Source: an uncultured virus (IMG/VR IMGVR_UViG_3300012041_000021) (taxonomy: Duplodnaviria; Heunggongvirae; Uroviricota; Caudoviricetes). Taken from it: a stretch of DNA of 64,000 bases. Numbering within the stretch: the stretch's first letter is position 1; the number at the start of each line of letters is the position of its first letter. Shown here piece by piece: positions 1-64,000 of this stretch. Both the position numbers and the translations under genes were made by a program. The DNA lies in the IMG/VR virus record IMGVR_UViG_3300012041_000021. One strand, written 5' to 3'. The notes beneath the pieces are model-generated. The model did no database searches. It saw nothing but the letters and a program-made list of their open reading frames with translations, and was not told where the DNA came from.

Positions 1-1065
1 TCTGAATACATATTCTGCAACTTCTTTCAAGTGGTTTCTAGTGATACCGCCCGGTCTACCGTAAGTAATAATTTTACCACGACGTAGTTGATGCCATAAA
101 CCTTCATTCAATCTTGTAACTCCGTTAGAGCTTCTGAAAGTTCCTGCTTTTTGGAACATCAATTTGTTTGAAGTAATTTTTTCTAATTCACGCATAGTTA
201 AGAACTCCATAGTTGCTCCTAATTTTGCATTTTTCAAATCCGGTACTCTTTTACCTGCACCATTCGGTACTAAGTTAGTCAATAATGCAACGTCTTTTCC
301 TTGGAACTCATCTTCTAACATACCTAAGTATTGTTTAGATTGTGCGTCTCCTCCTGAGAAAGCTTTTGAGTCTGCCATACCTGTGATGTAGGCTTCAACT
401 CCTGAAGCAGCTCCTAAACGGAATTCACATTTCATTTTACCAACTGTATCAGGTAAGTCGAAATGAGAGAAGTTTGTACCTCTTTCACCAAGAATAGCGT
501 GACCTACTTTGTAATACTGAATACCTTTTAATAGGTTAGACTGTAAGAAGTAAGTTGATTTGTCATTGTCTACTAGAGTTACTGTGTGCTCCCAACCTTC
601 TGCGATAGGTACTACAGGCTCTTCATTTGTTACCATGATTTGTTGACCGTAATACTTGTCATTTGTCAAGATATCTCCTGTAGTGTAGGCTTTGTTTAAA
701 ACAATTTTAAACGAGTTACCATCAATACCCGGAAATGCTTGAGTTGAAGTGTCACGTACAGTGTAACATCCTTTGTAATCAACTACAGGAAGGTCGTAAG
801 TAAATCCTCCGTCCCATCCGTTAACTTCCAATACTGCTTTGTTTTTCAACAATTCGCGAAGAATTCCTGTATTGTAGTTACGAGTTGCTTGTTTGCCCCA
901 TAGGTTCATCAAACCTAAGTGATGTTTATCCGGGTCTTCTTTATACCATGAATACAAAGTTGGTAAGTCTTGTACCCCCTGAATTGAGGATACTGACTTC
1001 TTATCTGTAAACATGATTACTTGGTCACCGTTCACTATCGACGGAATATTCTGTTGTGTTACCAT
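1..1065 (-). CDS. Major capsid protein, crAss-like (3' end runs off the window)
   Basis: Open frame from ATG at 1065 to the window edge (MVTQQNIPSIVNGDQVIMFTDKK...NEGLWHQLRRGKIITYGRPGG), absent from the ORF track because it has no stop; position after portal and scaffold-like gene matches crAss-like gene order. Confidence 0.8.
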   Translation of the reverse strand, partial: MVTQQNIPSIVNGDQVIMFTDKKSVSSIQGVQDLPTLYSWYKEDPDKHHLGLMNLWGKQATRNYNTGILRELLKNKAVLEVNGWDGGFTYDLPVVDYKGCYTVRDTSTQAFPGIDGNSFKIVLNKAYTTGDILTNDKYYGQQIMVTNEEPVVPIAEGWEHTVTLVDNDKSTYFLQSNLLKGIQYYKVGHAILGERGTNFSHFDLPDTVGKMKCEFRLGAASGVEAYITGMADSKAFSGGDAQSKQYLGMLEDEFQGKDVALLTNLVPNGAGKRVPDLKNAKLGATMEFLTMRELEKITSNKLMFQKAGTFRSSNGVTRLNEGLWHQLRRGKIITYGRPGGITRNHLKEVAEYVFR

Positions 1066-1108
1066 TGTTAATTTAAGTTAATTTTGTTTTGTTTTATGAT
1101 TATGTTTA

Positions 1109-2212
1109 TTATTCAAACGTCATACCTGCAAAAGGACTTGAAGTGTCTTCTTTCTCTTCTTCTTTTTTGCTAGTAGTTTTTGAAGTGTCTCTAATAATGT
1201 TTATCTTTTTAAGGATATCTTTATTCACTTCTTTTTTAGTGTTGTTTGTAGCTTTCTTTAAATACTCTTCTTTATCTAAAGCGAAAAAGATTAAGTCTTT
1301 TGCTGTCTTCGGGTCTTTTAATAGATTGTCAAGGATTTCGTCAATCTCTAAATCTCCATCTTTAGTGTACTTAGTAGCTACATCTACAAACTTTCTAACC
1401 ATAGTATCTGACAACTCTTCTGTTTTTAACTCAGCCGATAAGTCTTTTCTATATGATTTTATTCTTTCCTGCTCCTCTGCTTTTTCTTGTTGAACCGCTT
1501 TGGCTTCCCCTTCAATTTTTGCTTTGAATTGGTCTTTTTGGTAGTTGACAATACTCTCCGCTTTACGGTCAAGTGTCATGTCTTCCTTAGCAATACCTAT
1601 AAGGGCTTTTCTTTCTCGCTCTGATTTCCCTTCTTGTTTGTAATACCAATCTAATACTTGTTCGTTGTGAACATCGTTGTTGTTGTCATACCCTTGAAAA
1701 GGTTCTTCTAGTTGTGCAGGATTTTCAAATAACTCTTTTGCTCTGTCTAAGTCTCCCGACTTTACAATTTCAATTAAAGCTTTTTGAGTTTCATTTAAAC
1801 CGTCTACAGAAACATACTTAGTCTTAAGGTCTTCTTTCTTAGTTTTATCAAACTCTTCAGTTAAACTCTTATATGTCTCTTGGTCAATTGTAGTTAATTC
1901 AGATAGTTTCTTTTCCTCTCCATCAATCTCTACAATCACGTCTTCCCATTCTCCTGAAGCTAACTTTTCTTTAGCTAGTTCATTGTAGATAGTTGGTTGT
2001 ACGTTTAAAGTGATTTCCGGTTCTACTTCTTTTGGTAGTTCCGGTTCTTTTAATGTTTCGACTTCTTTTTCTTTCTCCTCTTCTTTAATAGTCGGTTTGT
2101 CTTCTTCTAAAGATATTTGAATTTCAGGTTCTTGATTCCCTTGTTCTCCATCTAAGTCGAAGTTAGCCATTCCTACTAACTGTTCAAATGATAAGTCTGT
2201 GTGGTTTTCCAT
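1109..2212 (-). CDS. Acidic coiled-coil protein between portal and MCP (scaffold / crAss gene-77-like)
   Basis: 367 aa, E/K-rich, helical; synteny. Confidence 0.55.
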   Translation of the reverse strand: MENHTDLSFEQLVGMANFDLDGEQGNQEPEIQISLEEDKPTIKEEEKEKEVETLKEPELPKEVEPEITLNVQPTIYNELAKEKLASGEWEDVIVEIDGEEKKLSELTTIDQETYKSLTEEFDKTKKEDLKTKYVSVDGLNETQKALIEIVKSGDLDRAKELFENPAQLEEPFQGYDNNNDVHNEQVLDWYYKQEGKSERERKALIGIAKEDMTLDRKAESIVNYQKDQFKAKIEGEAKAVQQEKAEEQERIKSYRKDLSAELKTEELSDTMVRKFVDVATKYTKDGDLEIDEILDNLLKDPKTAKDLIFFALDKEEYLKKATNNTKKEVNKDILKKINIIRDTSKTTSKKEEEKEDTSSPFAGMTFE

Positions 2213-2306
2213 TTACGGTGCAAATTTAAGTTGGTTTTTTTAAATTACAAAATATGTTAAATTTGTAACTTTTCTGTTAAAAGCTATTTAATTGGTTAAA
2301 TAGTGG

Positions 2307-5099
2307 TTAATTCTTGACATTTTTGTCAATACTGTTTCTAAAGCTATTCTCTTTTGAAGTTTGCATTTGCTCTCTCTTGATTTGAATATCTTCAGCTCTC
2401 ATTCTAAGCTCTTCGTCAATCTTCTTCATTTTAGCTTCTTCTGCTTTTGTCTTTGTCTCTAAAGCATTTTCTTTCATGGAAAGTTCTCTGTCTTTATAAT
2501 CATTGTCAAGAGCTTGTTGAGTAGCCTCATTGATTTGAGCATATCCGCTTTCTGCTGCTTGATTAGCAGTAGCTCTTCCAAGTGCGTTGATTCTTTCTGC
2601 TTCTATTCTAGCCTCTCTGTCTAAAGCTGATTCAGATGCTTTAAAGTCTCTTTCTGCTTGTGTCTCTTGAGCCTTAGCTTGTAATTGTTTGTCTACTAAT
2701 TGTTGTTCGTGGTCTCTTTGAGCTTGAGTTTCTTTCTGTGTATTTTCTCTTGATTGTCTAGCAACTGCAACTAATTCTGTGAACGTGTCTGCGGTATACA
2801 TTTCTGCATATCCTAATACGTCTGCTCCTAAAGTATTTGTTTTTAATAGAGTATCTTTGAAGGTCTCTATCTCTCTACGCTTCTTAGGGTCGTTAACAGG
2901 TGTTAAACTTAATCTTCTTAGAGGGAAATCCGCGTCGGTCAAGTTCATGTAATGTTTATCTCCATCACTTGCTGTGAATACGAAATCAACGTCTATGTAT
3001 TCTTTTTGGCAATATTGAGCTACAGCTAAATGTAATTCCATAGCTTTTGTTCTAGCTATCGACATGTCTGTAAAGATATCTGCTGTTGCATCATATTGTG
3101 CTTCTGCTCCTTGTTGTACTCCGGTTGCTGTTTCATAAGTGGTTGCTTCTCCTAATCTTTGTGGAGTAAAACCTACTTGCTCTAAAGCTTTTTGGAAGTA
3201 GTAGTTTGACAGTTGAATACGACTGTTTATTTGTTTGTCAAAAGATACATCCTGAACCATGAAAGTATTCATGTTCTGCGCTCCTTCTAAATTCTGTTTC
3301 TTAGTATCTAAAGGTACGAAGCCAATGTCTTTAGCTAAAGAGTGTAATTTCTCTAAAGATTCTTCAATCGTTCCGTGGTCTTTGTACTCTGAAGGTAAGA
3401 AGTTAATGTCAAATAAGAAGAACATTCCAATCTCTTTTTCAAGTAAATTGAAAATCTGATTTAAACAGATGTTATAACCAATTTGATATGGTCTTAATCT
3501 CTGCGCCATACCATTAGTTATGATACCTGCTACAGGAAGTTTAACGTCAAATATGTTACTGTCTCCTTTTATTTGGTATGGAAGTGGTTCGATGTCTAAG
3601 TATAAATCTTCTGATAAGAATGAATTACCTGCATTAATTTTAATTCCTTTCCATATTTCCGGCACGTAAAACTCATACATTGTGTTATCCTTTAACTCCT
3701 CTTTTCTTAAATCAGAAAGGGCTTTATTGGATACTTTTTTAATCTCATGAGCTTCTATGAATTCCGGTAACAGTTCATCTGTTACAATCTCTGTAGTTGA
3801 ATAACCTTGTTTAGTGGTGTAATTTAAGAACCACATCTTTTTCCAACTTCTCCAATATGCTTCAGTTACTTGCAATAAGTCCGTTCTTACAGTGATGTCG
3901 TCTCTTCTGTGTTGACTATATCCATAACCTAAGTAGTTATTGTTTTGGAAAGGGTGTAACCATGAAGGTACTCTTTGTTCTCCATCCGGCGTGTCTATAA
4001 CATTTTCCCCCATAGGGATGTCAAGAGCGTCCTGCATTTGAAGTCCTAAATCGTAATCATAGTAGTTGTGGAAAGGTAGTAATTGGTTTTGACCGAAAAA
4101 GTGACTGTTCCAAGAGCTAGGTTTTGCATTATCTCTTGCGTTCCCGGCTGCTTCGTATTTCTTTTGCAGGTCTTTAATTTGAATTGCAGTCATTAAGTGA
4201 CCGTACCTTTTAGTAATGTCTGAAACAGAAATGTAGTGAATCCTTCCTACATACTCCCCGTCTTGTGGGTTTTCTGCGTTTACGTCTTTTGAGAAGAATG
4301 TTTCCAAAGGAGACCATCTTTCCGGTTTGTAATAATCATATCCTACGTAGTAGTGTCTGAAGAATCTCCCGGTAAGTAAATAATCCTCCATTTCAGTTCT
4401 ATCTAGCTTATCTAGTTTGAATCTGTCTTGGTCTTTTTCTAAAGTGTGTTCAGCCCATTCAGCCGCTTTAGTTTTGAAGTTTTTGGACATTTCTTTTTCA
4501 ATGACTTCAGGAGGAAGGATTTTAGCCTTTTCCTGTTCGACCATTTCCATGTACTGTTGCTTCTCTTCTTCGGATTTAAATTCTTGTCCCGTTGGGTTTA
4601 TCCCCATTCTTAAAAGCTCTAGTTCAAGTTCTTTTTTGAATGTCTCTGTGGCGAATTCTTGCGTGCGTCTAGTTCTCTCTCTAAGATAATCATTCTCTGA
4701 AATTTCATCAGTAGTGTCTATCTTAAAGTTGTCCTTTTGTTTAAGCCACTCTCCTACGATTTTTCTAACTAAAATTCCAATGAAATCATAGTGCTTAACG
4801 AAGGTAGGTATCCCAACGCCATCTCCTAATTCTTTAATCCTGCCTAAAATACCGTCGTCTTGAATACCATAATCTGAATATACAAGTCTTCCTTCGACCA
4901 TTTTGTAATAGTCTCTAAAGTGTGAGTTTTCAGCTAATTGTGATATACCTATGGATTCCAAAGCATCCATATTTAGATGCTTAAATGAATCCTTTTTCTT
5001 GGTGTTATCCGATACGGTTTGTGCGGGTAGCGAATTAGTGTGTATATTTGTAGAGCCCAATCCGTCATAAAACGGGTGGTTTTCGATTCCTGTACTCAT
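2307..5099 (-). CDS. Portal protein, crAss-like
   Basis: 930 aa next to terminase; long C-terminal coiled coil; size and synteny typical of crAss-like portals. Confidence 0.8.
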   Translation of the reverse strand: MSTGIENHPFYDGLGSTNIHTNSLPAQTVSDNTKKKDSFKHLNMDALESIGISQLAENSHFRDYYKMVEGRLVYSDYGIQDDGILGRIKELGDGVGIPTFVKHYDFIGILVRKIVGEWLKQKDNFKIDTTDEISENDYLRERTRRTQEFATETFKKELELELLRMGINPTGQEFKSEEEKQQYMEMVEQEKAKILPPEVIEKEMSKNFKTKAAEWAEHTLEKDQDRFKLDKLDRTEMEDYLLTGRFFRHYYVGYDYYKPERWSPLETFFSKDVNAENPQDGEYVGRIHYISVSDITKRYGHLMTAIQIKDLQKKYEAAGNARDNAKPSSWNSHFFGQNQLLPFHNYYDYDLGLQMQDALDIPMGENVIDTPDGEQRVPSWLHPFQNNNYLGYGYSQHRRDDITVRTDLLQVTEAYWRSWKKMWFLNYTTKQGYSTTEIVTDELLPEFIEAHEIKKVSNKALSDLRKEELKDNTMYEFYVPEIWKGIKINAGNSFLSEDLYLDIEPLPYQIKGDSNIFDVKLPVAGIITNGMAQRLRPYQIGYNICLNQIFNLLEKEIGMFFLFDINFLPSEYKDHGTIEESLEKLHSLAKDIGFVPLDTKKQNLEGAQNMNTFMVQDVSFDKQINSRIQLSNYYFQKALEQVGFTPQRLGEATTYETATGVQQGAEAQYDATADIFTDMSIARTKAMELHLAVAQYCQKEYIDVDFVFTASDGDKHYMNLTDADFPLRRLSLTPVNDPKKRREIETFKDTLLKTNTLGADVLGYAEMYTADTFTELVAVARQSRENTQKETQAQRDHEQQLVDKQLQAKAQETQAERDFKASESALDREARIEAERINALGRATANQAAESGYAQINEATQQALDNDYKDRELSMKENALETKTKAEEAKMKKIDEELRMRAEDIQIKREQMQTSKENSFRNSIDKNVKN

Positions 5100-5152
5100 T
5101 GTCTATATTTAATTAATTTGCAAAATTATTACTTATTGCTGTAAATGCCAAA

Positions 5153-7834
5153 TTAGTTAAAAGGGTTGCTCTTTCCTCTAGTCCCATACATCCTTTCTGC
5201 AAGTGTTTTTTGTCTAGGTTTTTTAACGTTCTCTTCTTCTCTTTTTTTCTTTCTATTTAGTACCGGGAATAGGTAGTTCTGATGTGCGTAATACTCATAT
5301 CCTAAACATGACATGAACGATGTTATCCTATCGACGTTATTGTCAGGTCGGTAAGAAATCATCTCCTCTAAAAGTCCTATGTCATTAATCAAGTCTATTC
5401 CTAGTATTTGCTTATCTTCTCCATTCTCGTCCTTGACAGTGTGTTCTGCTGTGACGTAAGCTCTTACTAAGTTCTTCAAGAATTTGATATTTTCTACAGA
5501 AGGATTCCATCCGTACTTTCTTCTTCCAATACTCTTTTGCGCCATGTCTGATTTAAAGTCAAAACTCTCTACCATCCACATATCTGTTGCTCTCTTCCGG
5601 TCTAAATACTCTTTAAAACCTAAATCGGCGTTTTCTAAGAATACCATAGCGTTGTAGGCTTTCATAGCTAAGAATATCTGTCTGTAAAGTTTGTTGTGTG
5701 GGTCGGGTCTTGAAGCTATTGAGAACACTATTCTCCCACTCCATTCGTCCCCTCCCATGCTAACTTTATATATGTGGAAAGAACCTACTGAATCTGTTCC
5801 TGACTCATCTTGTTTGTAGTCGTCAAATCCGGCTAGATACAAATATGGTACAGGTGTTTCTGAAGGTAACTCTTCATACATTACGCCGGGAGCGTCAATA
5901 TACCCACCTCCATAAGGATAGTCTGCTAGAGGTTTACTGTGCGCTGTTTCATAGTGTATTTTACCTTGAGCGTCTTCAATTAATACTACCTTTTTTCCGT
6001 GGTCTCCTGTTTCTAAGAGGTAGTGTTTTCTATTCTGTGCTTCTACAGCAGGGAAGATGTTATCTTCTGAAGACATAAAACAATCTTCAGGGTCAATTGG
6101 ATACTGAACTCTTTTCTGTTGTTCTAAAAGTTTTCCTTTTGAGCCTCCCATTTTCTTGGCTGCGTCTATTCCGTCTTTTAATAGCTTCGTGTTATTCTCC
6201 CAATTAGTTGTGTGGATTGTTATTTTCCCTAACTCTTTATCTTTGATACCTAAAAAATCTGAAAAGTTTTCTTCCTTTTTTATAAATCCATCTTCATATG
6301 CCATTTGTCCCGGAAAGTAAGTAGCAAATCTTCTTCTTTTCCAAGTGATGTGTTCCGGGTCTATGTGATTTTCTAATAAGTCCCAATCCATAGGAAGTAA
6401 ATCGTAAGCTTCCGGGTTGGATAGTACGTCTACAGCATCTCTTGAAAGGTCACTTTCCCCGCCCGTACCTGCTAATACAGTTATACACTTAAACCCATAA
6501 GGGGTTTTAAATGAAGGTAGTGCTGCTAAGTAAGGTTTTAAGAAAGCATATTTACCAATCTCATCATAGATAGAAACTGATGGTGCTAGACCTGCTGTTT
6601 TCTGTGTTTTTGATTTCGCTCCGGCTTCTAAGTTCTGTACAATAAGTGTTGAGAAAACTCTTGGAGTTTGAGAATCTTCTCTAATTCCGAAAGTTGTGTT
6701 ACCGTTTTCCCACTCCTGTTGCATAATATCTAACCTAAGAGGTTCTTCAATGAAACTCATGGAGGTCTTAACCTTACTTGTTAAAGCGTTAATATCCGAA
6801 GAACTTCCTCCAATGATAGTACCAAAAGAGTTAAATTTAGTAATTGTTCTCCAATGCGCTAAAGATGCTAAGATTACTGATTTTCCGAAACGTCTAGTTC
6901 CGTACATTAAGATTGCTTTCGCGTAGTAGTTCTCATTTTCAGGGTGAATACACTTTTTCAAGTTTTCTGCGAAGAACCATTCATTGTCCCGTAAGTCCGG
7001 TTGGATGTTCGGCTCTGAACCGTCTTTTTGTGGGATAGGTGTTCTGAAGAAGTTTAAGTGGAAATATAGCCAAGGGTGGATGAAGTATCCGGCTATAGTC
7101 ACTCCATGTTGTATCTTATTATACTCTTCTGCCCAAAATTGAAGGACTACCGGGTCTTGGTCGAAGTAGTGTTTTTTATTGTTCCATTTAGGGATATCTT
7201 TAGGATTCATGTTTATGAACATCTCCTTTGAAGTCCTTAAACTCCACTCAACACTTATATTATTTGTTTTCTCCCGGACATCTTCTCTAACTAAAGAAAG
7301 TAATTCTCTAGTTATGAAAGGTGCTTTTTTATCGTTATAGAAAACAACTTTAGATTTATCAAATTCTTCTTCGTTTTCATTGAAGTTGAATTCGGATATT
7401 TCTTTCTGTAGTTTTGTTGTTTGCCGGAAAAGTAAGTTGTGAAAAGCAATCTCTTCTGAGCGTAGGTTTTGGTAAGGTATAAGCTCAATGTCTACTTCTT
7501 CATTGTAAGAATCTGACCTGTCTATGTGGATTTTAATAATCTCAATCCCTTCTCTTACAAAGTCTTTATAAGCCTTTAAATGTGTGTCGGCAGCAGCTTC
7601 CTTGACAAAGTACTTTAAAGTGTCTGAAACCATAGCTAAAAGGTTATTCTGAACTATAGACTCATTCTTTCTGAACTCTAATTCATTGTTCAGTTTTTTA
7701 TAGGACGCATCTTCATCTGCTAAATCTCCCAAGACGGGTTTTGTCAGTGTCCAATCATTCTTTATAATATAATCCTTGTACTTACGTAACTGTGGTATTT
7801 TTTTCTTTGTGTACTCGTTGATAAAATCTGACAT
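5153..7834 (-). CDS. terL: Terminase large subunit
   Basis: Walker A-like GTRRFGKS, Walker B SIYDEIG, coupling motif LAGTGG, RNase H-like nuclease motif AGFDDY, C-terminal NVDRI. Confidence 0.9.
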   Translation of the reverse strand: MSDFINEYTKKKIPQLRKYKDYIIKNDWTLTKPVLGDLADEDASYKKLNNELEFRKNESIVQNNLLAMVSDTLKYFVKEAAADTHLKAYKDFVREGIEIIKIHIDRSDSYNEEVDIELIPYQNLRSEEIAFHNLLFRQTTKLQKEISEFNFNENEEEFDKSKVVFYNDKKAPFITRELLSLVREDVREKTNNISVEWSLRTSKEMFINMNPKDIPKWNNKKHYFDQDPVVLQFWAEEYNKIQHGVTIAGYFIHPWLYFHLNFFRTPIPQKDGSEPNIQPDLRDNEWFFAENLKKCIHPENENYYAKAILMYGTRRFGKSVILASLAHWRTITKFNSFGTIIGGSSSDINALTSKVKTSMSFIEEPLRLDIMQQEWENGNTTFGIREDSQTPRVFSTLIVQNLEAGAKSKTQKTAGLAPSVSIYDEIGKYAFLKPYLAALPSFKTPYGFKCITVLAGTGGESDLSRDAVDVLSNPEAYDLLPMDWDLLENHIDPEHITWKRRRFATYFPGQMAYEDGFIKKEENFSDFLGIKDKELGKITIHTTNWENNTKLLKDGIDAAKKMGGSKGKLLEQQKRVQYPIDPEDCFMSSEDNIFPAVEAQNRKHYLLETGDHGKKVVLIEDAQGKIHYETAHSKPLADYPYGGGYIDAPGVMYEELPSETPVPYLYLAGFDDYKQDESGTDSVGSFHIYKVSMGGDEWSGRIVFSIASRPDPHNKLYRQIFLAMKAYNAMVFLENADLGFKEYLDRKRATDMWMVESFDFKSDMAQKSIGRRKYGWNPSVENIKFLKNLVRAYVTAEHTVKDENGEDKQILGIDLINDIGLLEEMISYRPDNNVDRITSFMSCLGYEYYAHQNYLFPVLNRKKKREEENVKKPRQKTLAERMYGTRGKSNPFN

Positions 7835-7876
7835 GTTATATAAGATTAAAAGCTCCCTTTTGAGGAGCTCTTGTTT

Positions 7877-8314
7877 TTAATTTGGGGTTAGCATCTTCAT
7901 TAGAGGGCTGTCTAATACCTGTCGTCTAGCTTCAGCTAATAGCTCCTCGTCCGTAGGGGTAAAGTCTCCTTTTTCAATTGCAAAGATGGTCTTAGCTTTG
8001 AACCTTAAGGAAGTGTTGTAGAAATCTTTGATATCTTGAGGCAAGTCATCTTCTCCGATTTCATAGTAGGAAGCAATGAAGAACATTAAGTTCTCAAAGT
8101 GCATTCTTAATTGAGAGTTTAAAATCATGCTGTCGATGTACAGATTTTTAAATTTCTCTACTTCTTCATCATTATCTAGGGAAGTTACAGTATTTTTGAA
8201 GATACCTTCTTTTCCTTTTAACTCTTCGTTTTTTGCTTGTACTAAGGTATCAAACTCTTTATACTTAGCGTGTAACTCAATCAACTTATCTTTAAATTGT
8301 GACATCTTTCTCAT
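7877..8314 (-). CDS. Hypothetical protein
   Basis: 145-aa ORF co-oriented and tightly packed in the late module. Confidence 0.6.
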   Translation of the reverse strand: MRKMSQFKDKLIELHAKYKEFDTLVQAKNEELKGKEGIFKNTVTSLDNDEEVEKFKNLYIDSMILNSQLRMHFENLMFFIASYYEIGEDDLPQDIKDFYNTSLRFKAKTIFAIEKGDFTPTDEELLAEARRQVLDSPLMKMLTPN

Positions 8315-8492
8315 TTTCTATTGCGCCATTAAAGGCTGTGAATAACTCTTCATCTGTTTTTGTTAGAAGTTGTTTTACTTCTTTTACTCCGGCTGCTCTT
8401 AAAGCGGAATACAACACTTCGCCTAAACTATAGTCCGGGAACTGTTTTGCGAATTCTGAGAGTTCGCGTATTGCTGTATTTTTAAAATTCAT
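8292..8492 (-). CDS. Hypothetical protein
   Basis: 66-aa ORF overlapping its neighbour in the same orientation. Confidence 0.6.
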   Translation of the reverse strand: MNFKNTAIRELSEFAKQFPDYSLGEVLYSALRAAGVKEVKQLLTKTDEELFTAFNGAIENEKDVTI

Positions 8493-8495
8493 ATC

Positions 8496-8813
8496 TTATA
8501 CTATTTGTCCTTTTAAATTAAATATAATTGCTTGTTGTGTTCCGTCTTGTAACAGTACTGTTTCTGTTACGTTTTGGTTAATTGTTCCGACCTTATTCGA
8601 GTCGTAAACTATCGTTAGTTTTATCCCGGTTGGTGTAATCTCAATTGAGGGTGCTGTACAACCGCATGATTTCTTAACCGTTAAGTGCTCTACGTCGGAG
8701 ATGTTTATTTCTACCTTAGTATTAGCTCCTTTTTTAATTACTCCATATCTTAAGTCGTATACTTGGTTTTTTACGATTTCTGTTAGGCGTTGGGAGTTGC
8801 TTGTTATTACCAT
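8496..8813 (-). CDS. DUF1573-like Ig-fold protein
   Basis: VKKSCGCT motif followed by beta-strand pattern typical of Bacteroidota DUF1573. Confidence 0.6.
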   Translation of the reverse strand: MVITSNSQRLTEIVKNQVYDLRYGVIKKGANTKVEINISDVEHLTVKKSCGCTAPSIEITPTGIKLTIVYDSNKVGTINQNVTETVLLQDGTQQAIIFNLKGQIV

Positions 8814-9106
8814 TTTTTAAGTGGGCATTTTAAATCTTCATCTTCTTGAGTTGTTTTGTGAATTAGTTGGCAGCCGCACTTTACGCATGTGCTGTCATCG
8901 TCTACTACTATTCCCCAAAAAAGATTAAGAATGTTGTTAAACAATATGTAAAATCTGTCTTTAATTGATTTCTGTTCTTTGTTGTTTGAGTTAAAGGGGC
9001 ATTGGGCGCATATTTTCAACCGTTGCATTTGCTCTGCTGTAATATCTGTTTTGAAATTGCGCCTACTTTTTATTGCCGCTTTTAAACTTTTTATTGTACC
9101 ATTCAT
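8807..9106 (-). CDS. Cys-rich putative Zn-binding protein
   Basis: RLKICAQCP...CVKCGC...CPLKKW. Confidence 0.6.
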   Translation of the reverse strand: MNGTIKSLKAAIKSRRNFKTDITAEQMQRLKICAQCPFNSNNKEQKSIKDRFYILFNNILNLFWGIVVDDDSTCVKCGCQLIHKTTQEDEDLKCPLKKW

Positions 9107-9527
9107 TGTGTTTTTCTTCTAATGCTTTCCAATATGTATAAAATAGTGGGATTGGGGTTCTTGCTTTTGCTCCTAAAATAACGTGATTCTGTTTTATAAA
9201 CAAAGGAAGATTGAAATTCTTTAATTTATTTCCTTCCAAATCTAACAGTTCTTTCATCTTAACTATCTTAGCTGCGATAGGAAGGTGTGATGCAGTCCAT
9301 TTAGTGTAGGATAAACCTAAAAGATAATTGAATCTTAATCTGCCTAAATACGGTAATTTAATTATCAAAGCATCCGGTTCGTTCTTAACTAAGTGTTGAA
9401 TATATTCGTGATGTAAATCTAACATCTCAACCAATAACTCTCTTGGCTTTCCGGTTCTTTCTGTCCAAATATCTATCAACTCGTCGGTTAAGACTATTGG
9501 TTTTCTTTTGGCTTCCTGATTAAACAT
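9063..9527 (-). CDS. HU/IHF-like DNA-binding protein (putative)
   Basis: Helix-helix followed by IKLPYLGRLRF, resembling the HU/IHF G-x-F beta signature; crAss-like phages carry IHF-like genes near terL. Confidence 0.4.
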   Translation of the reverse strand: MFNQEAKRKPIVLTDELIDIWTERTGKPRELLVEMLDLHHEYIQHLVKNEPDALIIKLPYLGRLRFNYLLGLSYTKWTASHLPIAAKIVKMKELLDLEGNKLKNFNLPLFIKQNHVILGAKARTPIPLFYTYWKALEEKHNEWYNKKFKSGNKK

Positions 9528-9894
9528 CGGCTCTCTCGAATATCAAGGCGTAAAGGTTCTTTTTATCCTCTACAAAGGACTTTCTAATGTATTCCATATC
9601 TTTAGACAGTGTGGATTTTCTAAGGTTTGTAACGCCTAGATTTAAGTATCCTTTATCTCTTAGCCAATGGTTTGCAACTCTGATATCTCCATTTGTTTTT
9701 CCTTCGTCGTCTTTTATCCATTCAACAGCTTCTTCTGTAAAACCATATTTGATGTAGTACTTTAGAACTGTCATTTCAAACGGTCTGATTGCTGCTCGGT
9801 TTCCTATGGCGTAGATAGACAATATAATTTCAATTAAGTCTAAATCGTTAGCGTAATGTATCTTTAGTGCAGGTAGTGTTTTTTCTTTGCTCAT
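9520..9894 (-). CDS. Hypothetical protein (possible winged helix)
   Basis: 124-aa ORF with upstream TAATTTTG -7 element. Confidence 0.55.
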   Translation of the reverse strand: MSKEKTLPALKIHYANDLDLIEIILSIYAIGNRAAIRPFEMTVLKYYIKYGFTEEAVEWIKDDEGKTNGDIRVANHWLRDKGYLNLGVTNLRKSTLSKDMEYIRKSFVEDKKNLYALIFERADV

Positions 9895-9948
9895 CGTTTA
9901 ATAAAAGACAAAATTAGTGGTTATGTTTTAATAATCCTAGACAATTAA

Positions 9949-10185
9949 CTAAACATTAACGTTTGGTTGAAATCTGAATAGGGAGAAAAAGAAAGATTCA
10001 ATCATTCTCTTAATTGTGCTCATAGATAAATTGTCATCCATTTCGTAGAGTCTGTAGGCATCAAAAGTAATCGTGTCTATAAAATCTTTATTTTGGCTGA
10101 TGTAATCTTCTGTTACTATCCTTGCGGAGATGTTTCCCCACAATTGTTCGTAAAAATCTTCGTAAGGTAGATGTTGTTTTTCCAT
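9949..10185 (-). CDS. Hypothetical protein, probably leaderless mRNA
   Basis: Minus strand reads TATCTTTG-CGGC-ATG, putting the -7 box 4 nt from the start codon. Confidence 0.6.
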   Translation of the reverse strand: MEKQHLPYEDFYEQLWGNISARIVTEDYISQNKDFIDTITFDAYRLYEMDDNLSMSTIKRMIESFFFSLFRFQPNVNV

Positions 10186-10244
10186 GCCGCAAAGATATTA
10201 AATATAATTTAATTACACAAATTAGTTAAACACGCTTTAATTAA

Positions 10245-10276
10245 TTTGGATATGTAATTACATTGTTGTATATTTG
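10245..10276 (+). promoter_or_regulatory. Bacteroidota sigma70-type promoter with palindromic operator
   Basis: TTTG (10245) and TATATTTG (10269); perfect palindrome ATGTAATTACAT at 10252-10263 in the spacer. Confidence 0.7.
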
Positions 10277-10301
10277 CTGAATAAATTTAAACCTTATAAA
10301 T

Positions 10302-10436
10302 ATGAAAACAAAATTATTACAATTAAGAATTGAAGAAGTCCTTTTAAAAGATTTAGAAAAGTTGGCAGAATCAAATGCGTTATCTGTATCTGCTCAGGTT
10401 AGGATGCTAATTAAACATGCACTTAAAAATGGCTAA
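10302..10436 (+). CDS. Ribbon-helix-helix (CopG/Arc-like) repressor, 44 aa
   Basis: Below ORF-track cutoff; MKTKLLQLRIEEVLLKDLEKLAESNALSVSAQVRMLIKHALKNG has the beta-strand/helix/helix RHH pattern. Confidence 0.75.
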   Translation: MKTKLLQLRIEEVLLKDLEKLAESNALSVSAQVRMLIKHALKNG

Positions 10437-11034
10437 GAATACTACACCGTATAGCCCAACTACTCAAGGAGTAGGTTATACAGGAGAGGGTAGACATGTT
10501 TGTTACATTAATGGTAAAGTTACTAAAATGTTTGACGTTTGGTCTAAAATATTTCAAAGAAGTTATAGTAAGCACTACCACAAACGATATCCTACATATG
10601 TTGGCTGCTCTGTAGATGAAAAATGGCACTGTTTTCAAGACTTTGGAGATTGGTTTGAGGAAAATTATAAGCCTGAATATATGCAAAATTGGGAGTTAGA
10701 TAAAGATATTATAGTTAACAGTAATAAAATTTATTCTACCAACACATGTGCCTTTGTTCCAAAAGAGGTCAATTACTTATTTAAAAGTACTAAAAGTTTT
10801 AGGGGTGACTGTCCTATAGGGGTGCGTAAACAAGGTGATAAATTTGTAGCCACTATTAGAATAAATAATAAGCAAACGTATTTAGGTAGTTTTTCTACTA
10901 TGGAAGCGGCATTCCTCTCTTTTAAAACAGCAAAAGAGAAGTATATTAAAGAAGTTGCAGATAAGTATAAAGACACACTAGACCCACAAGTTTACAAGTC
11001 AATGTATAGTTATGAAATTAAAATAACAGATTAA
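10429..11034 (+). CDS. HNH-like homing endonuclease with C-terminal AP2 domain
   Basis: YPTYVGCSV..W..FQDF..W, LDKDII..NKIYS..TCAFVP..VN; AP2-like PIGV...YLGSFST.EAA; start at ATG 10429 overlaps the RHH stop. Confidence 0.75.
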   Translation: MAKNTTPYSPTTQGVGYTGEGRHVCYINGKVTKMFDVWSKIFQRSYSKHYHKRYPTYVGCSVDEKWHCFQDFGDWFEENYKPEYMQNWELDKDIIVNSNKIYSTNTCAFVPKEVNYLFKSTKSFRGDCPIGVRKQGDKFVATIRINNKQTYLGSFSTMEAAFLSFKTAKEKYIKEVADKYKDTLDPQVYKSMYSYEIKITD

Positions 11035-11056
11035 TTTAAAATATTATTTAATTTAG

Positions 11057-11610
11057 TTGCACATGTCAAAACTTATTTGTACTTTTGCACTTTAAATAGA
11101 AACATCAATAGTTTATTAGTTGTGAAGAGCTGAAAACTATTATACAATATTAATACTTACGACACCCACTTTAACATTCAAGCTTAACCCTCTCTTCACT
11201 TAAGGGGTTTTGCCATGAATGTTTTAGTGGGTTTCGACGTTTTATGATGTGGGGCTACGAGGAATCGTTCACATTGCGGGAGTTTAATTACTCCTTAAGC
11301 TAAAAGGAAGCGAGTGCATACTTAGTATGTTGAACTCTCCTGAGAGCTGCGCTATGCAGCAAAATTAAAAATATAAAGTTATCCCAAGGAGCAGGAGCTT
11401 TAGCTCCACTAAAAATAAAATCCTAACTGTGAGGCTGAAAGCCGAAGTCGCGAAGCGGTTACTACTACGAAGCACACTGAAGAAAACAGTTAAAGAATGT
11501 AATTCTAAAACGGACTACGAAGCGAAGCGTAGTAGAACGGTTTAGCTCCGTCCGAGTAGGACATTCTTTGAACACAAAACAGTTGTTCTTTTTTAGCTGT
11601 TTTAAAGTAG
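11057..11610 (+). ncRNA. Structured non-coding locus A (promoter + kissing-loop hairpins + GNA mini-hairpins)
   Basis: No ORF of 60 aa or more; promoter 33/36 identical to that at 46611; many perfect hairpins; see findings. Confidence 0.6.
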
Positions 11611-11615
11611 AATTA

Positions 11616-11647
11616 TTTGGTAGTCTCGTTTTTATTTTGTATATTTG
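11616..11647 (+). promoter_or_regulatory. Bacteroidota sigma70-type promoter
   Basis: TTTGGTAGTCTCG...TATATTTG; same upstream string at 16818. Confidence 0.75.
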
Positions 11648-11673
11648 CAGTCTAAAATACTTAACAGTTAATT

Positions 11674-13635
11674 ATGTACAATTACTATTTGATTACTTTT
11701 CGCGGAAACATAAAAACAGAAGTGGATAAATTACCGTTGACTTTACTTTCTAAATATGTTGAATCAACAGATAAAACCGACGTGATGGTTTTTGTGAATA
11801 ATGGAAAGGAGTTTGAGATTATAAAATCTATTTATTCTCCTTTCGGGCGATTTTTAAAAACAGAATATTTTCCAATTGTAAAACAGAAAGAAAATGGAAG
11901 AAATAGAAAATAAAGATTTTATAAAATGCCAAAATTTTCTATTAGAAAAAGGGTTTTATGTAGAGGGTGCTACATATATAGGATACGGTAAATACGAATT
12001 TAAAGAGCATTGGTGCGCATACGATAAATTAGGTATACATACTATACATAAAATAACAGCTTGGGTAGACGATGGTGAGGTAGAGTACTTTACAAAAGTA
12101 ATAGGTATGTGCGCTAATGACTAAAAAAACGACTGAAGAAAAAATAGTAATAAAACAGTTTAAAGACGGTTCTAGCAACTATTGGGTAGACGGAAAACAT
12201 TACTACTTAGATAAAAACAATGAAGTACACTTTGCCGCCGGAGGAATAGACACTGAAGAATTACGCGAAGCTCTTCGTCAATTTATAAAACGAAATAAAA
12301 AGGTCTACAAACCACGCGAAGTAGTAGCTGAAAATAGAGTGTATGAAGCATTATTTTCTTTCGGTAAACACAATGGTCGGACGACTTATGAAGTCTTCTT
12401 AGACGAGCCAAAATACTGCTTGTGGGTGTGGGAGAACTATACGTTTAAAAGCGGAGATGAAAAATTAAAGATGGAATTAAAAGAACTCTTAAGAAAATAG
12501 TATGAAACTAAAAATAGTTGAAGCAGACTACGGTTTGTTTTATGTAATGGTAAAGCTCAATTGGTACAGTAAATGGAAAGTTATTGATTATAATAATCAT
12601 CAATTTAAAACATACAAATCTGTTAACGATTATTGGAAAGACTACGATACTACTTTTAACGATACTTATCAAAAAGCTGATGAATTATTAAAAAAATACA
12701 AGAACAACTATGGAATTTAAATATTGGAGAACATCAAATCACGAACCAAAAACTGTAAGTATAGATACACTAGAAGAATTGTTAGAATTTTGCGAAGCTA
12801 GATGTACAGAGGTTATTATTATATCTAATAGTGATGGTACAGTTAGTTTAGAAATCTACGACAATTATAGAGAGTAATTATGGACGACGAACAAATGTTA
12901 AAACTTTACATGGAAGGGTTTAATGACGAACTGAATGGAACAGCTCAAAGTAATGTGAAACATTTAATGTTTAAGCAGTATAGAATTGGAGCTGACCATG
13001 CGTTGTTAGGCGACGATAACAGAAACCTAGATTACTTGTCTAATGAAGAAATATTAAATTTAATACGTTAATGAAAAACGAGTAATTATGGGGATGTTTA
13101 TAAAATTTAACTGTATGGGCTGCGATGAAAGCCCTTGCACTTGTGAACCAATCGTACAAGAGAGCTTACCAAGTTATAAATCAAAATGTGAACCCTCTGT
13201 TCAGGAATTAGATTGTGTTTTGCAAAACGGGTATACATATCTAATAAACATAGTAACTGAAGATGGTGTAGCCTATAAAAGAGCTACACACGATTATAGT
13301 GAGGAAAGTATTTTAGAAGGAGATTATAAAATAGTGGGGCATAGAGTAAAATGAAAAACGAGATATTATATAAGGTAGGGATTTACATTTCAGATTTCTT
13401 TTTCCCGCCCTCGGCAGTATATCAAAAAGAAAGGTATCTAAAAAGATATGGTAGACCTGATGAATGTCTGTTTTTTTATGGTAAAGGGACATGGACTGAT
13501 GTATGCGTGTTAAGTGGAAACAATTTCTATAAAAAACTAGCAGAGTTTGGTGTCAGTCCTTTTTGTGTTCAGATGAGAAAAGATATAAAAGAAAAAGGGA
13601 GTTTTTGCCCAAGTGATTATGGCTACAAAATATAA
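11674..13635 (+). other. Cluster of ~8 small hypothetical CDSs; 12117-12500 has a C-terminal FGKH-x-G...YCLW (DUF3820/ExoX C-terminal-like) motif
   Basis: Abutting or overlapping plus-strand ORFs from the track. Confidence 0.65.
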
Positions 13636-14047
13636 AAAAATAGATTACAACGACGAAGATTTAGAGCAATACACGCATAGCGACTTGAAAAAGATTTGCG
13701 ACTATTGGTTAAGACACTATTTATTAAATCAAAACAAGAGCGACTATTATTTATGCCCACTTAAAGGTAGAAGGTATAGAGCAGATAAAATCCATGTAGC
13801 GCATTTCATTGACAGACAGTGCATGAACACTCGTTACGATTTAGATAACTGTAACCTAATCTCTTCAGATTCAAATACTTGGGATGCTCAAGTCCCTAAA
13901 GAGGGCTACAAATCCTTACACCATTATGATTATGAAATGTGGTTAGGAGAAGAAAAAGTGAAAAAACTTTTGGATATGTCCCAAGTAATCCGTATCTTTG
14001 CCAAAGAAGATTACATAGAACTAATAGAAAAATATAGAAATGGCTGA
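13613..14047 (+). CDS. NinG/Rap-like HNH-fold recombination endonuclease
   Basis: CPL...HVAHFIDR....TRYDLDNC pattern; upstream of recA. Confidence 0.65.
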   Translation: MIMATKYKKIDYNDEDLEQYTHSDLKKICDYWLRHYLLNQNKSDYYLCPLKGRRYRADKIHVAHFIDRQCMNTRYDLDNCNLISSDSNTWDAQVPKEGYKSLHHYDYEMWLGEEKVKKLLDMSQVIRIFAKEDYIELIEKYRNG

Positions 14048-14456
14048 TAACACACACCCTTTTTTCGTTCTTTCCGATTTGATTGATACGTTCAACACCG
14101 GAAGAAACTCAATGACTTTAAGCGAGTTGCAAGATTTGCGAGAAAATATCGCTTTGAATCTGTTTTATTTAAGCGACGCAGTAAGTCAAACAATTGCCAA
14201 CGCAGAGAGCAGTGACTACAACAGAAAAAGATTTTACGCGGAAAAAGAAGAATACTATAGAAACGAAATCGACGAGAGAACAGGAAAGAATTTCAACGTA
14301 GCAGATTCGGAAAGAAAAGCTAGAATAGATTCTAAGGAAGTTGATGATGCTTGCGCTCACGCTTTCAAACAAAAAGAACGAGCTAGACTAATCGTTTTAG
14401 CAGTTCAACAAATTTTAAACAGTATTTCAGGAAGAATTTCACAATTAACAAAATAG
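14040..14456 (+). CDS. Helical protein, possible UvsY-like recombination mediator
   Basis: All-helical 138 aa directly upstream of recA; function inferred from position. Confidence 0.35.
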   Translation: MADNTHPFFVLSDLIDTFNTGRNSMTLSELQDLRENIALNLFYLSDAVSQTIANAESSDYNRKRFYAEKEEYYRNEIDERTGKNFNVADSERKARIDSKEVDDACAHAFKQKERARLIVLAVQQILNSISGRISQLTK

Positions 14457-14459
14457 AAA

Positions 14460-15455
14460 ATGGCAAAAAAAGACGGGGTAGATAAAGCGTTTGACAAAGT
14501 AGAATTTTTATATGCCAAGGGTGCTATAGTAAATTTAGCAGAAAATCCAAGATATGCTGTACAAGCATCAACCAATAGACCAAGTATTGATTACGTAACA
14601 GATGGTGGGCTTCCTAGAGGGAGAATGATATTAATTGCAGGAGAACCTAGTGCAGGGAAAAGTTCATTTACTATTCAGGTTTCAGAAGAAGTTGGTAAGA
14701 AGATTCTATATATGGATACAGAAGCAACACTGACTACCGATTACATTGAAGATTTAGGTGCGAACCCTGCTAATTTCTCTCACTGTATTCCTGAAACTAC
14801 GGAACAGATGTGTGATATTATGAGACAACAAATGCCTAACTTTGACGTTATAATCGTTGACTCTATTAATAACTCTGCTTCCGGGGAACAAATTCAAAAA
14901 ACAGCAGGAGAAAAAACTATGGCAAATCGTGCAAATGTTTTGTCAAGTCAACTTCCAATTTTAATTGGTTTAGCTAATCAGTACAATACCACTTTAATTA
15001 TTTTATCTCAAGTTAGAGATAATATGAACAAGGCAAATAAGTATAGTCCTGATACAGTAATACCGGGAGGTAACTGCTTGCACCATAACAGTTCTATGAC
15101 TTTAGAACTTTTCAAGTCTTCTAAGAAAGAAAAAGAAGAAAAAGGAGGTCTAGGTAATAAAGATAAAGTTGTTGAAGGAAACATGGTACGTATCAAGTGT
15201 ACTAAGAATAAAGTGGGAGTAGTAAATAGAGAAGTTACAGTAGAATTTCTTTATGGTAAAGGTTATACAATTGAAGCTGACGTTGCTTCTGCTGCTTTAA
15301 GATTAGGTATTTTAGAGAGAGCCGGAAGTTGGATTAAATATGATGGTACTACAATCGCTCAAGGGCTTGATAATTTAGTACCTATGTTATTTGATAACCC
15401 TGATTTATTAGAAGCGTTAAAAGTGGCGATAAAAGAAAAACAAACAGAAGAATAA
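14460..15455 (+). CDS. recA: RecA/UvsX recombinase
   Basis: GGLPRGR, Walker A GEPSAGKS, YMDTE, IIVDS, SQVRD, PGG, KNKVG, GSWIKY. Confidence 0.95.
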   Translation: MAKKDGVDKAFDKVEFLYAKGAIVNLAENPRYAVQASTNRPSIDYVTDGGLPRGRMILIAGEPSAGKSSFTIQVSEEVGKKILYMDTEATLTTDYIEDLGANPANFSHCIPETTEQMCDIMRQQMPNFDVIIVDSINNSASGEQIQKTAGEKTMANRANVLSSQLPILIGLANQYNTTLIILSQVRDNMNKANKYSPDTVIPGGNCLHHNSSMTLELFKSSKKEKEEKGGLGNKDKVVEGNMVRIKCTKNKVGVVNREVTVEFLYGKGYTIEADVASAALRLGILERAGSWIKYDGTTIAQGLDNLVPMLFDNPDLLEALKVAIKEKQTEE

Positions 15456-16405
15456 TGGCAGTATTTAAAGTAGTAGCTAGAGACCCTAAAACAAAGAGAC
15501 AAACTAGAAAAAAAGTTTATGTTGGAGAAGCTTTTACCAAGTACTCTGAAAAGCTTATAAACCGTTGGGTACGAACAGCAGATATAGAGATTTATGAATT
15601 TAAAGATAGTATCGGAGACTACGAACTTTGGTACACTAAAACACAAGAATAATGGAAAATTATAAAACACCGACAGAAATTATAAGTAATCAAGACCATG
15701 AAGAAGAGTTGTGGTGTGTACATGAATATTTAAATAAGTTATGTGTCCCGCAAAGTAAAAACGGTTTTGAGTTAAGTATAGTTGGCAGAGTTATGGCATA
15801 TCAAAAAATGACTCATGACGATGCATATAATCAAATAAATAAATAAACAGAGATGATTATAGCATTTATAGTATTTTACTTATTCGTCGGAATGATGGTA
15901 AGTCAGTCAGCCTCCACAATTGTTGGGGGCGAAAATCTAAATAAAACAGTTTCTATCTTAATTAAGTATGTACTGATTCCTTTGGGTTGGTTCTTCTTTT
16001 TATTTTATCAAACGTTTTTAGCCGGAGAAGATGAAGAGTAGTATCATTGAAGATTTGAGAGACTACCTTAAGGGATTGGAAGAATTTCACAGAGCAAAAG
16101 AAAGAAAAATTAGAGACGAGATAAACATCTTAGAAAAAGAGAAGGGTATCAAGTGCTACACTATAGGCACTTCTAATTTAGGTCACGACAGAACACTACA
16201 TACTGTACAAACAGAAGCTTCTATAGAGGACTTACTCTACATAGACCATAAATACGGTATGAAGTACAGACACGAATCTACAACTATAGAACAAATGAAA
16301 GCCGGAGCTAAAGAAGAAGGTTTTAATTTTTTCGTAACACATTCAGAAGTTTCACAAAAACATGACGTAAAATTAGATTATTTTTGCAATTATGGCAACT
16401 ACTAA
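15455..16405 (+). other. Four small hypothetical CDSs (one hydrophobic)
   Basis: Tightly packed ORFs at 15455, 15652, 15853, 16031. Confidence 0.6.
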
Positions 16406-16814
16406 AAAGAAAACACCGCAATGGACTTTTAACGGGAGAACTATCGACGACATTGATAAGACTCCCGAAGGGTCTATCTCTTTCATTTACCGGATAACTT
16501 TAGAAGATGGAAGATACTATATAGGACGAAAGATGATGATGAAACCGAAATACACTAGTGGTAAAATGAAGGGTCAATCAAAAGGAGAGTATTCGTGGAA
16601 AACTTATAAAGGTTCTTCCAAAGAACTACTTGAAGTTTTAAAGTCCGGTATAGAATACAAGAAAGAAATCATTCAGTTTTGCTTTTCAAAGGCTGAAACA
16701 ACTTATGAAGAGACTAAAGCTATTCTCTGCACCGGAGCTTTAACAGACCCTAAAGCATTTAATTTTTGGGTTAAAGCAACTATTTATTCAAGACACTTAG
16801 AAGAAAACAGTTAA
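16392..16814 (+). CDS. GIY-YIG nuclease
   Basis: FIYRIT...YYIGRK, Y.GSS, conserved E and N. Confidence 0.75.
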   Translation: MATTKKKTPQWTFNGRTIDDIDKTPEGSISFIYRITLEDGRYYIGRKMMMKPKYTSGKMKGQSKGEYSWKTYKGSSKELLEVLKSGIEYKKEIIQFCFSKAETTYEETKAILCTGALTDPKAFNFWVKATIYSRHLEENS

Positions 16815-16817
16815 GGA

Positions 16818-16849
16818 TTTGGTAGTCTCGAATTAAATGCTTATATTTG
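16818..16849 (+). promoter_or_regulatory. Bacteroidota sigma70-type promoter
   Basis: TTTG...TATATTTG upstream of phoH. Confidence 0.75.
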
Positions 16850-16873
16850 CACTTCAAAATAACCAATTAAAAT

Positions 16874-17644
16874 ATGGCAATAGTAAGAACAAAAAAACAA
16901 CCTGTAAAAAAGGAGTCTAAAAAAGAAAAAGTCGTAGAACACGGCTTAGTTTCAAATAAGACTTTTAAAAAAGCAGAACTTAAACCACAGCAAAAACCTG
17001 TAGCTAACTTTTTAAGAGAAAACGACATCTCTATTATTTTAAGCGATGCAGGTTGCGCGAAAGATTTCGTCCAAATGTTTAGAGCTATAGAGGGCTTGAA
17101 AGATAAAGAGTTTGATAAAATCATTATTTGTAAACCTATAGTAGAATCAGGACGCTCTATTGGATTTCTACCGGGCGACCTTAAAGAAAAAACAGATGTG
17201 TATTTACAATCTTTCTATGACAACATAGCTAAGATTGTCGGTAAGGAAGGAGTTAATGCTCTTAAAAGCAAGATACAGTTTGAACATGTAGGTTTTCAAA
17301 GAGGTAACACTTTCCCGGAACGAAGCATTATAATCCTTTCAGAGGTACAGAATTTAACAGCTTCTGAAGCACACACTTACATTACTAGATTACCGCAGTC
17401 GTCTAAAATGTTTATCAATGGAGATGCAAGTCAAAGTGACTTAGGAATGAAGTCAGGATTAAACGATTTCTTAGAATCTGTAAGTGGTGTTAACGGTATT
17501 GGGATAGCTTTACTAGACCCTATAAAACACCAAATGCGCCGAAAAGAAATTATAGAAATCACTAAAAATTATATAGAGATTCAAAAGAGAAAAGGACATT
17601 TCTTTGAATTAGATAAAAGTAAGTTTGATTATATCATACTTTAG
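16874..17644 (+). CDS. phoH: PhoH-family protein with degenerate Walker motifs
   Basis: KPIVESG.SIGFLPGDLKEK, RGNTF, E.QN, TRL, NGD.SQSD. Confidence 0.85.
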   Translation: MAIVRTKKQPVKKESKKEKVVEHGLVSNKTFKKAELKPQQKPVANFLRENDISIILSDAGCAKDFVQMFRAIEGLKDKEFDKIIICKPIVESGRSIGFLPGDLKEKTDVYLQSFYDNIAKIVGKEGVNALKSKIQFEHVGFQRGNTFPERSIIILSEVQNLTASEAHTYITRLPQSSKMFINGDASQSDLGMKSGLNDFLESVSGVNGIGIALLDPIKHQMRRKEIIEITKNYIEIQKRKGHFFELDKSKFDYIIL

Positions 17645-17844
17645 TAGTAAACTGTTGGATGTAAAAGAAGCCTGATAAGGGGGTTGGCACTACTATAACC
17701 TAGGCAGCTCCATGAGCGCAGAAGGTGGTGCTGAATTACTACTTAAACAATCCACATCGGTACTCTCGACCATGCGCGAGGTGAATATCAACAGAGAGTT
17801 TTGTACACAGCGAAGATTAGTTCCCGCTTAGTGACATGTGGATT
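17643..17844 (+). ncRNA. Candidate structured RNA with two ~100-nt domains
   Basis: Closing stems AGTAGTAA/TTACTACT and AATCCACAT/ATGTGGATT with internal hairpins; GC-enriched; no ORF. Confidence 0.45.
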
Positions 17845-17848
17845 TTTA

Positions 17849-17904
17849 AATTATAGGTAACAGACACGATAAAGATTAATTATAGGTTATAAACACGATA
17901 AACA
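17849..17904 (+). repeat. Imperfect 29-bp-period tandem repeat
   Basis: AATTATAGGTAACAGACACGATAAAGA / AATTATAGGTTATAAACACGATAAACA. Confidence 0.7.
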
Positions 17905-17906
17905 CA

Positions 17907-18935
17907 ATGACAAAGTTTCACGGTAATTTCGTCTACCATCTTGACGGAAAAGAAATTGATATGTCTAAATTAGAGACTTTCAATAATATAAATTACACAA
18001 CATACGTTGATGGACGTAATGTTTATTTCACAACTGTTGCGGACACATCTTTAAACACTCCTGTGTCGTATGCAGCCAAAAAACTAGAAGAGGAAACCTT
18101 AAACAGTTTGAAAGGTAAGTTTGCAAAAGCTATAGACCGGACAGAGAAATTGGACGAAGCTAAATCTAAAAGTGAAGCTCCTCCTTTAGGACATCCTGAC
18201 GTAGAGAAATATTACGTTATAGAAATGTTAGAATCCCCTTCATGGGAATTAATTGGCAACTTGGTTACAGAACCTACCAAATTCGTTTCACAAGAGGAAA
18301 AAGATATTGCTAACTTTTGTGATGCTATGAAATCTATGGTTCTAAAAGACGAAGCCGGGCATTGGTCGCGCGAGAAAAGCAGTAAAGGTAAAACTGTAGA
18401 AACAGTTCATTACAACCCTTTCAATGAAAAAGATTATTGTGCTAAGAAAGAAAGAGCTAGAGAAGCAGCTAAAGGAAACGCATGTGACACTTGGCACAAA
18501 AAGCAAAAGAGCAACGGACTAGCCGCTAAGAGTATGTTAGACATGATTAGAGAAGCAGGTAAGGTAAACCCTTATAACTTGCACACAAAGAGTGAAGAGT
18601 TTGAAGACTACAGTTGGAATAAGGAAGTGACAACTGACGCAGGAGTAAAAGAATCACAAACAACTAAAAAAGCACCTGTATTTACTTTTTGTAAACAGAT
18701 GAAAAACGCTATAGAACAGTTAGCACTTAGAACAGAGTATGGGCACAATAAATATTTACAGCATGATGCAGACTACAATAATTTTGCTAGAGTTCCTAAT
18801 GGAGACGAAGAGTATGGAAATGCTGTGTTTAGGCACGCATTGGGTCTAGGAGATGATTCTGAATTAGACCATTACGTAGCTTCGGCTTGGGATGCTATAG
18901 CAAGATTAGAAATTTATTTGAGAAAAGAAAAATAA
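17907..18935 (+). CDS. Protein with C-terminal DUF5664-like (dATP/dGTP diphosphohydrolase N-terminal) domain
   Basis: GVK....K.P...EYGHNKY...NNF...NAVFRH...H..ASAW.A pattern. Confidence 0.6.
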   Translation: MTKFHGNFVYHLDGKEIDMSKLETFNNINYTTYVDGRNVYFTTVADTSLNTPVSYAAKKLEEETLNSLKGKFAKAIDRTEKLDEAKSKSEAPPLGHPDVEKYYVIEMLESPSWELIGNLVTEPTKFVSQEEKDIANFCDAMKSMVLKDEAGHWSREKSSKGKTVETVHYNPFNEKDYCAKKERAREAAKGNACDTWHKKQKSNGLAAKSMLDMIREAGKVNPYNLHTKSEEFEDYSWNKEVTTDAGVKESQTTKKAPVFTFCKQMKNAIEQLALRTEYGHNKYLQHDADYNNFARVPNGDEEYGNAVFRHALGLGDDSELDHYVASAWDAIARLEIYLRKEK

Positions 18936-18979
18936 ATGTTGCACAGTAAAAAATAAAGTTGTATATTTGCAGAAGAAAT

Positions 18980-19075
18980 AAAGATAGGAGTTGCTCCAAA
19001 ATAACATACTCTACTACATTGGTATAGGCGCACGAAGTAGGTAAAATCTACGAGTATGTTTCTCTTATCTTTTTT
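18980..19075 (+). ncRNA. Candidate small structured RNA or leader after promoter at 18962
   Basis: AAAGATAGGAG/CTCTTATCTTT and AACATACTC/GAGTATGTT stems, followed by a T-run. Confidence 0.45.
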
Positions 19076-19096
19076 AACAATTAAAACCAAAACAAT

Positions 19097-19777
19097 TTGA
19101 TAGTAAAGTTAGAAGGAATTGTCAACGAGGAAATGGTTGACCAATTAATCGAGGCGCACAATGCTTGCCCTCCCGAAGAAGAATTACACGTTTATTTAGG
19201 CACAGACGGTGGCGCGGAAGATGATATGAACACTATCATAAACATCATTAACGAGTCAGAAAAAATTTCTGTAGTTTTTTGTACTTCAAGAGTTTTTTCA
19301 GCCGGATTCGTAATAGCAATGACTTGCATGAAACCTGTAGAGTTTGTAGAAGGTTGTTTAGGAATGTTTCACAAGGGAACGTTTTACGGAGGGATGTGGA
19401 CGGACGAGTTAAAAGTTCATAAACAAGTAAAAGACGTTATGAAACTTCATTCTAAAAAAGCTAAACAGCTTACAGAGGAAATGATAAGTTTGGGAATATT
19501 CACACCTAAAGAAGAAGAAAAACTTAGAAAAGGTAAAGACGTATATTGCAGCACTGAGCGTCTTAGAGAAATGAGACAGATTGTTTGGCAACCGATTCAA
19601 GATGAAATTGAGGCTTACATTAAAGAACAGCAAGCTCAAGAAGAAGAAGCGTTCAAATTAAGAGAGGAAGCTAAAAATAAAGAATTTAGAAAAGAAATCG
19701 AAGATATTGAAAAGAAAGTCGCAGAAGTTTGCGGCGAAGTGGTTGAAAAACCAAAAACAGTTAAGAACACTAAATAA
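19097..19777 (+). CDS. ClpP-like serine protease
   Basis: YLGTDGG, FSAG (catalytic Ser), MFH (catalytic His), KDVY; C-terminal coiled coil. Confidence 0.75.
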   Translation: MIVKLEGIVNEEMVDQLIEAHNACPPEEELHVYLGTDGGAEDDMNTIINIINESEKISVVFCTSRVFSAGFVIAMTCMKPVEFVEGCLGMFHKGTFYGGMWTDELKVHKQVKDVMKLHSKKAKQLTEEMISLGIFTPKEEEKLRKGKDVYCSTERLREMRQIVWQPIQDEIEAYIKEQQAQEEEAFKLREEAKNKEFRKEIEDIEKKVAEVCGEVVEKPKTVKNTK

Positions 19778-19801
19778 TTATAATCACTAAATTAAATTTA
19801 A

Positions 19802-20569
19802 ATGGCAGCAAGTAATGGCTCAAGCACAGGAAGGAAGAACTACTATAATGTAAGTTATGGTAAATTATCAACAAAATCAAAAGATGCTCCTGAAGGTTTC
19901 ACGGAAATCGCAGAAGCAGATTTAAAATCAAAAACACAGGCGGTTGAATCTATCGACTTAAGAAGAAGATTTATCAACAAAGGAACAGGAGAAAGACCTT
20001 TTCAAGTTTTCTATGATAGCCTTACCGGAGTTATTGAAGCTTTTGAAAAGCATGAGAATGACAACGGAATCAATCTAAACTTAACAGTTTTAGATGAAGA
20101 TGGAGACACAAGTATTTTACAGGTTAAGTTTTATTCAAAATATGCGGAAAACTTATTGAACCGTTTATTGAATACACCAACAGACAAAACGTTTACATTT
20201 TTCCCTTATGCAATTGCCAACACAGCAGAAATCAATGGAGAAAAAAGGTCGTTCTACACTCAAGGAGTTTCTTTAAAAGCAGATGGAGTTAAGATTGAAG
20301 GTAAGTATAAAAATGACGACGCTGAATTACCTCCAACAGAACAGGTTAAAGTTCAAGGTAAAGCTACTACAAGTAGAGATAAGAGATTAGATTTCTTGTT
20401 TGAAGAGTTCTCAAAAGTGTTCACGCCCGGAGCGTCTAACATGACAGAGCAAGACCCACATTTAGGGACTACTCCTAAGACTCCAAAACCTGCTACTCCT
20501 CAAGAGGCTTTTGAATCAGCACCACAATCTTCGGCGAAATCTTTGTCTAACGACGATTTACCGTTTTAA
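19802..20569 (+). CDS. Single-stranded DNA-binding protein (putative)
   Basis: Beta-rich body, disordered linker, acidic C-terminus DDLPF. Confidence 0.65.
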   Translation: MAASNGSSTGRKNYYNVSYGKLSTKSKDAPEGFTEIAEADLKSKTQAVESIDLRRRFINKGTGERPFQVFYDSLTGVIEAFEKHENDNGINLNLTVLDEDGDTSILQVKFYSKYAENLLNRLLNTPTDKTFTFFPYAIANTAEINGEKRSFYTQGVSLKADGVKIEGKYKNDDAELPPTEQVKVQGKATTSRDKRLDFLFEEFSKVFTPGASNMTEQDPHLGTTPKTPKPATPQEAFESAPQSSAKSLSNDDLPF

Positions 20570-20588
20570 TCTTACAAATAATAATTAC

Positions 20589-20610
20589 ACCCCCTTAATT
20601 GGGGGTTTTT
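20589..20610 (+). terminator. Intrinsic terminator
   Basis: ACCCCC-TTAATT-GGGGGT followed by T-run. Confidence 0.75.
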
Positions 20611-20623
20611 AAAACCAAAAACA

Positions 20624-21287
20624 ATGAATAAAAATCCATTTGAATACGGATACTTAGGAGACGAAAGATTTGAAATCTCCGCAATGGAATACAATCTTTT
20701 AAGAGTTGCTTTAGAGCAAGGTTTAGAAGCAACACAATCAGTAGATTACCCGGAAGTGTTTCAATTTATTGATACAGCAACAAGTAAAAAAGCTACAAAA
20801 TATACTGACGAAGATTTAGCTTTGGGTAGAGTAGTTAGAGTAACTGATAAAGAAGCTACTTTCTCTCAAGGAAATGCCCAAGTTTCTTACAACGGTTTAA
20901 AATTAAAAGCTGAAATGCTTCACGCTCAAGAGCTTTTAATGGACATTCACGTTAGAAATATGGAATCCGGCATAGCTAAACCAATTGCAGATTTGCAAGC
21001 CACTCTAGCTCAACCTCAAGAACATGCAGCGCAGGATTAAAGTTTTAAAAGAGGCGTTAGGTGCTCAATGTACTTACGCCTCCTTTTCTAAGGAGAAGTT
21101 TAAAAGCGAAGAAACAGGGGAATGGAAAATGGAAAATTGTGTTAAAGTAAAGTTTAATGACCGCACTTCTTACACAATCATTTATCAAGAGCCTTTAGAT
21201 ATCAAACACATATATACAGAATTAATGGAAGCTAGGCATAGCTTGAAACAAGTGGATAACGATGAACGAAGCGCAGACACAATATAA
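20624..21287 (+). other. Two hypothetical CDSs (20624-21040, 21024-21287)
   Basis: ORF track, overlapping stop/start. Confidence 0.65.
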
Positions 21288-21415
21288 CGCTCTGCTTGCA
21301 AGCGGGGATTTAAAAGACATGTTTCCCGGCATGAAAGGTAATTGGGAGCAAGATGGAAAAGTATTCACAGAGTTGTGGAGACAAAATAACGAAATAATTG
21401 AATCAATATATACAG

Positions 21416-22996
21416 ATGCTAAAAACAGGAGAAAAGGCTAGACAGTCAGTAGTTGATGGAGTTAATAGAGTAGCTTCCCCGGTAGTCGCAACAGCCGGAG
21501 CTGAAGGTAAGTTTGCCTTAATTGAAAGTCAGTATGGTTTCGCTCCACATCCAACTAAGGATGGAGCAACTGTTTTAGACGCTGTTTTCGGTACTAATCA
21601 GTATGAAGAGTTGGGCGCACAAATGCTTAAACAAGCAGCTAACCGGACAGCGGATTTAGTGGGCGACGGAACAACTACTACTACCATTCTAGCTCAAGCA
21701 ATGATTAACAGAGCCTTAGCAATTGATTACACTTCTCACGTAGAGATTAAACGTGGCATGGAAGAAGCAATTGAAGAAGTTAAGTGGCATTTACAAAACC
21801 TAAAGAAAACGGTAGGAGCTAAAGAGATGGTTGAAATAGCAACTGTTTCTGCTAACAATGACGCAGAGCTAGGAGAACTAGTAGCTGAAGTTTATACTAA
21901 AGTAGGTTTGGATTCCACTATCGACGTTAAGTTAGGCACTAGTGAAAAGACTTACGTAAACTATGTAGAGGGTATTAAACTTGAAAGAGGGTTTGCAATG
22001 CCGCACTTCTGTACGGATTATGGAAAAGGAGTTGCCGAATTAGAAGACTGTAAAATCTTAATCTACAACGACTCTATTAAAGCGGTAACAGAAGTAACTG
22101 AAGTTATTAGAGAGTGTATCAACACTAAGAAGAGTTTGCTTATTATCGCGGACGATGTATCTGAAGCTGCTATGGCTTCGTTCATTCAAATCAAGCGCGA
22201 CAGTACTATTCAAATCTGCGTTTCTATTTCTCCCGAATTTGGAGAGAAACGTGAAAATGTTTTACAAGATTTAGCTTTAGCTGTCGGTGCTTCTGTTTAC
22301 AATTCTAAATTCAATACTCAAATTGTTTTGGGCGACGCTAAGAAAGTAACAGCATTTAGAGATAAAACTATCATTCTAGCTGACGATGAAGCTAATAAAG
22401 AAGTTATGGGATTGAGAATCAATGAGTTGCAAGCTCAAATTAAAGACGCTGACAAGCTTGACAAAATCAGTTTGAAACGCAGAATCTCAAACCTTAAATC
22501 TTCCATAGCTGAAATCATTGTAGGAGGAACTACGGAGATGGAAATCAAAGAGAAGAAAGACCGAATTGATGATGCTGTTCCCGCTTTAAAAAGCGCAATA
22601 GAGGGAGGATATATCGCCGGAGGAGGAAGTGCTCTTTATCACATCGCCGGACTTTTGACAAACGATTGTGTATTGAGTAGCGGAGAGAAGAAAGGATTTG
22701 AAGTTGTAAGAGAATCTATTAAAAGACCTTTGAAACAGATTTTGGAAAATGCAGGTCTTAGTGTCAGCAGTTGTTGGTTTGATTATACATTCTTCAAAGA
22801 TTTAAATAGCCGCCCAATAGTTAAGACTTATGGCGTGGGAGTGAATGTTAAAACTAGAAGAGTGGAGAACATGTTTGAATCAGGAATTATTGATTCAGTT
22901 AAAGTTACAGAAATGGCTTTAGATAATGCACTTTCAGTTGCCACTATCGCGCTCTTCACGGATTCATTAATATTAAGTAAAAATTTAGGAGAGTAA
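21416..22996 (+). CDS. groEL: GroEL-like chaperonin
   Basis: TKDGATV, GDGTTTTT, ATVSANND, EKKDRIDDA, GGG, GIID; likely start ATG 21416. Confidence 0.95.
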   Translation: MLKTGEKARQSVVDGVNRVASPVVATAGAEGKFALIESQYGFAPHPTKDGATVLDAVFGTNQYEELGAQMLKQAANRTADLVGDGTTTTTILAQAMINRALAIDYTSHVEIKRGMEEAIEEVKWHLQNLKKTVGAKEMVEIATVSANNDAELGELVAEVYTKVGLDSTIDVKLGTSEKTYVNYVEGIKLERGFAMPHFCTDYGKGVAELEDCKILIYNDSIKAVTEVTEVIRECINTKKSLLIIADDVSEAAMASFIQIKRDSTIQICVSISPEFGEKRENVLQDLALAVGASVYNSKFNTQIVLGDAKKVTAFRDKTIILADDEANKEVMGLRINELQAQIKDADKLDKISLKRRISNLKSSIAEIIVGGTTEMEIKEKKDRIDDAVPALKSAIEGGYIAGGGSALYHIAGLLTNDCVLSSGEKKGFEVVRESIKRPLKQILENAGLSVSSCWFDYTFFKDLNSRPIVKTYGVGVNVKTRRVENMFESGIIDSVKVTEMALDNALSVATIALFTDSLILSKNLGE

Positions 22997-23253
22997 TGGA
23001 AAACCCTGCATTTAAAAGAGTACTAGTCAGTAGAGAGACAACTAAAGAAACTGTAAGTTGGGATTATAAAGAAGAACAAGAATTCCCTCCCTACAAAGTA
23101 GAAGCTGTTGGTGAGATGTGCGACGATTTTATAAAAAGAATAAAAACTTTAAATAAAGAAGTTATCATTTCAGATGGCGGAAAAATAAAAATCAAAGAAG
23201 AGGGTGGTAGAGAATATTATCTTATTCCTCAAGAAGCGATTTTGATGTATTAA
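22996..23253 (+). CDS. GroES-like co-chaperonin (divergent)
   Basis: 85 aa coupled to groEL; RVLV, V.AVG and EYYLI.QEAIL match the GroES pattern. Confidence 0.65.
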   Translation: MENPAFKRVLVSRETTKETVSWDYKEEQEFPPYKVEAVGEMCDDFIKRIKTLNKEVIISDGGKIKIKEEGGREYYLIPQEAILMY

Positions 23254-23260
23254 GAGCAGA

Positions 23261-23293
23261 GAAAGGAGAGCATTAATTTGTTCTCCTTTTTTT
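23261..23293 (+). terminator. Intrinsic terminator
   Basis: AAAGGAGAGC...GTTCTCCTTT followed by T-run. Confidence 0.75.
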
Positions 23294-23366
23294 GTGAAAA
23301 ATAATTACGAATTTTCTTTTTTATCTCAAATATTATTCTTACATTTGCATAAGAAAAATAAGAGAT

Positions 23367-24926
23367 ATGGATAATAAATATTACACACCGGACGAGGACG
23401 AATTTTGTAAAGGGTTTGAATATGAAGTTTTTGAAGAAGCTCCGAAAGACATCGACCCTAATTGGCTAACTTTCGTACCTGTCCCTGAAGAAGATACGTG
23501 GTTTAAATTTAAATTCCCCGACCCTTACGTAGGATGGAATTTACCGTTACTTTTAAGGAGAAAGATTAGAGTTAAGTATTTAGACAGAGAAGATTTTGAA
23601 GAAGTTCTAAACCGGAAGCAATTGAAAGGAGATGACGTGGAATTAAATTTTCAAGTTATTGTTAGCGATAGGATAATGTATGAGTTTGATTATGACACAG
23701 ACATTTTGGAACTCACAGTGGAAATGTTTGTGGAAGATTTAGAAAGAGGTAAGAGTCACTGTTATCCGCTTTTTGATGGAGTAGTAAAAAACAAGTTAGA
23801 ATTAAAGAAACTCTTAAAACAATTGAAAATACAGTAATATGAATTGCTTAACTTACTTATTAGACTTGTGGCGAAGAGATAATAGAATTGTAATATATTA
23901 TAATGGAGACCATGCAAAAGGAGTTGTAGAAAATTGGGTTTTAGATTCTAATGCTCCACCTAGAAAAAAGTCTAGGGAGGATTTAGATAAATATCTTCCA
24001 CTTGAAGATTGCCACTATAAAGAAACCTTAGCTAAGGTGTTTAATTTGGACGAGAAAGATACATTAACTTTAAAAGAATACTATGACCATCTTAGATTTA
24101 GTAGCCGAGATTAGCGAGTTAGTGGAGAACGAACCGAATGATATGATTCTAGGAGAAAAGATTAGAAAATTATTAAACAAAGAGGTATGAAAGTAGAGGT
24201 AGGAGAACACGGACTTATCGAAATGAAAGAAGTCTACAACCCAATAATTTTTGACTCTAATGACGGAGAGAGATTATCTGTCTGTATGCGAGACAGTGGG
24301 TTTGCACTAATGTACGAAGGTAAACCTTATTGGGCACAGAAGGGGGAGATTACAGGATTGGAGGATTACACGGTTTTAGACCATCTTATAGCCGCGAAAC
24401 AAGAAATAGAAAAAGGAAACAGTAAAGAAGATTTAAACTCACTTAGCTTTTTAGAAGAAGCGATTAAGTGGCAACAAACTAAACAACTATGAAAACATAT
24501 ACAGAAGAAGAAGTAGAAGATTTATTAAGTACTCAAAAAGAAAACTGTTATACTGCAATATTTGCACAAACACAAGACGAAGGTCTTTTAGAGAAAGTTC
24601 TTTGCGCTCCTGAACCGGGAGGTTGGAGAAAGAAGAAAAAACACTTTGCTATGATTAAATGTGGAATTGAATATGCACCGTACATACCTACAATAGATGC
24701 AGATTTTGATATGGCTAAATTATTTGAATTTACTAATAATTTACAATTTACCCCGATAGACCCCACTCCAAAAGAAGACCCAACAGCTCTAGTAGAAATC
24801 TCAAAAGAGACTGTAGACTTTCTGAAGATGAACTGTAACGTGGAAAGAGAAAGTTATGGAGAGAACACTTACATTTTGAACAACTTAAGATTTAAACTAA
24901 TTGAAGCCGATGAAAAAGATATTTAG
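23367..24926 (+). other. Four hypothetical CDSs behind promoter TACATTTG (23340)
   Basis: ORFs at 23367, 23839, 24187, 24489. Confidence 0.6.
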
Positions 24927-25347
24927 CCTAGCAATACTAATCTGTTTATTCACTGCATGTACAACTTCAGTACCATTGACACAGACTAAAGACAATCTAA
25001 TGATTGTGAAAGCAACCCTTAACGATTACATTACTGTTCCTTTCATTATAGACACCGGAGCAAGTACTGTAAGTATCCCGGAGTCAATCTTTGAAACTTT
25101 AGTGGAAGGGGAAACAATTGAAAAAGGAGATATGCTTGCAAGCGAGAAATACATTTTAGCCGATGGAAATATAGTAGTCTGTCAAAGAGTAATGCTTAAA
25201 TCATTTAAGATAGGTAACACTACTTTGTATGACGTAGAAGCAATCATCAGTACGAATCCTAATGCGCCCTTCCTTTTAGGACAGAATGTGATTTCAAAAT
25301 TTAAGAGAATAACTATAGATTACAGAACAAACAAATTAACTTATTAA
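24910..25347 (+). CDS. Retropepsin-like aspartyl protease, lipoprotein
   Basis: FIIDTGAS and LLGQN motifs; signal peptide MKKIFSLAILICLFTAC with lipobox. Confidence 0.85.
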   Translation: MKKIFSLAILICLFTACTTSVPLTQTKDNLMIVKATLNDYITVPFIIDTGASTVSIPESIFETLVEGETIEKGDMLASEKYILADGNIVVCQRVMLKSFKIGNTTLYDVEAIISTNPNAPFLLGQNVISKFKRITIDYRTNKLTY

Positions 25348-25349
25348 CT

Positions 25350-26088
25350 ATGAAAATTAAAGAAATACACGAATTTTTTAGTGCTGACCACGACAATGTT
25401 TCGTCCGTCACAGTAATCGTAGAAACAGAACATGAAACAGGAGCTGTCGCTTTTGGAGAAGGAGAGCCGGAAGACATGTACCTCTTTAGAGACCTTATTG
25501 ATGCCTATGACATTTCAGACCTTTTGAAGATGGCTTACTATGCCGGGAAAAGAGGAGAGAGTTTGGAATATGAATTTATAGAAGAAAGAGATGATGAATA
25601 GAGCAGTCGAAGCAGTGGACGATGCAATAGTAGAAGTGGAATTATTAGGAACAAATCCACAACTTAAGAACATAGTATTAATGCTTGCAGAAACCAAAGC
25701 ATATTTAGAAGACTATTTAAACGGGGGGAAATAAAAAACAAACAGACTTATGAACAACACTGTAGAAATAAAAGTAAATCACTTAAGAAACCAACTGTCC
25801 TATTCCATAAACCTTTCCGACGCAATATACCCTTGGCAAATACGTGAGGGTATTCAAGAAGCTTTAAGACTCGCGGGGTATGATGAAGGAACAATAGATG
25901 AAGTATTTCATCAGATGCCTGATATGGAGCAAAGCGGAATGGATATGGAATGTAATGAAGTGGATGAGAATAAAGAAGAAGAACCTCCCACTTGGAATGG
26001 AGAAGCATGGGTTGATGTAGAAGGTAATATAGTTGGACACCCTTATGAAACCCGTAGCGATATAGGTAGTGCAGAAGACTCCCTATAA
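25350..26088 (+). other. Small acidic hypothetical CDSs ending the middle-gene block
   Basis: ORFs 25350-25601 and 25750-26088, followed by a terminator. Confidence 0.6.
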
Positions 26089-26139
26089 TAATACCCCCAA
26101 GATGAATCTTACCCTCCCCACATTACATTTTATAATATT

Positions 26140-26172
26140 ACCCCCCCGGTCATTCTTTGGTCGGGGTTTTTT
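26140..26172 (+). terminator. Intrinsic terminator
   Basis: CCCCGGTCA-TTCTT-TGGTCGGGG followed by T-run. Confidence 0.65.
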
Positions 26173-26382
26173 GTTTAAATGCTTATTTTTGAAAAATACT
26201 TTTACGTGGTAGGCAACGTATGCACCATAGCGAATCGCCCGCCCACAAAAAAGTGTTTCTGCCCACCCCCCCGGTCTATCTCAAAGTCTCTTAAAAGCCC
26301 TGTAAACTACCTTAAAAAAGTTTTTGAACTGACAATCTTTTTTTATCTTTATTTATTAACAAGTTATCAAAAGTTATTAACT

Positions 26383-27049
26383 ATTTATACTAAGTCTAAA
26401 TAAACTTAAGTCTTTGTCCGGTCTGTTTATCTTTATTTAGATTAAGTCTATATAGTATAATTAATACCTTTTTTATTTGTTTTTGTCATTTTGTCATTTT
26501 GCGCCTTATTTAGATTCATTATAAATTTCTGTTTTGATTAGGATTATTCATTTTAATTTATTAATATACGCGCCCGCGCCCGCCCGCGCAGGCACACACG
26601 CGAGCCACTATTTAGATTCATTATAAATTAACACTCAATATATTTTTATAACAAAATAATCTGTTTTTGGCTTGGTCATTCAAAATATTGTCCCTGTTCA
26701 ACGTTCTCAAACTTTTAATACTTCCATACATTTGCACCTGTTTACATTACTTAAAACACCTTTAAAATCGTTTTTAAGGCTATTTAATAACCTTTTACCT
26801 TTATAATAAATGAAAAGCGGGCGCGCGTATATTATACGAAATTCTTTTTAAATAAAAAAATTTATTTTCACTTTCTATTAAAAAACTTTTATGCACCTTT
26901 ACACTGTCCAAAAGACATGATAAAAAGGAGTTCTTATTTAGACTGAAAATAAATAACAAAAAAAGTTAGGTTATATCAAATAAATTATTACCTTTGAAAT
27001 GTCCAAAAGACATAAAGAAAAAGAGGTCTTATTTAGAATGAAAATAAAT
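26383..27049. promoter_or_regulatory. Six 19-bp ATTTAGA-N5-T(C/A)TAAAT-type imperfect palindromes (Fur-box-like)
   Basis: Copies at 26383, 26435, 26508, 26610, 26936, 27031; those at 26508 and 26610 are identical (ATTTAGATTCATTATAAAT). Confidence 0.65.
26562..26834. repeat. GC-rich inverted repeat pair
   Basis: TAATATACGCGCCCGC (26562-26577) versus GCGGGCGCGCGTATATTA (26817-26834). Confidence 0.75.
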
Positions 27050-27108
27050 AACGAAAGTTGTTTGGTAGTTTAAAAAAAGTTTCTATCTTTGTAGTGTCCA
27101 AAGGGACA
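26894..27108 (+). promoter_or_regulatory. Three tandem early promoter units, 95-bp period
   Basis: -7 boxes CACCTTTA (26894, degenerate), TACCTTTG (26989), TATCTTTG (27084), each followed by TGTCCAAA(A/GG)GACA at 26905, 27000, 27095. Confidence 0.8.
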
Positions 27109-28314
27109 AAAGTTCTTTAAGTATTGGGTTATTAGGTCGTTAGGGGTTCATTAATCCTGTCGTAACGCAACAAAACAAGTTTTTTAACTGTTGAGATGTC
27201 AACATTAATCAAGGCGTTTTACGCAAAATCAAGAGCGTGCCTATATTCCTTTAAATCGGTTCATTGACATTATGATAGTATATAAAAATTCGGTTTTGCT
27301 AGTCGTATTGATTATTTTTATTAATCTTTCCATTAGTAGAGGCTATATTTTACCTTAAGTCTATTTTATAACAGTTTAACACGTTATAAAGTCCTGACAG
27401 AATAAGCGAAAAACGAAAGTACTTTTTTTAAGAGTATTGCTAAATTGATATATATTATTTGTTGGGCGGGATATAAAAACACGTAGTTCACCGCTAACTA
27501 GATGATGATTGTAAAATAGTTGGGATAACTGTATAATTTCGTCAAGGGTGCAAAATAGGTCTGCGGGTCTCGAAAAATTGCACAGTGTTACACTTCACTA
27601 AACCCAAAATAAGGGCAAAAAGTAAATATTACAGAATCGTATGGGGTTATTAATATACCTTACTTGCAAAGCGACAAAAGTAAAAAATTAAATACTCCCC
27701 TTAAAAGATTAGTCTTTGTTAAGTTCATTACTTATAAGGGGAACGAGTAGCCAATAACGGCGCAAAATAAAAACAGTAAAATTATGAAAAAGTTTAAAGT
27801 TACTTATAATCACGACGTATATAAACCGTCTAATTATGAAATGTTTAAAGCACAGCAAGCTTGGTCAATAACTATTGAAGCAGAGGACTTAAACACAGCC
27901 AAAGGTAAATTAAAGTTAATGTATATCATTAACCCTGCTTACTTTAATATAGTAGAGGTAAACTAAAAACAGTAAAATTATGGCAAAGTTAGTTAAATTA
28001 ACAGACAATCAGAGAAACAAACTAGTAGTAGCAATAGTTAAAAACTCCGTATCTTATCAATGTAAGCATATCGACTATAAAATCGTTGGGAGTAGTGTGC
28101 ATATTTTTGACGCTAGAGACAACGAAACGTTTTCAGCCACAGAGTTATGTAGTCAATTAAGCGGGTTTAACCAATACTTTACTATTGATGAAGGTAAAAT
28201 AGTACTTAGAATCTTTTAATATGCTAGTAATCAGTCTTTTAGCAGTTACCATTATCGTTTTAATGGTAGCTGTTTTCTGTTTAGCTTATAAGATAGCAGG
28301 AAAGTTTTTATAAT

Positions 28315-28330
28315 TGTTCCACGTGGAACA
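28315..28330. promoter_or_regulatory. parS-type palindrome
   Basis: Perfect TGTTCCACGTGGAACA, matching the widespread bacterial parS consensus TGTT(T/C)CACGTG(A/G)AACA; intergenic. Confidence 0.8.
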
Positions 28331-29198
28331 AAGCGCGGGAAGCCCTGTAAATAGAGGGATAAACCCCAAAAAAGTATTTTATTACCTTAAAACAGGGGTA
28401 AATTACACTCTAAAAAATCGCATTACATAACGAATTACATATATATCCTTATTATGAAACTAGTTGAAAAAATCAAGTTAATAGCTATCCAATTATTGGA
28501 AGATAACACAATGTTAACCGTTGAAAATTTTATGAAGCAATCTAATTTATCTTTAATAGATTGTGAGCAAGAAATTTTGGACTACCTTAGTAAAAGTCAA
28601 ATGAATAGTAAGATAGGTATTCATTCTACTATTGTATTGCGTACAGTAGGGAAAAACACTATTGAATACGACGGTAAAGAGGTTATGATAACAGACGGTT
28701 GGAAGGTTGATTACGGTTACTTTGATAAGGGTAAAAATGTTATCCGTTATGATAGTAGTTACATGTTTAGGAGTTCTATGTATAGACAAGCTCTTAAGAG
28801 TGCTAATTATTATGGAATTAAATCTTTTTATTAATCTTTTTTCCCGCGAAAATTTAAAACAATAGTATTATGAACAAGATATTAGAATTTGTATTACAAG
28901 CTCGTCAAGGACATTATGTGCATGCGTTGGAAGTATCGGACGTTTACGAGTTAGAAAGCTGTTTAGAATCGTTATATAGCGAGTTTGTGGAAGAGTACGG
29001 ACTGCCGGAATTGATTGATTTTTGTACTTCCTTAGAATTGTACTGTTTAGACGACGACGACTTAAGCGAAGAGTTAAACAGCTTAAAGGGAGAGCAAGTA
29101 TATAACTTTAATATTGAAGAGTTTTTAAATAACCTTTAGTTTTCTTTTTCCCCGAAAAACTAAGTAAATAATTTTAACCACTATTAATAAATAATATC

Positions 29199-29437
29199 AT
29201 GACTAAGCAAGAATTAAACAGGGACATTAAAGTCTTTATAATAAGTTTGACAAGTTAGCAGGGGACGACTTTTATAAGTTCGTCGAAACAGAGGGACAAA
29301 AAGAGTTTAAAAGATTATACTACGCTGATTCGGAAGCGGACTACCTGAACAAAACGACGTTGTTAATGATGATGAACTTAAACAGACGTTACAGGTATAT
29401 ACAGTTTCACACATTCTATATTAACGCTGAAATTTAG
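29199..29437 (+). pseudogene. Small ORF split by a -1 frameshift
   Basis: MTKQELNRDIK then, after a -1 shift at 29231, SLYNKFDKLAGDDFYKFVETEGQKEFKRLYYAD...EI*. Confidence 0.5.
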
Positions 29438-32400
29438 TAGTATGAAAGTAAGAGTTGACAAAGTAATCTTTGTATTGATGATAGGTGCATTAATAGTGGC
29501 TATCATTTTAGAAAAACATTGTAGTAATTTAAACGGTTTTTAGTTATGGACAGAGACAATATAGTTTTTCAGGACTGCGATACCTTAAAAGATATTGCGG
29601 AAAAAACAGCGTTAATTTACGCGGGGTCTAGTGAGTTAGAAAAAGAAATGCTTAAACTAGGGGTAAAATATACCAAAGTTTGTAAGGGTGCAAATACTTA
29701 CTACGTATTAAGACATTCAGAGTTTGGAGTAACCAAAGTAAAATTATAAGGTATGGAAACAGTTTACGAAAATACTTGGTGTAAAATAGTCTCTAGGGGC
29801 GGGTATTATGTGTTAATAAGTAAGTCCGGTAAATATAACGACCAATATTTTAACACGTTGGACAGTGCAAAAAAATATATCGGGGTAAAGTAGGACAAAC
29901 AAAAAATAATCATTAAATTTACAGTCTAAAAATATATATCATGGAAAATATAAAAGCTACAATAGAGCGTGCAAAAGTACAGTTAAATAAATGCATGGAA
30001 TCAGGTGCTTATGAAGCAGCCGCAATTATAACAGCTCAAGAGTTAGGACTAAAAATGACCGTTAAGGGGGTTGAATACGGTTATCATTTTGCGGACGACA
30101 ATCACAAACGATATATCTTTAAACTGAACTTAAAAAAGGACGGTCAAAGTTTTACCTTTAAGTTCGGGCAAAGTATTATTAGTGGTAGTAATGAACCTAC
30201 AATGTACGACGTATTAACTTGCCTTCAAAAGTATGATGTTGGAGATTATGCGGACTTCTTAAACACTTTCGGTTACGAGTATTCAAAAGAATCTAAGAAG
30301 ATTTACAAAGCAGTTTGTAAAGAGTTTGAAGCGATGCAACGACTGTTTACACCGGAAGAGTTAGAACTGTTACAAGAAATTCAGTAACAGTGTGAACCTT
30401 ATAATTAAACGCCAACGGTTTAATGCATACCACGAAATTAACGTGGTATGTAATGAATCGGGGAAGGAATTAACTAGGGAATCCAACGTAGTTAAGAGCG
30501 TAAAATATGGAAGTAAACAGATAATGTATAAGGGTAAATTGTGTAACGTCGTGAAGTGGGAACGACTTGATAAAGAATAGTGTTATGAACACATCAGAAA
30601 ATAATAAACTAATAGCTGAATTTTTAGGTTATAAGTATGAAACGACAAAATTTACAAAGGGTGTTAATAGAACATTAGTAAAATTATATAATCCTAATAC
30701 ACCTACCGGATTACCACTGTTAAAAATATATGAAGAAAATTCTATTAAGTTTCACAAAGATTGGAATTGGTTAATGTTAGCAGTGCAACAAATAGAAGGT
30801 ATCGAAATAGTGATGGGGGACAGGGACAATTTTAGACACTTTCAAAAAGTTTTAGCCCACCCTATATACACACCACTAGAGAAAATCTATAAAGAGATAG
30901 TATTATTTATTGAGTGGTATAATAAAGAATGTAATCTTTAAAAGTAAATTTATGTATAGTATAGAAGGTGTAACGTTGCACGATGATGTGTATGTTATGG
31001 CAATAGTTGATAAGAGTAAAGAGGTAGTTCATATTTTAACAGGTAGGGATATGCTCTATATTCGTAATCAAGGGTACAGTGCTTTTAAGGGTACAGTGCC
31101 GGAAGAAACAATAAAAGAAGTATTAATATCTAATAACGTGGAGTTATGGAAACAGTAGTTTACACATTACCGTCTTATTATGCTTGTGCATTTTATTACG
31201 GGGACTATTCAGGTCTTGAAGAGCAGGACATTGAAGAGGTTGAACAGTTCATAAAAGAAAAGCTAGAAATTTACGCAGTGTTCAACTGTGTAGGAGTGAG
31301 CGAAGAGACAGAGTTTCTACATAGAAACGACATGAATAATTTAGGCGCGGACTGTTTAGAATATACCTTTGTAATCAATTAAAAGTTATGAGACAGTTAA
31401 CAGTAACAGTGGAAACCTTTAACAGTATGTTACTAGGTTTAATTCAATCGGGTGTAACCTTTGAAGCGGAGGAAACTAAACACGAAATAGTAATTACCTT
31501 TCTAGGAGGGTATTAATATGTAGAGTTATGACTACAACAGAAAAAAAAGTCTTCTTAGTACTGAACAGTAAAAGAAGTATTGAAGTGTTCAACCTAATAA
31601 CTAGCTTAACAGATAGTGAAGTTGATGAAGAGTTTAAACGTCTAATAAAATACGGTTATGAGTAGAATGTTTACAGAAGAAGAAGTAATATCCTTTGTTA
31701 ATACATTAGGAGATAACAGGACATTAGACGATTCTGATAAAAATAATATTGGTTGGATTAATGTCTTCCGTAATCCTAAAGGGGAGGATTTTAAAACTAC
31801 TAAGCAATTATTAATGGATTGGATAGAGGGTAAAGAAATTTAAAATATTATAGTTATGAGTAGAAGCAGTGAAGACAGTGAAGATTTAAAAGCATTGTAT
31901 CTAGTGGTTTTAATCCTTATCTTTGGAGTGTGTTGTTTTAAGTGGGGTTCTTATCTAGGCGCGGAAGAGGTTAAACAACAACAGTTGATTGTACTTCCTA
32001 CACCATATAAGCAAAGCATTGAAGCCATTGAAGATAGAGCAAAGCAAGTCTTTGATGAAGGTGTAACAGTTGAAGAACAGCTACGCCTTGAGTATATTGT
32101 TTGGGGGGAAGCACAGCAATAAAGAGTTAATTTAGTTTGGTTAATAGCCTGCTCACTTTATACTATATCCATAAGTAGTGTAAGGGTGTAACTTCAAAGT
32201 AAGGTAGGCACAAAAAATAGAAATATGAAACAGTATAAAGCATTAATGAACCCAAACAAAGTAAAGAATGAATTTCTTTTAGGGTTAATTCTTATGTTAG
32301 CACCGGAAAAAGCGGACTACAACGAGAAGAGTTTTAACAGTAAGTTTAGAGGGTTCGGTAATACTTCTGAATTAATAGGTATAACGGACGTACAGAAAGA

Positions 32401-35400
32401 ACTTATTGATAAAGTAAAACATATCTTATTTTATAGAGGTGGTATGTACGACGTAGTTAATATGTTACATTCTTTCTCTAGGGGTACAAAGAGACTAAGA
32501 ACTAATAATAATAACGAGCGGGCACATGAAGACCAATACATTTTTACTTGTAAAGATGGTAATCCTAAGTTAAGTCATTACGGTAATTTACCCAATGCTC
32601 ACTTCCGTTGGAATAGTGGGGAACGTTATACCTTATCAAGTGAGGATTTAAAGAGAATTGAATTGTATATTAGACCGCTAATAAAAAGTCTATAATTTTA
32701 GTTGGTAGTGTGAATATTAATAGTTACCTTTGGAGGGACTTAAAAAAATAACAGTTATGGAAAGTATATTAAATCTAACCGTTACAAGTGCGGGAGAGTT
32801 CTTAAAGAATAGACCTTCCTTAGATATTGCGGTAATCACTAGCGAACACAGTAAATTATGTATAGCCTTTGAACGTCCGGTAAACGATATAGAATTGGAC
32901 AGAGAACAGATAAAAGAATTGATTAAAACCTTAACAAATATCCTTTAGTTATGTACATAGAATTTAACATTTCATTGAACGGAAAACACTTATTTGCTAC
33001 ACATGAAAGAAGTTGTAGAGACAGTGATAAAGCTAACACACTAAAAGAAATATTGGTAGTGAAGTTTCCCGAATCAGAAGGTTATAAAGTTTCGGCTTTT
33101 ATGAACCCTGAAAGAAGTTACGGTCTTAGCGTAAGTAAAGACATGAAAGAAGAAGTTAACAAAGTGTATAACGAAATAAGAGACTAGAGTTATGAAAATG
33201 TTAGACAAACATAAGTCGAAGTTACATAAAGGTTTTTTAAAACAAGTTAAAAGACAAGATTTAAAGCCCGAAACTGTAAAGATTATAGTAATACCTATCC
33301 TCTTAACTTACAGTTACAAACATAGTGAGTATAGACCGTTAAAACGTAAGTTTCATAATAACAAGTGGAACGGTATGAACTTAAAAAATTTATATAATCG
33401 TTTTACTCCTACGGAGGTTGGTTGTATGTATTCTAAAAGGAGTATAAACAAAGAAGGTAAATATATCCTTTCCTTTCACGGTAAAAGTGTATTAAAGAAA
33501 AAAAGACTACTTAAAAACATTTAGAGTTATGGACAAATATGTTATTACAGATTGGGCGGGTAATCGTTTATTTCCCAATATTGAGTTCACGGATTTTGAC
33601 GAAGCGTGGTTGTTCATATATGAAAACGTAGAAGAAGAGACAGAAGACGACGGAACGTATGACGATTATTATGTAATCCTAATAAATTAAAGTTATGGAA
33701 ACTTGGGCATTAGTAGAAAATACCCTGTATGGGTACAGAAAGGCGGAGATATTTAAAAGTATTATTTCCGGTAGAATTAAAATAAAGTTCTACACTTTGA
33801 AAGGTAGTTACCTTTGCACTAATTATTATAAATCAATACCTGCTTACGTTAAAGCAGTGGGTATCTAAAAATAACCAATATGGACATCACACAAATTAAA
33901 GAAGGGTACAAAGATTTAACCTTCACACTGACCGAAAGATTTACTAACGCAGTAGATACGTATAACTTAATGTTGAAGTTGAACACAGAACAGGAAACTA
34001 GCGGGGAATATGACCTGTTAATGCACAAAGTAGACGAGGAAGTTAAACAACATAACTTACACGTTGAATTATATCCTAAATTCTTTGTAGGACATGAAGA
34101 CATTATCTTTGAATTAGTAGTAATGATTCAAATGAATACAGATTGTACTTTGGACAATAAAGACCTAGTTAAAGAGTTTGTTTTGGGTAGTGTGTTGAAA
34201 GCTATCAAAGAACATTTTAACTTCTATTACCGGAATCACTCTTCCAATATAGAAGTAGTTAAACATTACTTTAAAAATTATTAGTAGTATGAGAAAGATT
34301 ACACAGTTATCAGTTAACGCATTTTTGAATGACGCACCAATTAGACAGGCAAATATGAGTGTTAAGATTGAAGACAATGAAACTAACTTATACCTTCACG
34401 GTAATAAGATAGCTATTAAGTTTAACACAGGGACAATCTACATAAGTCATGCAGGTTATCCAACTAGAACTACCTTTGAAAGGTTAAACGGTATTCCTAA
34501 TGTAAGGGTAAACGTTAAGCGTGGAGTTGTTTACCTTAATGGTAATGAGTGGGACGGAAAATGGATTCAAATAAATTAGAGTTATGAATTTAGGACATAA
34601 TGAAATTGCTTCCTTAGAATGTGAGGGAAACAGTTGGATAGTTACTTTCAGAACAATGGAGGGAACAATAGAAGCTGTGTTTAGTAACGAGACAGATGCA
34701 ACAGATTATTATAATAAGTTAAATTAGTGTAGTTATGAGAAAGTATGTAGTATTTATCTATTCAGATAATAGTAATGAGTTAGTATATGACTTGTTTAAT
34801 AGACAGTATGATTCGTTAGCGGGTTTGCGGTCTTCTCTTCCCCCGAATTGCCTAGTGTATAGTCTAAGTGAGTATGTGTATATGTGTAACTACAATACAG
34901 ATGATTTAGCCTGTATAATGCGGAGTAATTATGTAACATTTGTTGACGTTAAAGAGTAGTATTATGAAAGGAAAGTTAATACAGTTGTGTGATTCTTTAT
35001 CGGAAGAACCGGAAGGAATAATTTATTGTGAAGATGAAAATGTTGATACCAACATTATAGGTTTTCATTGGGTAAAGTTTTGCGAAAGTAATTTACCTAT
35101 GATAGGTTTATTTCTCTTCTACCTTAGAGATAAAGTAGATGTAGAATTTACTCAAGTACACTTAGAAGAAATTTATAACTAAATCTTAAAGATATGAAAA
35201 TCACTTTGAATAAAGAAGAAATACAAACTGTCTTGGAGGACGCTTTGTGTAATGGCGGGTTATCTTGCTTAGGAGATAGCGGAATTGAGTTAGATTATAA
35301 GAAGACAGATTACATAGAACACAAAGAAACAGGAGACTGTTACGAGACTGTTTTAATGAAGATGTTAAACAATGGTAAAGCACTATCTTTTATAGACGAA

Positions 35401-36385
35401 GAGTGCGACGGAGAATATTCAGTAGACTTGACTTTAAAGTTAGCCACTGAAAGACTGACCGACATTACAGACAAACACTTGTCAGATACAGTTAAAAGAA
35501 TGTTGGACGAGGAAAGTGATGCGGAAGATGGGTATGTTTTAATTCAGTTCATTTTGTATAACGAAGTAATTTTTGGATAATATGGTAAAAGTATATTTTG
35601 AAAGAGGTACACATTCAGAATTAGTAGCTACCTTTGTATGTGAAGAGATTTATTTAGCTTGTCTTCCCGCACTAAAAAGACGAGCTAAAAAAGAAGGGTT
35701 TGATACAGTAACAGAAATTGTAGAATAGTATGAAAGATAAAAAAGCAGTTTATGGGTTGGGAAGTAGTAGAATGTAATGGGGTTTCTTACGTAGATACAC
35801 AACCGGACAACATAAACGCACCAATGTTAATGATTGACCAACTGTTTGAAGATTGGAATATCTTACACAGAATAACTAGGGAGATTAGTTCTTTGTGGAC
35901 TTTAGATACTAACAATAAGTGGGAAGAAGCTCTAAGAAAAGTAGTTGACCTACATATCGGGGAAAGTAAGTACAGAGTGTACGGTGAAATAGTTGAATTT
36001 ATTAATTGGTATAACTTAAATAAATAGTTATGTTAGAGACTAACAAAATAATAGCGGAGTTCTACAACGGAGAAGAAGCTAATTATTACAACTTCCCACA
36101 GTTTGGTTATATAACTGCAAGCGGGGAGTGGAAGACAGAGTTTTTTCACAACGACTTAAAGTTTCACAAAGATTGGAATTGGTTAATGAGTGTAGTTCAG
36201 AAGATAAACACAATAGACGATTATAGATTTACGGTTGAAATTAATTCAATGGATACTAACATACACGATTTAAAAAACGGAGGGTTTGTATTTCAATCAG
36301 AGTGTAAGTGGCAACCGGACGAACTTATTAATTCAGTTTACGAAGCAGTAGTACAATTTATCAATTATTATAAAAAACAGTAATC

Positions 36386-36790
36386 ATGACAGATTCAAGA
36401 AAAGAATTAATAGAGAATTTCTTAAGAGGATTAAGAACAGAAGTTGACGTGTTAAATCATGTAGACATTGAAGACATTGAAATTGAATACGCTTATTCGT
36501 CAATTTACGACATGATTGAGAACGGTGGAGGTTTTGACATTGACATTACCTATTACAGTGAAGCTATGAAGTACTTAACGGACAACGATACAAGTCTAAG
36601 TGAGTCTTTAAGATTAGCTTCTGAAATGGGTTATGAAGTGGATAGCTTAAGCAGTGAAGTTCTTGCTTCCTTATTAGCTTCTCACTTATCAAGAGACGAG
36701 TTTCAAGAATTACAAAGTGAGATTGACGATTTCTTTGAAGACTTAGTAGACGAGGATGAAGACGAAGAAGAGGACGAAGACGAGGAATAG
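36386..36790 (+). CDS. Highly acidic protein, possible Ocr-like DNA mimic
   Basis: Very D/E-rich with poly-acidic tail; ITYYSEAMKYL motif; early-region location. Confidence 0.4.
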   Translation: MTDSRKELIENFLRGLRTEVDVLNHVDIEDIEIEYAYSSIYDMIENGGGFDIDITYYSEAMKYLTDNDTSLSESLRLASEMGYEVDSLSSEVLASLLASHLSRDEFQELQSEIDDFFEDLVDEDEDEEEDEDEE

Positions 36791-39415
36791 TTATGAGAAA
36801 AGTAGGAAGTAAAGACGGTTTTGAAGTGTGGTTTAACACTACTGACCAAACGTATAGCGTGTACCACTACTTACAATTTGTTAGGGGCGGTATTTATAAT
36901 TTCACAGATGTAAAATCTTATTTAGAATAGTTATGAAAAACAAACAAAAACCGTTTAAAGACATGGTTATCTTTAAGAAACTGAATAGAGACTGTGAATT
37001 TATTTCTAGTCTTTATCCGGCTCTTAGTCCTAACGAAACATTCTACGGAGACGATATGACTTTATCAGATGTTATGTACCCGCATTTAAGCGAAGAAGAG
37101 AAGGGAGATTTAACTGAATTACTAACTAAATTGGAAGAAATGGCGGATAACGTTATCCACCGAATAGAAAAAGAAAGCAAGAAGTACATTTAAAGACGTT
37201 CTAAGAGACCTTCTTGTTAAAGGGAAGGTCTTATATCAACCACTAAAAAATAATCGTTTAAATCAAGTATTATGAAATATGTAACTTACCATATAAAAGG
37301 TTTAGGTGGAGTAACACCAATAGCTGTAAAACTGACAACTAATCAATATTTTGTAGGTTTGGATATTTTTTACGATGCTATAAGTTTAGCAGGTATTCAA
37401 AATGTAAGGATAAATACTAGTGGGAGGATTAGAAAAGATGCTGTTATAATTGATGTCTTACAACACTATAAATATGATTTTAACGAGTTAGAAAAACAAT
37501 ATTACGATAAATGTTACAACCCTAAAAATTTTTAAATCAAGTATTATGCAACCAACAGTTTATGTAGTAGATACACATGATGTATTGAATAAGTCTCACG
37601 CAGATTTGACAGATAAAGAATTTATTACTTTGTCAAAAAATTCAAATATGGATTATACCTTACAGGGTTTTCAATCAGCTTTTAATCTAGGGGAGTTTGA
37701 CGAACCTCACTTTGTTATCCGTTTCCTTAACAGTTAAATCAAATATTATGATGACAGTATACGAATTAAATTCAGACGAGTTAGAAGAGCTTAGAGAAGC
37801 TTATTTCTACCAATTGCAAGATTTAGGGGAGGAAGATTTTGAAAGTCCTTTTGAAATTCCAATGGATAATACAATCGCTCACTATGAAGGAATAACCTTT
37901 GTAAAAGAAGACTTCTTCTGTAACCTTTAATAATTAATATAATGAAAGGATTGAAATTCACTATCTTAGTGTTAGCACTCTTCACAGTATTAGCACTAAG
38001 CTATGTGTATGTTGAACTACGTGCCGGAGTAGAAATGTTTAACGGTATTTCGCCGGAGGAAAAGCAAAAGATTAATAACTTATTTAATTAAGATATGAAA
38101 AAGAAAACAGATTACTCAATAACAGTGAACACTTCTTACACAAACAGAAGACATTTCATTACTCAAAGAGAGTGTGCCGATTGGTTAGGAATTAAAAATA
38201 GCTCAAAGAAAGCTATTGAAAGTAGATGCAGACAGTATAGTATGACAGTAGAATTTGATAAATAAGAAAGTATGAACACAGTATTAGTAGACATTGACGA
38301 GAAAGATATTAGCAATTTTGCATTATCAACAATAATAGATTTAAAAACCTTAAACGAAGAAGGACACTCACAAGTATTTAAAACTTATCCTTTCACATTG
38401 TACCGGAATAGAATGATGTATGATAAGATGATAACCATGCAAATACCCGTTGAGAACTATTGTTTATATTTAGCTTACGGTTTGGTAGAATCATTCTAAA
38501 TAACACTAGAAATTAGGAAGTTACAAATATTAATATTACTTTTACAAAGAATTTAAAAACAGTTAGACGCTTCTGAATACAAAAAGGCGTGAATATTATG
38601 AGAACAATTAGAACAAAGGTTTATTCATTTGACGAGTTGAGTGAAACAGCAAAAGAAGTTGCTATTGAAGAAAGAAGAAATGCTTATTATGAAGACAACG
38701 ACTTCGCATTATTTGCAGTAGACGACGACAATTTATTTGAACCGAACCACCACGAACTTATGGAAGTGTTTGGAGAATATCCTCCAACACTGACAGAAAA
38801 CTTAAGAAAGAAAATGCACTTTAGTGTAGACCAAAACTACTTCTTAGATTGTGAGAACGCTCTGTACATACCAAATAACGACAAGTTCTTACAGTGGTTA
38901 GGTATTAAAGACAAAGAATTAAGAGACCAAATATACTTCACTATCTACACTCCTACCGGAAGAGATAATAGTACTGCAATAAACTTTAGTTGGGATTCGG
39001 AGGAAGAGGAAACAGAAGAGTATTTTACAGCAGTTGACCAAGCTACTGAAAAGTTTAATGATTACATTGATAGTATCATTGACAGAATCAGAAAGAGTAT
39101 TGATTATTACTTTTCAGATGAAGCTATCACAGAAGACCTATTGAACAGCGAAGATGAATTTCTTTCTAACGGTAAAAGATATTAAGCTATGAAAACACTA
39201 TATTACACGATATACCCTGAAAACGGTTATAAGTTAATCAGTCTTTATGACATTGTAGATAACAAGCCTGTCTTAATAACGGAGATTGAGGGAGACGAAT
39301 ATGGGAGTAGTCAAGAAGAATTAGAGTTATACGTTGAACACGAATTGTGGGAGAACGAGAATGATTTTGAAGAAGGTACAACATTTACATTTGAATTATT
39401 ATAAAACTTAAAACT

Positions 39416-39811
39416 ATGAAAAAATATCTTTCAATCTTAGCAGTTACCGCATCGGTAATGTTAACATCATGCAGTCCTGAACTTGCACCAACAACAGAAC
39501 CAATTACTCTTACACATGACATTAAGTTCGAGTGGGACAGTAATCAGGTAGACCCTTACGTGGTATTCACAGTTATACCGATTGACCCCACAAAGCCTGT
39601 ATACGTCTTAGAGACTAGGGAAAAGTATTTCTACTATCACTTTGAAAGTGGAGACAGGTTTACAATTGACATCAGTAATAACGGAACAGCACCTTCGCCG
39701 GAGTGTTGGTTATACATAGCCAATGGAAGCGGAATATTATTAGATGAAGAGTTCTTATCAAATGGAGTGTTTTACAGTAGTTTTATTAACGGAGTTGGAG
39801 GAATAGGTTAG
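39416..39811 (+). CDS. Lipoprotein
   Basis: MKKYLSILAVTASVMLTSC lipobox. Confidence 0.7.
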   Translation: MKKYLSILAVTASVMLTSCSPELAPTTEPITLTHDIKFEWDSNQVDPYVVFTVIPIDPTKPVYVLETREKYFYYHFESGDRFTIDISNNGTAPSPECWLYIANGSGILLDEEFLSNGVFYSSFINGVGGIG

Positions 39812-42800
39812 GATTATGGAAGAGACAAATAGATTAATAGATACCTTCATGGGAAGTGATGGTAAGTATATTTCTCACAAAGACCAATGGGGCGGAGAAG
39901 TTTGGGGAAGTCATGAGCCTAATCCTTATCATTGGGATTGGAATTTGTTGATGGAAGTAGTTGATTATGTTGATTCTATGCTTACAGATGATACATTTGT
40001 CGTTATAGAATACAATAGATGTTGGATTAACGTATTAGAAGGAGGCTTTGACATTGACGTAATAAATAACAGTAGAAAGCAAGCGGTTTATCTAGCAGTA
40101 GTACAGTATATAGAGTGGTACAACACTAAAAATTAAATTTAAAACGGAGCGCATGAAAGATTATAATATACCAATCATTTATCAGTCTTGTAAAAACTTC
40201 CACGTAGAAGCAGAGAACTTACAAGAAGCGGTTGAAAAAGCATTAAAACAGTTCTTCTCCGAACCGGACGAAATGTACATCGAAGACAGTTTTGAAATAG
40301 ACGGGATTGTTTTAGAAGATGGGGAAGATTTTGATATGGATAAATTGTTAAAAAACTAAGATTATGAAAACTATTAAAACATACCTTCCGGTCTTCTCCG
40401 GTTTTTACGGGACATTATTTGAAGAGGTTATCGACAGTGAAATTGATTATATCTTAGAAGGAGACGAAAGTTTCACTATGGACAACATTGAGTTTGACTT
40501 TAAACAGTTCAGAGAAGACATTGCTCAAAGATGTGTGGATATATTTGAAGATGCTCTCAACAGAGAGTTAGGTACAAAGGTTGCCGTTATCTTTGAATCA
40601 ATTTGCTCTCCTAGACAATACAACTTTGGAAATGATAGTATAGACGTAGCTATGATTATAAGTGAAGAAGATTTTAATTGGATTTTAAACGTTATTAAAA
40701 CAAACGCAGAAGAAATACAAGAAGAACTAGTAGAAAGATATTCAAGTAGAGACGGTTTTTATTCTCATCACTCAACAGACTTAAATGATTGGTTAGTGGA
40801 TTTAGAAAATGCTCATAAATTCGGAGCAATGCTAGACATTCTTTGCAATGTTTTAGATATTGTAGACGAAGAAGAAATGGTTGACCGAGTTCGCGGAAAT
40901 GTAAGTTTAGATTACGAAATCTTATAATATGTTGTATCACAGAGATTTAGGCTTTCCCTCTACCCTAGTGGTGGAGGAAGCTTATACCTTCTACCCTAGA
41001 TATTCAGCTCATGCGGAGAAGGAATCTAAGAGCGATAGGTACGGAGAAATTAAACTACCTAAAAGAATTGACTTCTTAAGTAGTGATATTGTAGAGATTG
41101 AGACTTCTGACGATAAGACTATTGATAAGATGGTTGTCAGACTGTCTTACAACGGAACTTTAGACTTGTGTTCAGTGATTATACCGGAAACAAGTGTAGT
41201 GAAGACCGTATGGATTAATGCTAAAAAAGATAAACATCCAACTTTGGATAAAAGTAAATACTCAAATTAAAGATTATGGAATTAGTAGAAAAATATAGAT
41301 TAGCTTTATTACAGCTACAACAGTACAGTGATAACGAATTGATTATTCAAGAAGGGAAAAAATTAAATGTTCAGGACGAGTTGGATATTATTAACCCCCC
41401 TAAAGAGAAATTCGTTTGGAGTTATTCAGTAAGTTCTAACTCTATTTGGGCTTCGTTTGATTGCGGAGAAGTAGAAGCAGAAACTTATGAAGAGGCTTTG
41501 GAATTAGCTAACTTAAAACTAAGTAAGGAATTTGAAAACGCTAACATGATATTAGGCTCTTCATTCTTAACTGACCACATGACTTTAGACTACTGTAAAG
41601 ACTCGATAGAAATATCTATAAACAAGTAACATGAAAGAAGAACTTGAAGAAAACTTAAGAGACTGCTACGTCTTAATAGATGATTGGGAGTTACTTAAAG
41701 ACCTTTCACACATGGAAAGGCAACGATTAGATGTAGAGTTAAAACTATTACAAATGAGAGCTATACAGGCTTACAAAAAAGAGGTAGATAAAATCAAAAT
41801 TTAAAAGATATGGCAAGAACAGTTGAAGAATGTGAGGAAATTATAGATTTTCTTTATAAGAAAATCGGAATACTAGAACAAATAGACGAAGTTAAAGATG
41901 AAACTATAGCAATACTTAAAAAGATTGTCGAAGTAAACGAGGAACTTTTAAGAATAAATAGAATAATAAACGCAAAAGAAAACGGAGAATATGAAAAATA
42001 GATTAAACAACCACACAAACAATGTTTTCACTCTGTTCGACGCTTGGGGAATGTTGGAAGGATTGACTCAATATGAAAGAGAAAGAGTCTTATATGAACT
42101 GAAAAGTTTACAGACAGAAGCAATAGACATCTTCAAAGAAGAAATATGGAAGCTCTAGTAATCATTACGTTCATATTGATTGTAGCAGTAATACCTGCAT
42201 ACATCACATACAGATTAGTTAAACAGTCAATTAATAATTGGCATAAATAAAGTAAACTATGAAAAAATATCCATTCATTATCACAGTAAGAGAAGGTTAT
42301 GAAGTCGAAGTAGTAGCCTTTGAAGAAGAGATAAATGCTCATTTAGCATTTGAAGAATTTAAGAAGACCGGACAGTTCGACCTTTGCCTAATGAAACGAC
42401 AAATGGATGGAGATTATGAAGCATTGGAGACTTATATCAGTAAAAAACAACACGACAATTAGTACTATGATTATATATTTAGGAATAGCAGTTTTTTCAA
42501 TTTACATTATTTGCAACGATAAGAGATAACAATATGAAACATCCAATGGGAACAGTGGCTCACGTAAGTCATGGTAGTACAATAATGACAGAAGCGGAAA
42601 GAAGTGTACTGTCTAGTAATGAAGAAATGCCTATCGTACCATACGAACCGGAAGAAGAAAGAGCTTACACTATACACGATTTAGTCGGAGATGATAATGC
42701 TTTATTGTTTGAAGCCTTGTCTAAACGGTTCACTCCTCGCGGGAAAAGAGTACCAACAGAAGAAGAATACTTAGAATACGAATTAATCCTACAAAAGAAG

Positions 42801-43815
42801 TCTAAACTTTCAGCTAAAGAAAGAAAAAAACTTACAAATTTAATTGAAGAAGCACAATACGATGGAAAATAATCATTTTAATACCGGAGAACACATAGTT
42901 GCTCTTCAAACTTATGAAGAGCTAGTCAAAGGTGCAACATATACGGTTGCAGGTATAAGTTATTGCTCTCATTGTGGCTGTCAAAACGTAATCCTTGAAT
43001 TAATAGATAAAGGTTTTAACGCTATGGGTTGCACAGAGTGTGGTAAAACTTCGATGCATACAGTTAATGTTGGAGCGAGAAGATACAAATCTTCCCGATT
43101 TACTAGACTGACAGATGCGAAACAGTTGGAAGCTATATCAGTAGCTCTTGAAAATTATGAAGAAGCTGCTTATTACAGAGATTTACAAAACAAAGCGCAT
43201 GGTTAAGTTAAACAACGGAGTCTTCTCCTTCTTAAATAAACAAGGATTGACAATTCACGACATGAGGAGGATTATAGCGTTATACGCTTTGTCCATTGAT
43301 ATTAAAAGACCGAAGAAAGCCCGCTTAGAATGGTACGCTAAAATAACTGAACTAGCTCAAAATGATTTTACTAACTTCAAGAAAGTTTACAACAAAAATA
43401 AAGAGTTAAAGAAACAAGTCAGAACTTACGATGATTGGTATCAAGAGTGTTCTTTCGATGGTTCATTTGCTTACAACGGAGTAGCTGACGATTTTTGAAA
43501 AAATATTTGCGATATTGAAAATTAATTAGTACATTTACAAAAAAATAAAACACATGGGAGTAGAAAATTTTTACGAATTAGGTAAAGGAATAGGAGCTAT
43601 AGGAGTTTCTACAGTGAAGGGCACAGATGTAGTTCTTATTACCCTCTCAGACTTATTAGAGAAAACAGAAGTTGGAGTGGATTTACTAGGTAAAGACGTG
43701 GAAGAAGAGAATATAACAATTCTCTTCATACATAATCTTGAAGGATTAGCAGTATTAGAGGATGCGTGTAAAAACGCAAGAACAATTTTAGAAAGTAAAA
43801 AATAAAGAGAAGCGC

Positions 43816-44322
43816 ATGAAAAAATTATTAGTTTTAGTGTTGCTAATTACCGGAACGGTAGCGGTAGCACAACCCCACTTTGGGACTAAAGAATACTTCA
43901 CAGGTTCAGTATATGTTGACCCCGGAGGAAGTATTAAAGAGAAAGGTTTAGACTTTGGAGCAGACATTGGATTGGTCAGCTACGGAGGTTATGTAAAGGC
44001 GGGGTTTCAATCGTTTGACGCTCTTGAAGGAGGTTATTATGACATTGCCGGAGCAGGAGGATTGAACCTGACTTGGGGAACATTTGAAGAGTTCAGGACG
44101 TATGCAGGAATTAGATTAGGACTAATTAACAGAGGTTACAAAGATGGGGACTCTCACGTATATCCCCTCTTTGGAACTGAAGCCGGAGTAGATTACTTCC
44201 TCAACGAGAAGTTGTTTGTAGGCGCAGGATTGTCTTATGATTGGAGAGAAGATTTCTTATATTCAGGCGCAGAGCCGGAGTATCAGGGTAGTGGAAAAGT
44301 AAAAATTGGTATAACTTGGTAA
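43816..44322 (+). CDS. Small outer-membrane beta-barrel protein
   Basis: Sec signal peptide, alternating Gly/aromatic beta strands, C-terminal beta signal KVKIGITW. Confidence 0.75.
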   Translation: MKKLLVLVLLITGTVAVAQPHFGTKEYFTGSVYVDPGGSIKEKGLDFGADIGLVSYGGYVKAGFQSFDALEGGYYDIAGAGGLNLTWGTFEEFRTYAGIRLGLINRGYKDGDSHVYPLFGTEAGVDYFLNEKLFVGAGLSYDWREDFLYSGAEPEYQGSGKVKIGITW

Positions 44323-44332
44323 ATTAAAAAAC

Positions 44333-44734
44333 ATGAAAAAATTATTATTATTATTGGCAGTATTATTAACTGTAGGAACAGCACAAGCACAGGAGTATAA
44401 AGCAGAATTTCACAGAGATTACGATTCAGGTATTCTTTACGAGAGTGATGATACAACAGAAGGTTGGATGGACTATGATGTTAGAGTTATCTTCAACTAT
44501 GGAGGAGTTTCCAATAAAGTCAAGATGTTTGTAGGAGATTTAGTTTCAACTTTAACTCAAACAGAAGGAACTACAGAAGGGGCTACTTCGGGAGGTATCA
44601 CTTACTTTGCTCTTCCTTTGCAGGACGATGAAACCGGAGAGGAACTTTTAATGCAAGTCTTTAAAGATGAACGTTACGGTATCAGGCTTATAGATAAGAC
44701 AGGAGTTAGTTTACAATTTTCTAATAAACAGTAG
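44333..44734 (+). CDS. Secreted/periplasmic protein
   Basis: Signal peptide MKKLLLLLAVLLTVGTAQA. Confidence 0.7.
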   Translation: MKKLLLLLAVLLTVGTAQAQEYKAEFHRDYDSGILYESDDTTEGWMDYDVRVIFNYGGVSNKVKMFVGDLVSTLTQTEGTTEGATSGGITYFALPLQDDETGEELLMQVFKDERYGIRLIDKTGVSLQFSNKQ

Positions 44735-44736
44735 CC

Positions 44737-45632
44737 ATGTCAGAAATAATTTGGGGAATTTTACAATTGATTTACTTAATCAGTTGTATAGCTTGGTATA
44801 ATTACATTGTTACTGTTTTTGGTAAAGGAGGTATTTGGGAAGGTTTATCTTCGGATAAGTGGGCGTACATTATTCTGTTTACCCCGCTAGTTAATACAAT
44901 ATTTAGTATGGTTGGGTATATTTATTACCCGCCGCGAAAAAAGTAATATAACATGGGAACAGCACTAATAACACATTTTGTTATAGAATGTATACTAGCT
45001 ATAGTAATTACATTGTACATAGTCCTCTATTGTTTTGTAGGGGATAGAAAATACAGATGGATTGATGTATATCCACTTCTTATTATAATGGGTTTATTTA
45101 TTGTAAACTCTTGTTATATATCACATTTATTAAATAATCATTAGTATGGAAAAAGAAGAATTTTATTGTGAAACATGTGAATCTATTTATCCTTGTTCCA
45201 CTCAAAACTTTGGTATAAAATGCAAATATGAAATTGATTTTGAAATTAATAAATATGGAAAAGAGAAATAGTATAGAAAGCTTATTTGTACCTTATAAAG
45301 AAGCTTTAGTTTTAAAAGAGTTGGGGTTTAATGAACAATGTTTAAAATCCTATGGAGATGACGAGGGATTAAATATGCACGATAGTGAAATGTACCTTTC
45401 AGCACCTCTTTACCAACAAGCTTTCATATGGTTCAGAGATAAACATAACATGTTAGGGACTGTTTATTCTAATGCAAGTGGATATTTGTGGGAAATTCAC
45501 GATGATGAAGGAGGAACACATAGACACGCTTCCGGTTTCAACGGAGATTGTGAATTATCAGGGACATACACTTCTTACGAAAAAGCAGAAGTAGCTTTAC
45601 TACAGAAATTAATTAACTTAGTTAAAAAATAA
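44737..45632 (+). other. Two small membrane proteins and a hypothetical protein paralogous to 59168-59533
   Basis: Two-TM hydrophobic ORFs at 44737 and 44953; 45228 and 59168 share V.Y..A / P......RD.H / (S/T)YE.A motifs. Confidence 0.6.
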
Positions 45633-45637
45633 AAGAC

Positions 45638-46600
45638 ATGAGCATAAGCGCAGTAATAAAATATGAAGACAATAGAGTATCAATACATACTTCAAAAGCG
45701 AAGAGTGTAAGCACTACTTTAGAAAAAGGTTTTTATACATCTTTACCCGACGGTAAAGGCGGTTTAACTATTAAAGAAGAGTTTCTTCCTGAACTACACA
45801 CACCTTATAATACAGAAGAAAATGAAACCGTTATTGAAACAGTTAAAAGCTTTTTCAAGAAAGGGATTAAAGAACGAGTAAACGCTCTAGGAGTTATTCA
45901 TAAATTAGGAATACTTTCTTTTGGTAAACAAGGTACAGGGAAGACAGCTAGAATGAATTATATAGCTTCAAAAATGATTGACGAGTGTGGAGCAATTGCT
46001 TTTTTATGTGGTACAGGAGAAGCTTTGCAAGGTGCTATCTCTTTAGCTAAAGCTATTAGAGAGATTCAAGATACTCCTATCATTTTTATAGCTGACGAGT
46101 TTGAAAAGTTTGCCGGAGATTATGAATCTGCAATGAAAAGTCTTTTAGATGGTGTAGATTCAATTGAAAATACACTGTTTTTAGGGGCTACCAATTACAT
46201 TGATTTAATTCCCGATTCATTGAAAGACCGTCCTTCTCGTTTTAAAATTGTGCAAGAGTTGAAAGGGATGGAAGATAAAAAACAAATTGAAGGTATTCTT
46301 TTGGACTTGTGTTCTAAAGTTACACCTCCTCTAATGACTTTGGAAGAGATTCAAGAAGAGATTAAAGGTCAGGATAACTATACTTTAGACGAGCTTAAAC
46401 ACATCGTACTTAGCAGAGTTACAGACAGTTACGTCAAAGTTAAAAAAACTACAACTACTCCTATAGGTTTTGGAGCGAAGAAAGAGATTTCAGAAGAAGA
46501 AGATAAAAAACTTATGAACAGAGCTATTCAGAAAATACATAATGATTGGTGGGCGGATGCACCTTCACCTCAACTGTTAGACATTAATTCTAACATTTAA
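45638..46600 (+). CDS. AAA+ ATPase
   Basis: GKQGTGKT, FIADEFE, LLDG, ATNY, DRPSRF. Confidence 0.9.
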   Translation: MSISAVIKYEDNRVSIHTSKAKSVSTTLEKGFYTSLPDGKGGLTIKEEFLPELHTPYNTEENETVIETVKSFFKKGIKERVNALGVIHKLGILSFGKQGTGKTARMNYIASKMIDECGAIAFLCGTGEALQGAISLAKAIREIQDTPIIFIADEFEKFAGDYESAMKSLLDGVDSIENTLFLGATNYIDLIPDSLKDRPSRFKIVQELKGMEDKKQIEGILLDLCSKVTPPLMTLEEIQEEIKGQDNYTLDELKHIVLSRVTDSYVKVKKTTTTPIGFGAKKEISEEEDKKLMNRAIQKIHNDWWADAPSPQLLDINSNI

Positions 46601-46610
46601 TTTAATTAGT

Positions 46611-47160
46611 TTGCACATGTCAAAACTTAATTGTATCTTTGCACTTATAAAATGGAGAAATTCTGTTTTACAACATAGATATAACGTTTAGCCTGAGAAA
46701 CTAATCATATAAAAATACTTAAGGTATCCCCTTTTAGATTTTTGGACAAATTCTCAGGCTGTCCGATTTTCTATTAGGGGTTTTTTATTTTCAGTCCATT
46801 CCACTATAGGTTTTCAACCGCGTACCTATTTAAAACTAAAAGGCGGATTAACAAGGAATGTTGAAAAATAAAAAGATAAACTAATTAAACACGTTTGATT
46901 CACACTAATCTCGCAATGTCTTAACGCTTGACAACGAGTAACTGCATTCCCTAGAGGGTAATCGAATTAAAATGACTGAAAACGAAGCTCTGTTAAGAAA
47001 TTAATAACTTCACCTACTAAGATTAGGCGCAGGAGCAGAAATGGTTTAATGGTTAAGTAAGTTTCCACTCTTACTACAAACTCCGGTTTTATTCTTTTGA
47101 GAGGATAATGCAGGAGTAATAGCGAAGCTATGTCCGGTAGCGAGAAAAAAAACAAAAATA
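46611..47160 (+). ncRNA. Structured non-coding locus B (homologue of locus A)
   Basis: Same promoter, kissing-loop architecture and GCGAAGC hairpin; no plus-strand ORF of 60 aa or more. Confidence 0.6.
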
Positions 47161-47248
47161 AATTATGAAATAATAAAGAAAATTGAAATTTTCCTTGCAC
47201 AATCCAATTATTATAATTACATTTGCCAAAGAAAAATAAAACAAGAAC

Positions 47249-47785
47249 ATGACAGAAGAACAAAAAGAATTATTTAAGAAAGACCCGCTAATCAAATTAA
47301 TCTTAGAACAAAAAGAACCTTTGGGGCACATTACTCTAGTGGGCGGAGCTGTAATTGATATCTTGGAAGGACGTATTCCAAAGGATTATGATTTAACTAA
47401 CATCGACGGTAGAGCTAAAAAGTATTTAAATTTAGAATACTCTCACGATACAAAGACAGCTACTACTTATAAGACATATATCTTTGATAAAAGAGTACAG
47501 TTAAATATTCAAGTTTTGAAAACAAGTATAGACAATTTTGACTTTTCTATTTCTGCGGCAATTTTAACTATCAATCATAATAAGGAAATGTCCCTAGCAA
47601 TAGATGAGAACGCTTTTAAGCTAAAAACTCTGATTCCTCAGAGTGCGAGTTGGGAAGATAGAAACTACGCTTTAAACTCCTTAAAAAGGATTCCACATTG
47701 GAAGAAGAAGGGGTATACTATAAAAGATGAAACTTATTTAAGTTTGTTGAATGTAATTGGAAAAAAAGATTCTAAACACAGTTAA
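47249..47785 (+). CDS. Minimal tRNA nucleotidyltransferase / poly(A) polymerase-like head domain
   Basis: LVGGAVIDILEGRIPKDYD (GG..RD/KD.D-like signature), FDFSI. Confidence 0.7.
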   Translation: MTEEQKELFKKDPLIKLILEQKEPLGHITLVGGAVIDILEGRIPKDYDLTNIDGRAKKYLNLEYSHDTKTATTYKTYIFDKRVQLNIQVLKTSIDNFDFSISAAILTINHNKEMSLAIDENAFKLKTLIPQSASWEDRNYALNSLKRIPHWKKKGYTIKDETYLSLLNVIGKKDSKHS

Positions 47786-47787
47786 AA

Positions 47788-48547
47788 ATGAGAGTACTGA
47801 TAGAAACATACAGACAGTGGGAGATATACTTCGACACTTACAAAGAAGATTTTTACACTGTATCAAATGAATGCGATAGAGACCAAACTAAACGTTCTTA
47901 CGCTTCAACAAAGAAGTTCATTGACGATTATATAAAGGAGAACGATACTTTTAGACCTTTTTATGTTCAAAGAATGTACACCGATATACTTAAGGTAATA
48001 GGAGTTAGAAAAGACGGAGCTTTTATGTATGAGGATAAGGATGGTAAGAAGAAACAATTCTCTAAATATGACGAAAGAAATTACTTCTTAGTTGATGAAG
48101 CAAACGACCATATCTTTGAAAAACTAGCCTTTTTAAACAAAAAAGCAGAGAATCTTAAAAAAGAGATTATAGAAACAGAAGACAAAGTTATTAAGGTAAC
48201 AGTAGAAGACTACCGTAAAACATTATAAGATGGCAAGAAGAGGAACAGGCGATGATTGGGGAACGAGGTTTAGTATTGTACTTATATCCCTAATATTTAT
48301 AGTAGTAGTATTAGCTTTCACAAGTTGCGAGGCTGTAATACCTGATACAAAGAAATATGAAATAGTTTTGGAGGTGCATTATCCAACTAGAATAGACACT
48401 GTTAAGATTGTAAACGAAATGAGTTACTATCCTTATTTATTCTCTAATAGAGGGAGTAACGATATAGCGGGATTCACAACAACAGCACCAATTAAAGTAA
48501 TATCAATAAAAGAAATTAAAAGCGTAGCGCATGAATCAAAAGATTAG
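47788..48547 (+). other. Hypothetical CDS and a lipoprotein (48230-48547, FTSC lipobox)
   Basis: ORF track. Confidence 0.6.
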
Positions 48548-49502
48548 GAATCTACAGTATGAGAAATTACTGTTTGTAGACATTGAAACTGTCAGAGATA
48601 TTGAAAACTTCGACGAAAATCATCCACACTACGACAATTGGGCGTGGAAACAAAGAAACAAGGAAAATAACCAACTGTTAACAACAGAAGAGAACATCGC
48701 TATTTACAACAACAAGGCGGCTTTATTAGCTGAATGGGGTAAGATTGTGTGTATTTCAGTAGGGTTCATTAAGGATGAAGAGCTACGTATTAAATCCTTT
48801 ACCGGAGAAGAGAAGGACATCTTAAAAGAGTTCAAAGACTTAGTAGTATCTACAGGTAGAATGGTAGCCGGACATAACATTATTGGTTTTGACGTACCTT
48901 TCATGCGTAAGCGTTGGGTAATTAATGGATTAGGAGAGTTTCTTTCAGAGAAACAAGGTAACGACGTATATCAAAAACCTTGGTTGTTGGACGACAGTTT
49001 ATTTGACACTATGGTGGCTTGGAAGGGTTCAGGCTTCGCTAATACCTCTTTAGAAGAGTTGTCAATGTCATTTAAAATCCCAACAAGTAAAGATGTCTGT
49101 CATGGGAATCAAGTGAGTGAGTTCTATTATTCAGGACGATTGGAAGAGATTAAAACTTATTGTGAGAAGGACGTAGCTGTAGTAGCAAATGTTTTAAGAT
49201 TTTGGAAGGGAGAGTCTATTTTAGAGCCTATTTTTATAGGGGAATCAGCAGAAACTACAGCAGAAATCAAAGCAGTGCCTATCTTAGAAAAGATTTACAA
49301 AGCTTCTTCTATTGATGCAGATACATTTAAAGAAATACAGAGTCTTTTGAAGAAAAAGAAAATGACCAAGAAGGACAGAGTGATTGTAGAAGACATGCTA
49401 GTTAAAATTTACATTAACAATGAAATGTTTAAAACTGATACTCAAATAGTTAAGGATATTAAAAAATTAGAAATTAAAAACTTATTAGATGGAGTTAAGT
49501 AA
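48531..49502 (+). CDS. 3'-5' exonuclease (PolB-like / DnaQ fold)
   Basis: FVDIET, GHNIIGFDVPF, YCEKDV (ExoI-III). Confidence 0.9.
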   Translation: MNQKIRNLQYEKLLFVDIETVRDIENFDENHPHYDNWAWKQRNKENNQLLTTEENIAIYNNKAALLAEWGKIVCISVGFIKDEELRIKSFTGEEKDILKEFKDLVVSTGRMVAGHNIIGFDVPFMRKRWVINGLGEFLSEKQGNDVYQKPWLLDDSLFDTMVAWKGSGFANTSLEELSMSFKIPTSKDVCHGNQVSEFYYSGRLEEIKTYCEKDVAVVANVLRFWKGESILEPIFIGESAETTAEIKAVPILEKIYKASSIDADTFKEIQSLLKKKKMTKKDRVIVEDMLVKIYINNEMFKTDTQIVKDIKKLEIKNLLDGVK

Positions 49503-50241
49503 AATAGATTTACCTAGAAAATACGAGTATAAGGAAGGTGAGTCAAGACAGGAATACCAAAAATATAACGGTTGGAATAAAGTTTCTTACAGTCAAATCA
49601 CCTCCTTTTTGAGTGATGATTACAAAGGCGATTATTTCGCAGGGTATTTTATGGGTATTAGAGATGGAGGGAATATTTTTAGTTATTTTGGGAGTGCGTG
49701 TGGTGATTACTTAAACAAGCAAGACCAACGTATTGACGAATACCTTTCAAAAGAAGATAAGGAAACATTAGATTCTATAGAAAGACCTGATAATGCTGTG
49801 TACGAGTATGAAATTTTAATTAATTTAGAACCATTTGGACTAGAAAAAACAGTATTACAAGGATTTTCAGATATTCAATATGAAGTAGCACATAAAGTTT
49901 TAAATGTTCACGATTATAAAACACTAAACCTTGATAAAAAGAAAGACTTTTATGAGTCTGATGACTATCAACAGTTGAACACTTATGGATATGGATTAGA
50001 GGAATTGGGCTTTTCGATTAATAAAACATCTGTTTTTGGATTAGGGCGACAAGGAAATACAACAGATACTACAGCTTATAGTAAAGTAGGAAACCCTCTG
50101 TGGTTAAGATTAAGTGGAATAGTTGAAGAAATTGACAGACCTTATAACAGGGAAGAGGCGGAGAAATATATTTATAAAATAGCAGAAACTTGTAAGAAAA
50201 TAAGCGAGTATAAGAGAGTATACGAGAAATATTTTAAATAA
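49489..50241 (+). CDS. PD-(D/E)XK nuclease
   Basis: SYSQI, LQGFSD, HDYKT, QLNTY. Confidence 0.8.
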   Translation: MELSKIDLPRKYEYKEGESRQEYQKYNGWNKVSYSQITSFLSDDYKGDYFAGYFMGIRDGGNIFSYFGSACGDYLNKQDQRIDEYLSKEDKETLDSIERPDNAVYEYEILINLEPFGLEKTVLQGFSDIQYEVAHKVLNVHDYKTLNLDKKKDFYESDDYQQLNTYGYGLEELGFSINKTSVFGLGRQGNTTDTTAYSKVGNPLWLRLSGIVEEIDRPYNREEAEKYIYKIAETCKKISEYKRVYEKYFK

Positions 50242-50928
50242 GTGGAAAAAGAAGATAGAAGGTGTTTTGTATACAGGCATAGAAGATTAGACACCAATGA
50301 AATTTTCTATATAGGAAAAGGCACAACAAGTAAAAAATTTTTAAATTCTGAATCCGATAAGAAAAAATTCGTAAGAGCGTTTTCTAAAAGAAATAGAAAT
50401 CAATGGTGGGTTAATATAAGTAAATTAGGTTATGAAATAGAGATATTAAAGACTAATCTTACTGAAGACGAATCTAATGATTTAGAAGAGTTGTTAATAA
50501 CTACTTATGGTAGAAAAGATTGTTGTGGAGGCACTTTAGTTAACTTAACTGATGGAGGGGAAGGAGCTATTGGTCGTATTATGAGTGAAGAGCAAAAACA
50601 AGAAATAGGTAAGCGCAACTCAGGGGTGAATAATAAGTGGTTTAAAATAGCCTCTGAATTACATCCTATGTACGGAAGGATAGGAGAATTAAATCCTTAT
50701 TTTGGCAAAACTCACTCGGAAGAAGTAAGAGAAAGTATGAAGAAACCTCATCTAAGTGCTAGAGGTAAAGGTCATTTTAGGTCTAAAGTGGTTTTACATT
50801 TATTAACAGGGATTTTTTACGATTGTGTAAGAGATGCAGCAGAAGCATTTGGCTTAAATTATAGCACGTTAAAGAATAATTTAAACGGAACAAATAGAGT
50901 TAATAAAACAGATTTTATAATTATTTAA
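50242..50928 (+). CDS. GIY-YIG homing endonuclease with NUMOD3-like repeats
   Basis: FVYRH...FYIGKG, LVNLTDGGEG, HPMYGR / NPYFGKTHSEE. Confidence 0.85.
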   Translation: MEKEDRRCFVYRHRRLDTNEIFYIGKGTTSKKFLNSESDKKKFVRAFSKRNRNQWWVNISKLGYEIEILKTNLTEDESNDLEELLITTYGRKDCCGGTLVNLTDGGEGAIGRIMSEEQKQEIGKRNSGVNNKWFKIASELHPMYGRIGELNPYFGKTHSEEVRESMKKPHLSARGKGHFRSKVVLHLLTGIFYDCVRDAAEAFGLNYSTLKNNLNGTNRVNKTDFIII

Positions 50929-50996
50929 AGAAATTGAAGATTTCTGTTGCACAGTTAAAAAACATTTCCTATATTTGCAGAAGAAAAATAAGAAAC

Positions 50997-51854
50997 ATGG
51001 AAAAAGAATATCAAGTTACATTTAAAGGTTTTAAAACATCAAAGCAAGCTGAAGAGTTTGCAATGTGGTACGCAGGAAGTGGAGAACAAGATGTCTGTTT
51101 ATGGTTAGAGGAACATACAGACATTACTTCTGCAAATACTAAGAGTGTTAAAATTAAAGAAAATGGAAATATTATTGTAGAAATAAATCCTTTATAAAAG
51201 AGATATGAAAAAAGTAATTTTAGGTTTATTAGTATGTTTGAGTTTAGGCTCATGTGCTAGATGGTCAAACAGAGTTGACGCAAACGGAGGAGTATTTGGG
51301 TCTTACACCGGAAATTGGATTGTCATTACTTATTCCGGCAATCACATTACAGATGTTTATAAAATGCAAGATGTGATGGTTCAATCAGAAGAGGGTAGTG
51401 ACGGTTGGTTATTTGTAACAGAAGGTAATGCGGTTCATGTAGGAGGTAATACAAAAGCTATTCGAGTTGATAATGAGGATGCTGCTAAATGGAATGAATA
51501 TGTAGAATATCATTCAGAGTTTACAGATTTAGATTACCACGCTTATAGGAAAGAGTTAGAACAGCCTGACTACGAACTTAAAAAAATTAAAAGATAAATT
51601 AAAAAGCGGAGCGCATGAAAAAATTTGTAGTAGGTTATCTAAACTTTTATGATAACGAGATTCTTCTTCTTAAAGTAGAAGCAGAGTCAAGTTATGAAGC
51701 TGTTAAGAAAGCAATGGTCGAGTTCTGTACCACAGAAGAAGGTAGGTTAGAAGAGTTAGAGTGGCAAGCTAATGAAGAGTATCCTGATAATTTTAATGAT
51801 TTGTCTGACATGCTTTATAATTCTGATACAGCGATAAATGTAATTGAGATTTAA
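50997..51854 (+). other. Three small CDSs including a lipoprotein (51205-51597, LGSC)
   Basis: Promoter TATATTTG at 50970 suggests the first ORF starts at ATG 50997. Confidence 0.6.
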
Positions 51855-51859
51855 AGCTT

Positions 51860-52425
51860 AAACTACTTACTGAAGATAAATAGTCATTTATAAACTAAAT
51901 ATGGGACAGCAGAATCCAACTGCTATTAAATGATAGTCATGCTAAGATGGTGTTATTTATTGTAAGATACTTAATTATACTCTAAAGGAATTGTAAGCTC
52001 CGAGATTGTTAAAAGCTTAGATATAATAAAAGTATTCCACTTAGAAATGGATAAGTAGTTTTTAAAAAGTAGAGCCGCCTTTCTTTAAATAGAAATAACT
52101 TCGTTAAGGCACGAGTGGGGTGCGGCTCTTTAAAATATAGGCTAAACAGCGAATCTTTGTAAAGCGAATGTGATAAGGTGGTAAGATTCAACTAGAAAGC
52201 CATTTTTGAAATTTACATAAAGATACGCCCTAAACCCTGATAGAAACTTTACAGTAATGTAAAGGATGGTACGACATGTATGAGATAAGGTTGTCTTCGC
52301 TATTGAGAAATAGCACCATCGGGAGTTCTCAGCAAGTAGAAGTAAACCTGAAAGAAATGGAAGGAGCTTAACTACGTGACCCTAATCATAGAAACTTGCT
52401 TCGGCATTCGTAATGATGGGTGCTA
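51860..52425 (+). ncRNA. Large multi-domain structured ncRNA candidate (~570 nt)
   Basis: Long-range stems plus GNRA (GTAA, GAGA) and C(UUCG)G tetraloops on the plus strand; no plus-strand ORF. Confidence 0.65.
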
Positions 52426-52453
52426 ATAGAATAATTAACCAATTTAAATTAGA

Positions 52454-53413
52454 ATGAGAAAAATTCTTATCTTATTGGCGGCATTGCCGCTTGTATTTAC
52501 TTCTTGTACGAAAGAAGAAAACCCCACAGAAAGTGGAACAACAGCTTCAGTAACGCACAGAGGATGTGCTTCACATGAAGTTCATGAACAACAATTACGA
52601 GAAAATCCTACTCTAGCTCAAAAAGAGCGAGAAATTGAAGCTTTCACTAAACATGCTATCGAAACAGGTCGTCTAGTTAACGGAAAGATTGAGATTCCGG
52701 TAGTTGTGAATGTTTTGTGGAGAACTTCAGCAGAGAACATTTCAGATGCTCAAATTCAGTCACAGATTGACGTTTTAAACAAAGACTTCAACGGTGCTAA
52801 TGCAGAGTTTAACAACATCCCTCCGGCGTTTGACGGGTTGCAAGCCAATGTAGGTATCTCCTTCGTTTTAGAGAAGGTTGTTCGTAAGCAGACAACTAAA
52901 GTATCGTGGGGAACTGCGGACGCTATGAAGAAAGACACTAAGCGGTTTGGCGGAATTGCACCAACAACACCTAGCACACACCTTAATCTTTGGGTTTGCA
53001 CAATCGGTGGTGGTATCTTAGGGTATGCTCAATTTCCGGGCGGTAGTTTAGCCACTGACGGAGTTGTTGTAGACAGTCATTATTTCGGTAATATCGGGAC
53101 TGTATCTTCTCCTTATGGCGCAGGACGTACAGCCACTCACGAAGTAGGACATTGGATGAATCTTCGTCACATTTGGGGAGACACAACTTGTGGAACGGAT
53201 TATGTAGCTGATACACCGACTCACAACGCCGCTAACTACGGTAATCCAACTTATCCTCACTATAGTACTTGTACAGGAACACCTATCGAAATGACCATGA
53301 ATTACATGGATTATACGGACGATAAAGGTATGTACATGTTCTCTAACGGTCAGAAGGACAGGATGTTATCTGTCTTTGCTCCGGGCGGAGTGAGAAATTC
53401 ATTCGCACAATAA
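52454..53413 (+). CDS. M43 (pappalysin/ulilysin) zinc metalloprotease, lipoprotein
   Basis: Lipobox FTSC, RGCA Cys-switch-like propeptide, HEVGHWMNLRHIWGD, Met-turn MNYMDY. Confidence 0.92.
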   Translation: MRKILILLAALPLVFTSCTKEENPTESGTTASVTHRGCASHEVHEQQLRENPTLAQKEREIEAFTKHAIETGRLVNGKIEIPVVVNVLWRTSAENISDAQIQSQIDVLNKDFNGANAEFNNIPPAFDGLQANVGISFVLEKVVRKQTTKVSWGTADAMKKDTKRFGGIAPTTPSTHLNLWVCTIGGGILGYAQFPGGSLATDGVVVDSHYFGNIGTVSSPYGAGRTATHEVGHWMNLRHIWGDTTCGTDYVADTPTHNAANYGNPTYPHYSTCTGTPIEMTMNYMDYTDDKGMYMFSNGQKDRMLSVFAPGGVRNSFAQ

Positions 53414-53479
53414 GTTAAATTTGTAAATACAGGCATAAGCTAATGAGAAAAAGCAACTAAGACCCTGATTTACATGGTA

Positions 53480-53569
53480 GAAGAGGAAGTTCAATTGGAG
53501 AAACAGTAGCGTTCCGAAAGAGGTCAGCTCTTGCGCTAAAGGTTGGGGGTTCGAGTCCCCCTCTCTTCG
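53480..53569 (+). tRNA. tRNA-like RNA with 17-nt hairpin insertion in the anticodon loop (identity unassignable)
   Basis: Acceptor GAAGAGG/TCTCTTC, D-arm GTTCAATTGGAGAAAC, T-arm GGGGG-TTCGAGT-CCCCC, discriminator G, no encoded CCA. Confidence 0.75.
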
Positions 53570-53587
53570 CAAAATAAATTAAATAAG

Positions 53588-55017
53588 ATGGAAAGACCTA
53601 AATTAGAAGATTTTTACGACCAAAGTGACCCAAGAGGTATATCATCAAGTGAGCGTGACGAGTACATGACAGCACTTAAAGTGTATGAAGGTTGGAAACG
53701 TAAGCGGTATGAAGATACTTATAAGTATAATCCTATTATGGAAGTTCCTATGCCTATAACAGATAATACACCCGAAACACCTCTTGAAGCCTTTATCGCA
53801 GAGATGACAGAAGGTATGGATAATCCTCAAGCTAGAGTAGCTAAACAGAGAGGTATCCTATTAGGAGTTCAGTGGCAAAAAGAAAGGATGTACACAGAAG
53901 ATGACTTAAAAGCAGCTCATTGGAATGGGTGGGCTCAGAGAGAACAACTTGATAACCTACATTTCCCTAACGGTCTTGATTACGAGGAGAAAGAAGAATA
54001 TGTTTTTAATGAATGGTTAAAAAATACTAAATAACTATGAAAATACAAATTGATGAAAAGTACCATTTAGAAAACGATGGTGCTAAAGGATGCTCTCTAG
54101 TCTTCTCGGAAATTCGGGAAGTAAAGAAACTAGACAAAAAGACTAAACAACCTACCGGAGAATTGGGAGAAAAACTGCATCAAGATACTTGGTATTTCCC
54201 TCACAGTAAGATGGCTTTGGAGAAGTATACTGAACTTACCGGACAGGACGTTGATTCTTTGGAAGAGTTTATTTCTGTTACTAAAACACTGACAGAAACT
54301 TTAGAGAAGATTTACAAGCAGTTTCACGAAGCAAGAATGGAATTTTTTAAATAGTAGATATGGTAAACAAAGTAACAATTGAAGAAGAACCGACTTTATT
54401 TTTTGACATTAAAGAATGTTCTATAGAAACTGACGAAGACCACAGAAAAGGGTCAAGCTATTTTAGAACAGATATTATTGAGTTCAAAGAAGAAGATAAG
54501 GAATATTATCCTAAAATAGAAAACTTTGAACAGTACGTAGGGACTTGGCAAACAAATACAATTATTGACGACCATGAATACGGAACAGATGAAAAGTTCA
54601 GTGTATTAACAAGAGTGGAGAAAGTAGAAACAGTTAGTTATAAATGGGTAAATAAATATGAGTGATTACGAAGCACACAGAGGAAGGTTAATTCCTCAAT
54701 TTAGATTAGAAGATGAGTCCGATTTAAACTATTTAAATAGGGTAGCGGAGCAGGAAGTCACTGAAGAGGAGTACAACGACTACGATGGTATTGAAGAAAC
54801 ACTTAGTGAATTAGATTTGTACGAAGATTTCTTCTATGTAAACGGTACTCTCTATAAAAATGTAGACCACGTAGAAGCGAGTCCCTATCACGCTCAAAAT
54901 TTAGAAGGAAATGATATTAATGGATACTCTTATTTTATGATGTTCTATAATGGAGGAACTTGCCTCTCTGAAATGATTGAAAATGGTTTAAACAAATTAA
55001 ATAAAAATGACAAATAA
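53588..55017 (+). other. Four hypothetical CDSs
   Basis: ORFs ending 54034, 54354, 54665, 55017; the first likely starts at ATG 53588 rather than inside the tRNA. Confidence 0.65.
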
Positions 55018-55215
55018 AAGATTATGTTGGGCATTATTTAGTTTAATGTTGATTACGTTAGGTACAGGTCTCTATTTAGGGGATGAGTTTTTAGAAGGTA
55101 TTTCTACAGGTTGTGCGGTAGCTCTTTACTTCACACTCCCCGAAAAGAAAACAGAAAAATAAGTTAACAAACGGAAAAACTTTTTAATTTAATTGTGTAA
55201 TTCAAAACATTGTTA

Positions 55216-55388
55216 TACATTTGCATCACAATAACAGAAGTCCTGTAGACTAGCAGGAGACAAGAGAATAGCCTTTACTAAGGGTTCGACTTGGTAAACA
55301 AACACAGGCAGAATGCCTACTCTCTCGCAATTTAAATTAGAGAGAATCAAATTATTAGCCCTTAGCCGAAACGTTAGGGGCTTTTTTT
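55216..55388 (+). promoter_or_regulatory. Promoter and structured leader with terminator/antiterminator upstream of nrdJ
   Basis: TACATTTG 55216; several hairpins; terminator AGCCCTTAGC-CGAAAC-GTTAGGGGCT plus T-run at 55357-55388; CTAAGGGTT (55278) complementary to its 5' arm. Confidence 0.6.
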
Positions 55389-55419
55389 GCCCCGTAAATT
55401 AAAAATCAATTATAAATAA

Positions 55420-57984
55420 ATGGAAGAGAAGTTATTAAACTATTTTAAAGGCGATGAGCTCGCCGCAGGAGTTTTCAAAGGAAAGTATGCATTGGAAGGT
55501 GAAGATACACCGGACGCTATGCATTCACGAATGGCAAAAGAATTTGCAAGAATTGAAGAGGGTTACATCAAAGATGAGTCTTCAAAACCTAAAGATAAGT
55601 TGTCTGAATATGGACAGACTAGAGAAGATTTAACTTACGAAAGAATTTACGGTTTATTTGAAGGATTTAAATATATCGTACCTCAAGGTTCTATCATGTC
55701 TACTTTAGGGACTAACCTTATTGCATCATTATCTAACTGTTGGGTTGTTGAATCCCCTACAGACTCTTATGCCGGAATCCACAAAACAGATGGGGATTTA
55801 ATCTATTATTACAAGAGAAGAGGAGGATGCGGAGCAGATATTTCAAATTTAAGACCAAAAGACACCAAAACAAATAATACAGCTAAGTCTTCAACCGGAG
55901 TTGTATCTTTCATGCCGAGATTCTCTAACACAACTAGAGAAGTTGCCATGAACGGAAGAAGAGGAGCTTTAATGTTATCTATTGACGTGAGACACCCTGA
56001 CGTTATGGATTTCATAACAGTTAAGAGAGATTTAACTCAAGTTACCGGAGCTAATATTTCTATTAGAATCAACAACGACTTCATGAAAGCTGTTGAAAAT
56101 GACGAGGACTATATATTAAGATTTCCATGTAATTTTGACATGACTTCGTTAGTTGCTAGAAACATTGAAGAGATTAAAGAGCAGCCATATAACGAGTTAA
56201 AAGAAATTGGAGAGGGTCTTTACGTAAAAAGAATTAAAGCTAAAGAGTATTGGGACGAGATTATCAAGTCAGCTAAAGACTTTGCAGAACCGGGACTTAT
56301 GTATTGGGACACGGCTTTAGATTATGACCCTGCTGCTGTATATGACGTTTACAGACCTATTTCTACGAACCCTTGCGGGGAGCAGTTTTTGAACGCAAAT
56401 GACAGTTGTAGATTGATGGCAAATAATCTATTCAGCTTTGTTATTAATCCGTTCACTTCAGAAGCTAGGATTGACGAAGAGAAATTATATTCAGTTAGCT
56501 ATGAATCCCTTAGATTAGGAGACGGATTAGTAGATTTAGAAGCAGAATACATTCAAAGAATTATCGACAAGATTATTTCTGACCCTGAATCTGACGAAGT
56601 AAAAAGACAAGAGTTAGAGTTATGGATTAAATCTAAACAGAAAGCTTTAGCCGGAAGAAGAGTTGGTTTAGGAATCACAGCTTTGGGCGATATGTTAGCC
56701 GCTTTAGGATTCAAATATGATTCTGACGAAGCTTTGAAAACCATTGAACATGTAATGTCAATTAAGATGAAAGCTGAATTAGATGCTACTATCGACTTGG
56801 CTATCTTAAGAGATACTTTTGAAGGTTGGGACGTGAATAAAGAATATGCCGTAGTTTTAGGTTCTTTAGGAGCAGGGAAGAATTCTTTTTACGAATTTAT
56901 TTTACAGAAGTTTCCTGAACAAGCTAACAGAATGGCTAAGTACGGAAGAAGAAATTCAAATTGGAGTACAGTTGCACCAACCGGAAGTGTTTCTATTTTA
57001 ACACAAACTTCTTCAGGAGTTGAACCTTTGTTTATGCCATATTATATGCGTAGAAAGAAAGTAAACCCTAATGAGAAAAATGTTAAAGTAGATTTCATTG
57101 ACCAAAACGGAGACAATTGGCAAGAGTTCGCGGTAATGCATTCCAAGTTTAAAGATTGGATTTATATTTCACAGAATTGGAATCCTAATAATAACGAAGT
57201 TGACAAGTTGACTAAAGAAGAGTTAGTAGTTCTTTTTGAGAAATCCCCTTGGTTTGGCAGTACAGCAAATGATATTGATTGGTTAAAACGAGTAGAGATT
57301 CAGTCTATTTTACAGGCTTACACTACCAATGCTATTTCAAGTACTATCAACTTACCTTCAACAGTTTCTTACAAAGATGTGAGTGATATTTACATGCAAG
57401 GTTGGAAGAAAGGTTTGAAAGGTCAAACGGTTTATGTTGATGGTTCTCGAAGCGGAGTTTTAGTTGACAGTTCAAAAGAGGTTAAGTCTTCATTTGAGTA
57501 TAAAGACGCTGTAAAACGTCCGAAAGAACTAGAAGCTGATATGCATGTAGCGCAAAGTGGTAATGGAAAGTTCACTATAATTGTTGGGAAACTTAATGAC
57601 AAACCTTATGAAATTTTCGTTCACGATTATGTAGCCGAAGACGGAAAAGCAAGAAAAGGAAAATTAACTAAAAAGACTAAAGGTTTGTACATGTTTGATA
57701 ATTTGGAAGTTTCTACGGAAATGACAGATGAACAAACAGCTATCACTAGATTAGTAAGTACTTCTTTAAGACATGGAGCTGATATTAAGTACATTGTAGA
57801 GCAGTTAAGTAAGTGTGAAGGGGATTTGTTCTCTTTTACTAAAGCGGTTGCTAGAGTGCTTAAAAAGTACATTCCTGAAGGGGAGAAGTCAACACTTACT
57901 TGTCAAGACTGTGGAGGTACGAATGTAATCTTTGAAGAAGGTTGCAGTAAGTGTTTGGACTGCGGTTCGTCTAAGTGTGGGTAG
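55420..57984 (+). CDS. nrdJ: Class II (adenosylcobalamin-dependent) ribonucleotide reductase
   Basis: SLSNC, TNPCGEQ, APTGS, SSTIN, C-terminal TSCPD-like domain and CxxC..CxxC..KC tail; no nrdB nearby. Confidence 0.9.
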   Translation: MEEKLLNYFKGDELAAGVFKGKYALEGEDTPDAMHSRMAKEFARIEEGYIKDESSKPKDKLSEYGQTREDLTYERIYGLFEGFKYIVPQGSIMSTLGTNLIASLSNCWVVESPTDSYAGIHKTDGDLIYYYKRRGGCGADISNLRPKDTKTNNTAKSSTGVVSFMPRFSNTTREVAMNGRRGALMLSIDVRHPDVMDFITVKRDLTQVTGANISIRINNDFMKAVENDEDYILRFPCNFDMTSLVARNIEEIKEQPYNELKEIGEGLYVKRIKAKEYWDEIIKSAKDFAEPGLMYWDTALDYDPAAVYDVYRPISTNPCGEQFLNANDSCRLMANNLFSFVINPFTSEARIDEEKLYSVSYESLRLGDGLVDLEAEYIQRIIDKIISDPESDEVKRQELELWIKSKQKALAGRRVGLGITALGDMLAALGFKYDSDEALKTIEHVMSIKMKAELDATIDLAILRDTFEGWDVNKEYAVVLGSLGAGKNSFYEFILQKFPEQANRMAKYGRRNSNWSTVAPTGSVSILTQTSSGVEPLFMPYYMRRKKVNPNEKNVKVDFIDQNGDNWQEFAVMHSKFKDWIYISQNWNPNNNEVDKLTKEELVVLFEKSPWFGSTANDIDWLKRVEIQSILQAYTTNAISSTINLPSTVSYKDVSDIYMQGWKKGLKGQTVYVDGSRSGVLVDSSKEVKSSFEYKDAVKRPKELEADMHVAQSGNGKFTIIVGKLNDKPYEIFVHDYVAEDGKARKGKLTKKTKGLYMFDNLEVSTEMTDEQTAITRLVSTSLRHGADIKYIVEQLSKCEGDLFSFTKAVARVLKKYIPEGEKSTLTCQDCGGTNVIFEEGCSKCLDCGSSKCG

Positions 57985-58045
57985 TATGAAAAAAGATTGG
58001 ATTTATGAACAATTTGTTGCAGAACAAATAAATAATAAAAAGAAA

Positions 58046-58300
58046 ATGAATAGTATTGAAATTTTAGCATTTAAAATGCCCGGTTGCGCTCCCTGTAAAG
58101 TGATAGCACCGATTTTAGAAGCCCTTGAAAACGTTAAAGTAGAGTTTATCGACGCTATGGAAGACATGGACAGAGCTATACAGTTTAAAGTTAGACAAGC
58201 TCCCACTTTAGTTTACCTTAAAGATGGAGAAGAAGTTAGAAGAACAGTAGGTCTTCAAACTAAAGAAAGTATTGATGAAATACTGAATAGTCTTAACTAG
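58046..58300 (+). CDS. Thioredoxin
   Basis: GCAPC active site and cis-Pro APTL; likely start ATG 58046. Confidence 0.9.
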   Translation: MNSIEILAFKMPGCAPCKVIAPILEALENVKVEFIDAMEDMDRAIQFKVRQAPTLVYLKDGEEVRRTVGLQTKESIDEILNSLN

Positions 58301-58313
58301 ACTGATTATAAAT

Positions 58314-58343
58314 AAAGCCCGATAGTAATTTTTCGGGCTTTTT
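58314..58343 (+). terminator. Intrinsic terminator
   Basis: AAAGCCCGA...TCGGGCTTT followed by T-run. Confidence 0.8.
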
Positions 58344-58395
58344 TATGCTGTAATATCAAAATAAGTTGTATATTTGTCAAACAAAACAATAAGAT

Positions 58396-59533
58396 ATGAA
58401 ACTAATACCAATGACCGATTTTGTTTTTCATAAAAGAAGAACAATGGTTGACGAAGGCTTGCCTGTAGATGATTGCCTACAACAAATATTCAATTACGCC
58501 AACTTTTTAAAACAACTCTTAACACTTGGAATGTTTGTTCCTTGCAGTGCTAGTGGAGAGATTTTAAAGCTTCCTATTTTTGAAGATTACACCGACTGTA
58601 CTATAGAACAAAACATGGAAGATTTTCTGTATAATTTAGGACTCTATAATGACGCAAAAGACCGCGTTTTATTTGAGGGAGAACATGGATTATATGATGA
58701 TTGGTGTTTACAACTAGAAGATGGGACTCTTATAGAAAATGTAAAAAAGTTACATAAAATGACCATTGAAGATTTAACCTTCCATGAGTTAACATTAACT
58801 GAATCAGCAATTAAACAATTAGGAATTTAAAGATGAAAAAGACAGAAGTAAAAACAAATTTCCTTCACAGGTACATATTACCGAGAAGAGAATATACTGT
58901 TAGAGCATTGACGGACAATAGAGACGAGTTTGCAATAGAGGAAGTTTATTATATTTTAAGTATGGCTATTTGGCACACGTTCCACATAGAGGATGAGAAG
59001 TTGGGAAAACCTTTCAATACTTTTTTTCAGGCGTTAAGAGAGAGTGAGGAATTGGAAGCTGTGGAAAAAGCAAAAGTACTTGATAGAGAAATCAAATTCA
59101 TTTGGGTTTGTGTGGGGTTTTTAATGACAATTGCCGGATGGAGTTTAATTGAATATGTTTTATAAGTATGGAAGAAAGATTAGTAGGTTATGATGTAGCT
59201 AAAGCAGCTAAATGGAAATTTATTGAATTTAACACACGACACGGATTTAATGAACCAACTAAAGAAGCGTTTGATGGGGGTAACGTATCAAATTGGAGTT
59301 TACTTAGGAAGTTTATTTCAAGACCAACACAATCTGTTGTTCAGGCGTACTTAAGAGATAACCATAATCTAAAAGTTTATGTTGTCCCTCACTACGATAA
59401 TGAGCACTACAACAGTTACATATTAAACAAAGAGGTAAGCTACAATAAAGAGCATTACGACCTATCATTTAAAACCTATGAAGACGCATTAGAAGCAGGA
59501 TTAGAAGAAGCATTAAATTTAATAGAAAATTAA
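58396..59533 (+). other. Three hypothetical CDSs
   Basis: ORF track; promoter TATATTTG near 58369. Confidence 0.65.
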
Positions 59534-59543
59534 AGCGGAGAGC

Positions 59544-60242
59544 ATGAAAGTAGAGTTAGTAGCAAAAACAGTAGGAGTAGGTAAATATGAAAACCTATCT
59601 TCAGAAGAAATTGTGTCGGCAATTGCACGACATGGAGTTGTAAAAGAAGACAACGGTAAATTAGTTAAATACTTAATGTCTAACGCTCATTGGAGTCCTT
59701 TAGACATGATTAACTTCGTAGTTGAAGTAGAAACAAGTAGAGCAATTGGGAGACAGATTTTGCGCCACGCAAGTATTAAATTTCAAGAGCATAGTCAAAG
59801 ATATTCTGATAGAGTTCAGTTTGAACCAATTGAGTTTAGGATGGAACACCCGACAAACAGACAGAGTAGTACAGACATCATCGGTACTTTAGAAATCAAA
59901 GAGAAGTCTTTCAGTACAGATGTTTTAGATGGATTTGAAGAACATCAAGATTTTTTAGAAGAAATTGGTTACTATTTAAAAAATGTTCAAAAACTTTACA
60001 AAGAAGGTTTAGAAAAAGGGATTGCAAAAGAGTGTATGAGAAGCATACTTCCTGAATGTACTACATCAACGTTATCAGCTAATGGTACATTACGTTCTTG
60101 GTTAAGTTTCTTAAATGTTCGTTGTGACCATCATGCTCAAAAAGAGTGTCAAGACCTTGCTACTCTAATCGGAGAAGCTTTAGAAAAAGAAATGCCTAAT
60201 GTGTTTTCTACTATTGAATGGAGAACCGGAATGTTCATGTAA
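59544..60242 (+). CDS. thyX: FAD-dependent thymidylate synthase
   Basis: HWSPL, RQILRH, FQEHSQRY, AKECMR.ILP, HAQKE. Confidence 0.93.
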   Translation: MKVELVAKTVGVGKYENLSSEEIVSAIARHGVVKEDNGKLVKYLMSNAHWSPLDMINFVVEVETSRAIGRQILRHASIKFQEHSQRYSDRVQFEPIEFRMEHPTNRQSSTDIIGTLEIKEKSFSTDVLDGFEEHQDFLEEIGYYLKNVQKLYKEGLEKGIAKECMRSILPECTTSTLSANGTLRSWLSFLNVRCDHHAQKECQDLATLIGEALEKEMPNVFSTIEWRTGMFM

Positions 60243-60246
60243 GCGT

Positions 60247-61392
60247 ATGGAAGTAATAGAAGTTATTAAGGAGTTAGCTAGAAGAGGTATATCCACTTCA
60301 GTATGGTATGACGATGATGTGAGGGAGTTAATATATTTTGATTTAAACACCGGGGCTAAAAGTAATCTTTATCTTTTTGAAGATGGTGTTATAAAAGGAA
60401 GGTATGGATATGAAAGCGTCATTGACTTAGGAGAAGATTTAGAAGACATTATACACTCACTTTGTTACGAGTTTAAACGCTCACTACATGGAAGAGATTA
60501 TGGTAACGGAGATTGGTTTCAATTGTGTAAAACATTAAAAATAAAAACAAGTTAACATGAAATTTTATAAAGTAGTAGAAAATATAGAAGCAAAACACTT
60601 CAAGATAAATAAAGGAGATATTATATGCAACAGTTTTTATTTTGGGTGGGTTAAGTGCGCCACAAATAAAACAAAAACAGCCCATTTATGGAGTTATTTT
60701 TTTAACCCGTTAGAATGTTTAGAGGCAGGACTATTAAAACCGCTAGATAAATGGGATTTAGTAAAGCTTACACCTCATTTAAAGAAAGAAATGTTAAAGT
60801 TTGACTATCCATTCAGTTTAAAAAATGACGAGTTTAAAACTTTAGAAGAAATTAAAAACATTAAAGATAGGGTTAAAAAATATAAAAATAGATAATATGG
60901 ACAGTCAACAGAGATTTTACATGGATGACAGTTTCGGTACAGAGCCGGAAGTTATTTTAACAGCAAACATAGAAAATATTTTAGAGCAGTATAGATTACT
61001 CTCCATCGAAGAGAAGGTTATATGTTGCCGAGTAATAATTAACGAAAAGATTTTTTAAATTTTTCTTGCCGGATTAAAAATTAATTAGTACATTTACAAA
61101 AAATAAAGAAAACATGAACAGAAAACAATTATTAGAAAGCTCTATAACAGAGCAAAAAAATGTAGATACAGTAATCGCTATCACATTAAAGAAAGATGCT
61201 AAAACTATTAACAAGGCTAAGAGAGACTTGGAAGACCAACTTGAAGAAGCTGAAGAAGCTTTGGAAGAAAGATTATCTTCTGACGTACCTTTAGATAAGT
61301 CCGTAGTTGAAGTGACTTATTCTAAGATTAAAGATTTGAAAGCTTCTCTAGCTCTTTACAAAGAGTTTGAAAAGGAGTTTTTAGGAGAGTAA
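60247..61392 (+). other. Small hypothetical CDSs
   Basis: ORFs ending 60555, 60895, 61392. Confidence 0.6.
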
Positions 61393-61433
61393 TTAACTAA
61401 TCGGGGTGTAAAAACCCCTCTTTTCACTACACT

Positions 61434-62792
61434 ATGAAAACAATACATTTTGTTACCCCGACTTTACTTTCCTACATAGATTTAATGTCTATGGGCGGTT
61501 CAGAAAAAGCAGACGACGATACAAAGATTGGGACTTACTGTTCAGGTTTGAAGTTCTCTATGGCTCTAGCTCACAGAAACAATGTTAAAATAGGTATTAC
61601 GGTCTACGACACTGAAGACATCTTTGAAGATGTGGAAGGTATGAACAGAGATAGAAAAACTGAATACACTGTTGGAACATATACAGAAAGATGTGGACAG
61701 ACCGGAAAAGAAAAAGAGCTGTTACAATTAACTAAAACTGTTTCAGACCCACGTTTCTTTTCACTTAATTCAGTTGAACCTATCTCTCAAGAAATTATCC
61801 CTACCGGATTCTCTACCAAGTTAGGTATTGATTGGTCTTTGTGGATGCTTTTAAGAGAAATCTATAGTAACATGGTCGATGAAGGAGGGGAATATCACGA
61901 AATCAGTTGTCCGATTGTTAATTATGGAACAGTTGTTTCTCTTAGTTTTGAAGAGGGTAGCGAGTTTGATGAAATTTGGAATAATCGTCATCTTTACATT
62001 AATGAGGAAGAGCCTTTGTACGTCATCTCTCCTTCAGTGGATGTTTTAGCGAATGAGGAAGGATATCTTAGAATCTATAAACAGAACATTCTAGTTTATG
62101 AAGATAAAGAAATTCCAAGTAGATTTGCTTACAATGTAAGGTTCGGGAGTATAGATGAGAAAAGGATTTTATCTGACGCTTATTGTGTAGAAGGAGATAT
62201 AGTTAATGCTATTAAGAACACTAAGAATGAGGAGTATCTTAGAGAAATCATAGATTCAACTTTTCATTGTGCAGAGAAAGAGTTTCTTTCAAGTAGAAGT
62301 ACTTACGGGTCTGCTTCCGATTTAATTCATGACATAGCTTGTGAAATCTATGAAGAGTGCGGAGAAGTTAAATCTTATAGTTGGGTTATCAACTTGATTA
62401 AGGAAAGAGAAGATTGTAAAATTGCCGGAAAGAAACTTAAGTCAGTTGGGGATAGTATTTGGGCTTACAGTACTACTGTTGAAGTACAAAGTGCTCCTGA
62501 AACTTTCTCTACACCGGAAGTGATTGAAACAGAAGAAGAAGTTTTTGAAGATTCTTTTGTCGCGGAAATTAGAAAACACTATAACTTTGATTTAGATGTT
62601 GAAGTTAAAATGGCTAAATTGAAAGGAAGTAAAGTTATTGCAGACAAGTACTGTAAATGCTTAATCATTGACGATTCTTTTGATTTACAGGAAGACTTCC
62701 CCGAATTTATTGTGCAGTATTTAGACTTAACTAGACAAGGTAACGTAGTTGAGAATTTATCTGTTTTTATTTGTGAACTTTTAAAAAAATAA
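61434..62792 (+). CDS. GHKL/HATPase-like domain protein
   Basis: KIGTYCSGLK (IG.FG.GLK-like) and LREIYSNMVDE motifs. Confidence 0.5.
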   Translation: MKTIHFVTPTLLSYIDLMSMGGSEKADDDTKIGTYCSGLKFSMALAHRNNVKIGITVYDTEDIFEDVEGMNRDRKTEYTVGTYTERCGQTGKEKELLQLTKTVSDPRFFSLNSVEPISQEIIPTGFSTKLGIDWSLWMLLREIYSNMVDEGGEYHEISCPIVNYGTVVSLSFEEGSEFDEIWNNRHLYINEEEPLYVISPSVDVLANEEGYLRIYKQNILVYEDKEIPSRFAYNVRFGSIDEKRILSDAYCVEGDIVNAIKNTKNEEYLREIIDSTFHCAEKEFLSSRSTYGSASDLIHDIACEIYEECGEVKSYSWVINLIKEREDCKIAGKKLKSVGDSIWAYSTTVEVQSAPETFSTPEVIETEEEVFEDSFVAEIRKHYNFDLDVEVKMAKLKGSKVIADKYCKCLIIDDSFDLQEDFPEFIVQYLDLTRQGNVVENLSVFICELLKK

Positions 62793-62936
62793 ACATGTAT
62801 AAATATAAAATAGCTTGGGTAAAGAAGAATAAATATCAAATCATAGAGTACGTGGAAGATGGAGAAGAAGTGTTCTTAAAAGTTGTATTTACCGGAAACA
62901 TAAACGAAGTGGAAGAACAATTAAAATGGTTAAGAA

Positions 62937-63843
62937 ATGGAAAGCTTTAAAGCGTATAGACACCGGAATAATCCACAGGAAAAACTTCTACATGACAAGT
63001 TTTTGGAACAATATATTAACGAAACTTATCTAGATTTTTTAATATTTCCTGCCGAAGATGGGGATGACGGTATGTTTATCTCCACCGACACATTAAGTAA
63101 AAGAGAACAGAAAATTGTCTTAAGTACGGTGCAATGGTTAGGTAGTCCTCTAGGTAGACAGTTTTTAAGTAGTTGCGGATATAAATTAGAAAAAGATGGA
63201 GAATAAATTATGGGGAGTATATTCTCCCGAAGATGAACTATTAGCTGTTCACTCTACAGAAGATGGCGCAGAATTAAATTTCGGTAGATATTTAAGACAA
63301 CATGGAGAAGGGTTTTACGTAGATATTGTTGTAGTGCATGACTAAGTATTATTTAACAGAACCGCAAATTAATTTCATCTTTTCGCACAAATATTTGGTA
63401 GTAGATAAAAAACGCTTTATCTTTGATGCCGAGAAAATAAAACTTTTGAGGAAGTTGTTTAAAAAAAGTAAGTATTATAAGTAATGGTCATAATAGATAA
63501 GATAGTAATGTCTGAAGAAGACAAGGAGAAAATAAAGATTGGTAATTGGTATGTTTCAAAAAAAGGGATACGTACTGCGGAGAACTCATTTCCGCAAGGA
63601 ACAAAGTTCAGGATATCCGCATTCAGGGAACAACATAATCCGGCTTTATTTACATACTCTTATGTGCATAGAGCTCATGTAAGAAATGAGTTGATAATAG
63701 AAATGTATTGTCCAATTGGAGAGCTACACACTTCATATCACTCAGAAAGATTCTTTGAAGAATTTGAAGAATTGTCTTATAAGATAAAAAGATTTTCTCT
63801 TTTCGGTTATATTGTCGATATTTACAAATACAAAATATGCTAA
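62937..63843 (+). other. Hypothetical CDSs; a further ORF runs off the window end
   Basis: ORF track. Confidence 0.55.
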
Positions 63844-64000
63844 CAGTTAAAAGTATTACCGGAGATAAGAAAAGAATAGAGGTTGAGTTTAATGAAGGTC
63901 ATTCTGCTCATTTTTACTCTTTCGGGCACGCTATTTATTCATCAGTCAGTGACAATTTAAATAAAGCGAGTTTACAGGAGTTTAAAAAGAGTATTGAAGA

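Follow-up and report, generated by a model that had tools for sequence, protein, structure and literature searches.

The window analysed in this study is a 64-kb stretch of DNA from a large Bacteroidota phage. The portal and large terminase genes lie on the - strand (2307-7834). 3' of these, a long + strand block encodes RecA/UvsX, PhoH, GroEL, a 3'-5' exonuclease, a class-II-like ribonucleotide reductase and thymidylate synthase. The closest cultured relatives were the Cellulophaga phages phi4:1 and phi17:2 (genus Lightbulbvirus, approximately 145 kb), and the large terminase (TerL) of the window was 34.5% identical to theirs over 96%. A closer uncultured relative was the IMG/VR genome G001 (146,648 nt, with terminal repeats), whose RecA was 80% identical. 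The window sequence was contained in 14 public DNA runs, and their habitats were freshwater sediment or groundwater; none of the runs listed was an RNA run. Contigs from four public runs were identical to the window, with a depth of approximately 2-5, and the long hairpin described below was partly or wholly uncovered in 4/4. Because these contigs are identical to the window, they supplied no variants for covariation.

Locus A is a gene-free stretch (11035-11673) at the head of the replication genes. The + strand block opens with a 44-aa ribbon-helix-helix ORF (10302-10436, +; weak Pfam RHH_5 match, E 9e-4). An HNH homing endonuclease gene (10417-11034, +) lies directly 5' of locus A. The predicted features of locus A and of the related locus B are as follows.

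11057..11087, + strand: P1, promoter of Bacteroidota sigma-A type (TTG-N20-TAnnTTTG), "TTGCAC" class
11107..11141, + strand: leader hairpin 1, whose loop carries GUGAAGAG (11122-11129); from the MFE fold and an inverted repeat
11152..11159, + strand: linker AAUACUUA, directly 5' of the long hairpin; from alignments, also at 46714-46721 in locus B and as AGACUUA in phi4:1
11160..11236, + strand: long bulged terminator-like hairpin (-34.1 kcal/mol), apical loop with CUCUUCAC (11192-11199)
11257..11446, + strand: conserved structured segment, homologous to phi4:1 NC_021788.1 91808-92005 (L153:7809-8006)
11447..11612, + strand: rest of the hairpin field, with CGC-GAA-GCG and GC-GAA-GC mini-hairpins, duplicated ACTACGAAGC, the AAAGAATGT/ACATTCTTT stem and a last AAAACAG/CUGUUUU hairpin
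11617..11647, + strand: P2, second promoter ("TTGGTAGT" class), from the motif and repeat family D5; heads the ORF at 11674 with a leader of 26 nt
46611..46793, + strand: locus B, with promoter 46611-46641, AGCCUGAGAA at 46690-46699 and terminator hairpin 46728-46780 carrying UUCUCAGGCU at 46751-46760

A first-pass annotation, made from the letters of the window, had described approximately 400 nt without a gene at locus A. No credible ORF was found there with the standard code or with reassigned stops, which agrees with that description. The region 11093-11428 contained no + strand ORF of at least 20 aa. The check for a hidden small ORF or recoding gave the same picture, and no long frame opened with TAG read as Q or TGA as W (table 4). 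In tblastx of locus A against relatives, the matches were at promoter level only, with no coding remnant.

The fold of locus A as a + strand RNA was -158.6 kcal/mol (z -5.9), and 0/100 shuffles were as good. The - strand RNA gave -135.5 kcal/mol (z -4.4), so that the + strand was 23 kcal/mol better. Among the 12 gene-free stretches of at least 250 nt in the window, only locus A was structured (z -6.2); the others scored -2.6 or higher on either strand. The fold signal was concentrated in the first 150 nt (z -7.6), and the hairpin field alone reached z -2.3 (1/100 shuffles as good). The GC content of the locus was 0.41 against a background of approximately 0.30. The small hairpins GCTGC/GCAGC, GGAGC/GCTCC, GGC-TGAAA-GCC, CGC-GAA-GCG and GC-GAA-GC and the enclosing AAAGAATGT/ACATTCTTT stem were all recovered where the first-pass annotation had placed them. 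It had also proposed a structured, promoter-driven non-coding element without a named family. A cmscan search of 10900-11800 and 46500-47350 against 4227 Rfam families at E<=10 gave only chance-level miRNA/snoRNA matches at both loci, in keeping with this proposal. With INPHARED blastn, locus A found only a 69-nt AT-rich match in Riemerella phages and locus B found nothing. The search for sequence homologues of both loci in G001 gave nothing better than E 0.07. Overall, locus A is a real structured non-coding unit, and it is probably transcribed.

At Rfam gathering thresholds, the sole match across the window was a tRNA at 53480. This tRNA gene (53480-53569, +) has an insertion of approximately 21 nt in the anticodon-loop region. 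It scored 37.5 bits with the Rfam tRNA model and 47.8 bits with our own model, and was missed by ARAGORN.

The sigma-A consensus of Bacteroidota is a -33 TTG and a -7 TAnnTTTG. P1 reads TTG-N20-TACTTTTG (11057-11087), and both motifs stand at the usual spacing and point at the downstream features. The promoter was said to have a second copy in the window, and 11057-11092 was indeed identical to 46611-46646 at 33/36 positions (3 mismatches). The 36-nt promoter had only these two matches in the window with up to 3 mismatches, and two matches were reached in 0/100 shuffles. The TTG-N20-TAnnTTTG motif occurred 22 times on the + strand and 8 times on the - strand, with a Markov mean of 6.6. At 9 of the 14 + strand sites checked, it lay 19-39 nt 5' of an ORF. 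A metagenome scan with the 25-nt core of P1 gave 4 matches, all of them host-like promoters, 5' of genes on four Bacteroidales-like contigs with a GC content of approximately 50%. The core was also found in crAss001-type Bacteroides phages. A scan of IMG/VR with the promoter pattern gave 0 matches. Because the core precedes genes on these contigs and occurs in crAss001-type phages, P1 is predicted to be an ordinary near-consensus Bacteroidota sigma-A promoter and not a phage-specific signal.

The + strand promoters fell into two sub-classes by their -33 region, which may mark different timing classes. The TTGCAC sub-class comprised the sites at 11057, 18939, 46611, 47195 and 50947, and the TTGGTAGT sub-class those at 11617, 16819, 27062, 32702 and 63395. 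A second homing endonuclease gene (50242-50928) likewise has a TTGCAC-class promoter directly 3' of it.

The leaders of loci A and B have the same order. A small hairpin is followed by an AU-rich linker, whose last letters are AAUACUUA, and then by a long hairpin (apical loop of 11-12 nt) and a U-run. The long bulged hairpin described earlier at locus A was present (11160-11236). The loop complement reported with it also stood: GTGAAGAG at 11122-11129 complements CTCTTCAC at 11192-11199. The paired letters differ between the loci, with GUGAAGAG/CUCUUCAC (8 nt) at A and AGCCUGAGAA/UUCUCAGGCU (10 nt) at B. In dinucleotide shuffles of the upstream segment, the complement length was reached 369 times in 20000 for A and 11 times in 20000 for B. 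The terminator hairpin of locus B (-21.4 kcal/mol) is followed by TTTTTTATTTT (U6AU4). The tail 3' of the long hairpin of locus A is ACGTTTTATG, with a weak U-run at 11240-11243 (4 U, 3 nt past the stem), so that termination at A is doubtful. A generic terminator scan, which considers loops of at most 8 nt, found none at the loci. The first-pass annotation had offered an attenuator as one branch of its interpretation. This branch fits, since the complementary loop belongs to a hairpin with a U-run; the run is weak at A and strong in the other copies (B, G001, phi4:1).

The two loci had been called a duplicated module. This holds for the promoter, for the AATACTTA linker and for the way in which the leader (the first ~150 nt) is built; the remaining ~400 nt of A and B did not align (score 28, shuffles 26). 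Locus B is a putative second, independently diverged copy of the promoter and leader only. The next ORF of at least 40 aa lies 480 nt after the promoter at A and 607 nt after it at B, with a second promoter in between. From the leader to the next gene there are approximately 370-450 nt plus this second promoter, unlike the G001 copy described below. In IMG/VR, the TTTGCACTT..AATACTTA pattern had at least 120 matches, and the 12 best-folding among the matches listed were without promoter context.

Several other regions of the window had leader-like or uncharacterised features. The first gene 3' of locus B (47249-47785, +) contains LVGGAVIDILEGRIPKDYDL, which by eye resembles a nucleotidyltransferase (CCA-adding / poly(A) polymerase) head motif; it had no Pfam match and belongs to PHROG 4400, of unknown function. 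For the AAA ATPase adjoining locus B, no relatives were found. A protease-like ORF (19097) is preceded by a 127-nt leader (18970-19096, +). The outer stem of this leader closes just 5' of a T6 run, which gives it a terminator-type look without the kissing design. The class-II-like ribonucleotide reductase gene is separated from a promoter by a 196-nt leader (55193-55419, +), at whose end stands a strong terminator (10-bp stem, loop CGAAAC, T7). This leader matched nothing in Rfam and may be regulatory.

A third copy of the leader was found in G001 (G001:28534-28629), with a complement of 9 nt, UGGGAGGUU/AACCUCCCA, that was reached in 10/5000 shuffles. Its order is promoter, hairpin loop UGGGAGGUU, terminator loop AACCUCCCA, U-run and the ATG of a primase-like gene. 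This copy sits just past the strand switch of that genome, directly 5' of its gene. The primase-like protein found only itself as a relative. A fourth, looser version occurs in Cellulophaga phage phi4:1 (L153:7631-7748). In this version, the transcript would open with CGCUGAG, followed by UUCUUCUUA, and these nucleotides complement the 31-nt interior of the terminator hairpin. A pairing of 7 nt and a second helix together give a duplex of -24.7 kcal/mol. In phi4:1, a similar promoter and unit follow a 23-tRNA array and precede helicase/RecA genes, and they lie between the strand switch and these genes, as locus A does. The loop-loop complementarity thus recurs with different letters in A, B, G001 and, more loosely, phi4:1, and we take it to be real, as had been proposed.

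To set these pairs against a wider background, 378 U-run hairpins from the window, G001 and 100 kb of phi4:1 were scored by loop-to-upstream duplex energy. B ranked 1st (-16.7 kcal/mol), G001 ranked 2nd (-15.9 kcal/mol) and A was tied 5th (-11.8 kcal/mol). Three upstream values were -14 kcal/mol or lower, and the downstream control had 0. The third of these, a hairpin antisense to terL, is presumably chance. Complementarity alone is common: a loose descriptor with an 8-nt loop/upstream complement gave 53 rows on the + strand of the window. A crude count of complements of at least 8 nt in 113 hairpins, upstream versus downstream, showed no enrichment; in G001+ it gave 2 rows upstream (both from one hairpin) versus 3 downstream. 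Because the cruder counts showed no enrichment, the case rests on a few strong, promoter-proximal, GC-containing examples and not on statistics over many. The MFE-based promoter-anchored search missed B and G001, and we regard it as unreliable.

The nested alternatives were compared for each copy. In A and G001, the terminator hairpin was more stable than the leader-loop helix, by 30 and 9 kcal/mol, respectively. The two forms were isoenergetic in B (-31.9 kcal/mol for the hairpin versus -30.9), and in phi4:1 the leader-loop form won (-29.3 versus -22.5 kcal/mol). In A and G001, the nucleotides of the terminator hairpin are not those of the loop contact; in B and phi4:1 the two forms compete. 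Because the terminator hairpin is the more stable form in A and G001, the contact there would be possible only as a tertiary kiss. The evidence from these energy models suggests a graded design: the contact may be purely a tertiary kiss in A and G001, and in B and phi4:1 an antiterminator that excludes the terminator hairpin.

Two further regions of phi4:1 drew attention. At L153:6989-7300 (NC_021788.1 ~90,990-91,300), a second promoter of the same type is followed by T-arm-like GAGAGTTCGATTCTCTC and ACAGGTTCGATTCCTGT. Weak matches to tmRNA models (E 0.017 and 0.05) make it a candidate for an unannotated tRNA-like or tmRNA-like RNA. At L153:3030-3196, a promoter, a leader of approximately 125 nt and a strong terminator lie directly 5' of the 23-tRNA array; by eye, an upstream GGGAGG could pair with the 5' arm of the terminator.

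The segment 3' of the leader of locus A (11257-11446) has a counterpart in phi4:1, directly 3' of the leader of that phage. The local alignment scored 49 against 25.5 +/- 3.4 for shuffles (0/200 as high); with a larger phi4:1 target the shuffle maximum was 51 in 100 trials, i.e., at least 1/100 matched the real score. In the window the core reads GGAGC-UUUA-GCUCC-ACUAAA...GUGAGGC-UGAAA-GCC, and its phi4:1 version is AGAGC-UUA-GCUCU-ACUAAA...GUGAGGC-CGUAA-GGC; the core motifs are unique in both genomes. RNAalifold on the two sequences gave three shared hairpins, with 6/17 pairs changed on both sides. The phi4:1 counterpart folded no better than shuffles (z -0.2). Indels in the alignment of the window with phi4:1 are not multiples of three. 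Between phi17:2 and phi4:1, two single-base indels fall inside a small ORF annotated in this region, which argues that the region is non-coding. The homology of the segment has been kept although TerL of these phages is only 34% identical. With model R2, built from A plus phi4:1, no further copies were found in 362 kb of related sequence. The exact core-motif pattern found only phi4:1 itself in IMG/VR, and its 3 matches in genome contigs (Vibrio, an alphaproteobacterial MAG and a Marinobacter MAG) were taken for chance. For the rest of the field (11447-11612), which holds the GAA mini-hairpins, no homologue was found, and it did not align to phi4:1.

In this study, we believe that a kissing-loop/terminator leader close to the promoter controls how much transcription enters a conserved structured RNA, and we put the probability of this reading at about 0.55. 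The promoter motif, the folds, the complementarity that covaries in four loci (a basis of 4 sequences) and the downstream homology to phi4:1 are observed. From these we infer that the locus is transcribed, that transcripts end at the hairpin and which way the kiss acts. Host RNA polymerase would start at P1 on the + strand and make a non-coding transcript. Its first ~150 nt would form the leader: a small hairpin at the 5' end, joined through an AU-rich linker to a long hairpin of terminator type, with complementary loops at the tips of the two. The loop-loop (pseudoknot) contact would set how often the polymerase stops or reads through at the hairpin. Read-through would lead into a structured RNA segment of approximately 190 to 370 nt and on to the replication/recombination genes, which would also be served by P2.

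A different use of the same parts is conceivable and, in our opinion, unlikely: at A as at B, a trans-acting sRNA of approximately 145 nt would run from P1 to the long hairpin, its fold compacted or a seed hidden by the kiss, and the hairpin field would be a separate matter. The promoter, two hairpins and U-run do form a self-contained unit, most clearly at B, and the next genes have promoters of their own. However, complements of the loops within the 64-kb window were none beyond chance (longest matches 11-14 nt), and in G001 the same design abuts a start codon, which is leader behaviour. Moreover, the segment of A that is conserved with phi4:1 lacks a separate + strand promoter motif. The gating-leader reading can also be extended; the extension is distinctly doubtful. 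The leader would be a switch that senses the speed of the polymerase, a protein of phage or host, or a small ligand. Its copy-specific kissing code would gate a so far undescribed, conserved structured RNA at the head of a Lightbulbvirus-like replication module, and that RNA would help to start replication (primer/R-loop) or organise the switch from early to middle expression.

Origins of the R-loop or primer-RNA type (ColE1, T4 oriF/oriG) combine a promoter with an AT-rich unwinding element or a mapped RNA-DNA transition, and with iterons or an antisense regulator. The first-pass annotation had considered such an origin at locus A. Transcription from P1 would yield a primer or R-loop, or the GNA mini-hairpins would act as single-strand initiation signals, beside the replication genes. 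The position is suitable: locus A is approximately 900 nt away from the strand switch and precedes recombination/replication genes, the G001 leader copy precedes a primase-like gene, and the hairpins would form in DNA too. Other results spoke against it. Locus A has no iterons or tandem repeats. The DNA 3' of the promoter is GC-richer (0.41 versus approximately 0.30) and is not an AT-rich unwinding element. The sign of the GC skew changes at the gene-strand switch (approximately 10,000-10,200) and not at locus A. The hairpin field folded as single-stranded DNA was unremarkable on either strand (z -2.3 and -1.9), whereas as RNA the locus has the 23 kcal/mol advantage of the + strand noted above. 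The second copy of the leader (B), 35 kb away, is without the hairpin field. No convincing antisense promoter was found at locus A, where the one off-spacing motif (11387-11360, -) is within chance. An origin at locus A is therefore very improbable.

The longest gene-free stretch of the window lies elsewhere (26404-27783, 1380 nt); its GC is low (0.31) and its GC skew dips locally. It contains a 95-nt tandem repeat (2.1 copies, 26905-27102) with a TTGGTAGT-type promoter motif (27062-27091) inside and a TTTTGTCA mini-repeat. Judged by these features, it may be a better candidate than locus A for an origin or a regulatory region.

A tRNA or tRNA-array remnant at locus A was tried and rejected: ARAGORN gave 0 genes, and a model built from 18 phi4:1 tRNAs and run with filters off reached at most 5.2 bits in 10900-11800, against 47.8 bits for the window's own tRNA as control. 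The least probable reading takes the hairpin field for a decayed remnant or spacer (e.g., a lost tRNA array or gene) at an insertion hotspot of homing endonucleases, with incidental folds; the abutting HNH gene, the 23 tRNA genes at the syntenic place in phi4:1 and the lack of the field in the relatives L001 and G001 suit it, and the tRNA model scores, the lack of coding remnants, the GC enrichment, the z of -5.9 and the homology with compensatory changes across very distant phages count against it.

The gating leader and its downstream segment can be compared with several known systems. Phage T4 encodes the small stable RNAs species 1 and 2 (rnaC/rnaD) beside its tRNA cluster. The phi4:1 homologue of the structured segment likewise lies just past 23 tRNA genes; the window, unlike T4, has no tRNA array at the site. 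In ColE1 RNA I/II, pT181 attenuation, P4 CI RNA and P1 c4, loop-loop pairing governs termination or primer formation near a promoter. The leader at locus A shares with these controls the copy-specific loop letters and the closeness to the promoter. It differs in that they use two RNAs, or a processed RNA and its target, whereas the partners here lie approximately 60-70 nt apart in one transcript.

The closest parallel is the guanidine-IV (mepA motif) riboswitch. There, the loop of a 5' hairpin kisses the loop of the terminator hairpin and decides between termination and read-through, and the kissing loop with the terminator loop favours read-through (PMC11611296). At the loci studied here, too, the loop of a 5' hairpin is complementary to the loop of a predicted terminator hairpin (A 8 nt, B 10 nt, G001 9 nt). 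The differences are that no Rfam riboswitch matched A or B (E<=10), that the context is a phage and the hairpins are much longer, and that in A and G001 the kiss leaves the terminator stem unoverlapped. Each copy has its own loop letters, so that no conserved ligand pocket can be seen, unlike in guanidine-IV. Our best reading is that the leader of locus A would work like the guanidine-IV riboswitch without being a member of that class.

Terminator-based leaders are well known; a leader with a copy-specific pairing code at the hairpin tips has no Rfam entry, and full-text searches within a limited library of papers found no description of such a leader in Bacteroidota phages. The window contributes two copies in an unusual setting, before long non-coding stretches and not before genes; at locus A an HNH gene lies upstream. 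The structured segment is conserved with the cultured marine phage phi4:1, whose host is cultured too, so that a finding from an uncultured phage becomes open to direct bench experiment. Set beside these systems, locus A is, as predicted from its sequence, a new form of leader control through a terminator, coupled with an RNA segment that is conserved.

Follow-up and report, generated by a model that had tools for sequence, protein, structure and literature searches.

Among the closest described counterparts of the leader RNAs considered here are RNAs of temperate elements of enterobacteria. The CI RNA of P4 and the c4 RNA of P1 and P7 are short RNAs derived from the leader region of an early transcript; they are processed and, by means of complementary boxes, act in trans on sites located up- and downstream, the reported outcome being premature termination or a block of downstream genes. 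Outside this group, the loops of pRNA pair over ca. 4 nt, and terminator loops are usually regarded as inert. To our knowledge, almost nothing is known about early gene control in large uncultured Bacteroidota phages.

Locus B is located in a 64,000-nt stretch of DNA of such a phage, analyzed in full and referred to below as the window; a second locus of the window, A, and two related leaders from two other phages, L003 and G3, are compared with it. They resemble the P4 CI and P1/P7 c4 RNAs in being leader RNAs with both boxes within one transcript, where compensatory changes in both partners result in private specificities. They differ from them in that the boxes occupy the loops of neighboring hairpins, the second of these being itself the putative terminator, in lacking a third site (64-kb window), and in showing no sequence or Rfam relationship to them. 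Locus B was also considered as an immunity RNA of the P4 CI/P1 c4 type, and this candidate was rejected: perfect sites of its box and the complement occur only twice in the 64-kb window, both times within the leader, and no further perfect copies were found there. Terminator/antiterminator attenuators, riboswitch platforms, and antisense attenuation of the pT181/pIP501 type share with these loci a promoter-proximal leader, a terminator preceding the cargo, and an alternative pairing with an upstream segment. In contrast to the classical attenuators, however, the upstream segment pairs here with the loop of the terminator and not with its arm, extended complementarity to the arm being significant only in L003, and unlike riboswitches the leaders contain no conserved sequence resembling a ligand pocket, while the letters that pair are variable. 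The pairing is also longer than that of pRNA, 8–10 nt in the phage leaders versus ca. 4 nt.

Two further comparisons come from the literature. As described in PMC11979758, exposed nucleotides in the loop of the Rho-independent terminator of OxyS kiss a loop of another RNA, fhlA; there an sRNA contacts an mRNA in trans and it is translation that is affected, whereas the partner of the H2 loop in the phage leaders lies upstream in the same transcript. The phi29 prohead RNA and the ROOL, GOLLD, and OLE RNAs, as presented in PMC12286853, are also phage-borne non-coding RNAs in which covarying kissing pairs are conserved while their letters drift. Their pairs, however, join several molecules and have no terminator role, and these RNAs have Rfam models of their own, none of which matched here. 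Searches of open-access papers and bioRxiv preprints gave no description of a leader that pairs one of its hairpin loops with that of its own terminator. As a kind, regulatory leaders that lie close to a promoter and contain a terminator are known; the loop-to-terminator-loop arrangement is not known from these sources.

The window is a part of a large phage with promoters of the Bacteroidota type. Its minus strand carries, up to ca. 10.2 kb, the genes of the portal, the large terminase, and further structural proteins; a long plus-strand block beginning at ca. 10.2 kb encodes, among others, a UvsX-like recombinase, PhoH, GroEL, exonucleases, a ribonucleotide reductase, and a thymidylate synthase. 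The motif TAnnTTTG, which we take from the consensus in the literature to be the -7 element of Bacteroidota promoters, precedes many genes by 25–35 nt from the start codon and occurs in the window 64 times on the plus strand and 32 times on the minus strand. The sequencing runs listed as containing this stretch include no RNA run; the DNA runs are freshwater sediment and groundwater metagenomes, and contigs from the four DNA runs are identical to the window wherever they overlap with it and thus provide no natural variation.

All the features of locus B are encoded on the plus strand. Its promoter (46610–46641) comprises a TTG-type -33 element (46610–46616) and a -7 box matching TAnnTTTG (46634–46641), and transcription probably starts near 46648, where, according to the folds and the alignment, the 5'-terminal hairpin H0 of 9 bp with a 5-nt loop begins (46648–46670). 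It is followed by the weak hairpin H1 (46688–46704), which with its 4 bp (46688–46691/46701–46704) presents box 1, a 10-nt sequence (46690–46699) whose perfect reverse complement is box 2 (46751–46760). H1 of locus B is absent from the MFE folds; A, L003, and G3 each have a good hairpin in its place. Beyond an A/U-rich 8-nt linker motif (46714–46721), an identical copy of which is present in locus A (11152–11159), lies the hairpin H2 (46728–46780; -21.4 kcal/mol). Its 16 bp are arranged in three segments, the outer (46728–46732/46776–46780), the middle (46735–46738/46770–46773), and the top one (46742–46748/46760–46766), with symmetric U/U internal loops between them, and its 11-nt apical loop (46749–46759) is filled by box 2. 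The T6-A-T4 tract located directly downstream (46781–46791, with T6 at 46781–46786) forms together with H2 an intrinsic-terminator-like site. A stable G+C-containing stem-loop followed by a U run, i.e., the sequence form of an intrinsic terminator, is present in locus B, L003, and G3; the terminator scan, with its loop limit of 8 nt, missed H2 of locus B, at which termination would occur. The fold of the whole 5' element of locus B is only modestly better than those of shuffled sequences (z -2.3).

Downstream of the T tract there is a poorly conserved spacer with no recognizable promoter (46792–46885), followed by a conserved non-coding core described below. No plus-strand ORF of at least 20 aa is present between 46692 and 47248. 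The next promoter (47191–47225, -7 box 47218–47225) serves the gene of a small nucleotidyltransferase (47249–47785), weakly matching the head domain of poly(A) polymerases and CCA-adding enzymes. This gene is a neighbor of the locus B RNA; the idea of a linkage was dropped, since in only one (L003) of the eight IMG/VR relatives examined (L001–L008) is the RNA found nearby.

Locus A, also on the plus strand, begins with a promoter at 11057–11087 (-7 box 11080–11087), which is 84% identical to that of locus B over 56 nt. Its H1 (11107–11141) has an 8-bp outer stem and carries the 8-nt box 1 at 11122–11129, and its H2 (11160–11236), of ca. 29 bp with symmetric U/U internal loops, has a 12-nt loop (11192–11203) that starts with the complement of box 1, i.e., box 2 (11192–11199). 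The 5' element of locus A folds better than its shuffles (z -7.1). No T-run adjoins H2, only T4 is found 3 nt past its stem, and the terminator scan detected no sites, so that locus A does not have the form of an intrinsic terminator. The homology of A and B comprises 11037–11178 and 46591–46740 (69% over 153 nt, E 2e-14) and runs through to the 5' arm of H2; sequence comparison detected no similarity 3' of H2. Judged by this alignment, A and B are paralogues. The ORF-free tail of locus A (11240–11600, plus strand) is richer in G+C (0.41) and moderately structured (z -2.6), while the fold of the tail of locus B is no better than those of shuffles (z -0.5). Two candidate features of the tails were rejected. 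A 6-nt motif common to both occurs 20 times on the plus strand of the window, with four copies in A and two in B, the enrichment in B being too weak; the idea of a pseudogene or hidden ORF was dropped, as neither tail contains a plus-strand ORF of at least 20 aa. It is also worth mentioning that free-standing genes of HNH or homing-endonuclease-like proteins are located at 10417–11034 and 50242–50928, the HNH gene lying directly 5' of locus A.

A preliminary description of the window had presented locus B as having the same architecture as locus A with different, compensatory loop sequences. A re-reading of the sequence showed all of its coordinates to be correct, and the view of A and B as copies of one 5' element, in which the loop letters differ while complementarity and spacing are kept, holds. 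The architecture is indeed the same for the first ca. 190 nt; it is not so further downstream, where the ORF-free parts are unrelated and H2 of locus A lacks a T-run.

Yet another leader of this kind is present on L003, a 17-kb IMG/VR contig that was retrieved owing to its nucleotidyltransferase gene and carries an orthologue of locus B. Its promoter is of the same kind, and the stems of H0 are kept while the H0 loop is different. H1 consists of a 7-bp stem and a 12-nt loop containing an 8-nt box, exactly complementary to the entire 8-nt apical loop of H2, and a T-run follows H2. In the alignment, the outer stem of its H2 corresponds to the C-rich/G-rich one of locus B and is maintained by C-to-U changes giving G-U pairs; since these would be A-C mismatches on the other strand, the loop element appears to function as plus-strand RNA rather than as DNA. 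Box and loop are made up of letters unrelated to either A or B.

The fourth leader comes from G3, a syntenic relative of 146 kb with terminal repeats, whose proteins are 25–80% identical to those of the window. It is located just past the switch to the plus strand and consists of a promoter, H1 with a 9-nt box in a 12-nt loop, and a 17-bp H2 with the complement of the box in a 13-nt loop and with T5 behind it. The T-run and the start codon of a primase-like gene are 12 nt apart, which leaves no room for another promoter, and a helicase gene is next. G3 was found by scanning ca. 423 kb for exactly this pattern, so that its P value is inflated by selection; its position and form nevertheless fit the leader family. 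A promoter, an H1 loop exactly complementary over at least 8 nt to the apical loop of H2, and pairing restricted to cognate partners were thus found in A, B, L003, and G3. Another relative, L046 (also L044), with a UvsX-like protein 72% identical to that of the window, has at 3040–3610 a promoter followed by ca. 520 nt of ORF-free, G+C-richer sequence preceding a helicase gene; this region resembles neither locus A nor locus B in sequence and contains no loop-loop pair.

The length of the complementary stretch is 8 nt in A, 10 nt in B, 8 nt in L003, and 9 nt in G3, with different letters in each. Among the simple hairpins of the window (both strands), 24 of 1256 (1.9%) have a loop complement of at least 8 nt within 130 nt upstream, and a complement of 10 nt was found for a single one, locus B itself. 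When the leader was dinucleotide-shuffled and the hairpin left unchanged, the observed complement was reached in 87 (A), 2 (B), 2 (L003), and 16 (G3) of 5000 sequences. By this measure locus A alone is unremarkable; it counts because its pair occupies the homologous place in a paralogue, and A and L003 are independent tests since both were found by homology and not by complementarity. A loose scan for loop-loop pairs between double hairpins revealed no enrichment (4237 runs versus 5324 control runs) and is uninformative. As MAFFT gave no in-register alignment of the four leaders, the statements on their pairs are based on direct reading, folding, and duplex energies.

The cognate duplexes are predicted to be stable, at -11.8 (A), -16.7 (B), -14.7 (L003), and -15.9 kcal/mol (G3), versus +1.4 to -8.5 kcal/mol for all 12 non-cognate combinations. 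The orthogonality of A and B, proposed earlier, is borne out by these values, the cross pairs of the two having only -3.7 and -4.3 kcal/mol, and the argument from covariation has become stronger with L003 and G3, which keep the loop-loop complementarity with entirely different letters. It is therefore well supported by the sequences compared that the pairing of the loops is selected, and not its letters. When the transcript is ended just past the H2 loop, the MFE fold contains the box-to-loop helix with 10 of 10 pairs in B, 8 of 8 in L003, 8 of 9 in G3, and none in A; in B, L003, and G3 this helix could thus form before the 3' arm of H2 exists. With the complete H2, only in B and L003 does a nested alternative containing the helix come within ca. 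3 kcal/mol of the terminator fold, and in B it is the MFE fold; in nested folding, forcing the helix costs ca. 30 kcal/mol in A and ca. 10 kcal/mol in G3. Complementarity of the leader to the H2 loop, the 3' arm, and the U-tract beyond the box was equaled by 5 of 1000 shuffles of the remaining leader in L003, 92 in B, 522 in A, and 983 in G3.

The part of locus B located behind the terminator-like site had been described as about 380 nt of ORF-free sequence. It indeed contains no plus-strand ORF of at least 20 aa, but it is not filler, as it holds a conserved core of ca. 250 nt (46886–47136, plus strand; 1430–1672 in L003). Apart from this core (77% over 266 nt, counting gaps), blastn matches nothing of the 17-kb L003 contig to the 64-kb window, and the core is far better conserved than the neighboring proteins, those common to both sequences being 25–51% identical. 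In its small hairpin at 47119–47131 L003 keeps the stem while the letters of the triloop change. For the core of the window and that of L003, RNAalifold predicts 53 pairs, five of them compensatory; the plus strand scores better (-39.25 kcal/mol with five compensatory pairs versus -35.95 kcal/mol with two for the minus strand), a difference that is not decisive. The covariance model of the core, R1, scores 326.9 bits with the window (46880–47150) and 314.3 bits with L003, both being training sequences that match by construction. It gave no further matches at E < 0.2 in 417,604 bases of related phage DNA, locus A not being a member, and none in five further records and two GTDB loci. The core of L003 additionally contains two hairpin loops complementary over 10 nt (1529–1538 and 1599–1608), a pair with no counterpart in the core of the window. 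A motif scan detected no -7 element between the terminator-like site and the core in locus B; therefore, the core would be reached by read-through. The comparison of the two sequences makes it a candidate for a new family of phage non-coding RNAs, with two members so far.

The interpretation of the loop pairing that we prefer, at slightly less than an even chance, is that A, B, L003, and G3 belong to a family of promoter-proximal leaders in large phages with Bacteroidota-type promoters, in which contact between the loops modulates an intrinsic terminator. Transcription from a host-type promoter would yield a leader folding into H1 and the long bulged H2, with apical loops complementary over 8–10 nt. 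In B, L003, and G3 H2 would be an intrinsic terminator, and the cargo behind it, with no promoter of its own, would in B and L003 be the conserved core RNA of 250 nt and in G3 an operon of the primase-like gene and the helicase. Immediately after the H2 loop has left the polymerase, with the 3' arm of H2 still to be synthesized, the H1 loop would capture it, and the paired loop helix would alter the speed and completeness of the formation of the terminator hairpin. The outcome would be expressed as the ratio of a short terminated RNA of ca. 140 nt to read-through into the cargo, and H1, or a factor masking H1, would decide it. The contact would in this way switch the terminator, gating transcription into the downstream part; as to the direction of the effect, we lean towards anti-termination. 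This interpretation is favored because the helix could form ahead of the 3' arm and because of geometry: a helix of 8–10 bp cannot be accommodated in a loop of 8–13 nt with the top of H2 closed, so the contact must disturb or reshape the terminator hairpin. Against it speak the lack of a T-run after H2 in locus A, indicating that the contact between the loops can occur where there is no terminator, the absence of the box-to-loop helix from the MFE fold of the truncated transcript of A, the cost of forcing the helix in A and G3, the lack of generality of the extended complementarity to the 3' half of H2 that a classical antiterminator would need, the mere 4 bp of H1 in B, and the number of instances, which is four.

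The pair might instead be a static tertiary contact, in which the leader or the ca. 140-nt terminated RNA serves as a small RNA or a protective 5' domain, compacted or stabilized by the H1–H2 contact, e.g., against ribonucleases, while termination is unaffected. The conservation of the pairing in locus A, whose H2 is no terminator, the free variation of the loop letters, as expected for a purely structural pair, and the stable 5'-terminal H0 of B and L003, resembling a stabilizer, are all in line with it. We nevertheless regard it as unlikely, since the promoterless cargo of G3, B, and L003 requires read-through of H2, and contacts of the H2 loop are placed so as to affect this read-through; the length of the helix relative to that of the loop is, moreover, hard to reconcile with an undisturbed H2.

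Pairing between molecules is judged to have a somewhat smaller probability still. The short RNA could act in trans on transcripts still being made from the promoter that gave rise to it, as a private autoregulator in the manner of the P4 CI and P1/P7 c4 RNAs, or H1 and H2 of several molecules could join hand in hand into dimers or rings, as in phi29 prohead RNA and the ROOL, GOLLD, and OLE assemblies. The mutual orthogonality of A and B would matter only if the molecules met in trans, but compensated neutral drift also yields orthogonality. The loop helix is sterically awkward inside one molecule, and, according to PMC12286853, a covarying loop-loop pair of ROOL that had first been read as tertiary proved to be quaternary. 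The second, 10-nt loop-loop pair of the L003 core points in the same direction, while its absence from the core of the window points in the opposite one. A search for trans targets of the loops within the window gave none: no copy of the box exists elsewhere in the 64 kb, and its three one-mismatch sites are at chance level (five matches versus 3.6 expected, 64-kb window). Finally, a DNA-level feature (a protein-binding inverted repeat, a recombination site, or an origin element) or mere chance is very improbable, for although an inverted repeat is inherently present in the DNA too and both loci are ORF-free behind near-identical promoters, reminiscent of the origin promoters of large phages, the letters differ in each instance, yet their position in two hairpin loops is conserved, G-U pairs preserve the outer stem of H2 on the plus strand only, and the controls with shuffles and with the hairpin population argue against chance.

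Returning to the preferred reading, capture of the terminator loop on the nascent transcript, its extension to a modular, previously undescribed RNA device is put forward as less likely than not. The loop of the leader would serve as a toehold capturing the emerging loop of the terminator, with private, evolvable addresses, and would gate both protein operons, such as the replication genes of G3, and the core RNA; alternatively, the loops would link molecules into defined oligomers. If true, a family of leaders regulated through the loop would represent a new design in transcription attenuation, with several copies working in parallel within one genome, each with its private address. The compensated drift of the addresses and the two orthogonal copies in one genome could provide a ready set of programmable RNA parts free of cross-talk. 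It would also offer a first handle on early gene control in such phages, the leader of G3 fronting a replication operon.

Searches for homologues beyond these four leaders were mostly negative. Rfam 15 recognized in the whole window a single tRNA at the gathering score and nothing else, including no prohead RNA, ROOL, GOLLD, 6S, or riboswitch; a permissive search with both loci and L046 gave best E-values of 0.11–3.4, all with scores far below the gathering ones. Among the INPHARED phages blastn found no match to the 46000–48500 segment of the window, and of locus A only the second promoter was matched, in records of Riemerella phages; a comparison of both loci with 10 related virus records detected nothing significant. 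Exact or degenerate patterns of the promoter and leader had no matches in IMG/VR, nor had a 24-mer of the promoter in the JGI metagenomes, and the five matches of a two-block pattern of the core in the latter were rejected as unrelated G+C-rich DNA. Patterns of the core retrieved from IMG/VR only the L003 contig and one chance match (L048), while the GTDB genome contigs yielded no matches and then two, both rejected as due to chance. For the ATPase encoded upstream and for the primase-like gene of G3, IMG/VR contained no close relatives beyond the sequences themselves.

Several other regions of the window deserve mention. The 26404–27783 segment is a 1.4-kb ORF-free region with a short, very G+C-rich block at ca. 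26570–26610, a 95-nt tandem duplication (26895–27084) containing promoter-like motifs, and a locally flat GC skew; possible interpretations are an origin, an end of the genome, and a regulatory hub. Another ORF-free segment, of 599 nt (51855–52453), is located 3' of the homing-endonuclease-like gene at 50242–50928; it has no match in Rfam and its fold is no better than those of shuffles (z -0.5). The tRNA called by Rfam at 53480–53569 (37.5 bits, 90 nt) was not detected by ARAGORN and overlaps an ORF at its start (53543). The ribonucleotide reductase gene has a leader (55237–55400) with no match in Rfam: a promoter (-7 box at 55216) is followed by ca. 170 untranslated nt and, just 5' of the start codon at 55420, by a terminator-like hairpin and its T-run; a 7-nt upstream segment at 55278–55284 is complementary to the 5' arm of this hairpin (55359–55365), as in a classical antiterminator. 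A family of ca. 31-nt A-rich repeats, D3, is represented by five copies (40128–40158, 43791–43821, 48506–48536, 51590–51620, and 59519–59549), each with a conserved G+C-rich hexamer at its end, directly preceding an ATG; the copy at 48506–48536 ends in the ATG of the ORF starting at 48531. The D3 repeat may be a phage-specific promoter or a signal for the start of translation.

Follow-up and report, generated by a model that had tools for sequence, protein, structure and literature searches.

The gene-free gap at 51855-52453 of the window (the whole 64,000-nt stretch of DNA analysed here, from a freshwater phage) spans 599 nt and comprises three parts, RNA A, a branched hairpin, and RNA B, rather than the single ~570-nt ornate RNA that headed the original prediction. 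We read it as two tandem folded non-coding RNA genes lying on the + strand, as do the flanking genes, and separated by a hairpin to which we assign no status, and we put the probability of this reading at roughly 0.8; that a genuine family of structured RNA genes is represented here is close to certain. The two families occur apart, with most A loci lacking the B 5' loop motif downstream and most B loci lacking A in front, which bears out the fallback offered in the original prediction, namely several adjacent RNAs. Its interpretation stands as regards the non-coding RNA, the strand, the phage setting, and the lack of an Rfam family, and falls as regards one RNA of ~570 nt.

Layout of the gap and support for structured RNA

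The features of the gap and of the genes downstream are as follows.

51860-52066, + strand: RNA A, ~205 nt, from an inverted repeat, relatives, and alignment A7
51860-51869 with 52052-52061: A closing stem, 10 bp, AAACTACTTA with TAAGTAGTTT, 100% complementary
51937-51969: A conserved inner block
~52036-52053: A hairpin adjacent to the closing stem's 3' strand, with a U-run after it
52071-52129, + strand: branched hairpin, closed by AGAGCCGC (52071-52078) and GCGGCTCT (52122-52129)
52139-52430, + strand: RNA B, from covariance models R1 and R2 and alignments A5, A6, and A8
52139-52226, + strand: B 5' domain, with elements found at the head of most family members
52142-52153: B 5' hairpin loop, CTAAACAGCGAA
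52155-52163 with 52212-52222: B long-range stem H2, CTTTGTAAA with TTTACATAAAG, seen by eye only
52209-52226: B conserved word, AAATTTACATAAAGATAC
52230-52247, + strand: W-type leader word, CTAAACCCTGATAGAAAC, in which 52235-52237 is proposed to pair with 52321-52323
52247-52322, + strand: B central domain, from R2, A6, and A8
52247-52264, + strand: GNRA hairpin, CTTTACA-GTAA-TGTAAAG, covarying
52265-52270 with 52315-52320, + strand: stem, GATGGT with ACCATC, covarying
52273-52295, + strand: inner hairpin with UGAGA in its loop
52299-52314, + strand: inner hairpin with a GAGA loop, GCTATT-GAGA-AATAGC
52323-52339, + strand: core word, GAGTTCTCAGCAAGTAG, the most conserved stretch of the family and the insertion site of an HNH gene in relatives
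52336-52430, + strand: B 3' domain, from R1 and A5
52336-52339 with 52372-52375, + strand: stem enclosing a variable arm
52374-52382, + strand: conserved ACGTGACCC
52380-52389 with 52413-52420, + strand: closing stem, CCC..ATCAT with ATGAT.GGG, paired at 52380-52382 and 52385-52389, covarying
52397-52406, + strand: UUCG hairpin inside the closing stem, TGC-TTCG-GCA
52418-52426, + strand: tail, GGGTGCTAA
52454: start of a lipoprotein peptidase gene, directly after B
53480-53569, + strand: tRNA-like gene, ~1 kb downstream of the gap, behind the peptidase gene

The gap contains no + strand open reading frame of at least 40 aa, and stops (mostly TAA) run throughout all six frames. Contigs of four DNA sequencing runs equal the window wherever they overlap it, with no variants. 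Among the runs listed as carrying the stretch none is an RNA run, which counts as a blank for expression rather than as evidence against it. Every pairing listed in the original prediction was present at or near where it had been placed, and most are real + strand helices; the A closing stem, the GNRA hairpin, GATGGT/ACCATC, and the stem at 52380-52420 covary, whereas AGAGCCGC/GCGGCTCT has no relative. The proposed pairing of GAATCTT (52151-52157) with AAGATTC (52183-52189) is probably unused, overlapping as it does both the flanking stem H1, which forms in 81/89 relatives against 34/89 in a displaced control (among the matches listed), and H2, identified by eye. The recurring TAGAAA word was confirmed, with five copies in the 599 nt where base shuffles average 0.65 and 1 in 2000 reaches five.

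Folding energy alone does not set the gap apart on the + strand (z -0.30, with 36 of 100 shuffles equally good; z -2.29 on the - strand), and the support for the RNAs is therefore comparative. Collecting homologues and scoring covariation, as the original prediction had proposed, gave covarying helices in A5, A6, A7, and A8. That a structured non-coding RNA is read from the + strand is shown, at the level of sequence comparison, by covariation with G-U pairs and by the GNRA loops, in line with the prediction. A gap that is A+T-rich, full of short inverted repeats, and unexceptional in + strand fold energy might be taken for ordinary spacer or regulatory DNA (promoters, terminators, or an origin) with chance hairpins, but we find this scarcely credible: it is contradicted by the + strand-specific G-U pairs in the four covarying alignments, and it sits poorly with a covariance-model match at E 1.8e-10 and with the transcribed relative in phage phi14:2 described below. 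A promoter and terminator scan, whose scope did not extend to Bacteroidota promoters, also gave no match to a promoter or terminator pattern for the + strand of the gap. On the - strand there were two weak sigma-70-like promoter matches (52163-52134 and 51986-51959), and sigma-70-like matches were fewer in the region than in its shuffles.

Loci related through the neighbouring genes contributed no homologues of the gap, as neither the relatives of the M43 peptidase (six loci) nor those of the 79-aa ORF (two loci) had a comparable gap or similarity to it, and a search for relatives of the 130-aa ORF found none. The 599 nt themselves had no match in the cultured-phage collection (blastn), nor did the exact word CTTTACAGTAATGTAAAGGATGG in IMG/VR.

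RNA A and the hairpin between the RNAs

Alignment A7 holds 21 sequences, including 18 distinct relatives from A's main family, and has 23 invariant columns; 8 of its 17 pairs change on both sides, with 30 such cells against 11 in shuffles. The closing stem covaries, and the window's type has a wholly different 10-bp sequence there that still forms 10/10 pairs with the register moved over by one column. By alignment, and without an independent E-value, A is a predicted member of a second, phage-only family. Its sequence is common to two related loci (L009 and L011) and to a 317-nt contig of run X4, where the context is another; an exact-word scan of metagenome contigs did not find the A word.

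The branched hairpin at 52071-52129 appears in the minimum-energy fold of the gap, and folded alone it gives z -1.41, with 15 of 200 shuffles equally good. No similar sequence was found in any relative, which makes it particular to this phage.

The positions of A and B relative to each other bear on whether A, hairpin, and B could together form a single GOLLD- or ROOL-like RNA of ~570 nt, variable at its 5' side, conserved at its 3' side, and perhaps self-assembling. Such an arrangement would be consistent with the B 5' loop motif lying within ~250 nt behind A in 8 of 25 A loci, with A standing directly ahead of B in several B loci, and with locus L027, in which a tRNA-like element lies between the two. 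The same motif is absent downstream of A in the other 17 loci, however, most B loci (among the matches listed) have other sequence upstream in place of A, A ends like a unit with its closing stem and U-run, the 5' domain of the window's B looks degenerate, and the GOLLD and ROOL models match neither the window (E up to 10) nor the relatives (E up to 1). We consider a single RNA improbable and retain the reading of two tandem genes.

RNA B, its domains, and its variant form

Family B has a shared architecture in which a UAAAC hairpin or leader is followed first by a GNRA hairpin and then by a long-range stem around a UGAGA-loop hairpin; after these come a near-invariant single-stranded core GAGUUCUCAGCAAGUAG, two stems, and GGGUGCUAA. 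Covariance models of the 3' domain (R1) and the central domain (R2) were built from 27 relatives with the window left out, and when both were run over the 64 kb on both strands, the window's B gave the sole credible matches: R1 at 52323-52429 (43.4 bits, E 1.8e-10) and R2 at 52238-52342 (32.6 bits, E 2.4e-5). The 3' domain of the window's B accordingly carries the core, the arm stem, ACGUGACCC, the closing stem, and the GGGUGCUAA tail, and its central domain the GNRA hairpin, long-range stem, and UGAGA-loop hairpin of the family. Only by eye does the GAGA hairpin at 52299-52314 correspond to the conserved loop hairpin of the family; R2 leaves it unpaired in the window, and it is omitted from the variant-form structure used for A8.

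In the model-fitted alignments, which lean to the structure of the model and whose shuffle control disregards relatedness, changes on both sides occur at 13 of 18 pairs in the 3' domain (A5), with 75 such cells against 15 in shuffles and the observed values reached by 0 of 500 shuffles. All 17 pairs change on both sides in the main-form central domain (A6; 304 such cells against 61 in shuffles, with 96.7% of cells pairing), as do 11 of 17 in the variant, W-type form (A8, 16 relatives plus the window; 40 cells against 10, with 94.5% of cells pairing).

The exact core 16-mer occurs in at least 120 IMG/VR loci; among the matches listed, 100 have the two downstream motifs, the models recognise a further 7, and 13 match by chance, leaving ~107 family members, which reduce to 89 sequences once those >93% alike are merged. 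Part of the core's invariance comes from the sampling itself, because members were collected with exact core words. A possible pairing of AGCA in the core with UGCU in the tail was considered by eye and dropped: ascertainment makes both invariant, and L026, the only core variant, has no compensating change. Of the bacterial species genomes scanned, only three contain the 20-mer, one as a chance coding match and two in what are likely phage contigs binned into metagenome-assembled genomes.

Homing endonucleases typically target conserved functional sites, and the core of family B is such a target. In one relative (L039), a 9-nt repeat of the first half of the core, GAGTTCTCA, stands on both sides of an insert bearing an HNH_3 gene; on its 5' side the insertion has a final U, and the insert itself ends in G. 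The window's B is classed here, from its sequence, as the W-type variant, which elsewhere accompanies an HNH homing-endonuclease gene inserted in the family core. The leader word or a one-letter variant of it heads 7 of 7 W-type relatives in IMG/VR (among the matches listed), and 18 W-type relatives among 45 metagenome matches carry the exact word at their head, with either A or T in one position.

The family pattern calls for either a 5' hairpin whose loop has the consensus YUAAACAUUGAA or else a leader with the UAAAC word that could pair just before the core. The main form pairs CAUU with AAUG, all four pairs forming in 67 of 80 sequences (among the matches listed), and the W-type pairs CCCU with UGGG, three of the four forming in 18 of 19. 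We propose a leader-to-precore pairing on the strength of this class-specific complementarity, whose sole base is one class-level change. The window carries both elements: its 5' hairpin loop departs from the family consensus, and its CAGC fits the proposed pseudoknot partner at one of four positions, while its W-type leader fits at three of four. The 5' domain of the window's B is probably vestigial, and the functional form of B may be either all of 52139-52430 or just ~52230-52430. The window's B also scores near the family minimum, on R1 (43 bits against 60-104 for most members) and on R2 (33 bits against 56-122 for the main form), and in view of these scores and the degenerate 5' loop its B could be a decaying copy.

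A further step along this line would make 52230-52322 the 3' part of a mobile, intron-like HNH cassette and the window's B a rearranged, non-functional remnant. The insert of L039 between its two GAGTTCTCA copies, with U and G at its ends, would agree with that, as would a main-form central domain upstream of the W-type copy in L085, a main-form 5' loop motif ~740-750 nt upstream of 5 of 18 metagenome W-type copies, and the window's low scores. No Rfam intron model, whether of group I or of group II, matched L039, however (E up to 1), the variant domain keeps the three helices of the main form with covariation among 17 sequences, and it stands alone, lacking a partner upstream in L087 and following a tRNA directly in L214. 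We give a non-functional remnant little credence. We prefer a variant B that would have replaced its usual central domain and left the old 5' domain as a relic.

Genomic setting, transcription, and proposed role

Families A and B are shown by the loci collected to sit among phage tRNA and tmRNA genes. Of 60 loci run through ARAGORN, 10 have a tmRNA gene directly downstream of B on the same strand and 10 have tRNAs within 1.2 kb of B, and Rfam found a tmRNA in 7 of 20 B loci; where a downstream tmRNA is present, it starts 4 to ~370 nt after the end of B. In the window itself a single tRNA-like gene lies 1 kb downstream behind the peptidase gene, and no tmRNA was found in the window, where ARAGORN returned nothing. 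The hosts of family B phages look like Bacteroidota.

A main-form relative provided the one route to a cultured phage, the Cellulophaga phage phi14:2, in which B lies at 2911-3360 (R1 94 bits, R2 79 bits), within the gap between g004 and g005 of the RefSeq gene table, taking g005 to be the since-removed feature at 3590-3910; a tmRNA-like gene follows ~670 nt downstream of B. For this gap, early and persistent rightward transcription at a level exceeding that of most genes was reported, as a "long non-coding RNA" present from the earliest time point and with no later drop (Drobysheva et al., 10.1101/2020.03.07.982082). In GenBank, three tiny minus-strand ORFs were annotated at B in phi14:2, which RefSeq later removed. 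Regions of this kind at present either go unannotated or are given tiny hypothetical ORFs, which a covariance model would mend.

The tmRNA genes that follow B on the same strand in part of the loci could suggest that B serves in cis, as a leader or processing module for whichever tmRNA or tRNA lies behind it, and has no job of its own. Most loci have no tmRNA behind B, however; the window's B precedes a lipoprotein peptidase gene, the tmRNA-like gene of phi14:2 is ~670 nt off, and the size, invariant core, and targeting by homing endonucleases are atypical of a leader. A cis-acting module is on this evidence quite unlikely.

We instead favour A and B as stable, trans-acting RNAs rather than cis regulators, and regard stability and action in trans as likely. 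Their ends may in other phages be set by the enzymes that trim neighbouring tRNA and tmRNA, and B would compact through a pseudoknot in which the UAAAC word pairs with the bases immediately ahead of the core. B may then act in the phage takeover of translation or RNA metabolism, its likeliest mode being the binding of a protein, the ribosome, or a tRNA or tmRNA; a role linked to tRNA, tmRNA, or translation is possible, at somewhat under even odds. A bolder proposal, which we rate as rather unlikely, is that B is a new class of phage RNA, compact and pseudoknotted, early and lasting, and acting directly on the translation apparatus or on phage tRNA and tmRNA. Such an RNA would work as a ribozyme, as a decoy aimed at a host nuclease or at a ribosome factor, or as an RNA-only assembly, and homing endonucleases would in that case have specialised on its important, invariant core. 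The frequent position of B right ahead of phage tmRNA genes is a concrete lead, and with phi14:2 and Cellulophaga baltica both cultured and studied by transcriptomics, the function of B is open to bench work.

Comparison with known RNAs

The Rfam search called for by the original prediction matched no family to the gap (E up to 10), and by the Rfam models neither A nor B is related to GOLLD or ROOL, the phage RNAs it named. None of the Rfam 15 families, among them GOLLD, ROOL, introns, and RNase P, matched either RNA of the window at E up to 10, and 49 related loci gave no match on A or B at E up to 0.1-1; the GOLLD and ROOL models were likewise silent over 51400-53800 at E up to 10. Group I and II introns, RNase P RNA, tmRNA, and tRNA had no Rfam match in 51855-52453 at E up to 10. 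Rfam also lends no support to RNase P RNA, to tRNA binding of the T-box kind, or to mimicry of rRNA, readings that were considered and are not claimed here.

The tRNA gene cluster of phage T4 encodes the small stable RNAs C and D, whose function is unassigned, and the free-standing homing endonuclease SegB of the same cluster promotes inheritance of the RNA region. T4 and family B would share stable RNAs and a homing endonuclease; the T4 RNAs are smaller and belong to other hosts and phage groups; we know of no sequence or structural relation between RNAs C and D and A or B.

The literature searched, covering the supplement of PMC10690425 in part, gave no description of either family beyond the note on the phi14:2 transcript. 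That transcript resembles B in matching both models, in the order of its words from the UAAAC hairpin to GGGUGCUAA, in strand sense, and in the tmRNA-like gene downstream seen with the window's B family. It differs in being the main form, ~450 nt with long variable arms, where the window has a short variant central domain and a degenerate 5' domain. In the passages drawn on here, the phi14:2 paper reports transcription alone and gives no family, structure, or function (10.1101/2020.03.07.982082). A catalogue of 10,006 candidate structured RNAs has been mined by covariation from IMG/VR and RNA viruses (PMC10690425), and since its viral contigs come from the collection used here, A or B may in part be numbered there; the core word and two contig names were absent from the six of its supplementary files that were searched.

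A further parallel is with GOLLD and ROOL, which like A and B occur in phage genomes often beside tRNA genes and have many helices, GNRA loops, and no linked protein. B is much shorter, at 210-500 nt against 659 nt for ROOL env-120 and >800 nt for GOLLD (PMC12286853), and its hosts look like Bacteroidota where those of GOLLD and ROOL are Firmicutes or Actinobacteria. GOLLD and ROOL are a standing puzzle of phage tRNA islands, and both proved striking in architecture. A and B would add two further RNA families to the same niche in phages of Bacteroidota-type hosts, one of them (B) with well over 100 members, unusually clean covariation, and a core invariant enough to be targeted by homing endonucleases.

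The gap and its relatives

The window's genes are densely packed on the + strand of a phage-like contig contained in sequencing runs of freshwater sediment and groundwater DNA, and the neighbourhood of the gap encodes a PolB-type exonuclease, a NUMOD3 protein, a B12-type ribonucleotide reductase, and an M43 lipoprotein peptidase. The gap comprises the 599 bases that separate a 79-aa ORF (51615-51854) from the peptidase gene; it holds no + strand ORF of at least 40 aa, and stops, mostly TAA, occur in all six frames, so that recoding could not open a frame. All stems listed in the original prediction, which had proposed a large noncoding RNA of about 570 nt here, were found in the sequence, its recurring TAGAAA linker is present in five copies versus 0.65 expected, and the Rfam search that it had proposed (Rfam 15) returned no match in the gap at Rfam's own thresholds, nor when E values up to 10 were allowed. 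The folding energy of the gap on the + strand (z-score -0.30) carries no evidential weight.

Features in and around the gap (window coordinates, strand, description)
50242-50928, +, ORF with a NUMOD3 motif (homing-endonuclease DNA-binding module), 1.2 kb upstream of the RNAs
51860-52066, +, RNA A, the gap's 5' third, whose ends form a 10-bp stem
52071-52129, +, hairpin between RNAs A and B, unremarkable in folding (z -1.41)
52139-52430, +, RNA B
52454-53413, +, M43 metallopeptidase (lipoprotein-type signal sequence), separating RNA B from the tRNA-like gene
53480-53569, +, tRNA-like gene, 90 nt long and scoring 37.5 bits with Rfam tRNA, the sole Rfam match near the gap

The hairpin has no similar sequence among the compared relatives. 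The peptidase looks like an inserted accessory gene, since its IMG/VR relatives (42-60% identity) sit in unrelated contexts. The tRNA-like gene, for which ARAGORN makes no call, has about 22 extra bases that the Rfam model places in the anticodon region; over-long tRNA matches (99-136 nt, 28-44 bits) also occur in the RNA islands of related viral loci L027, L038, L054, L096, L110, L175, and L179.

None of the flanking-protein relatives has the gap, and a blastn search of cultured phages with its sequence returned no match. When contigs from four DNA runs were aligned to the window they were identical wherever they matched, except for one of 317 nt with two short blocks of the gap's 5' third in a different context. 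One such block, used as an exact word, retrieved three IMG/VR loci of a single phage lineage (L009-L011), which resemble the gap patchwise over its full length and have a 1.4-kb stretch that lacks ORFs and contains tRNA genes. The word AAATTTACATAAAGATAC, common to the window and these loci, occurred at 24 loci (6 true relatives, 18 chance or of another family), and a second common word, GAGTTCTCAGCAAGTA, was found at at least 120 IMG/VR loci. Among the 120 matches listed, 100 had both downstream family motifs, 7 more were recognised by models, and 13 were chance; merging sequences more than 93% alike left 89 B-family sequences among the matches listed. A 20-mer was present in only three species genomes of the bacteria scanned, as one chance coding match and two MAG matches that look like phage contigs, and by this count the B family appears almost absent from bacterial genomes.

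Plan and covariation of RNA B

The 3' half of the gap belongs to the B family, whose shared plan comprises seven elements.

Shared plan of RNA B, 5' to 3'
Element 1, hairpin with a loop of 11-12 nt, YUAAACAUUGAA
Element 2, long-range stem enclosing a variable arm, terminating ...AUUUACAUAAAGAUAC
Element 3, GNRA hairpin
Element 4, stem around a UUGAGAAA-loop hairpin and a variable arm
Element 5, near-invariant single strand AAUGAGUUCUCAGCAAGUAG (the core)
Element 6, stem enclosing another variable arm, leading to ACGUGACCC
Element 7, closing stem enclosing a variable hairpin, leading to GGGUGCUAA

The stem of element 1 varies among members (AGGU/ACCU, AGC/GCU, ACC/GGU, AGUCGU/ACGACU, and others), and a stem of at least 3 bp surrounds its loop in 81 of 89 members versus 34 of 89 in a control with a displaced 3' side. 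Covariance models of the 3' domain (R1) and the central domain (R2) were built from 27 relatives with the window excluded. In the 64-kb window, R1 matched 52323-52429 (43.4 bits, E 1.8e-10) and R2 matched 52238-52342 (32.6 bits, E 2.4e-5); the only further matches, at 63543-63639 on the - strand (E 0.11 and 0.76), are weak, owe their score to a stretch closely resembling the beginning of the core word, and look like chance, possibly within a coding region. Searches of 100 sources gave 97 matches with R1 and 95 with R2, the lowest few being chance 16-mer loci.

The covariation that the original prediction had named as a check was present, with pairs changed on both sides in every alignment. In the central-domain alignment A6, 17 of 17 pairs were so changed, 96.7% of cells pair, and doubly changed cells numbered 304 versus 61 in shuffles, the observed value being reached by 0/500 on four measures and 11/500 on a fifth; in A5 (3' domain) the figures were 13 of 18 pairs and 75 versus 15 cells, with 0/500 shuffles, both alignments having been fitted to the R1/R2 models and the shuffles ignoring relatedness. 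Pairing dropped to 30-55% in slid-partner controls, and G-U pairs, which would read as C-A on the opposite strand, are frequent. RNA B is therefore under RNA-level constraint on the + strand, the strand originally proposed.

In L078, a second, more divergent B copy (1456-1696; R2 76.7 bits, R1 37 bits) lies directly behind the first, a tandem duplication of the gene. In at least ten loci (L038, L062, L064, L065, L076, L091, L105, L110, L113, L167, L027) a recurrent module roughly 50 nt long, ATAGCTAAGCTGTGTAAAGC...AGAAGCTATAGG, sits immediately ahead of the B 5' hairpin, and L027 and L059 have another block in common downstream of A; these RNA islands are mosaics built of several unassigned modules.

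The variant form and its endonuclease insert

The window's central domain, which scores low with R2, resembles a subgroup (L039, L044, L081, L085, L087, L145) that begins CUAAACCCUGAUWGAAAC in place of the 5' hairpin. A scan of metagenome contigs for this word gave 45 loci, 18 of them of this variant (W-type) form. In alignment A8, of 16 distinct W-type members and the window, the same three helices are supported, with 94.5% of cells pairing and 11 of 17 pairs changed on both sides; shuffles reached four measures in 0/500 and the extra-pair-type count in 241/500.

In L039 (535-1199), RNA B contains a 161-aa HNH_3 homing-endonuclease gene (632-1117): a main-form 5' domain and complete central domain stops at GAGUUCUCA and is followed by this gene and then by the variant domain, full core, and 3' domain, with a 9-nt repeat of the core's first half on both sides of the insert. 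The W-type copy of L085 is likewise preceded by a main-form central domain, and a weaker hint comes from five of the 18 W-type copies in the metagenome contigs (L194, L198, L202, L204, L206), which have the 5' loop motif of the main form some 740-750 nt upstream. The variant domain is solitary in L087 and lies directly 3' of a tRNA in L214. Our reading is of a free-standing homing-endonuclease cassette carrying its own, presumably cleavage-resistant, target copy; the insert could alternatively be an intron, but no Rfam intron model matches it.

The window has no endonuclease gene adjoining B. Its B joins a 5' domain of the main form (52139-52226) to the variant, which runs from 52230, and is thus read as a rearranged variant. 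That the variant central domain is part of an intron-like cassette and the window's B a non-functional remnant seems to us quite improbable.

A pseudoknot in B is possible, in which the four bases following UAAA, in loop or leader, would pair with the three pre-core bases and the first core G. In the main form CAUU faces AAUG, with 4/4 pairs in 67 of 80 members, and in the variant CCCU faces UGGG, with 3/4 pairs in 18 of 19; support is modest because the evidence is one class-level change. In the window the variant leader fits at 3/4 positions and the loop of the 5' hairpin (CAGC) at 1/4, which suggests that the domain of this hairpin survives as a relic, the working RNA perhaps starting near 52230.

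RNA A, genomic niche, and known RNA classes

RNA A, which has no Rfam match, is a different RNA from B. Its relatives have other stem sequences in the same place (e.g., AAACCAACAC with GUGUUGGUUU in L018), and a word from its main form retrieved 25 IMG/VR loci (18 distinct). In alignment A7 (21 sequences), pairing in the closing stem and an inner hairpin is 87.1%, both sides have changed in 8 pairs, and doubly changed cells number 30 versus 11 in shuffles; shuffles reached three measures in 0/500 and the other two in 6/500 and 8/500. The closing stem of the window-type A pairs at 10/10 positions, with the register offset by one column. One phage contig, L018, has two A copies (oriented, about 240-470 and 1470-1680) that start with the same 5' word and have protein genes between them.

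RNA A is located among tRNA arrays and tmRNA genes, and 8 of the 25 A loci have the B 5' loop motif no more than about 250 nt downstream, so A and B are probably independent genes often in tandem. The original prediction was half right: the structured RNA is real and uncatalogued, as two tandem genes of different families with a hairpin between them and not as one RNA, in keeping with its own alternative of several adjacent RNAs. A single GOLLD/ROOL-like RNA of about 570 nt is accordingly given little credence.

By ARAGORN, 10 of 60 loci have a same-strand tmRNA gene that starts 4 to about 370 nt beyond B, and 10 of 60 have tRNAs within 1.2 kb; Rfam found tmRNA in 7 of 20 loci. The main-form query matched one cultured phage, the crAss-like flavobacterium phage Cellulophaga phage phi14:2.

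Features of phage phi14:2 (coordinates, strand, description)
2911-3360, +, RNA B (R1 94 bits, R2 79 bits)
KC821624.1 3106-3431 (L156 2488-2813), -, three hypothetical ORFs of 34-39 aa in the GenBank record

This B lies directly after g004 and upstream of a tmRNA-like gene (46 bits, slightly below the Rfam cut-off). The first two ORFs overlie B and the third is just past its 3' end; RefSeq dropped all three in 2020, with no RNA gene annotated instead. Drobysheva et al. (bioRxiv 10.1101/2020.03.07.982082) report rightward transcription of the g004-g005 and g005-g006 junctions, at levels exceeding most protein genes from the earliest time point and without a later fall, and label the transcripts long non-coding RNAs of unknown function. 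We infer that B lies in the g004-g005 junction, taking g005 as the later-removed feature at 3590-3910, which fits the gene numbering.

We propose that B is a stable trans-acting RNA within the phage translation and RNA-processing toolkit. We put a connection with tRNA, tmRNA, or the ribosome at a probability of roughly 0.4, and think it unlikely that B represents a new functional class of RNA with a direct action on the translation apparatus. The tmRNA genes behind B would also suit a cis-acting leader or processing module of the following tmRNA or tRNA, which we consider very unlikely.

Neither A nor B is described as a family in the literature searched. They may be included in a catalogue of 10,006 candidate viral RNAs (PMC10690425); the core word is missing from the six supplementary files of it that were searched. 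GOLLD and ROOL are described as phage RNAs near tRNA islands, with unknown function, GOLLD being conserved in its 3' region and variable in its 5' region (PMC12286853). The niche of A and B is like that written of these two RNAs. B is much shorter, and neither the window nor the relatives searched gave a GOLLD/ROOL-type family match in Rfam; B would therefore be another class of the GOLLD/ROOL kind and a member of neither family.

Follow-up and report, generated by a model that had tools for sequence, protein, structure and literature searches.

The question raised by this locus is whether a tRNA-shaped gene that carries a hairpin inside its anticodon loop still yields a decoding tRNA, or an RNA of another kind. 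The locus lies in a 64-kb stretch of DNA (64,000 nucleotides, hereafter the window), which comes from a large tailed phage that had not been sampled before and has a G+C content of 34%; the phage was present in metagenomes from several studies, covering freshwater sediment and groundwater. The gene occupies positions 53480-53569 on the + strand, is of the tRNA-Arg(CCG) type with an interrupted anticodon loop, is 90 nt long, and ends without an encoded CCA. We lean towards the reading that it gives an unspliced, non-decoding tRNA-shaped RNA, which would have arisen when a tRNA-Arg(CCG) gene of this large bacteriophage took up an insertion.

Detection and anatomy of the interrupted gene

The gene was identified using Rfam, ARAGORN, and contigs from other sequencing runs. 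The Rfam tRNA model (RF00005) matched exactly 53480-53569 (+) at 37.5 bits against a gathering threshold of 29 (E 2.8e-4 for the 64-kb window), and this was the sole Rfam match in the window both at gathering and at E ≤ 0.5. In the alignment to RF00005, a 22-nt local insert stands in place of five expected loop positions. ARAGORN at default settings found no tRNA gene in the window. With introns allowed, a check that the preliminary description of the locus had called for, it recovered the gene as tRNA-Arg(ccg)i(40,15), that is, tRNA-Arg(CCG) with a 15-nt intron, and this was its only call in 64 kb.

The gene was present with its insert, and with 0 differences, in contigs from three other sequencing runs (X2, X3, and X4). 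The contigs of X2 (covering 53322-53873) and X4 (covering 53457-54176) are letter-identical to the window over the whole gene; the cover of X3 consists of two pieces of roughly twofold depth that end at 53501 and 53510, and its identity applies to the stretches that these two contigs span. X5 had no cover over the gene. Because the same sequence was obtained in contigs of other runs, the interrupted gene is not an assembly artefact. Being identical to the window, the X2-X4 contigs contribute no variation from which conservation of the insert could be judged.

The acceptor stem has 7 bp (GAAGAGG/TCTCTTC, with one G-T among the pairs), its 5' strand at 53480-53486 (+) pairing with 53562-53568 by sequence, ARAGORN, and the MFE fold. 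The discriminator is G at 53569, and the next letters are CAA, not CCA. The T arm at 53545-53561 (+) reads GGGGG-TTCGAGT-CCCCC, and the variable loop AGGTT (53540-53544, +) lies directly 5' of it. The D arm at 53489-53504 (+) has the stem GTTC/AAAC with a C13.A22 mismatch and the loop AATTGGAG, which contains G18G19 and A20; both the D arm and the T arm were assigned from the sequence, Rfam, and ARAGORN. Position 8 (53487) is A in place of the usual U8. Among 61 distinct phage tRNAs that were fetched, this position was T in 54 and A in 3, so A8 is uncommon and not unique. Canonical acceptor and T arms, a D arm with one mismatch, A at position 8, no encoded CCA, and a variable loop of 5 nt had all been listed in the preliminary description, and all were recovered here.

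The departure from a normal tRNA is in the extended 'anticodon' arm at 53507-53538 (+), where TAGCG (53507-53511) pairs with CGCTA (53534-53538) around 22 nt by sequence, Rfam, ARAGORN, and the fold. The excess in this loop had been put at 17 nt; it is 15 nt in the TAGCG/CGCTA frame, and the larger figure holds only in the Rfam standard frame of the gene, which has a G.A mismatch at 27:43 and a G-C pair at 32:38. Among the standard features of a cloverleaf, the 7-bp acceptor stem, the GTTCRANYC T loop, and the GG in the D loop are present in 53480-53569; a 7-nt anticodon loop on a 5-bp stem is not, with 22 nt enclosed (24 in the Rfam standard frame). U8 and a Watson-Crick 13:22 pair are part of the core tertiary set of canonical tRNA, and the gene has A8 and C13.A22 in their stead. 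The identity set of tRNA-Arg in the E. coli system is A20, C35, G36 or U36, and A73 or G73. By sequence, the gene carries all of these identity nucleotides (A20, C35, G36, and G73) in the ARAGORN and the Rfam frames alike.

The 22 nt inside TAGCG/CGCTA are, in order, TTCCGA, AAGAG-GTCAG-CTCTT, and G. The first of these, at 53512-53517 (+; ARAGORN and fold), comprises U32, U33, the anticodon CCG (53514-53516), and A37 of the presumed ancestral loop. The second is the insert (53518-53532, +; ARAGORN), a hairpin of 5 bp with a 5-nt loop. Its first six bases, AAGAGG, are those of acceptor positions 2-7, and its last five, CTCTT, are those of positions 67-71, so that the insert hairpin resembles the acceptor stem of the same gene in miniature. 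The chance of such a match for a random 6-mer is P = 0.016 within the exons and P = 0.0008 within the 5' acceptor strand, for a match that was spotted post hoc. A self-copy of the acceptor stem would point to a mutation that the gene itself templated locally and not to an imported element. A repeated or mobile hairpin element was ruled out by copy numbers in the window and in IMG/VR: the window has 4 near-copies (≤3 mismatches) where 2.18 are expected, a count that 18 of 100 shuffles reach, and none of the 31 exact copies in IMG/VR is in a tRNA context.

In the MFE fold, U33 is predicted to pair with G 53533, both helices stack, and UCCGA, which includes the anticodon, forms a 5-nt bulge. The anticodon arm as encoded would then be a rod of roughly 12 stacked layers, and by this model the RNA as encoded is unable to present an anticodon loop. 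The anatomy obtained from the sequence, Rfam, and ARAGORN agrees in this with the original characterization of the locus as a tRNA body with a hairpin inside the anticodon loop, non-decoding as written. Deletion of any 15 nt gave a tRNA-Arg that ARAGORN accepted above its default threshold; U33, CCG, and a purine at position 37 survive only at junctions that retain TTCCGA. The junction position is ambiguous and may be 37/38 (insert after TTCCGA and before G) or 38/39 (insert after TTCCGAA). A search for a bulge-helix-bulge (BHB) motif, with 3-nt bulges and a 4-bp helix, covered all registers, and in none of them did a candidate have the complete central helix. No group I core was found; the insert, at just 15 nt, is too short to be a ribozyme, and no other Rfam family was matched in the window at E ≤ 0.5.

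Genomic setting and the RNA island of relatives

Annotation using Pfam and PHROGs placed the portal gene at 2307-5099 (-) and the large terminase gene at 5153-7834 (-). The window also encodes a bacterial-type RecA (PF00154), PhoH, and a GroEL-type chaperonin, the last with 36% identity to that of the nearest deposited phage, Flavobacterium phage 'immuto'. Further genes are those for ribonucleotide reductase, thioredoxin, and ThyX, and there is a gene for a 3'-5' exonuclease. By Pfam and PHROG annotation, genes of the homing-endonuclease type are found at 10417-11034 (HNH), 16392-16814 (SegE-like GIY-YIG), and 50242-50928 (NUMOD3).

The exonuclease gene (48531-49502, +; Pfam, PHROG, and synteny) and the ORF next to it (49489-50241, +; synteny) served as upstream syntenic markers. 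The tRNA-like gene starts 66 nt after the upstream gene, which encodes an M43-type metallopeptidase (52454-53413, +; Pfam PF05572, E 1.3e-12), and the flanking genes are co-directional with it. Downstream, the ATG of an ORF at 53588-54034 (+) stands 18 nt past the tRNA-like gene. This ORF belongs to no Pfam or PHROG family; searches using 53591-54034 (first Met left off) found no relatives, and the protein atlas returned unnamed viral clusters only. A further syntenic marker is the ORF at 54037-54354 (+), whose homologues were found using tblastn at 38-47% identity. The separate hairpin that had been noted upstream of the gene, at 53422-53474 (+), does exist in imperfect form, but it folds no better than chance (-9.1 kcal/mol, z -1.07, with 29 of 200 shuffles folding equally well). 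No promoter-like or terminator-like sites were found on the + strand at 53000-54000.

Homologues of the gene, with or without the insert, were searched for in IMG/VR, JGI metagenomes, GTDB genomes, and GenBank phages, and none was found. The exact 24-mer made up of the T arm and the 3' acceptor strand had 0 matches in IMG/VR, JGI metagenomes, and 185,579 species genomes. A gapped anticodon-arm pattern that allowed an insert of 0-30 nt had a single match in the genome collection and another in the metagenome collection, both of them chance matches outside tRNAs. GenBank phages gave no match for the 2.7-kb region or for the downstream protein, and generic T-arm matches only for the 90-nt gene. 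As its 3' half and its anticodon arm are common to no cellular or viral tRNA found, the gene is not a fresh capture. Homologues of the M43 peptidase in other viral contigs had no adjacent tRNA. Contigs with no more than one gene in common with the window, either the reductase (32 loci) or the M43 peptidase (6 loci), were rejected as relatives because no further synteny was seen; they had no tRNA near the matched gene, and five whole records of such single-gene contigs held 41 tRNA matches of 62-86 nt, all uninterrupted.

The terminase led to true relatives in IMG/VR, a set of 16 contigs of which 14 have 67-68% identity. A scan of the records of 15 of these using the tRNA model, in which the record behind L083 was left out, gave 24 matches in 12 records, 70-84 nt in length and none interrupted. 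Compared with the exons of the window gene, these canonical tRNAs are identical at 38-49 of 75 positions, which is generic similarity. The five relatives that were examined have the same order: the exonuclease homologue, the homologue of the next ORF, and then an RNA island of 1.5-2.5 kb, with a homologue of ORF 54037-54354 just 3' of the island in three of the five (G006, G007, and G008). The tRNA-like gene of the window lies in the interval syntenic with this island; in the window, the interval additionally took up the NUMOD3 endonuclease gene, small ORFs, and the peptidase gene.

The island RNAs in the relatives (L104-L108) are a permuted tmRNA, a tRNA-Met, and two tRNA-like RNAs of 111 nt and about 143 nt. 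For the permuted tmRNA (RF04321, cut-off 47 bits), four of the five records scored 51-65 bits and one scored 42 bits; Rfam at E ≤ 0.5 found no tmRNA in the 64-kb window. Records whose flanking genes share 74-81% identity have 93-95% identity in the 111-nt RNA. In the ~143-nt RNA, the acceptor, D, and T stems are kept, and 5 of 25 predicted pairs have compensatory changes. By these comparisons, both oversized tRNA-like families are clearly under selection, and non-decoding tRNA-shaped RNAs would thus be normal for the lineage and the locus. In relative G013, the island has received a 104-nt tRNA-like gene, and some 24 nt are duplicated there, which shows that this locus does suffer insertions.

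The window gene was scored against covariance models of the 111-nt family (R1) and the ~143-nt family (R2), both built without it. It scored 17.9 bits with R1, where ordinary tRNAs score 7.9-27.9, and 14.9 bits with R2, where they score 11-21; the test is insensitive, as large central domains dominate the models. A 48-nt blastn match at 77% and a MAFFT alignment relate the ~143-nt element to the window gene, with a similar leader, purine-rich acceptor strand, and trailer. Since the model score is within the range of ordinary tRNAs, this likeness is only a hint of homology, and none of the island RNAs of the relatives is demonstrably homologous to the window gene. The oversized RNAs and the window gene have in common the interval, canonical acceptor, D, and T arms, a non-canonical centre, and a purine-rich 5' acceptor strand. 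They differ in that the central domains of the former are 60-95 nt and conserved and that a permuted tmRNA, absent in the window, stands beside them.

Fate of the transcript

In the reading that we favour, a tRNA-Arg(CCG) gene would have gained a clean 15-nt hairpin in its anticodon loop, 3' of the anticodon. The acceptor/T minihelix is the main requirement of RNase P, RNase Z, and the CCA-adding enzyme, and because it is intact here, the transcript would be expected to be released from the array of co-directional genes and to receive CCA as other tRNAs do. The hairpin would be retained in the RNA, which would consequently not be used in decoding. The reading is supported by the lack of a known remover (no BHB, no group I intron, and, among the window genes, none for RNA repair or splicing) and by the minimal demand for decoding. 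In a count over 26 ORFs, CGG is the rarest Arg codon, at 8 of 346 Arg codons or 0.93 per 1000, and AGA makes up 71%. It is supported further by a core that deviates (A8, C13.A22, and G27.A43) where the minihelix does not, by the self-copied insert, by the selected tRNA-like RNAs of the relatives, and by the fold, in which an unbroken helix is predicted to carry the anticodon in a bulge. A non-decoding tRNA mimic had been among the first proposals for the locus, and as a structure it fits the fold, with the anticodon in a 5-nt bulge, and the conserved oversized tRNA-like RNAs of the relatives.

The search for processing enzymes covered 127 window ORFs against Pfam and 71 against PHROGs, within the 64 kb of the phage that the window represents. 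RNA ligase, RtcB, polynucleotide kinase-phosphatase, Tpt1, 2H phosphoesterase, splicing endonuclease, and integrase were all absent from the window by this search. Neither RtcB nor tRNA_int_endo was found in any of the five relatives examined, which are among the most complete. One of the five, G006, has a protein with an Rnl2-type RNA ligase as its only Pfam domain (42.2 bits). An 'RNA ligase' match in G008 was identified as an ATP-dependent DNA ligase. Neither of these ligases has a homologue in the window, and the window ORF at 61434-62792 was rejected as one after ligase comparison.

Two versions of the favoured reading are about equally likely. In the first, the RNA island would have been remodelled and its tRNA gene put out of action recently; in the second, a tRNA-shaped RNA would be retained for a task other than decoding, perhaps as a processing signal, a protein binder, or a nuclease binder. 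A disabled gene is favoured by the self-copied insert, the negligible CGG demand, the core deviations, the orphan status of the gene, and an island that is without its tmRNA and tRNA-Met. A kept role is favoured by the pristine minihelix and identity bases, by the lack of a cellular source sequence, and by the precedent of selected tRNA-like RNAs in the relatives. As a counterpoint, the acceptor stem, the T arm and loop, G18G19, and the Arg identity set are intact, and a dead gene in a phage of 34% G+C would soon lose these; the gene is not a fresh capture, and its good condition hints at selection. A second counterpoint is that removal of 15 nt gives an ARAGORN-positive tRNA-Arg, although this is true of any clean insertion and is for that reason not evidence of splicing. 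A third comes from Lak megaphages, whose tRNA genes have 'enigmatic' introns in an account that calls phage tRNA introns previously unreported (Devoto et al. 2019, PMC6784885). Table S6 of that paper gives possible introns of 23-141 nt that start at positions 37-41 (PMC6784885). These inserts are described there as conserved across cohorts at the same position (PMC6784885), so that some anticodon-loop inserts of phages are probably processed. A fourth counterpoint is the covariance test, in which the gene scored within the range of ordinary tRNAs and gained no demonstrated tie to the oversized families.

The rival that survives best is a 15-nt mini-intron, cut on both sides by a protein nuclease of the phage or the host and resealed by an RNA ligase; we hold it to be possible but unlikely. 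The spliced product would be a tRNA-Arg(CCG) with the loop UUCCGAG or UUCCGAA, serving a codon that a low-G+C host reads poorly. A protein-spliced type of intron near 37/38 had also been suggested in the preliminary description, and the position proved compatible, the insert being at or beside the canonical 37/38 site (37/38 or 38/39) with U33, CCG, and A37 untouched and with the tRNA body and Arg identity elements intact. The machinery that this suggestion calls for did not appear: there is no BHB motif, the 64-kb window has no nuclease or ligase candidate, and RtcB and the splicing endonuclease are absent from the five relatives as well. The Rnl2-type domain protein of G006 speaks for a ligase in one of the five, but the match in G008 is a DNA ligase and neither has a homologue in the window. 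CGG is nearly unused, although four of the eight counted CGG codons sit in the terminase gene. As no relative carries the gene, the hairpin has no support from conservation or covariation. We know of no protein-dependent tRNA splicing in bacteria. A literature search, judged from the openings of abstracts, returned neither a case of it nor an explanation of phage inserts of this kind. The published conserved inserts of phage tRNAs that start at positions 37-41 are nevertheless on the side of the mini-intron (PMC6784885).

A bolder form of this rival, to which we give little credence, would make the hairpin the shortest tRNA intron yet in a bacterial virus. Its mimicry of the acceptor, together with a discriminator-like G, would serve as a handle for end-processing enzymes or another nuclease, an Rnl-type ligase would reseal the loop, and the whole would be a bacterial protein-dependent splicing route related to the tRNA-within-tRNA inserts of Lak phages.

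A special case of the favoured reading is a selected anti-defence decoy, in which the unspliced RNA would titrate a tRNA-Arg-directed nuclease or a tRNA-sensing defence protein away from the host tRNAs. We consider this role improbable. The acceptor/T minihelix is kept, the anticodon bases are predicted to be exposed in the bulge, and conserved non-canonical tRNA-like RNAs occupy the same locus in the relatives; an arms race between tRNA-targeting defences and phage tRNAs is documented (PMC11464382, PMC11555353, PMC12445682). There is, however, no direct evidence of any kind for a decoy, and for this orphan gene no sign of conservation was seen. In the published accounts, as far as their consulted portions go, phage tRNAs replace depleted host tRNAs (outright so in PMC11555353 and PMC12409363) and are not non-decoding decoys.

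A feature at the DNA level, either an attachment or recombination site on a tRNA gene or the scar of a homing endonuclease, is very improbable. The three homing-endonuclease-type genes of the window and the insertion into the island of G013 would be in keeping with it, but an integrase is absent from the window, the nearest endonuclease gene is 2.5 kb off, the tRNA is complete and not a 3' fragment, and its 3' half has no match in 185,579 species genomes. An uninterrupted tRNA-Ser(CGA) with the hairpin as its long variable arm, which ARAGORN returns at the same coordinates with -ps85 and without introns, was rejected as scarcely credible, because it is obtained below the default threshold only and needs C33 and an anticodon stem with G.G and G.A mismatches, whereas Rfam and the MFE fold pair TAGCG with CGCTA.

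Comparison with known systems and implications

The gene resembles tRNA pseudogenes in having a disabling lesion, some core deviations, and a scarcely used codon class; unlike them, it has a single clean lesion, and its processing helices and loops are perfect. Group I introns are ribozymes of a couple of hundred nt or more. Those described in bacterial and phage tRNAs interrupt the anticodon loop, as here (PMC3984707), whereas the window insert has 15 nt and no Rfam intron match. The protein-spliced introns of archaea and eukaryotes (BHB, 37/38; PMC4090602) are likewise described as short and as placed one nt 3' of the anticodon. They differ from the present case in that there is no BHB here, that the phage is of bacterial type (RecA PF00154, GroEL, and structural genes), and that no endonuclease was found in the window or in five relatives.

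The Lak introns are like the insert in that a phage tRNA is concerned, intron-aware prediction is needed, the insert lies just 3' of the anticodon, it is not group I, and the consulted part of the source gives no known mechanism of removal (PMC6784885). They are unlike it in their length of 23-141 nt and their conservation across cohorts, and one of them is described with a tRNA-like fold; the window insert, at 15 nt, is below the published range, is a bare 5-bp hairpin that copies the acceptor, and is found in an unrelated phage. The phage tRNAs reported for PARIS and T5 (PMC11464382) and for retron evasion (PMC11555353) are similar to the window gene as tRNA-type genes of phages with an anticodon-loop region off the host norm. 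As these sources present them, they are produced in infection and offset the cleavage of host tRNAs, whereas the window gene is non-decoding unless its insert is removed.

The value of the interrupted gene is that of a cheap, well-defined test case and not that of a discovery. The RNA island of the relatives, with its permuted tmRNA and two conserved oversized tRNA-like RNAs, is the more robust discovery of the two. If the window gene is a broken tRNA gene, it is ordinary. If it is spliced, it would offer a minimal substrate, simple to synthesise, in the search for the machinery that handles the unexplained short introns of phage tRNAs, and protein-dependent tRNA splicing would extend from archaea and eukaryotes to bacteria. 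If it is unspliced and selected, it would be further evidence that some large phages keep non-decoding tRNA-like RNAs beside the tmRNA gene.

Permuted tmRNA of the related phages

A permuted, two-piece-type tmRNA is encoded in related phages whose terminases are 67-68% identical. Among the syntenic RNA islands of five relatives, it was matched by Rfam model RF04321 at L104:6790-7052, L105:6755-7015, L108:6756-7017, and, on the minus strand, L106:7178-7443, with a weaker match at L107:6750-7049. Scores were 51-65 bits in four of these records and 42 bits in the fifth, for a model cut-off of 47 bits. Tag peptides like DNVYQLGGVQLRAVA* were predicted by ARAGORN in three of four records, and the predicted tag of the L104 tmRNA differs from the other three. 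The window itself contains no tmRNA.

Two tRNA-like RNAs of the island

A 111-nt tRNA-like RNA lies directly upstream of the tmRNA (L104:6672-6783; L106:7450-7561, minus strand; L107:6251-6361). Its acceptor, D, and T arms are canonical, the anticodon arm is replaced by a long, internally looped arm, and an additional 6-bp hairpin is present. It was labeled "tRNA-Gln with an 18-nt intron" by ARAGORN and was not matched by the Rfam tRNA model. Between relatives, the RNA is 93-95% identical compared with 74-81% for the flanking genes, and strong purifying selection therefore acts on it.

The last gene of the island is a tRNA-like RNA of ~143 nt (L104:7305-7447; L105:7269-7411; L108:7435-7576; L106:6338-6481, minus strand), labeled "tRNA-Leu with an 83-nt intron" by ARAGORN. 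Compensatory changes in 5 of 25 pairs preserve the acceptor, D, and T stems of this RNA, and its central domain spans ~85 nt.

Other tRNA-type and accessory genes

Of the relatives, G006 is the richest in odd tRNA-like genes, and it also encodes a 345-aa protein (L148:617-1654) whose sole Pfam domain is an Rnl2-type RNA ligase (PF09414, 42.2 bits). Its 85-nt tRNA-Met(CAU)-type gene (L105:6664-6748; 33.7 bits, Rfam tRNA) carries a short additional hairpin arm and is neighbored by two normal genes, a tRNA-Arg(UCU) and a tRNA-Met. A weak tRNA-like gene of 70-71 nt, with CAU in its anticodon loop, was found around position 1500-1575 of loci L100-L103, L093, and L096, scoring 24-32 Rfam bits (L093, at 32.2, is above the cut-off of 29); a thioredoxin homologue lies ~300 nt downstream in several relatives, and the window has no counterpart of the gene. 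With introns allowed, ARAGORN also called a 153-nt "tRNA-Leu(UAG) with a 61-nt intron" (L052:708-860) in an unrelated 175-kb phage (G001), within a cluster of 24 tRNAs; the Rfam tRNA model gave no match to this 153-nt gene.

Unusually for a tailed phage, a small ORF of the window (24901-25347) encodes a retropepsin-like aspartyl protease domain (PF13650, E 1.5e-13). Three homing-endonuclease-type genes of the window, of the HNH, SegE-like GIY-YIG, and NUMOD3-containing kinds, are located at 10417-11034, 16392-16814, and 50242-50928, respectively. The NUMOD3 gene immediately follows the syntenic exonuclease genes and lies on the border of the remodeled RNA-island interval.

Insertion in the RNA island

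In relative G013 (L108:7237-7576), a 104-nt tRNA-like gene (7270-7373) is inserted in the sequence that flanks the 143-nt element on its 5' side. The gene has a long extra arm and a perfect GGAGU/ACUCC arm with the loop CCUCAAA, so its anticodon is possibly UCA. The insertion is accompanied by a duplication of ~24 nt and shows that the RNA island is an insertion hot spot.
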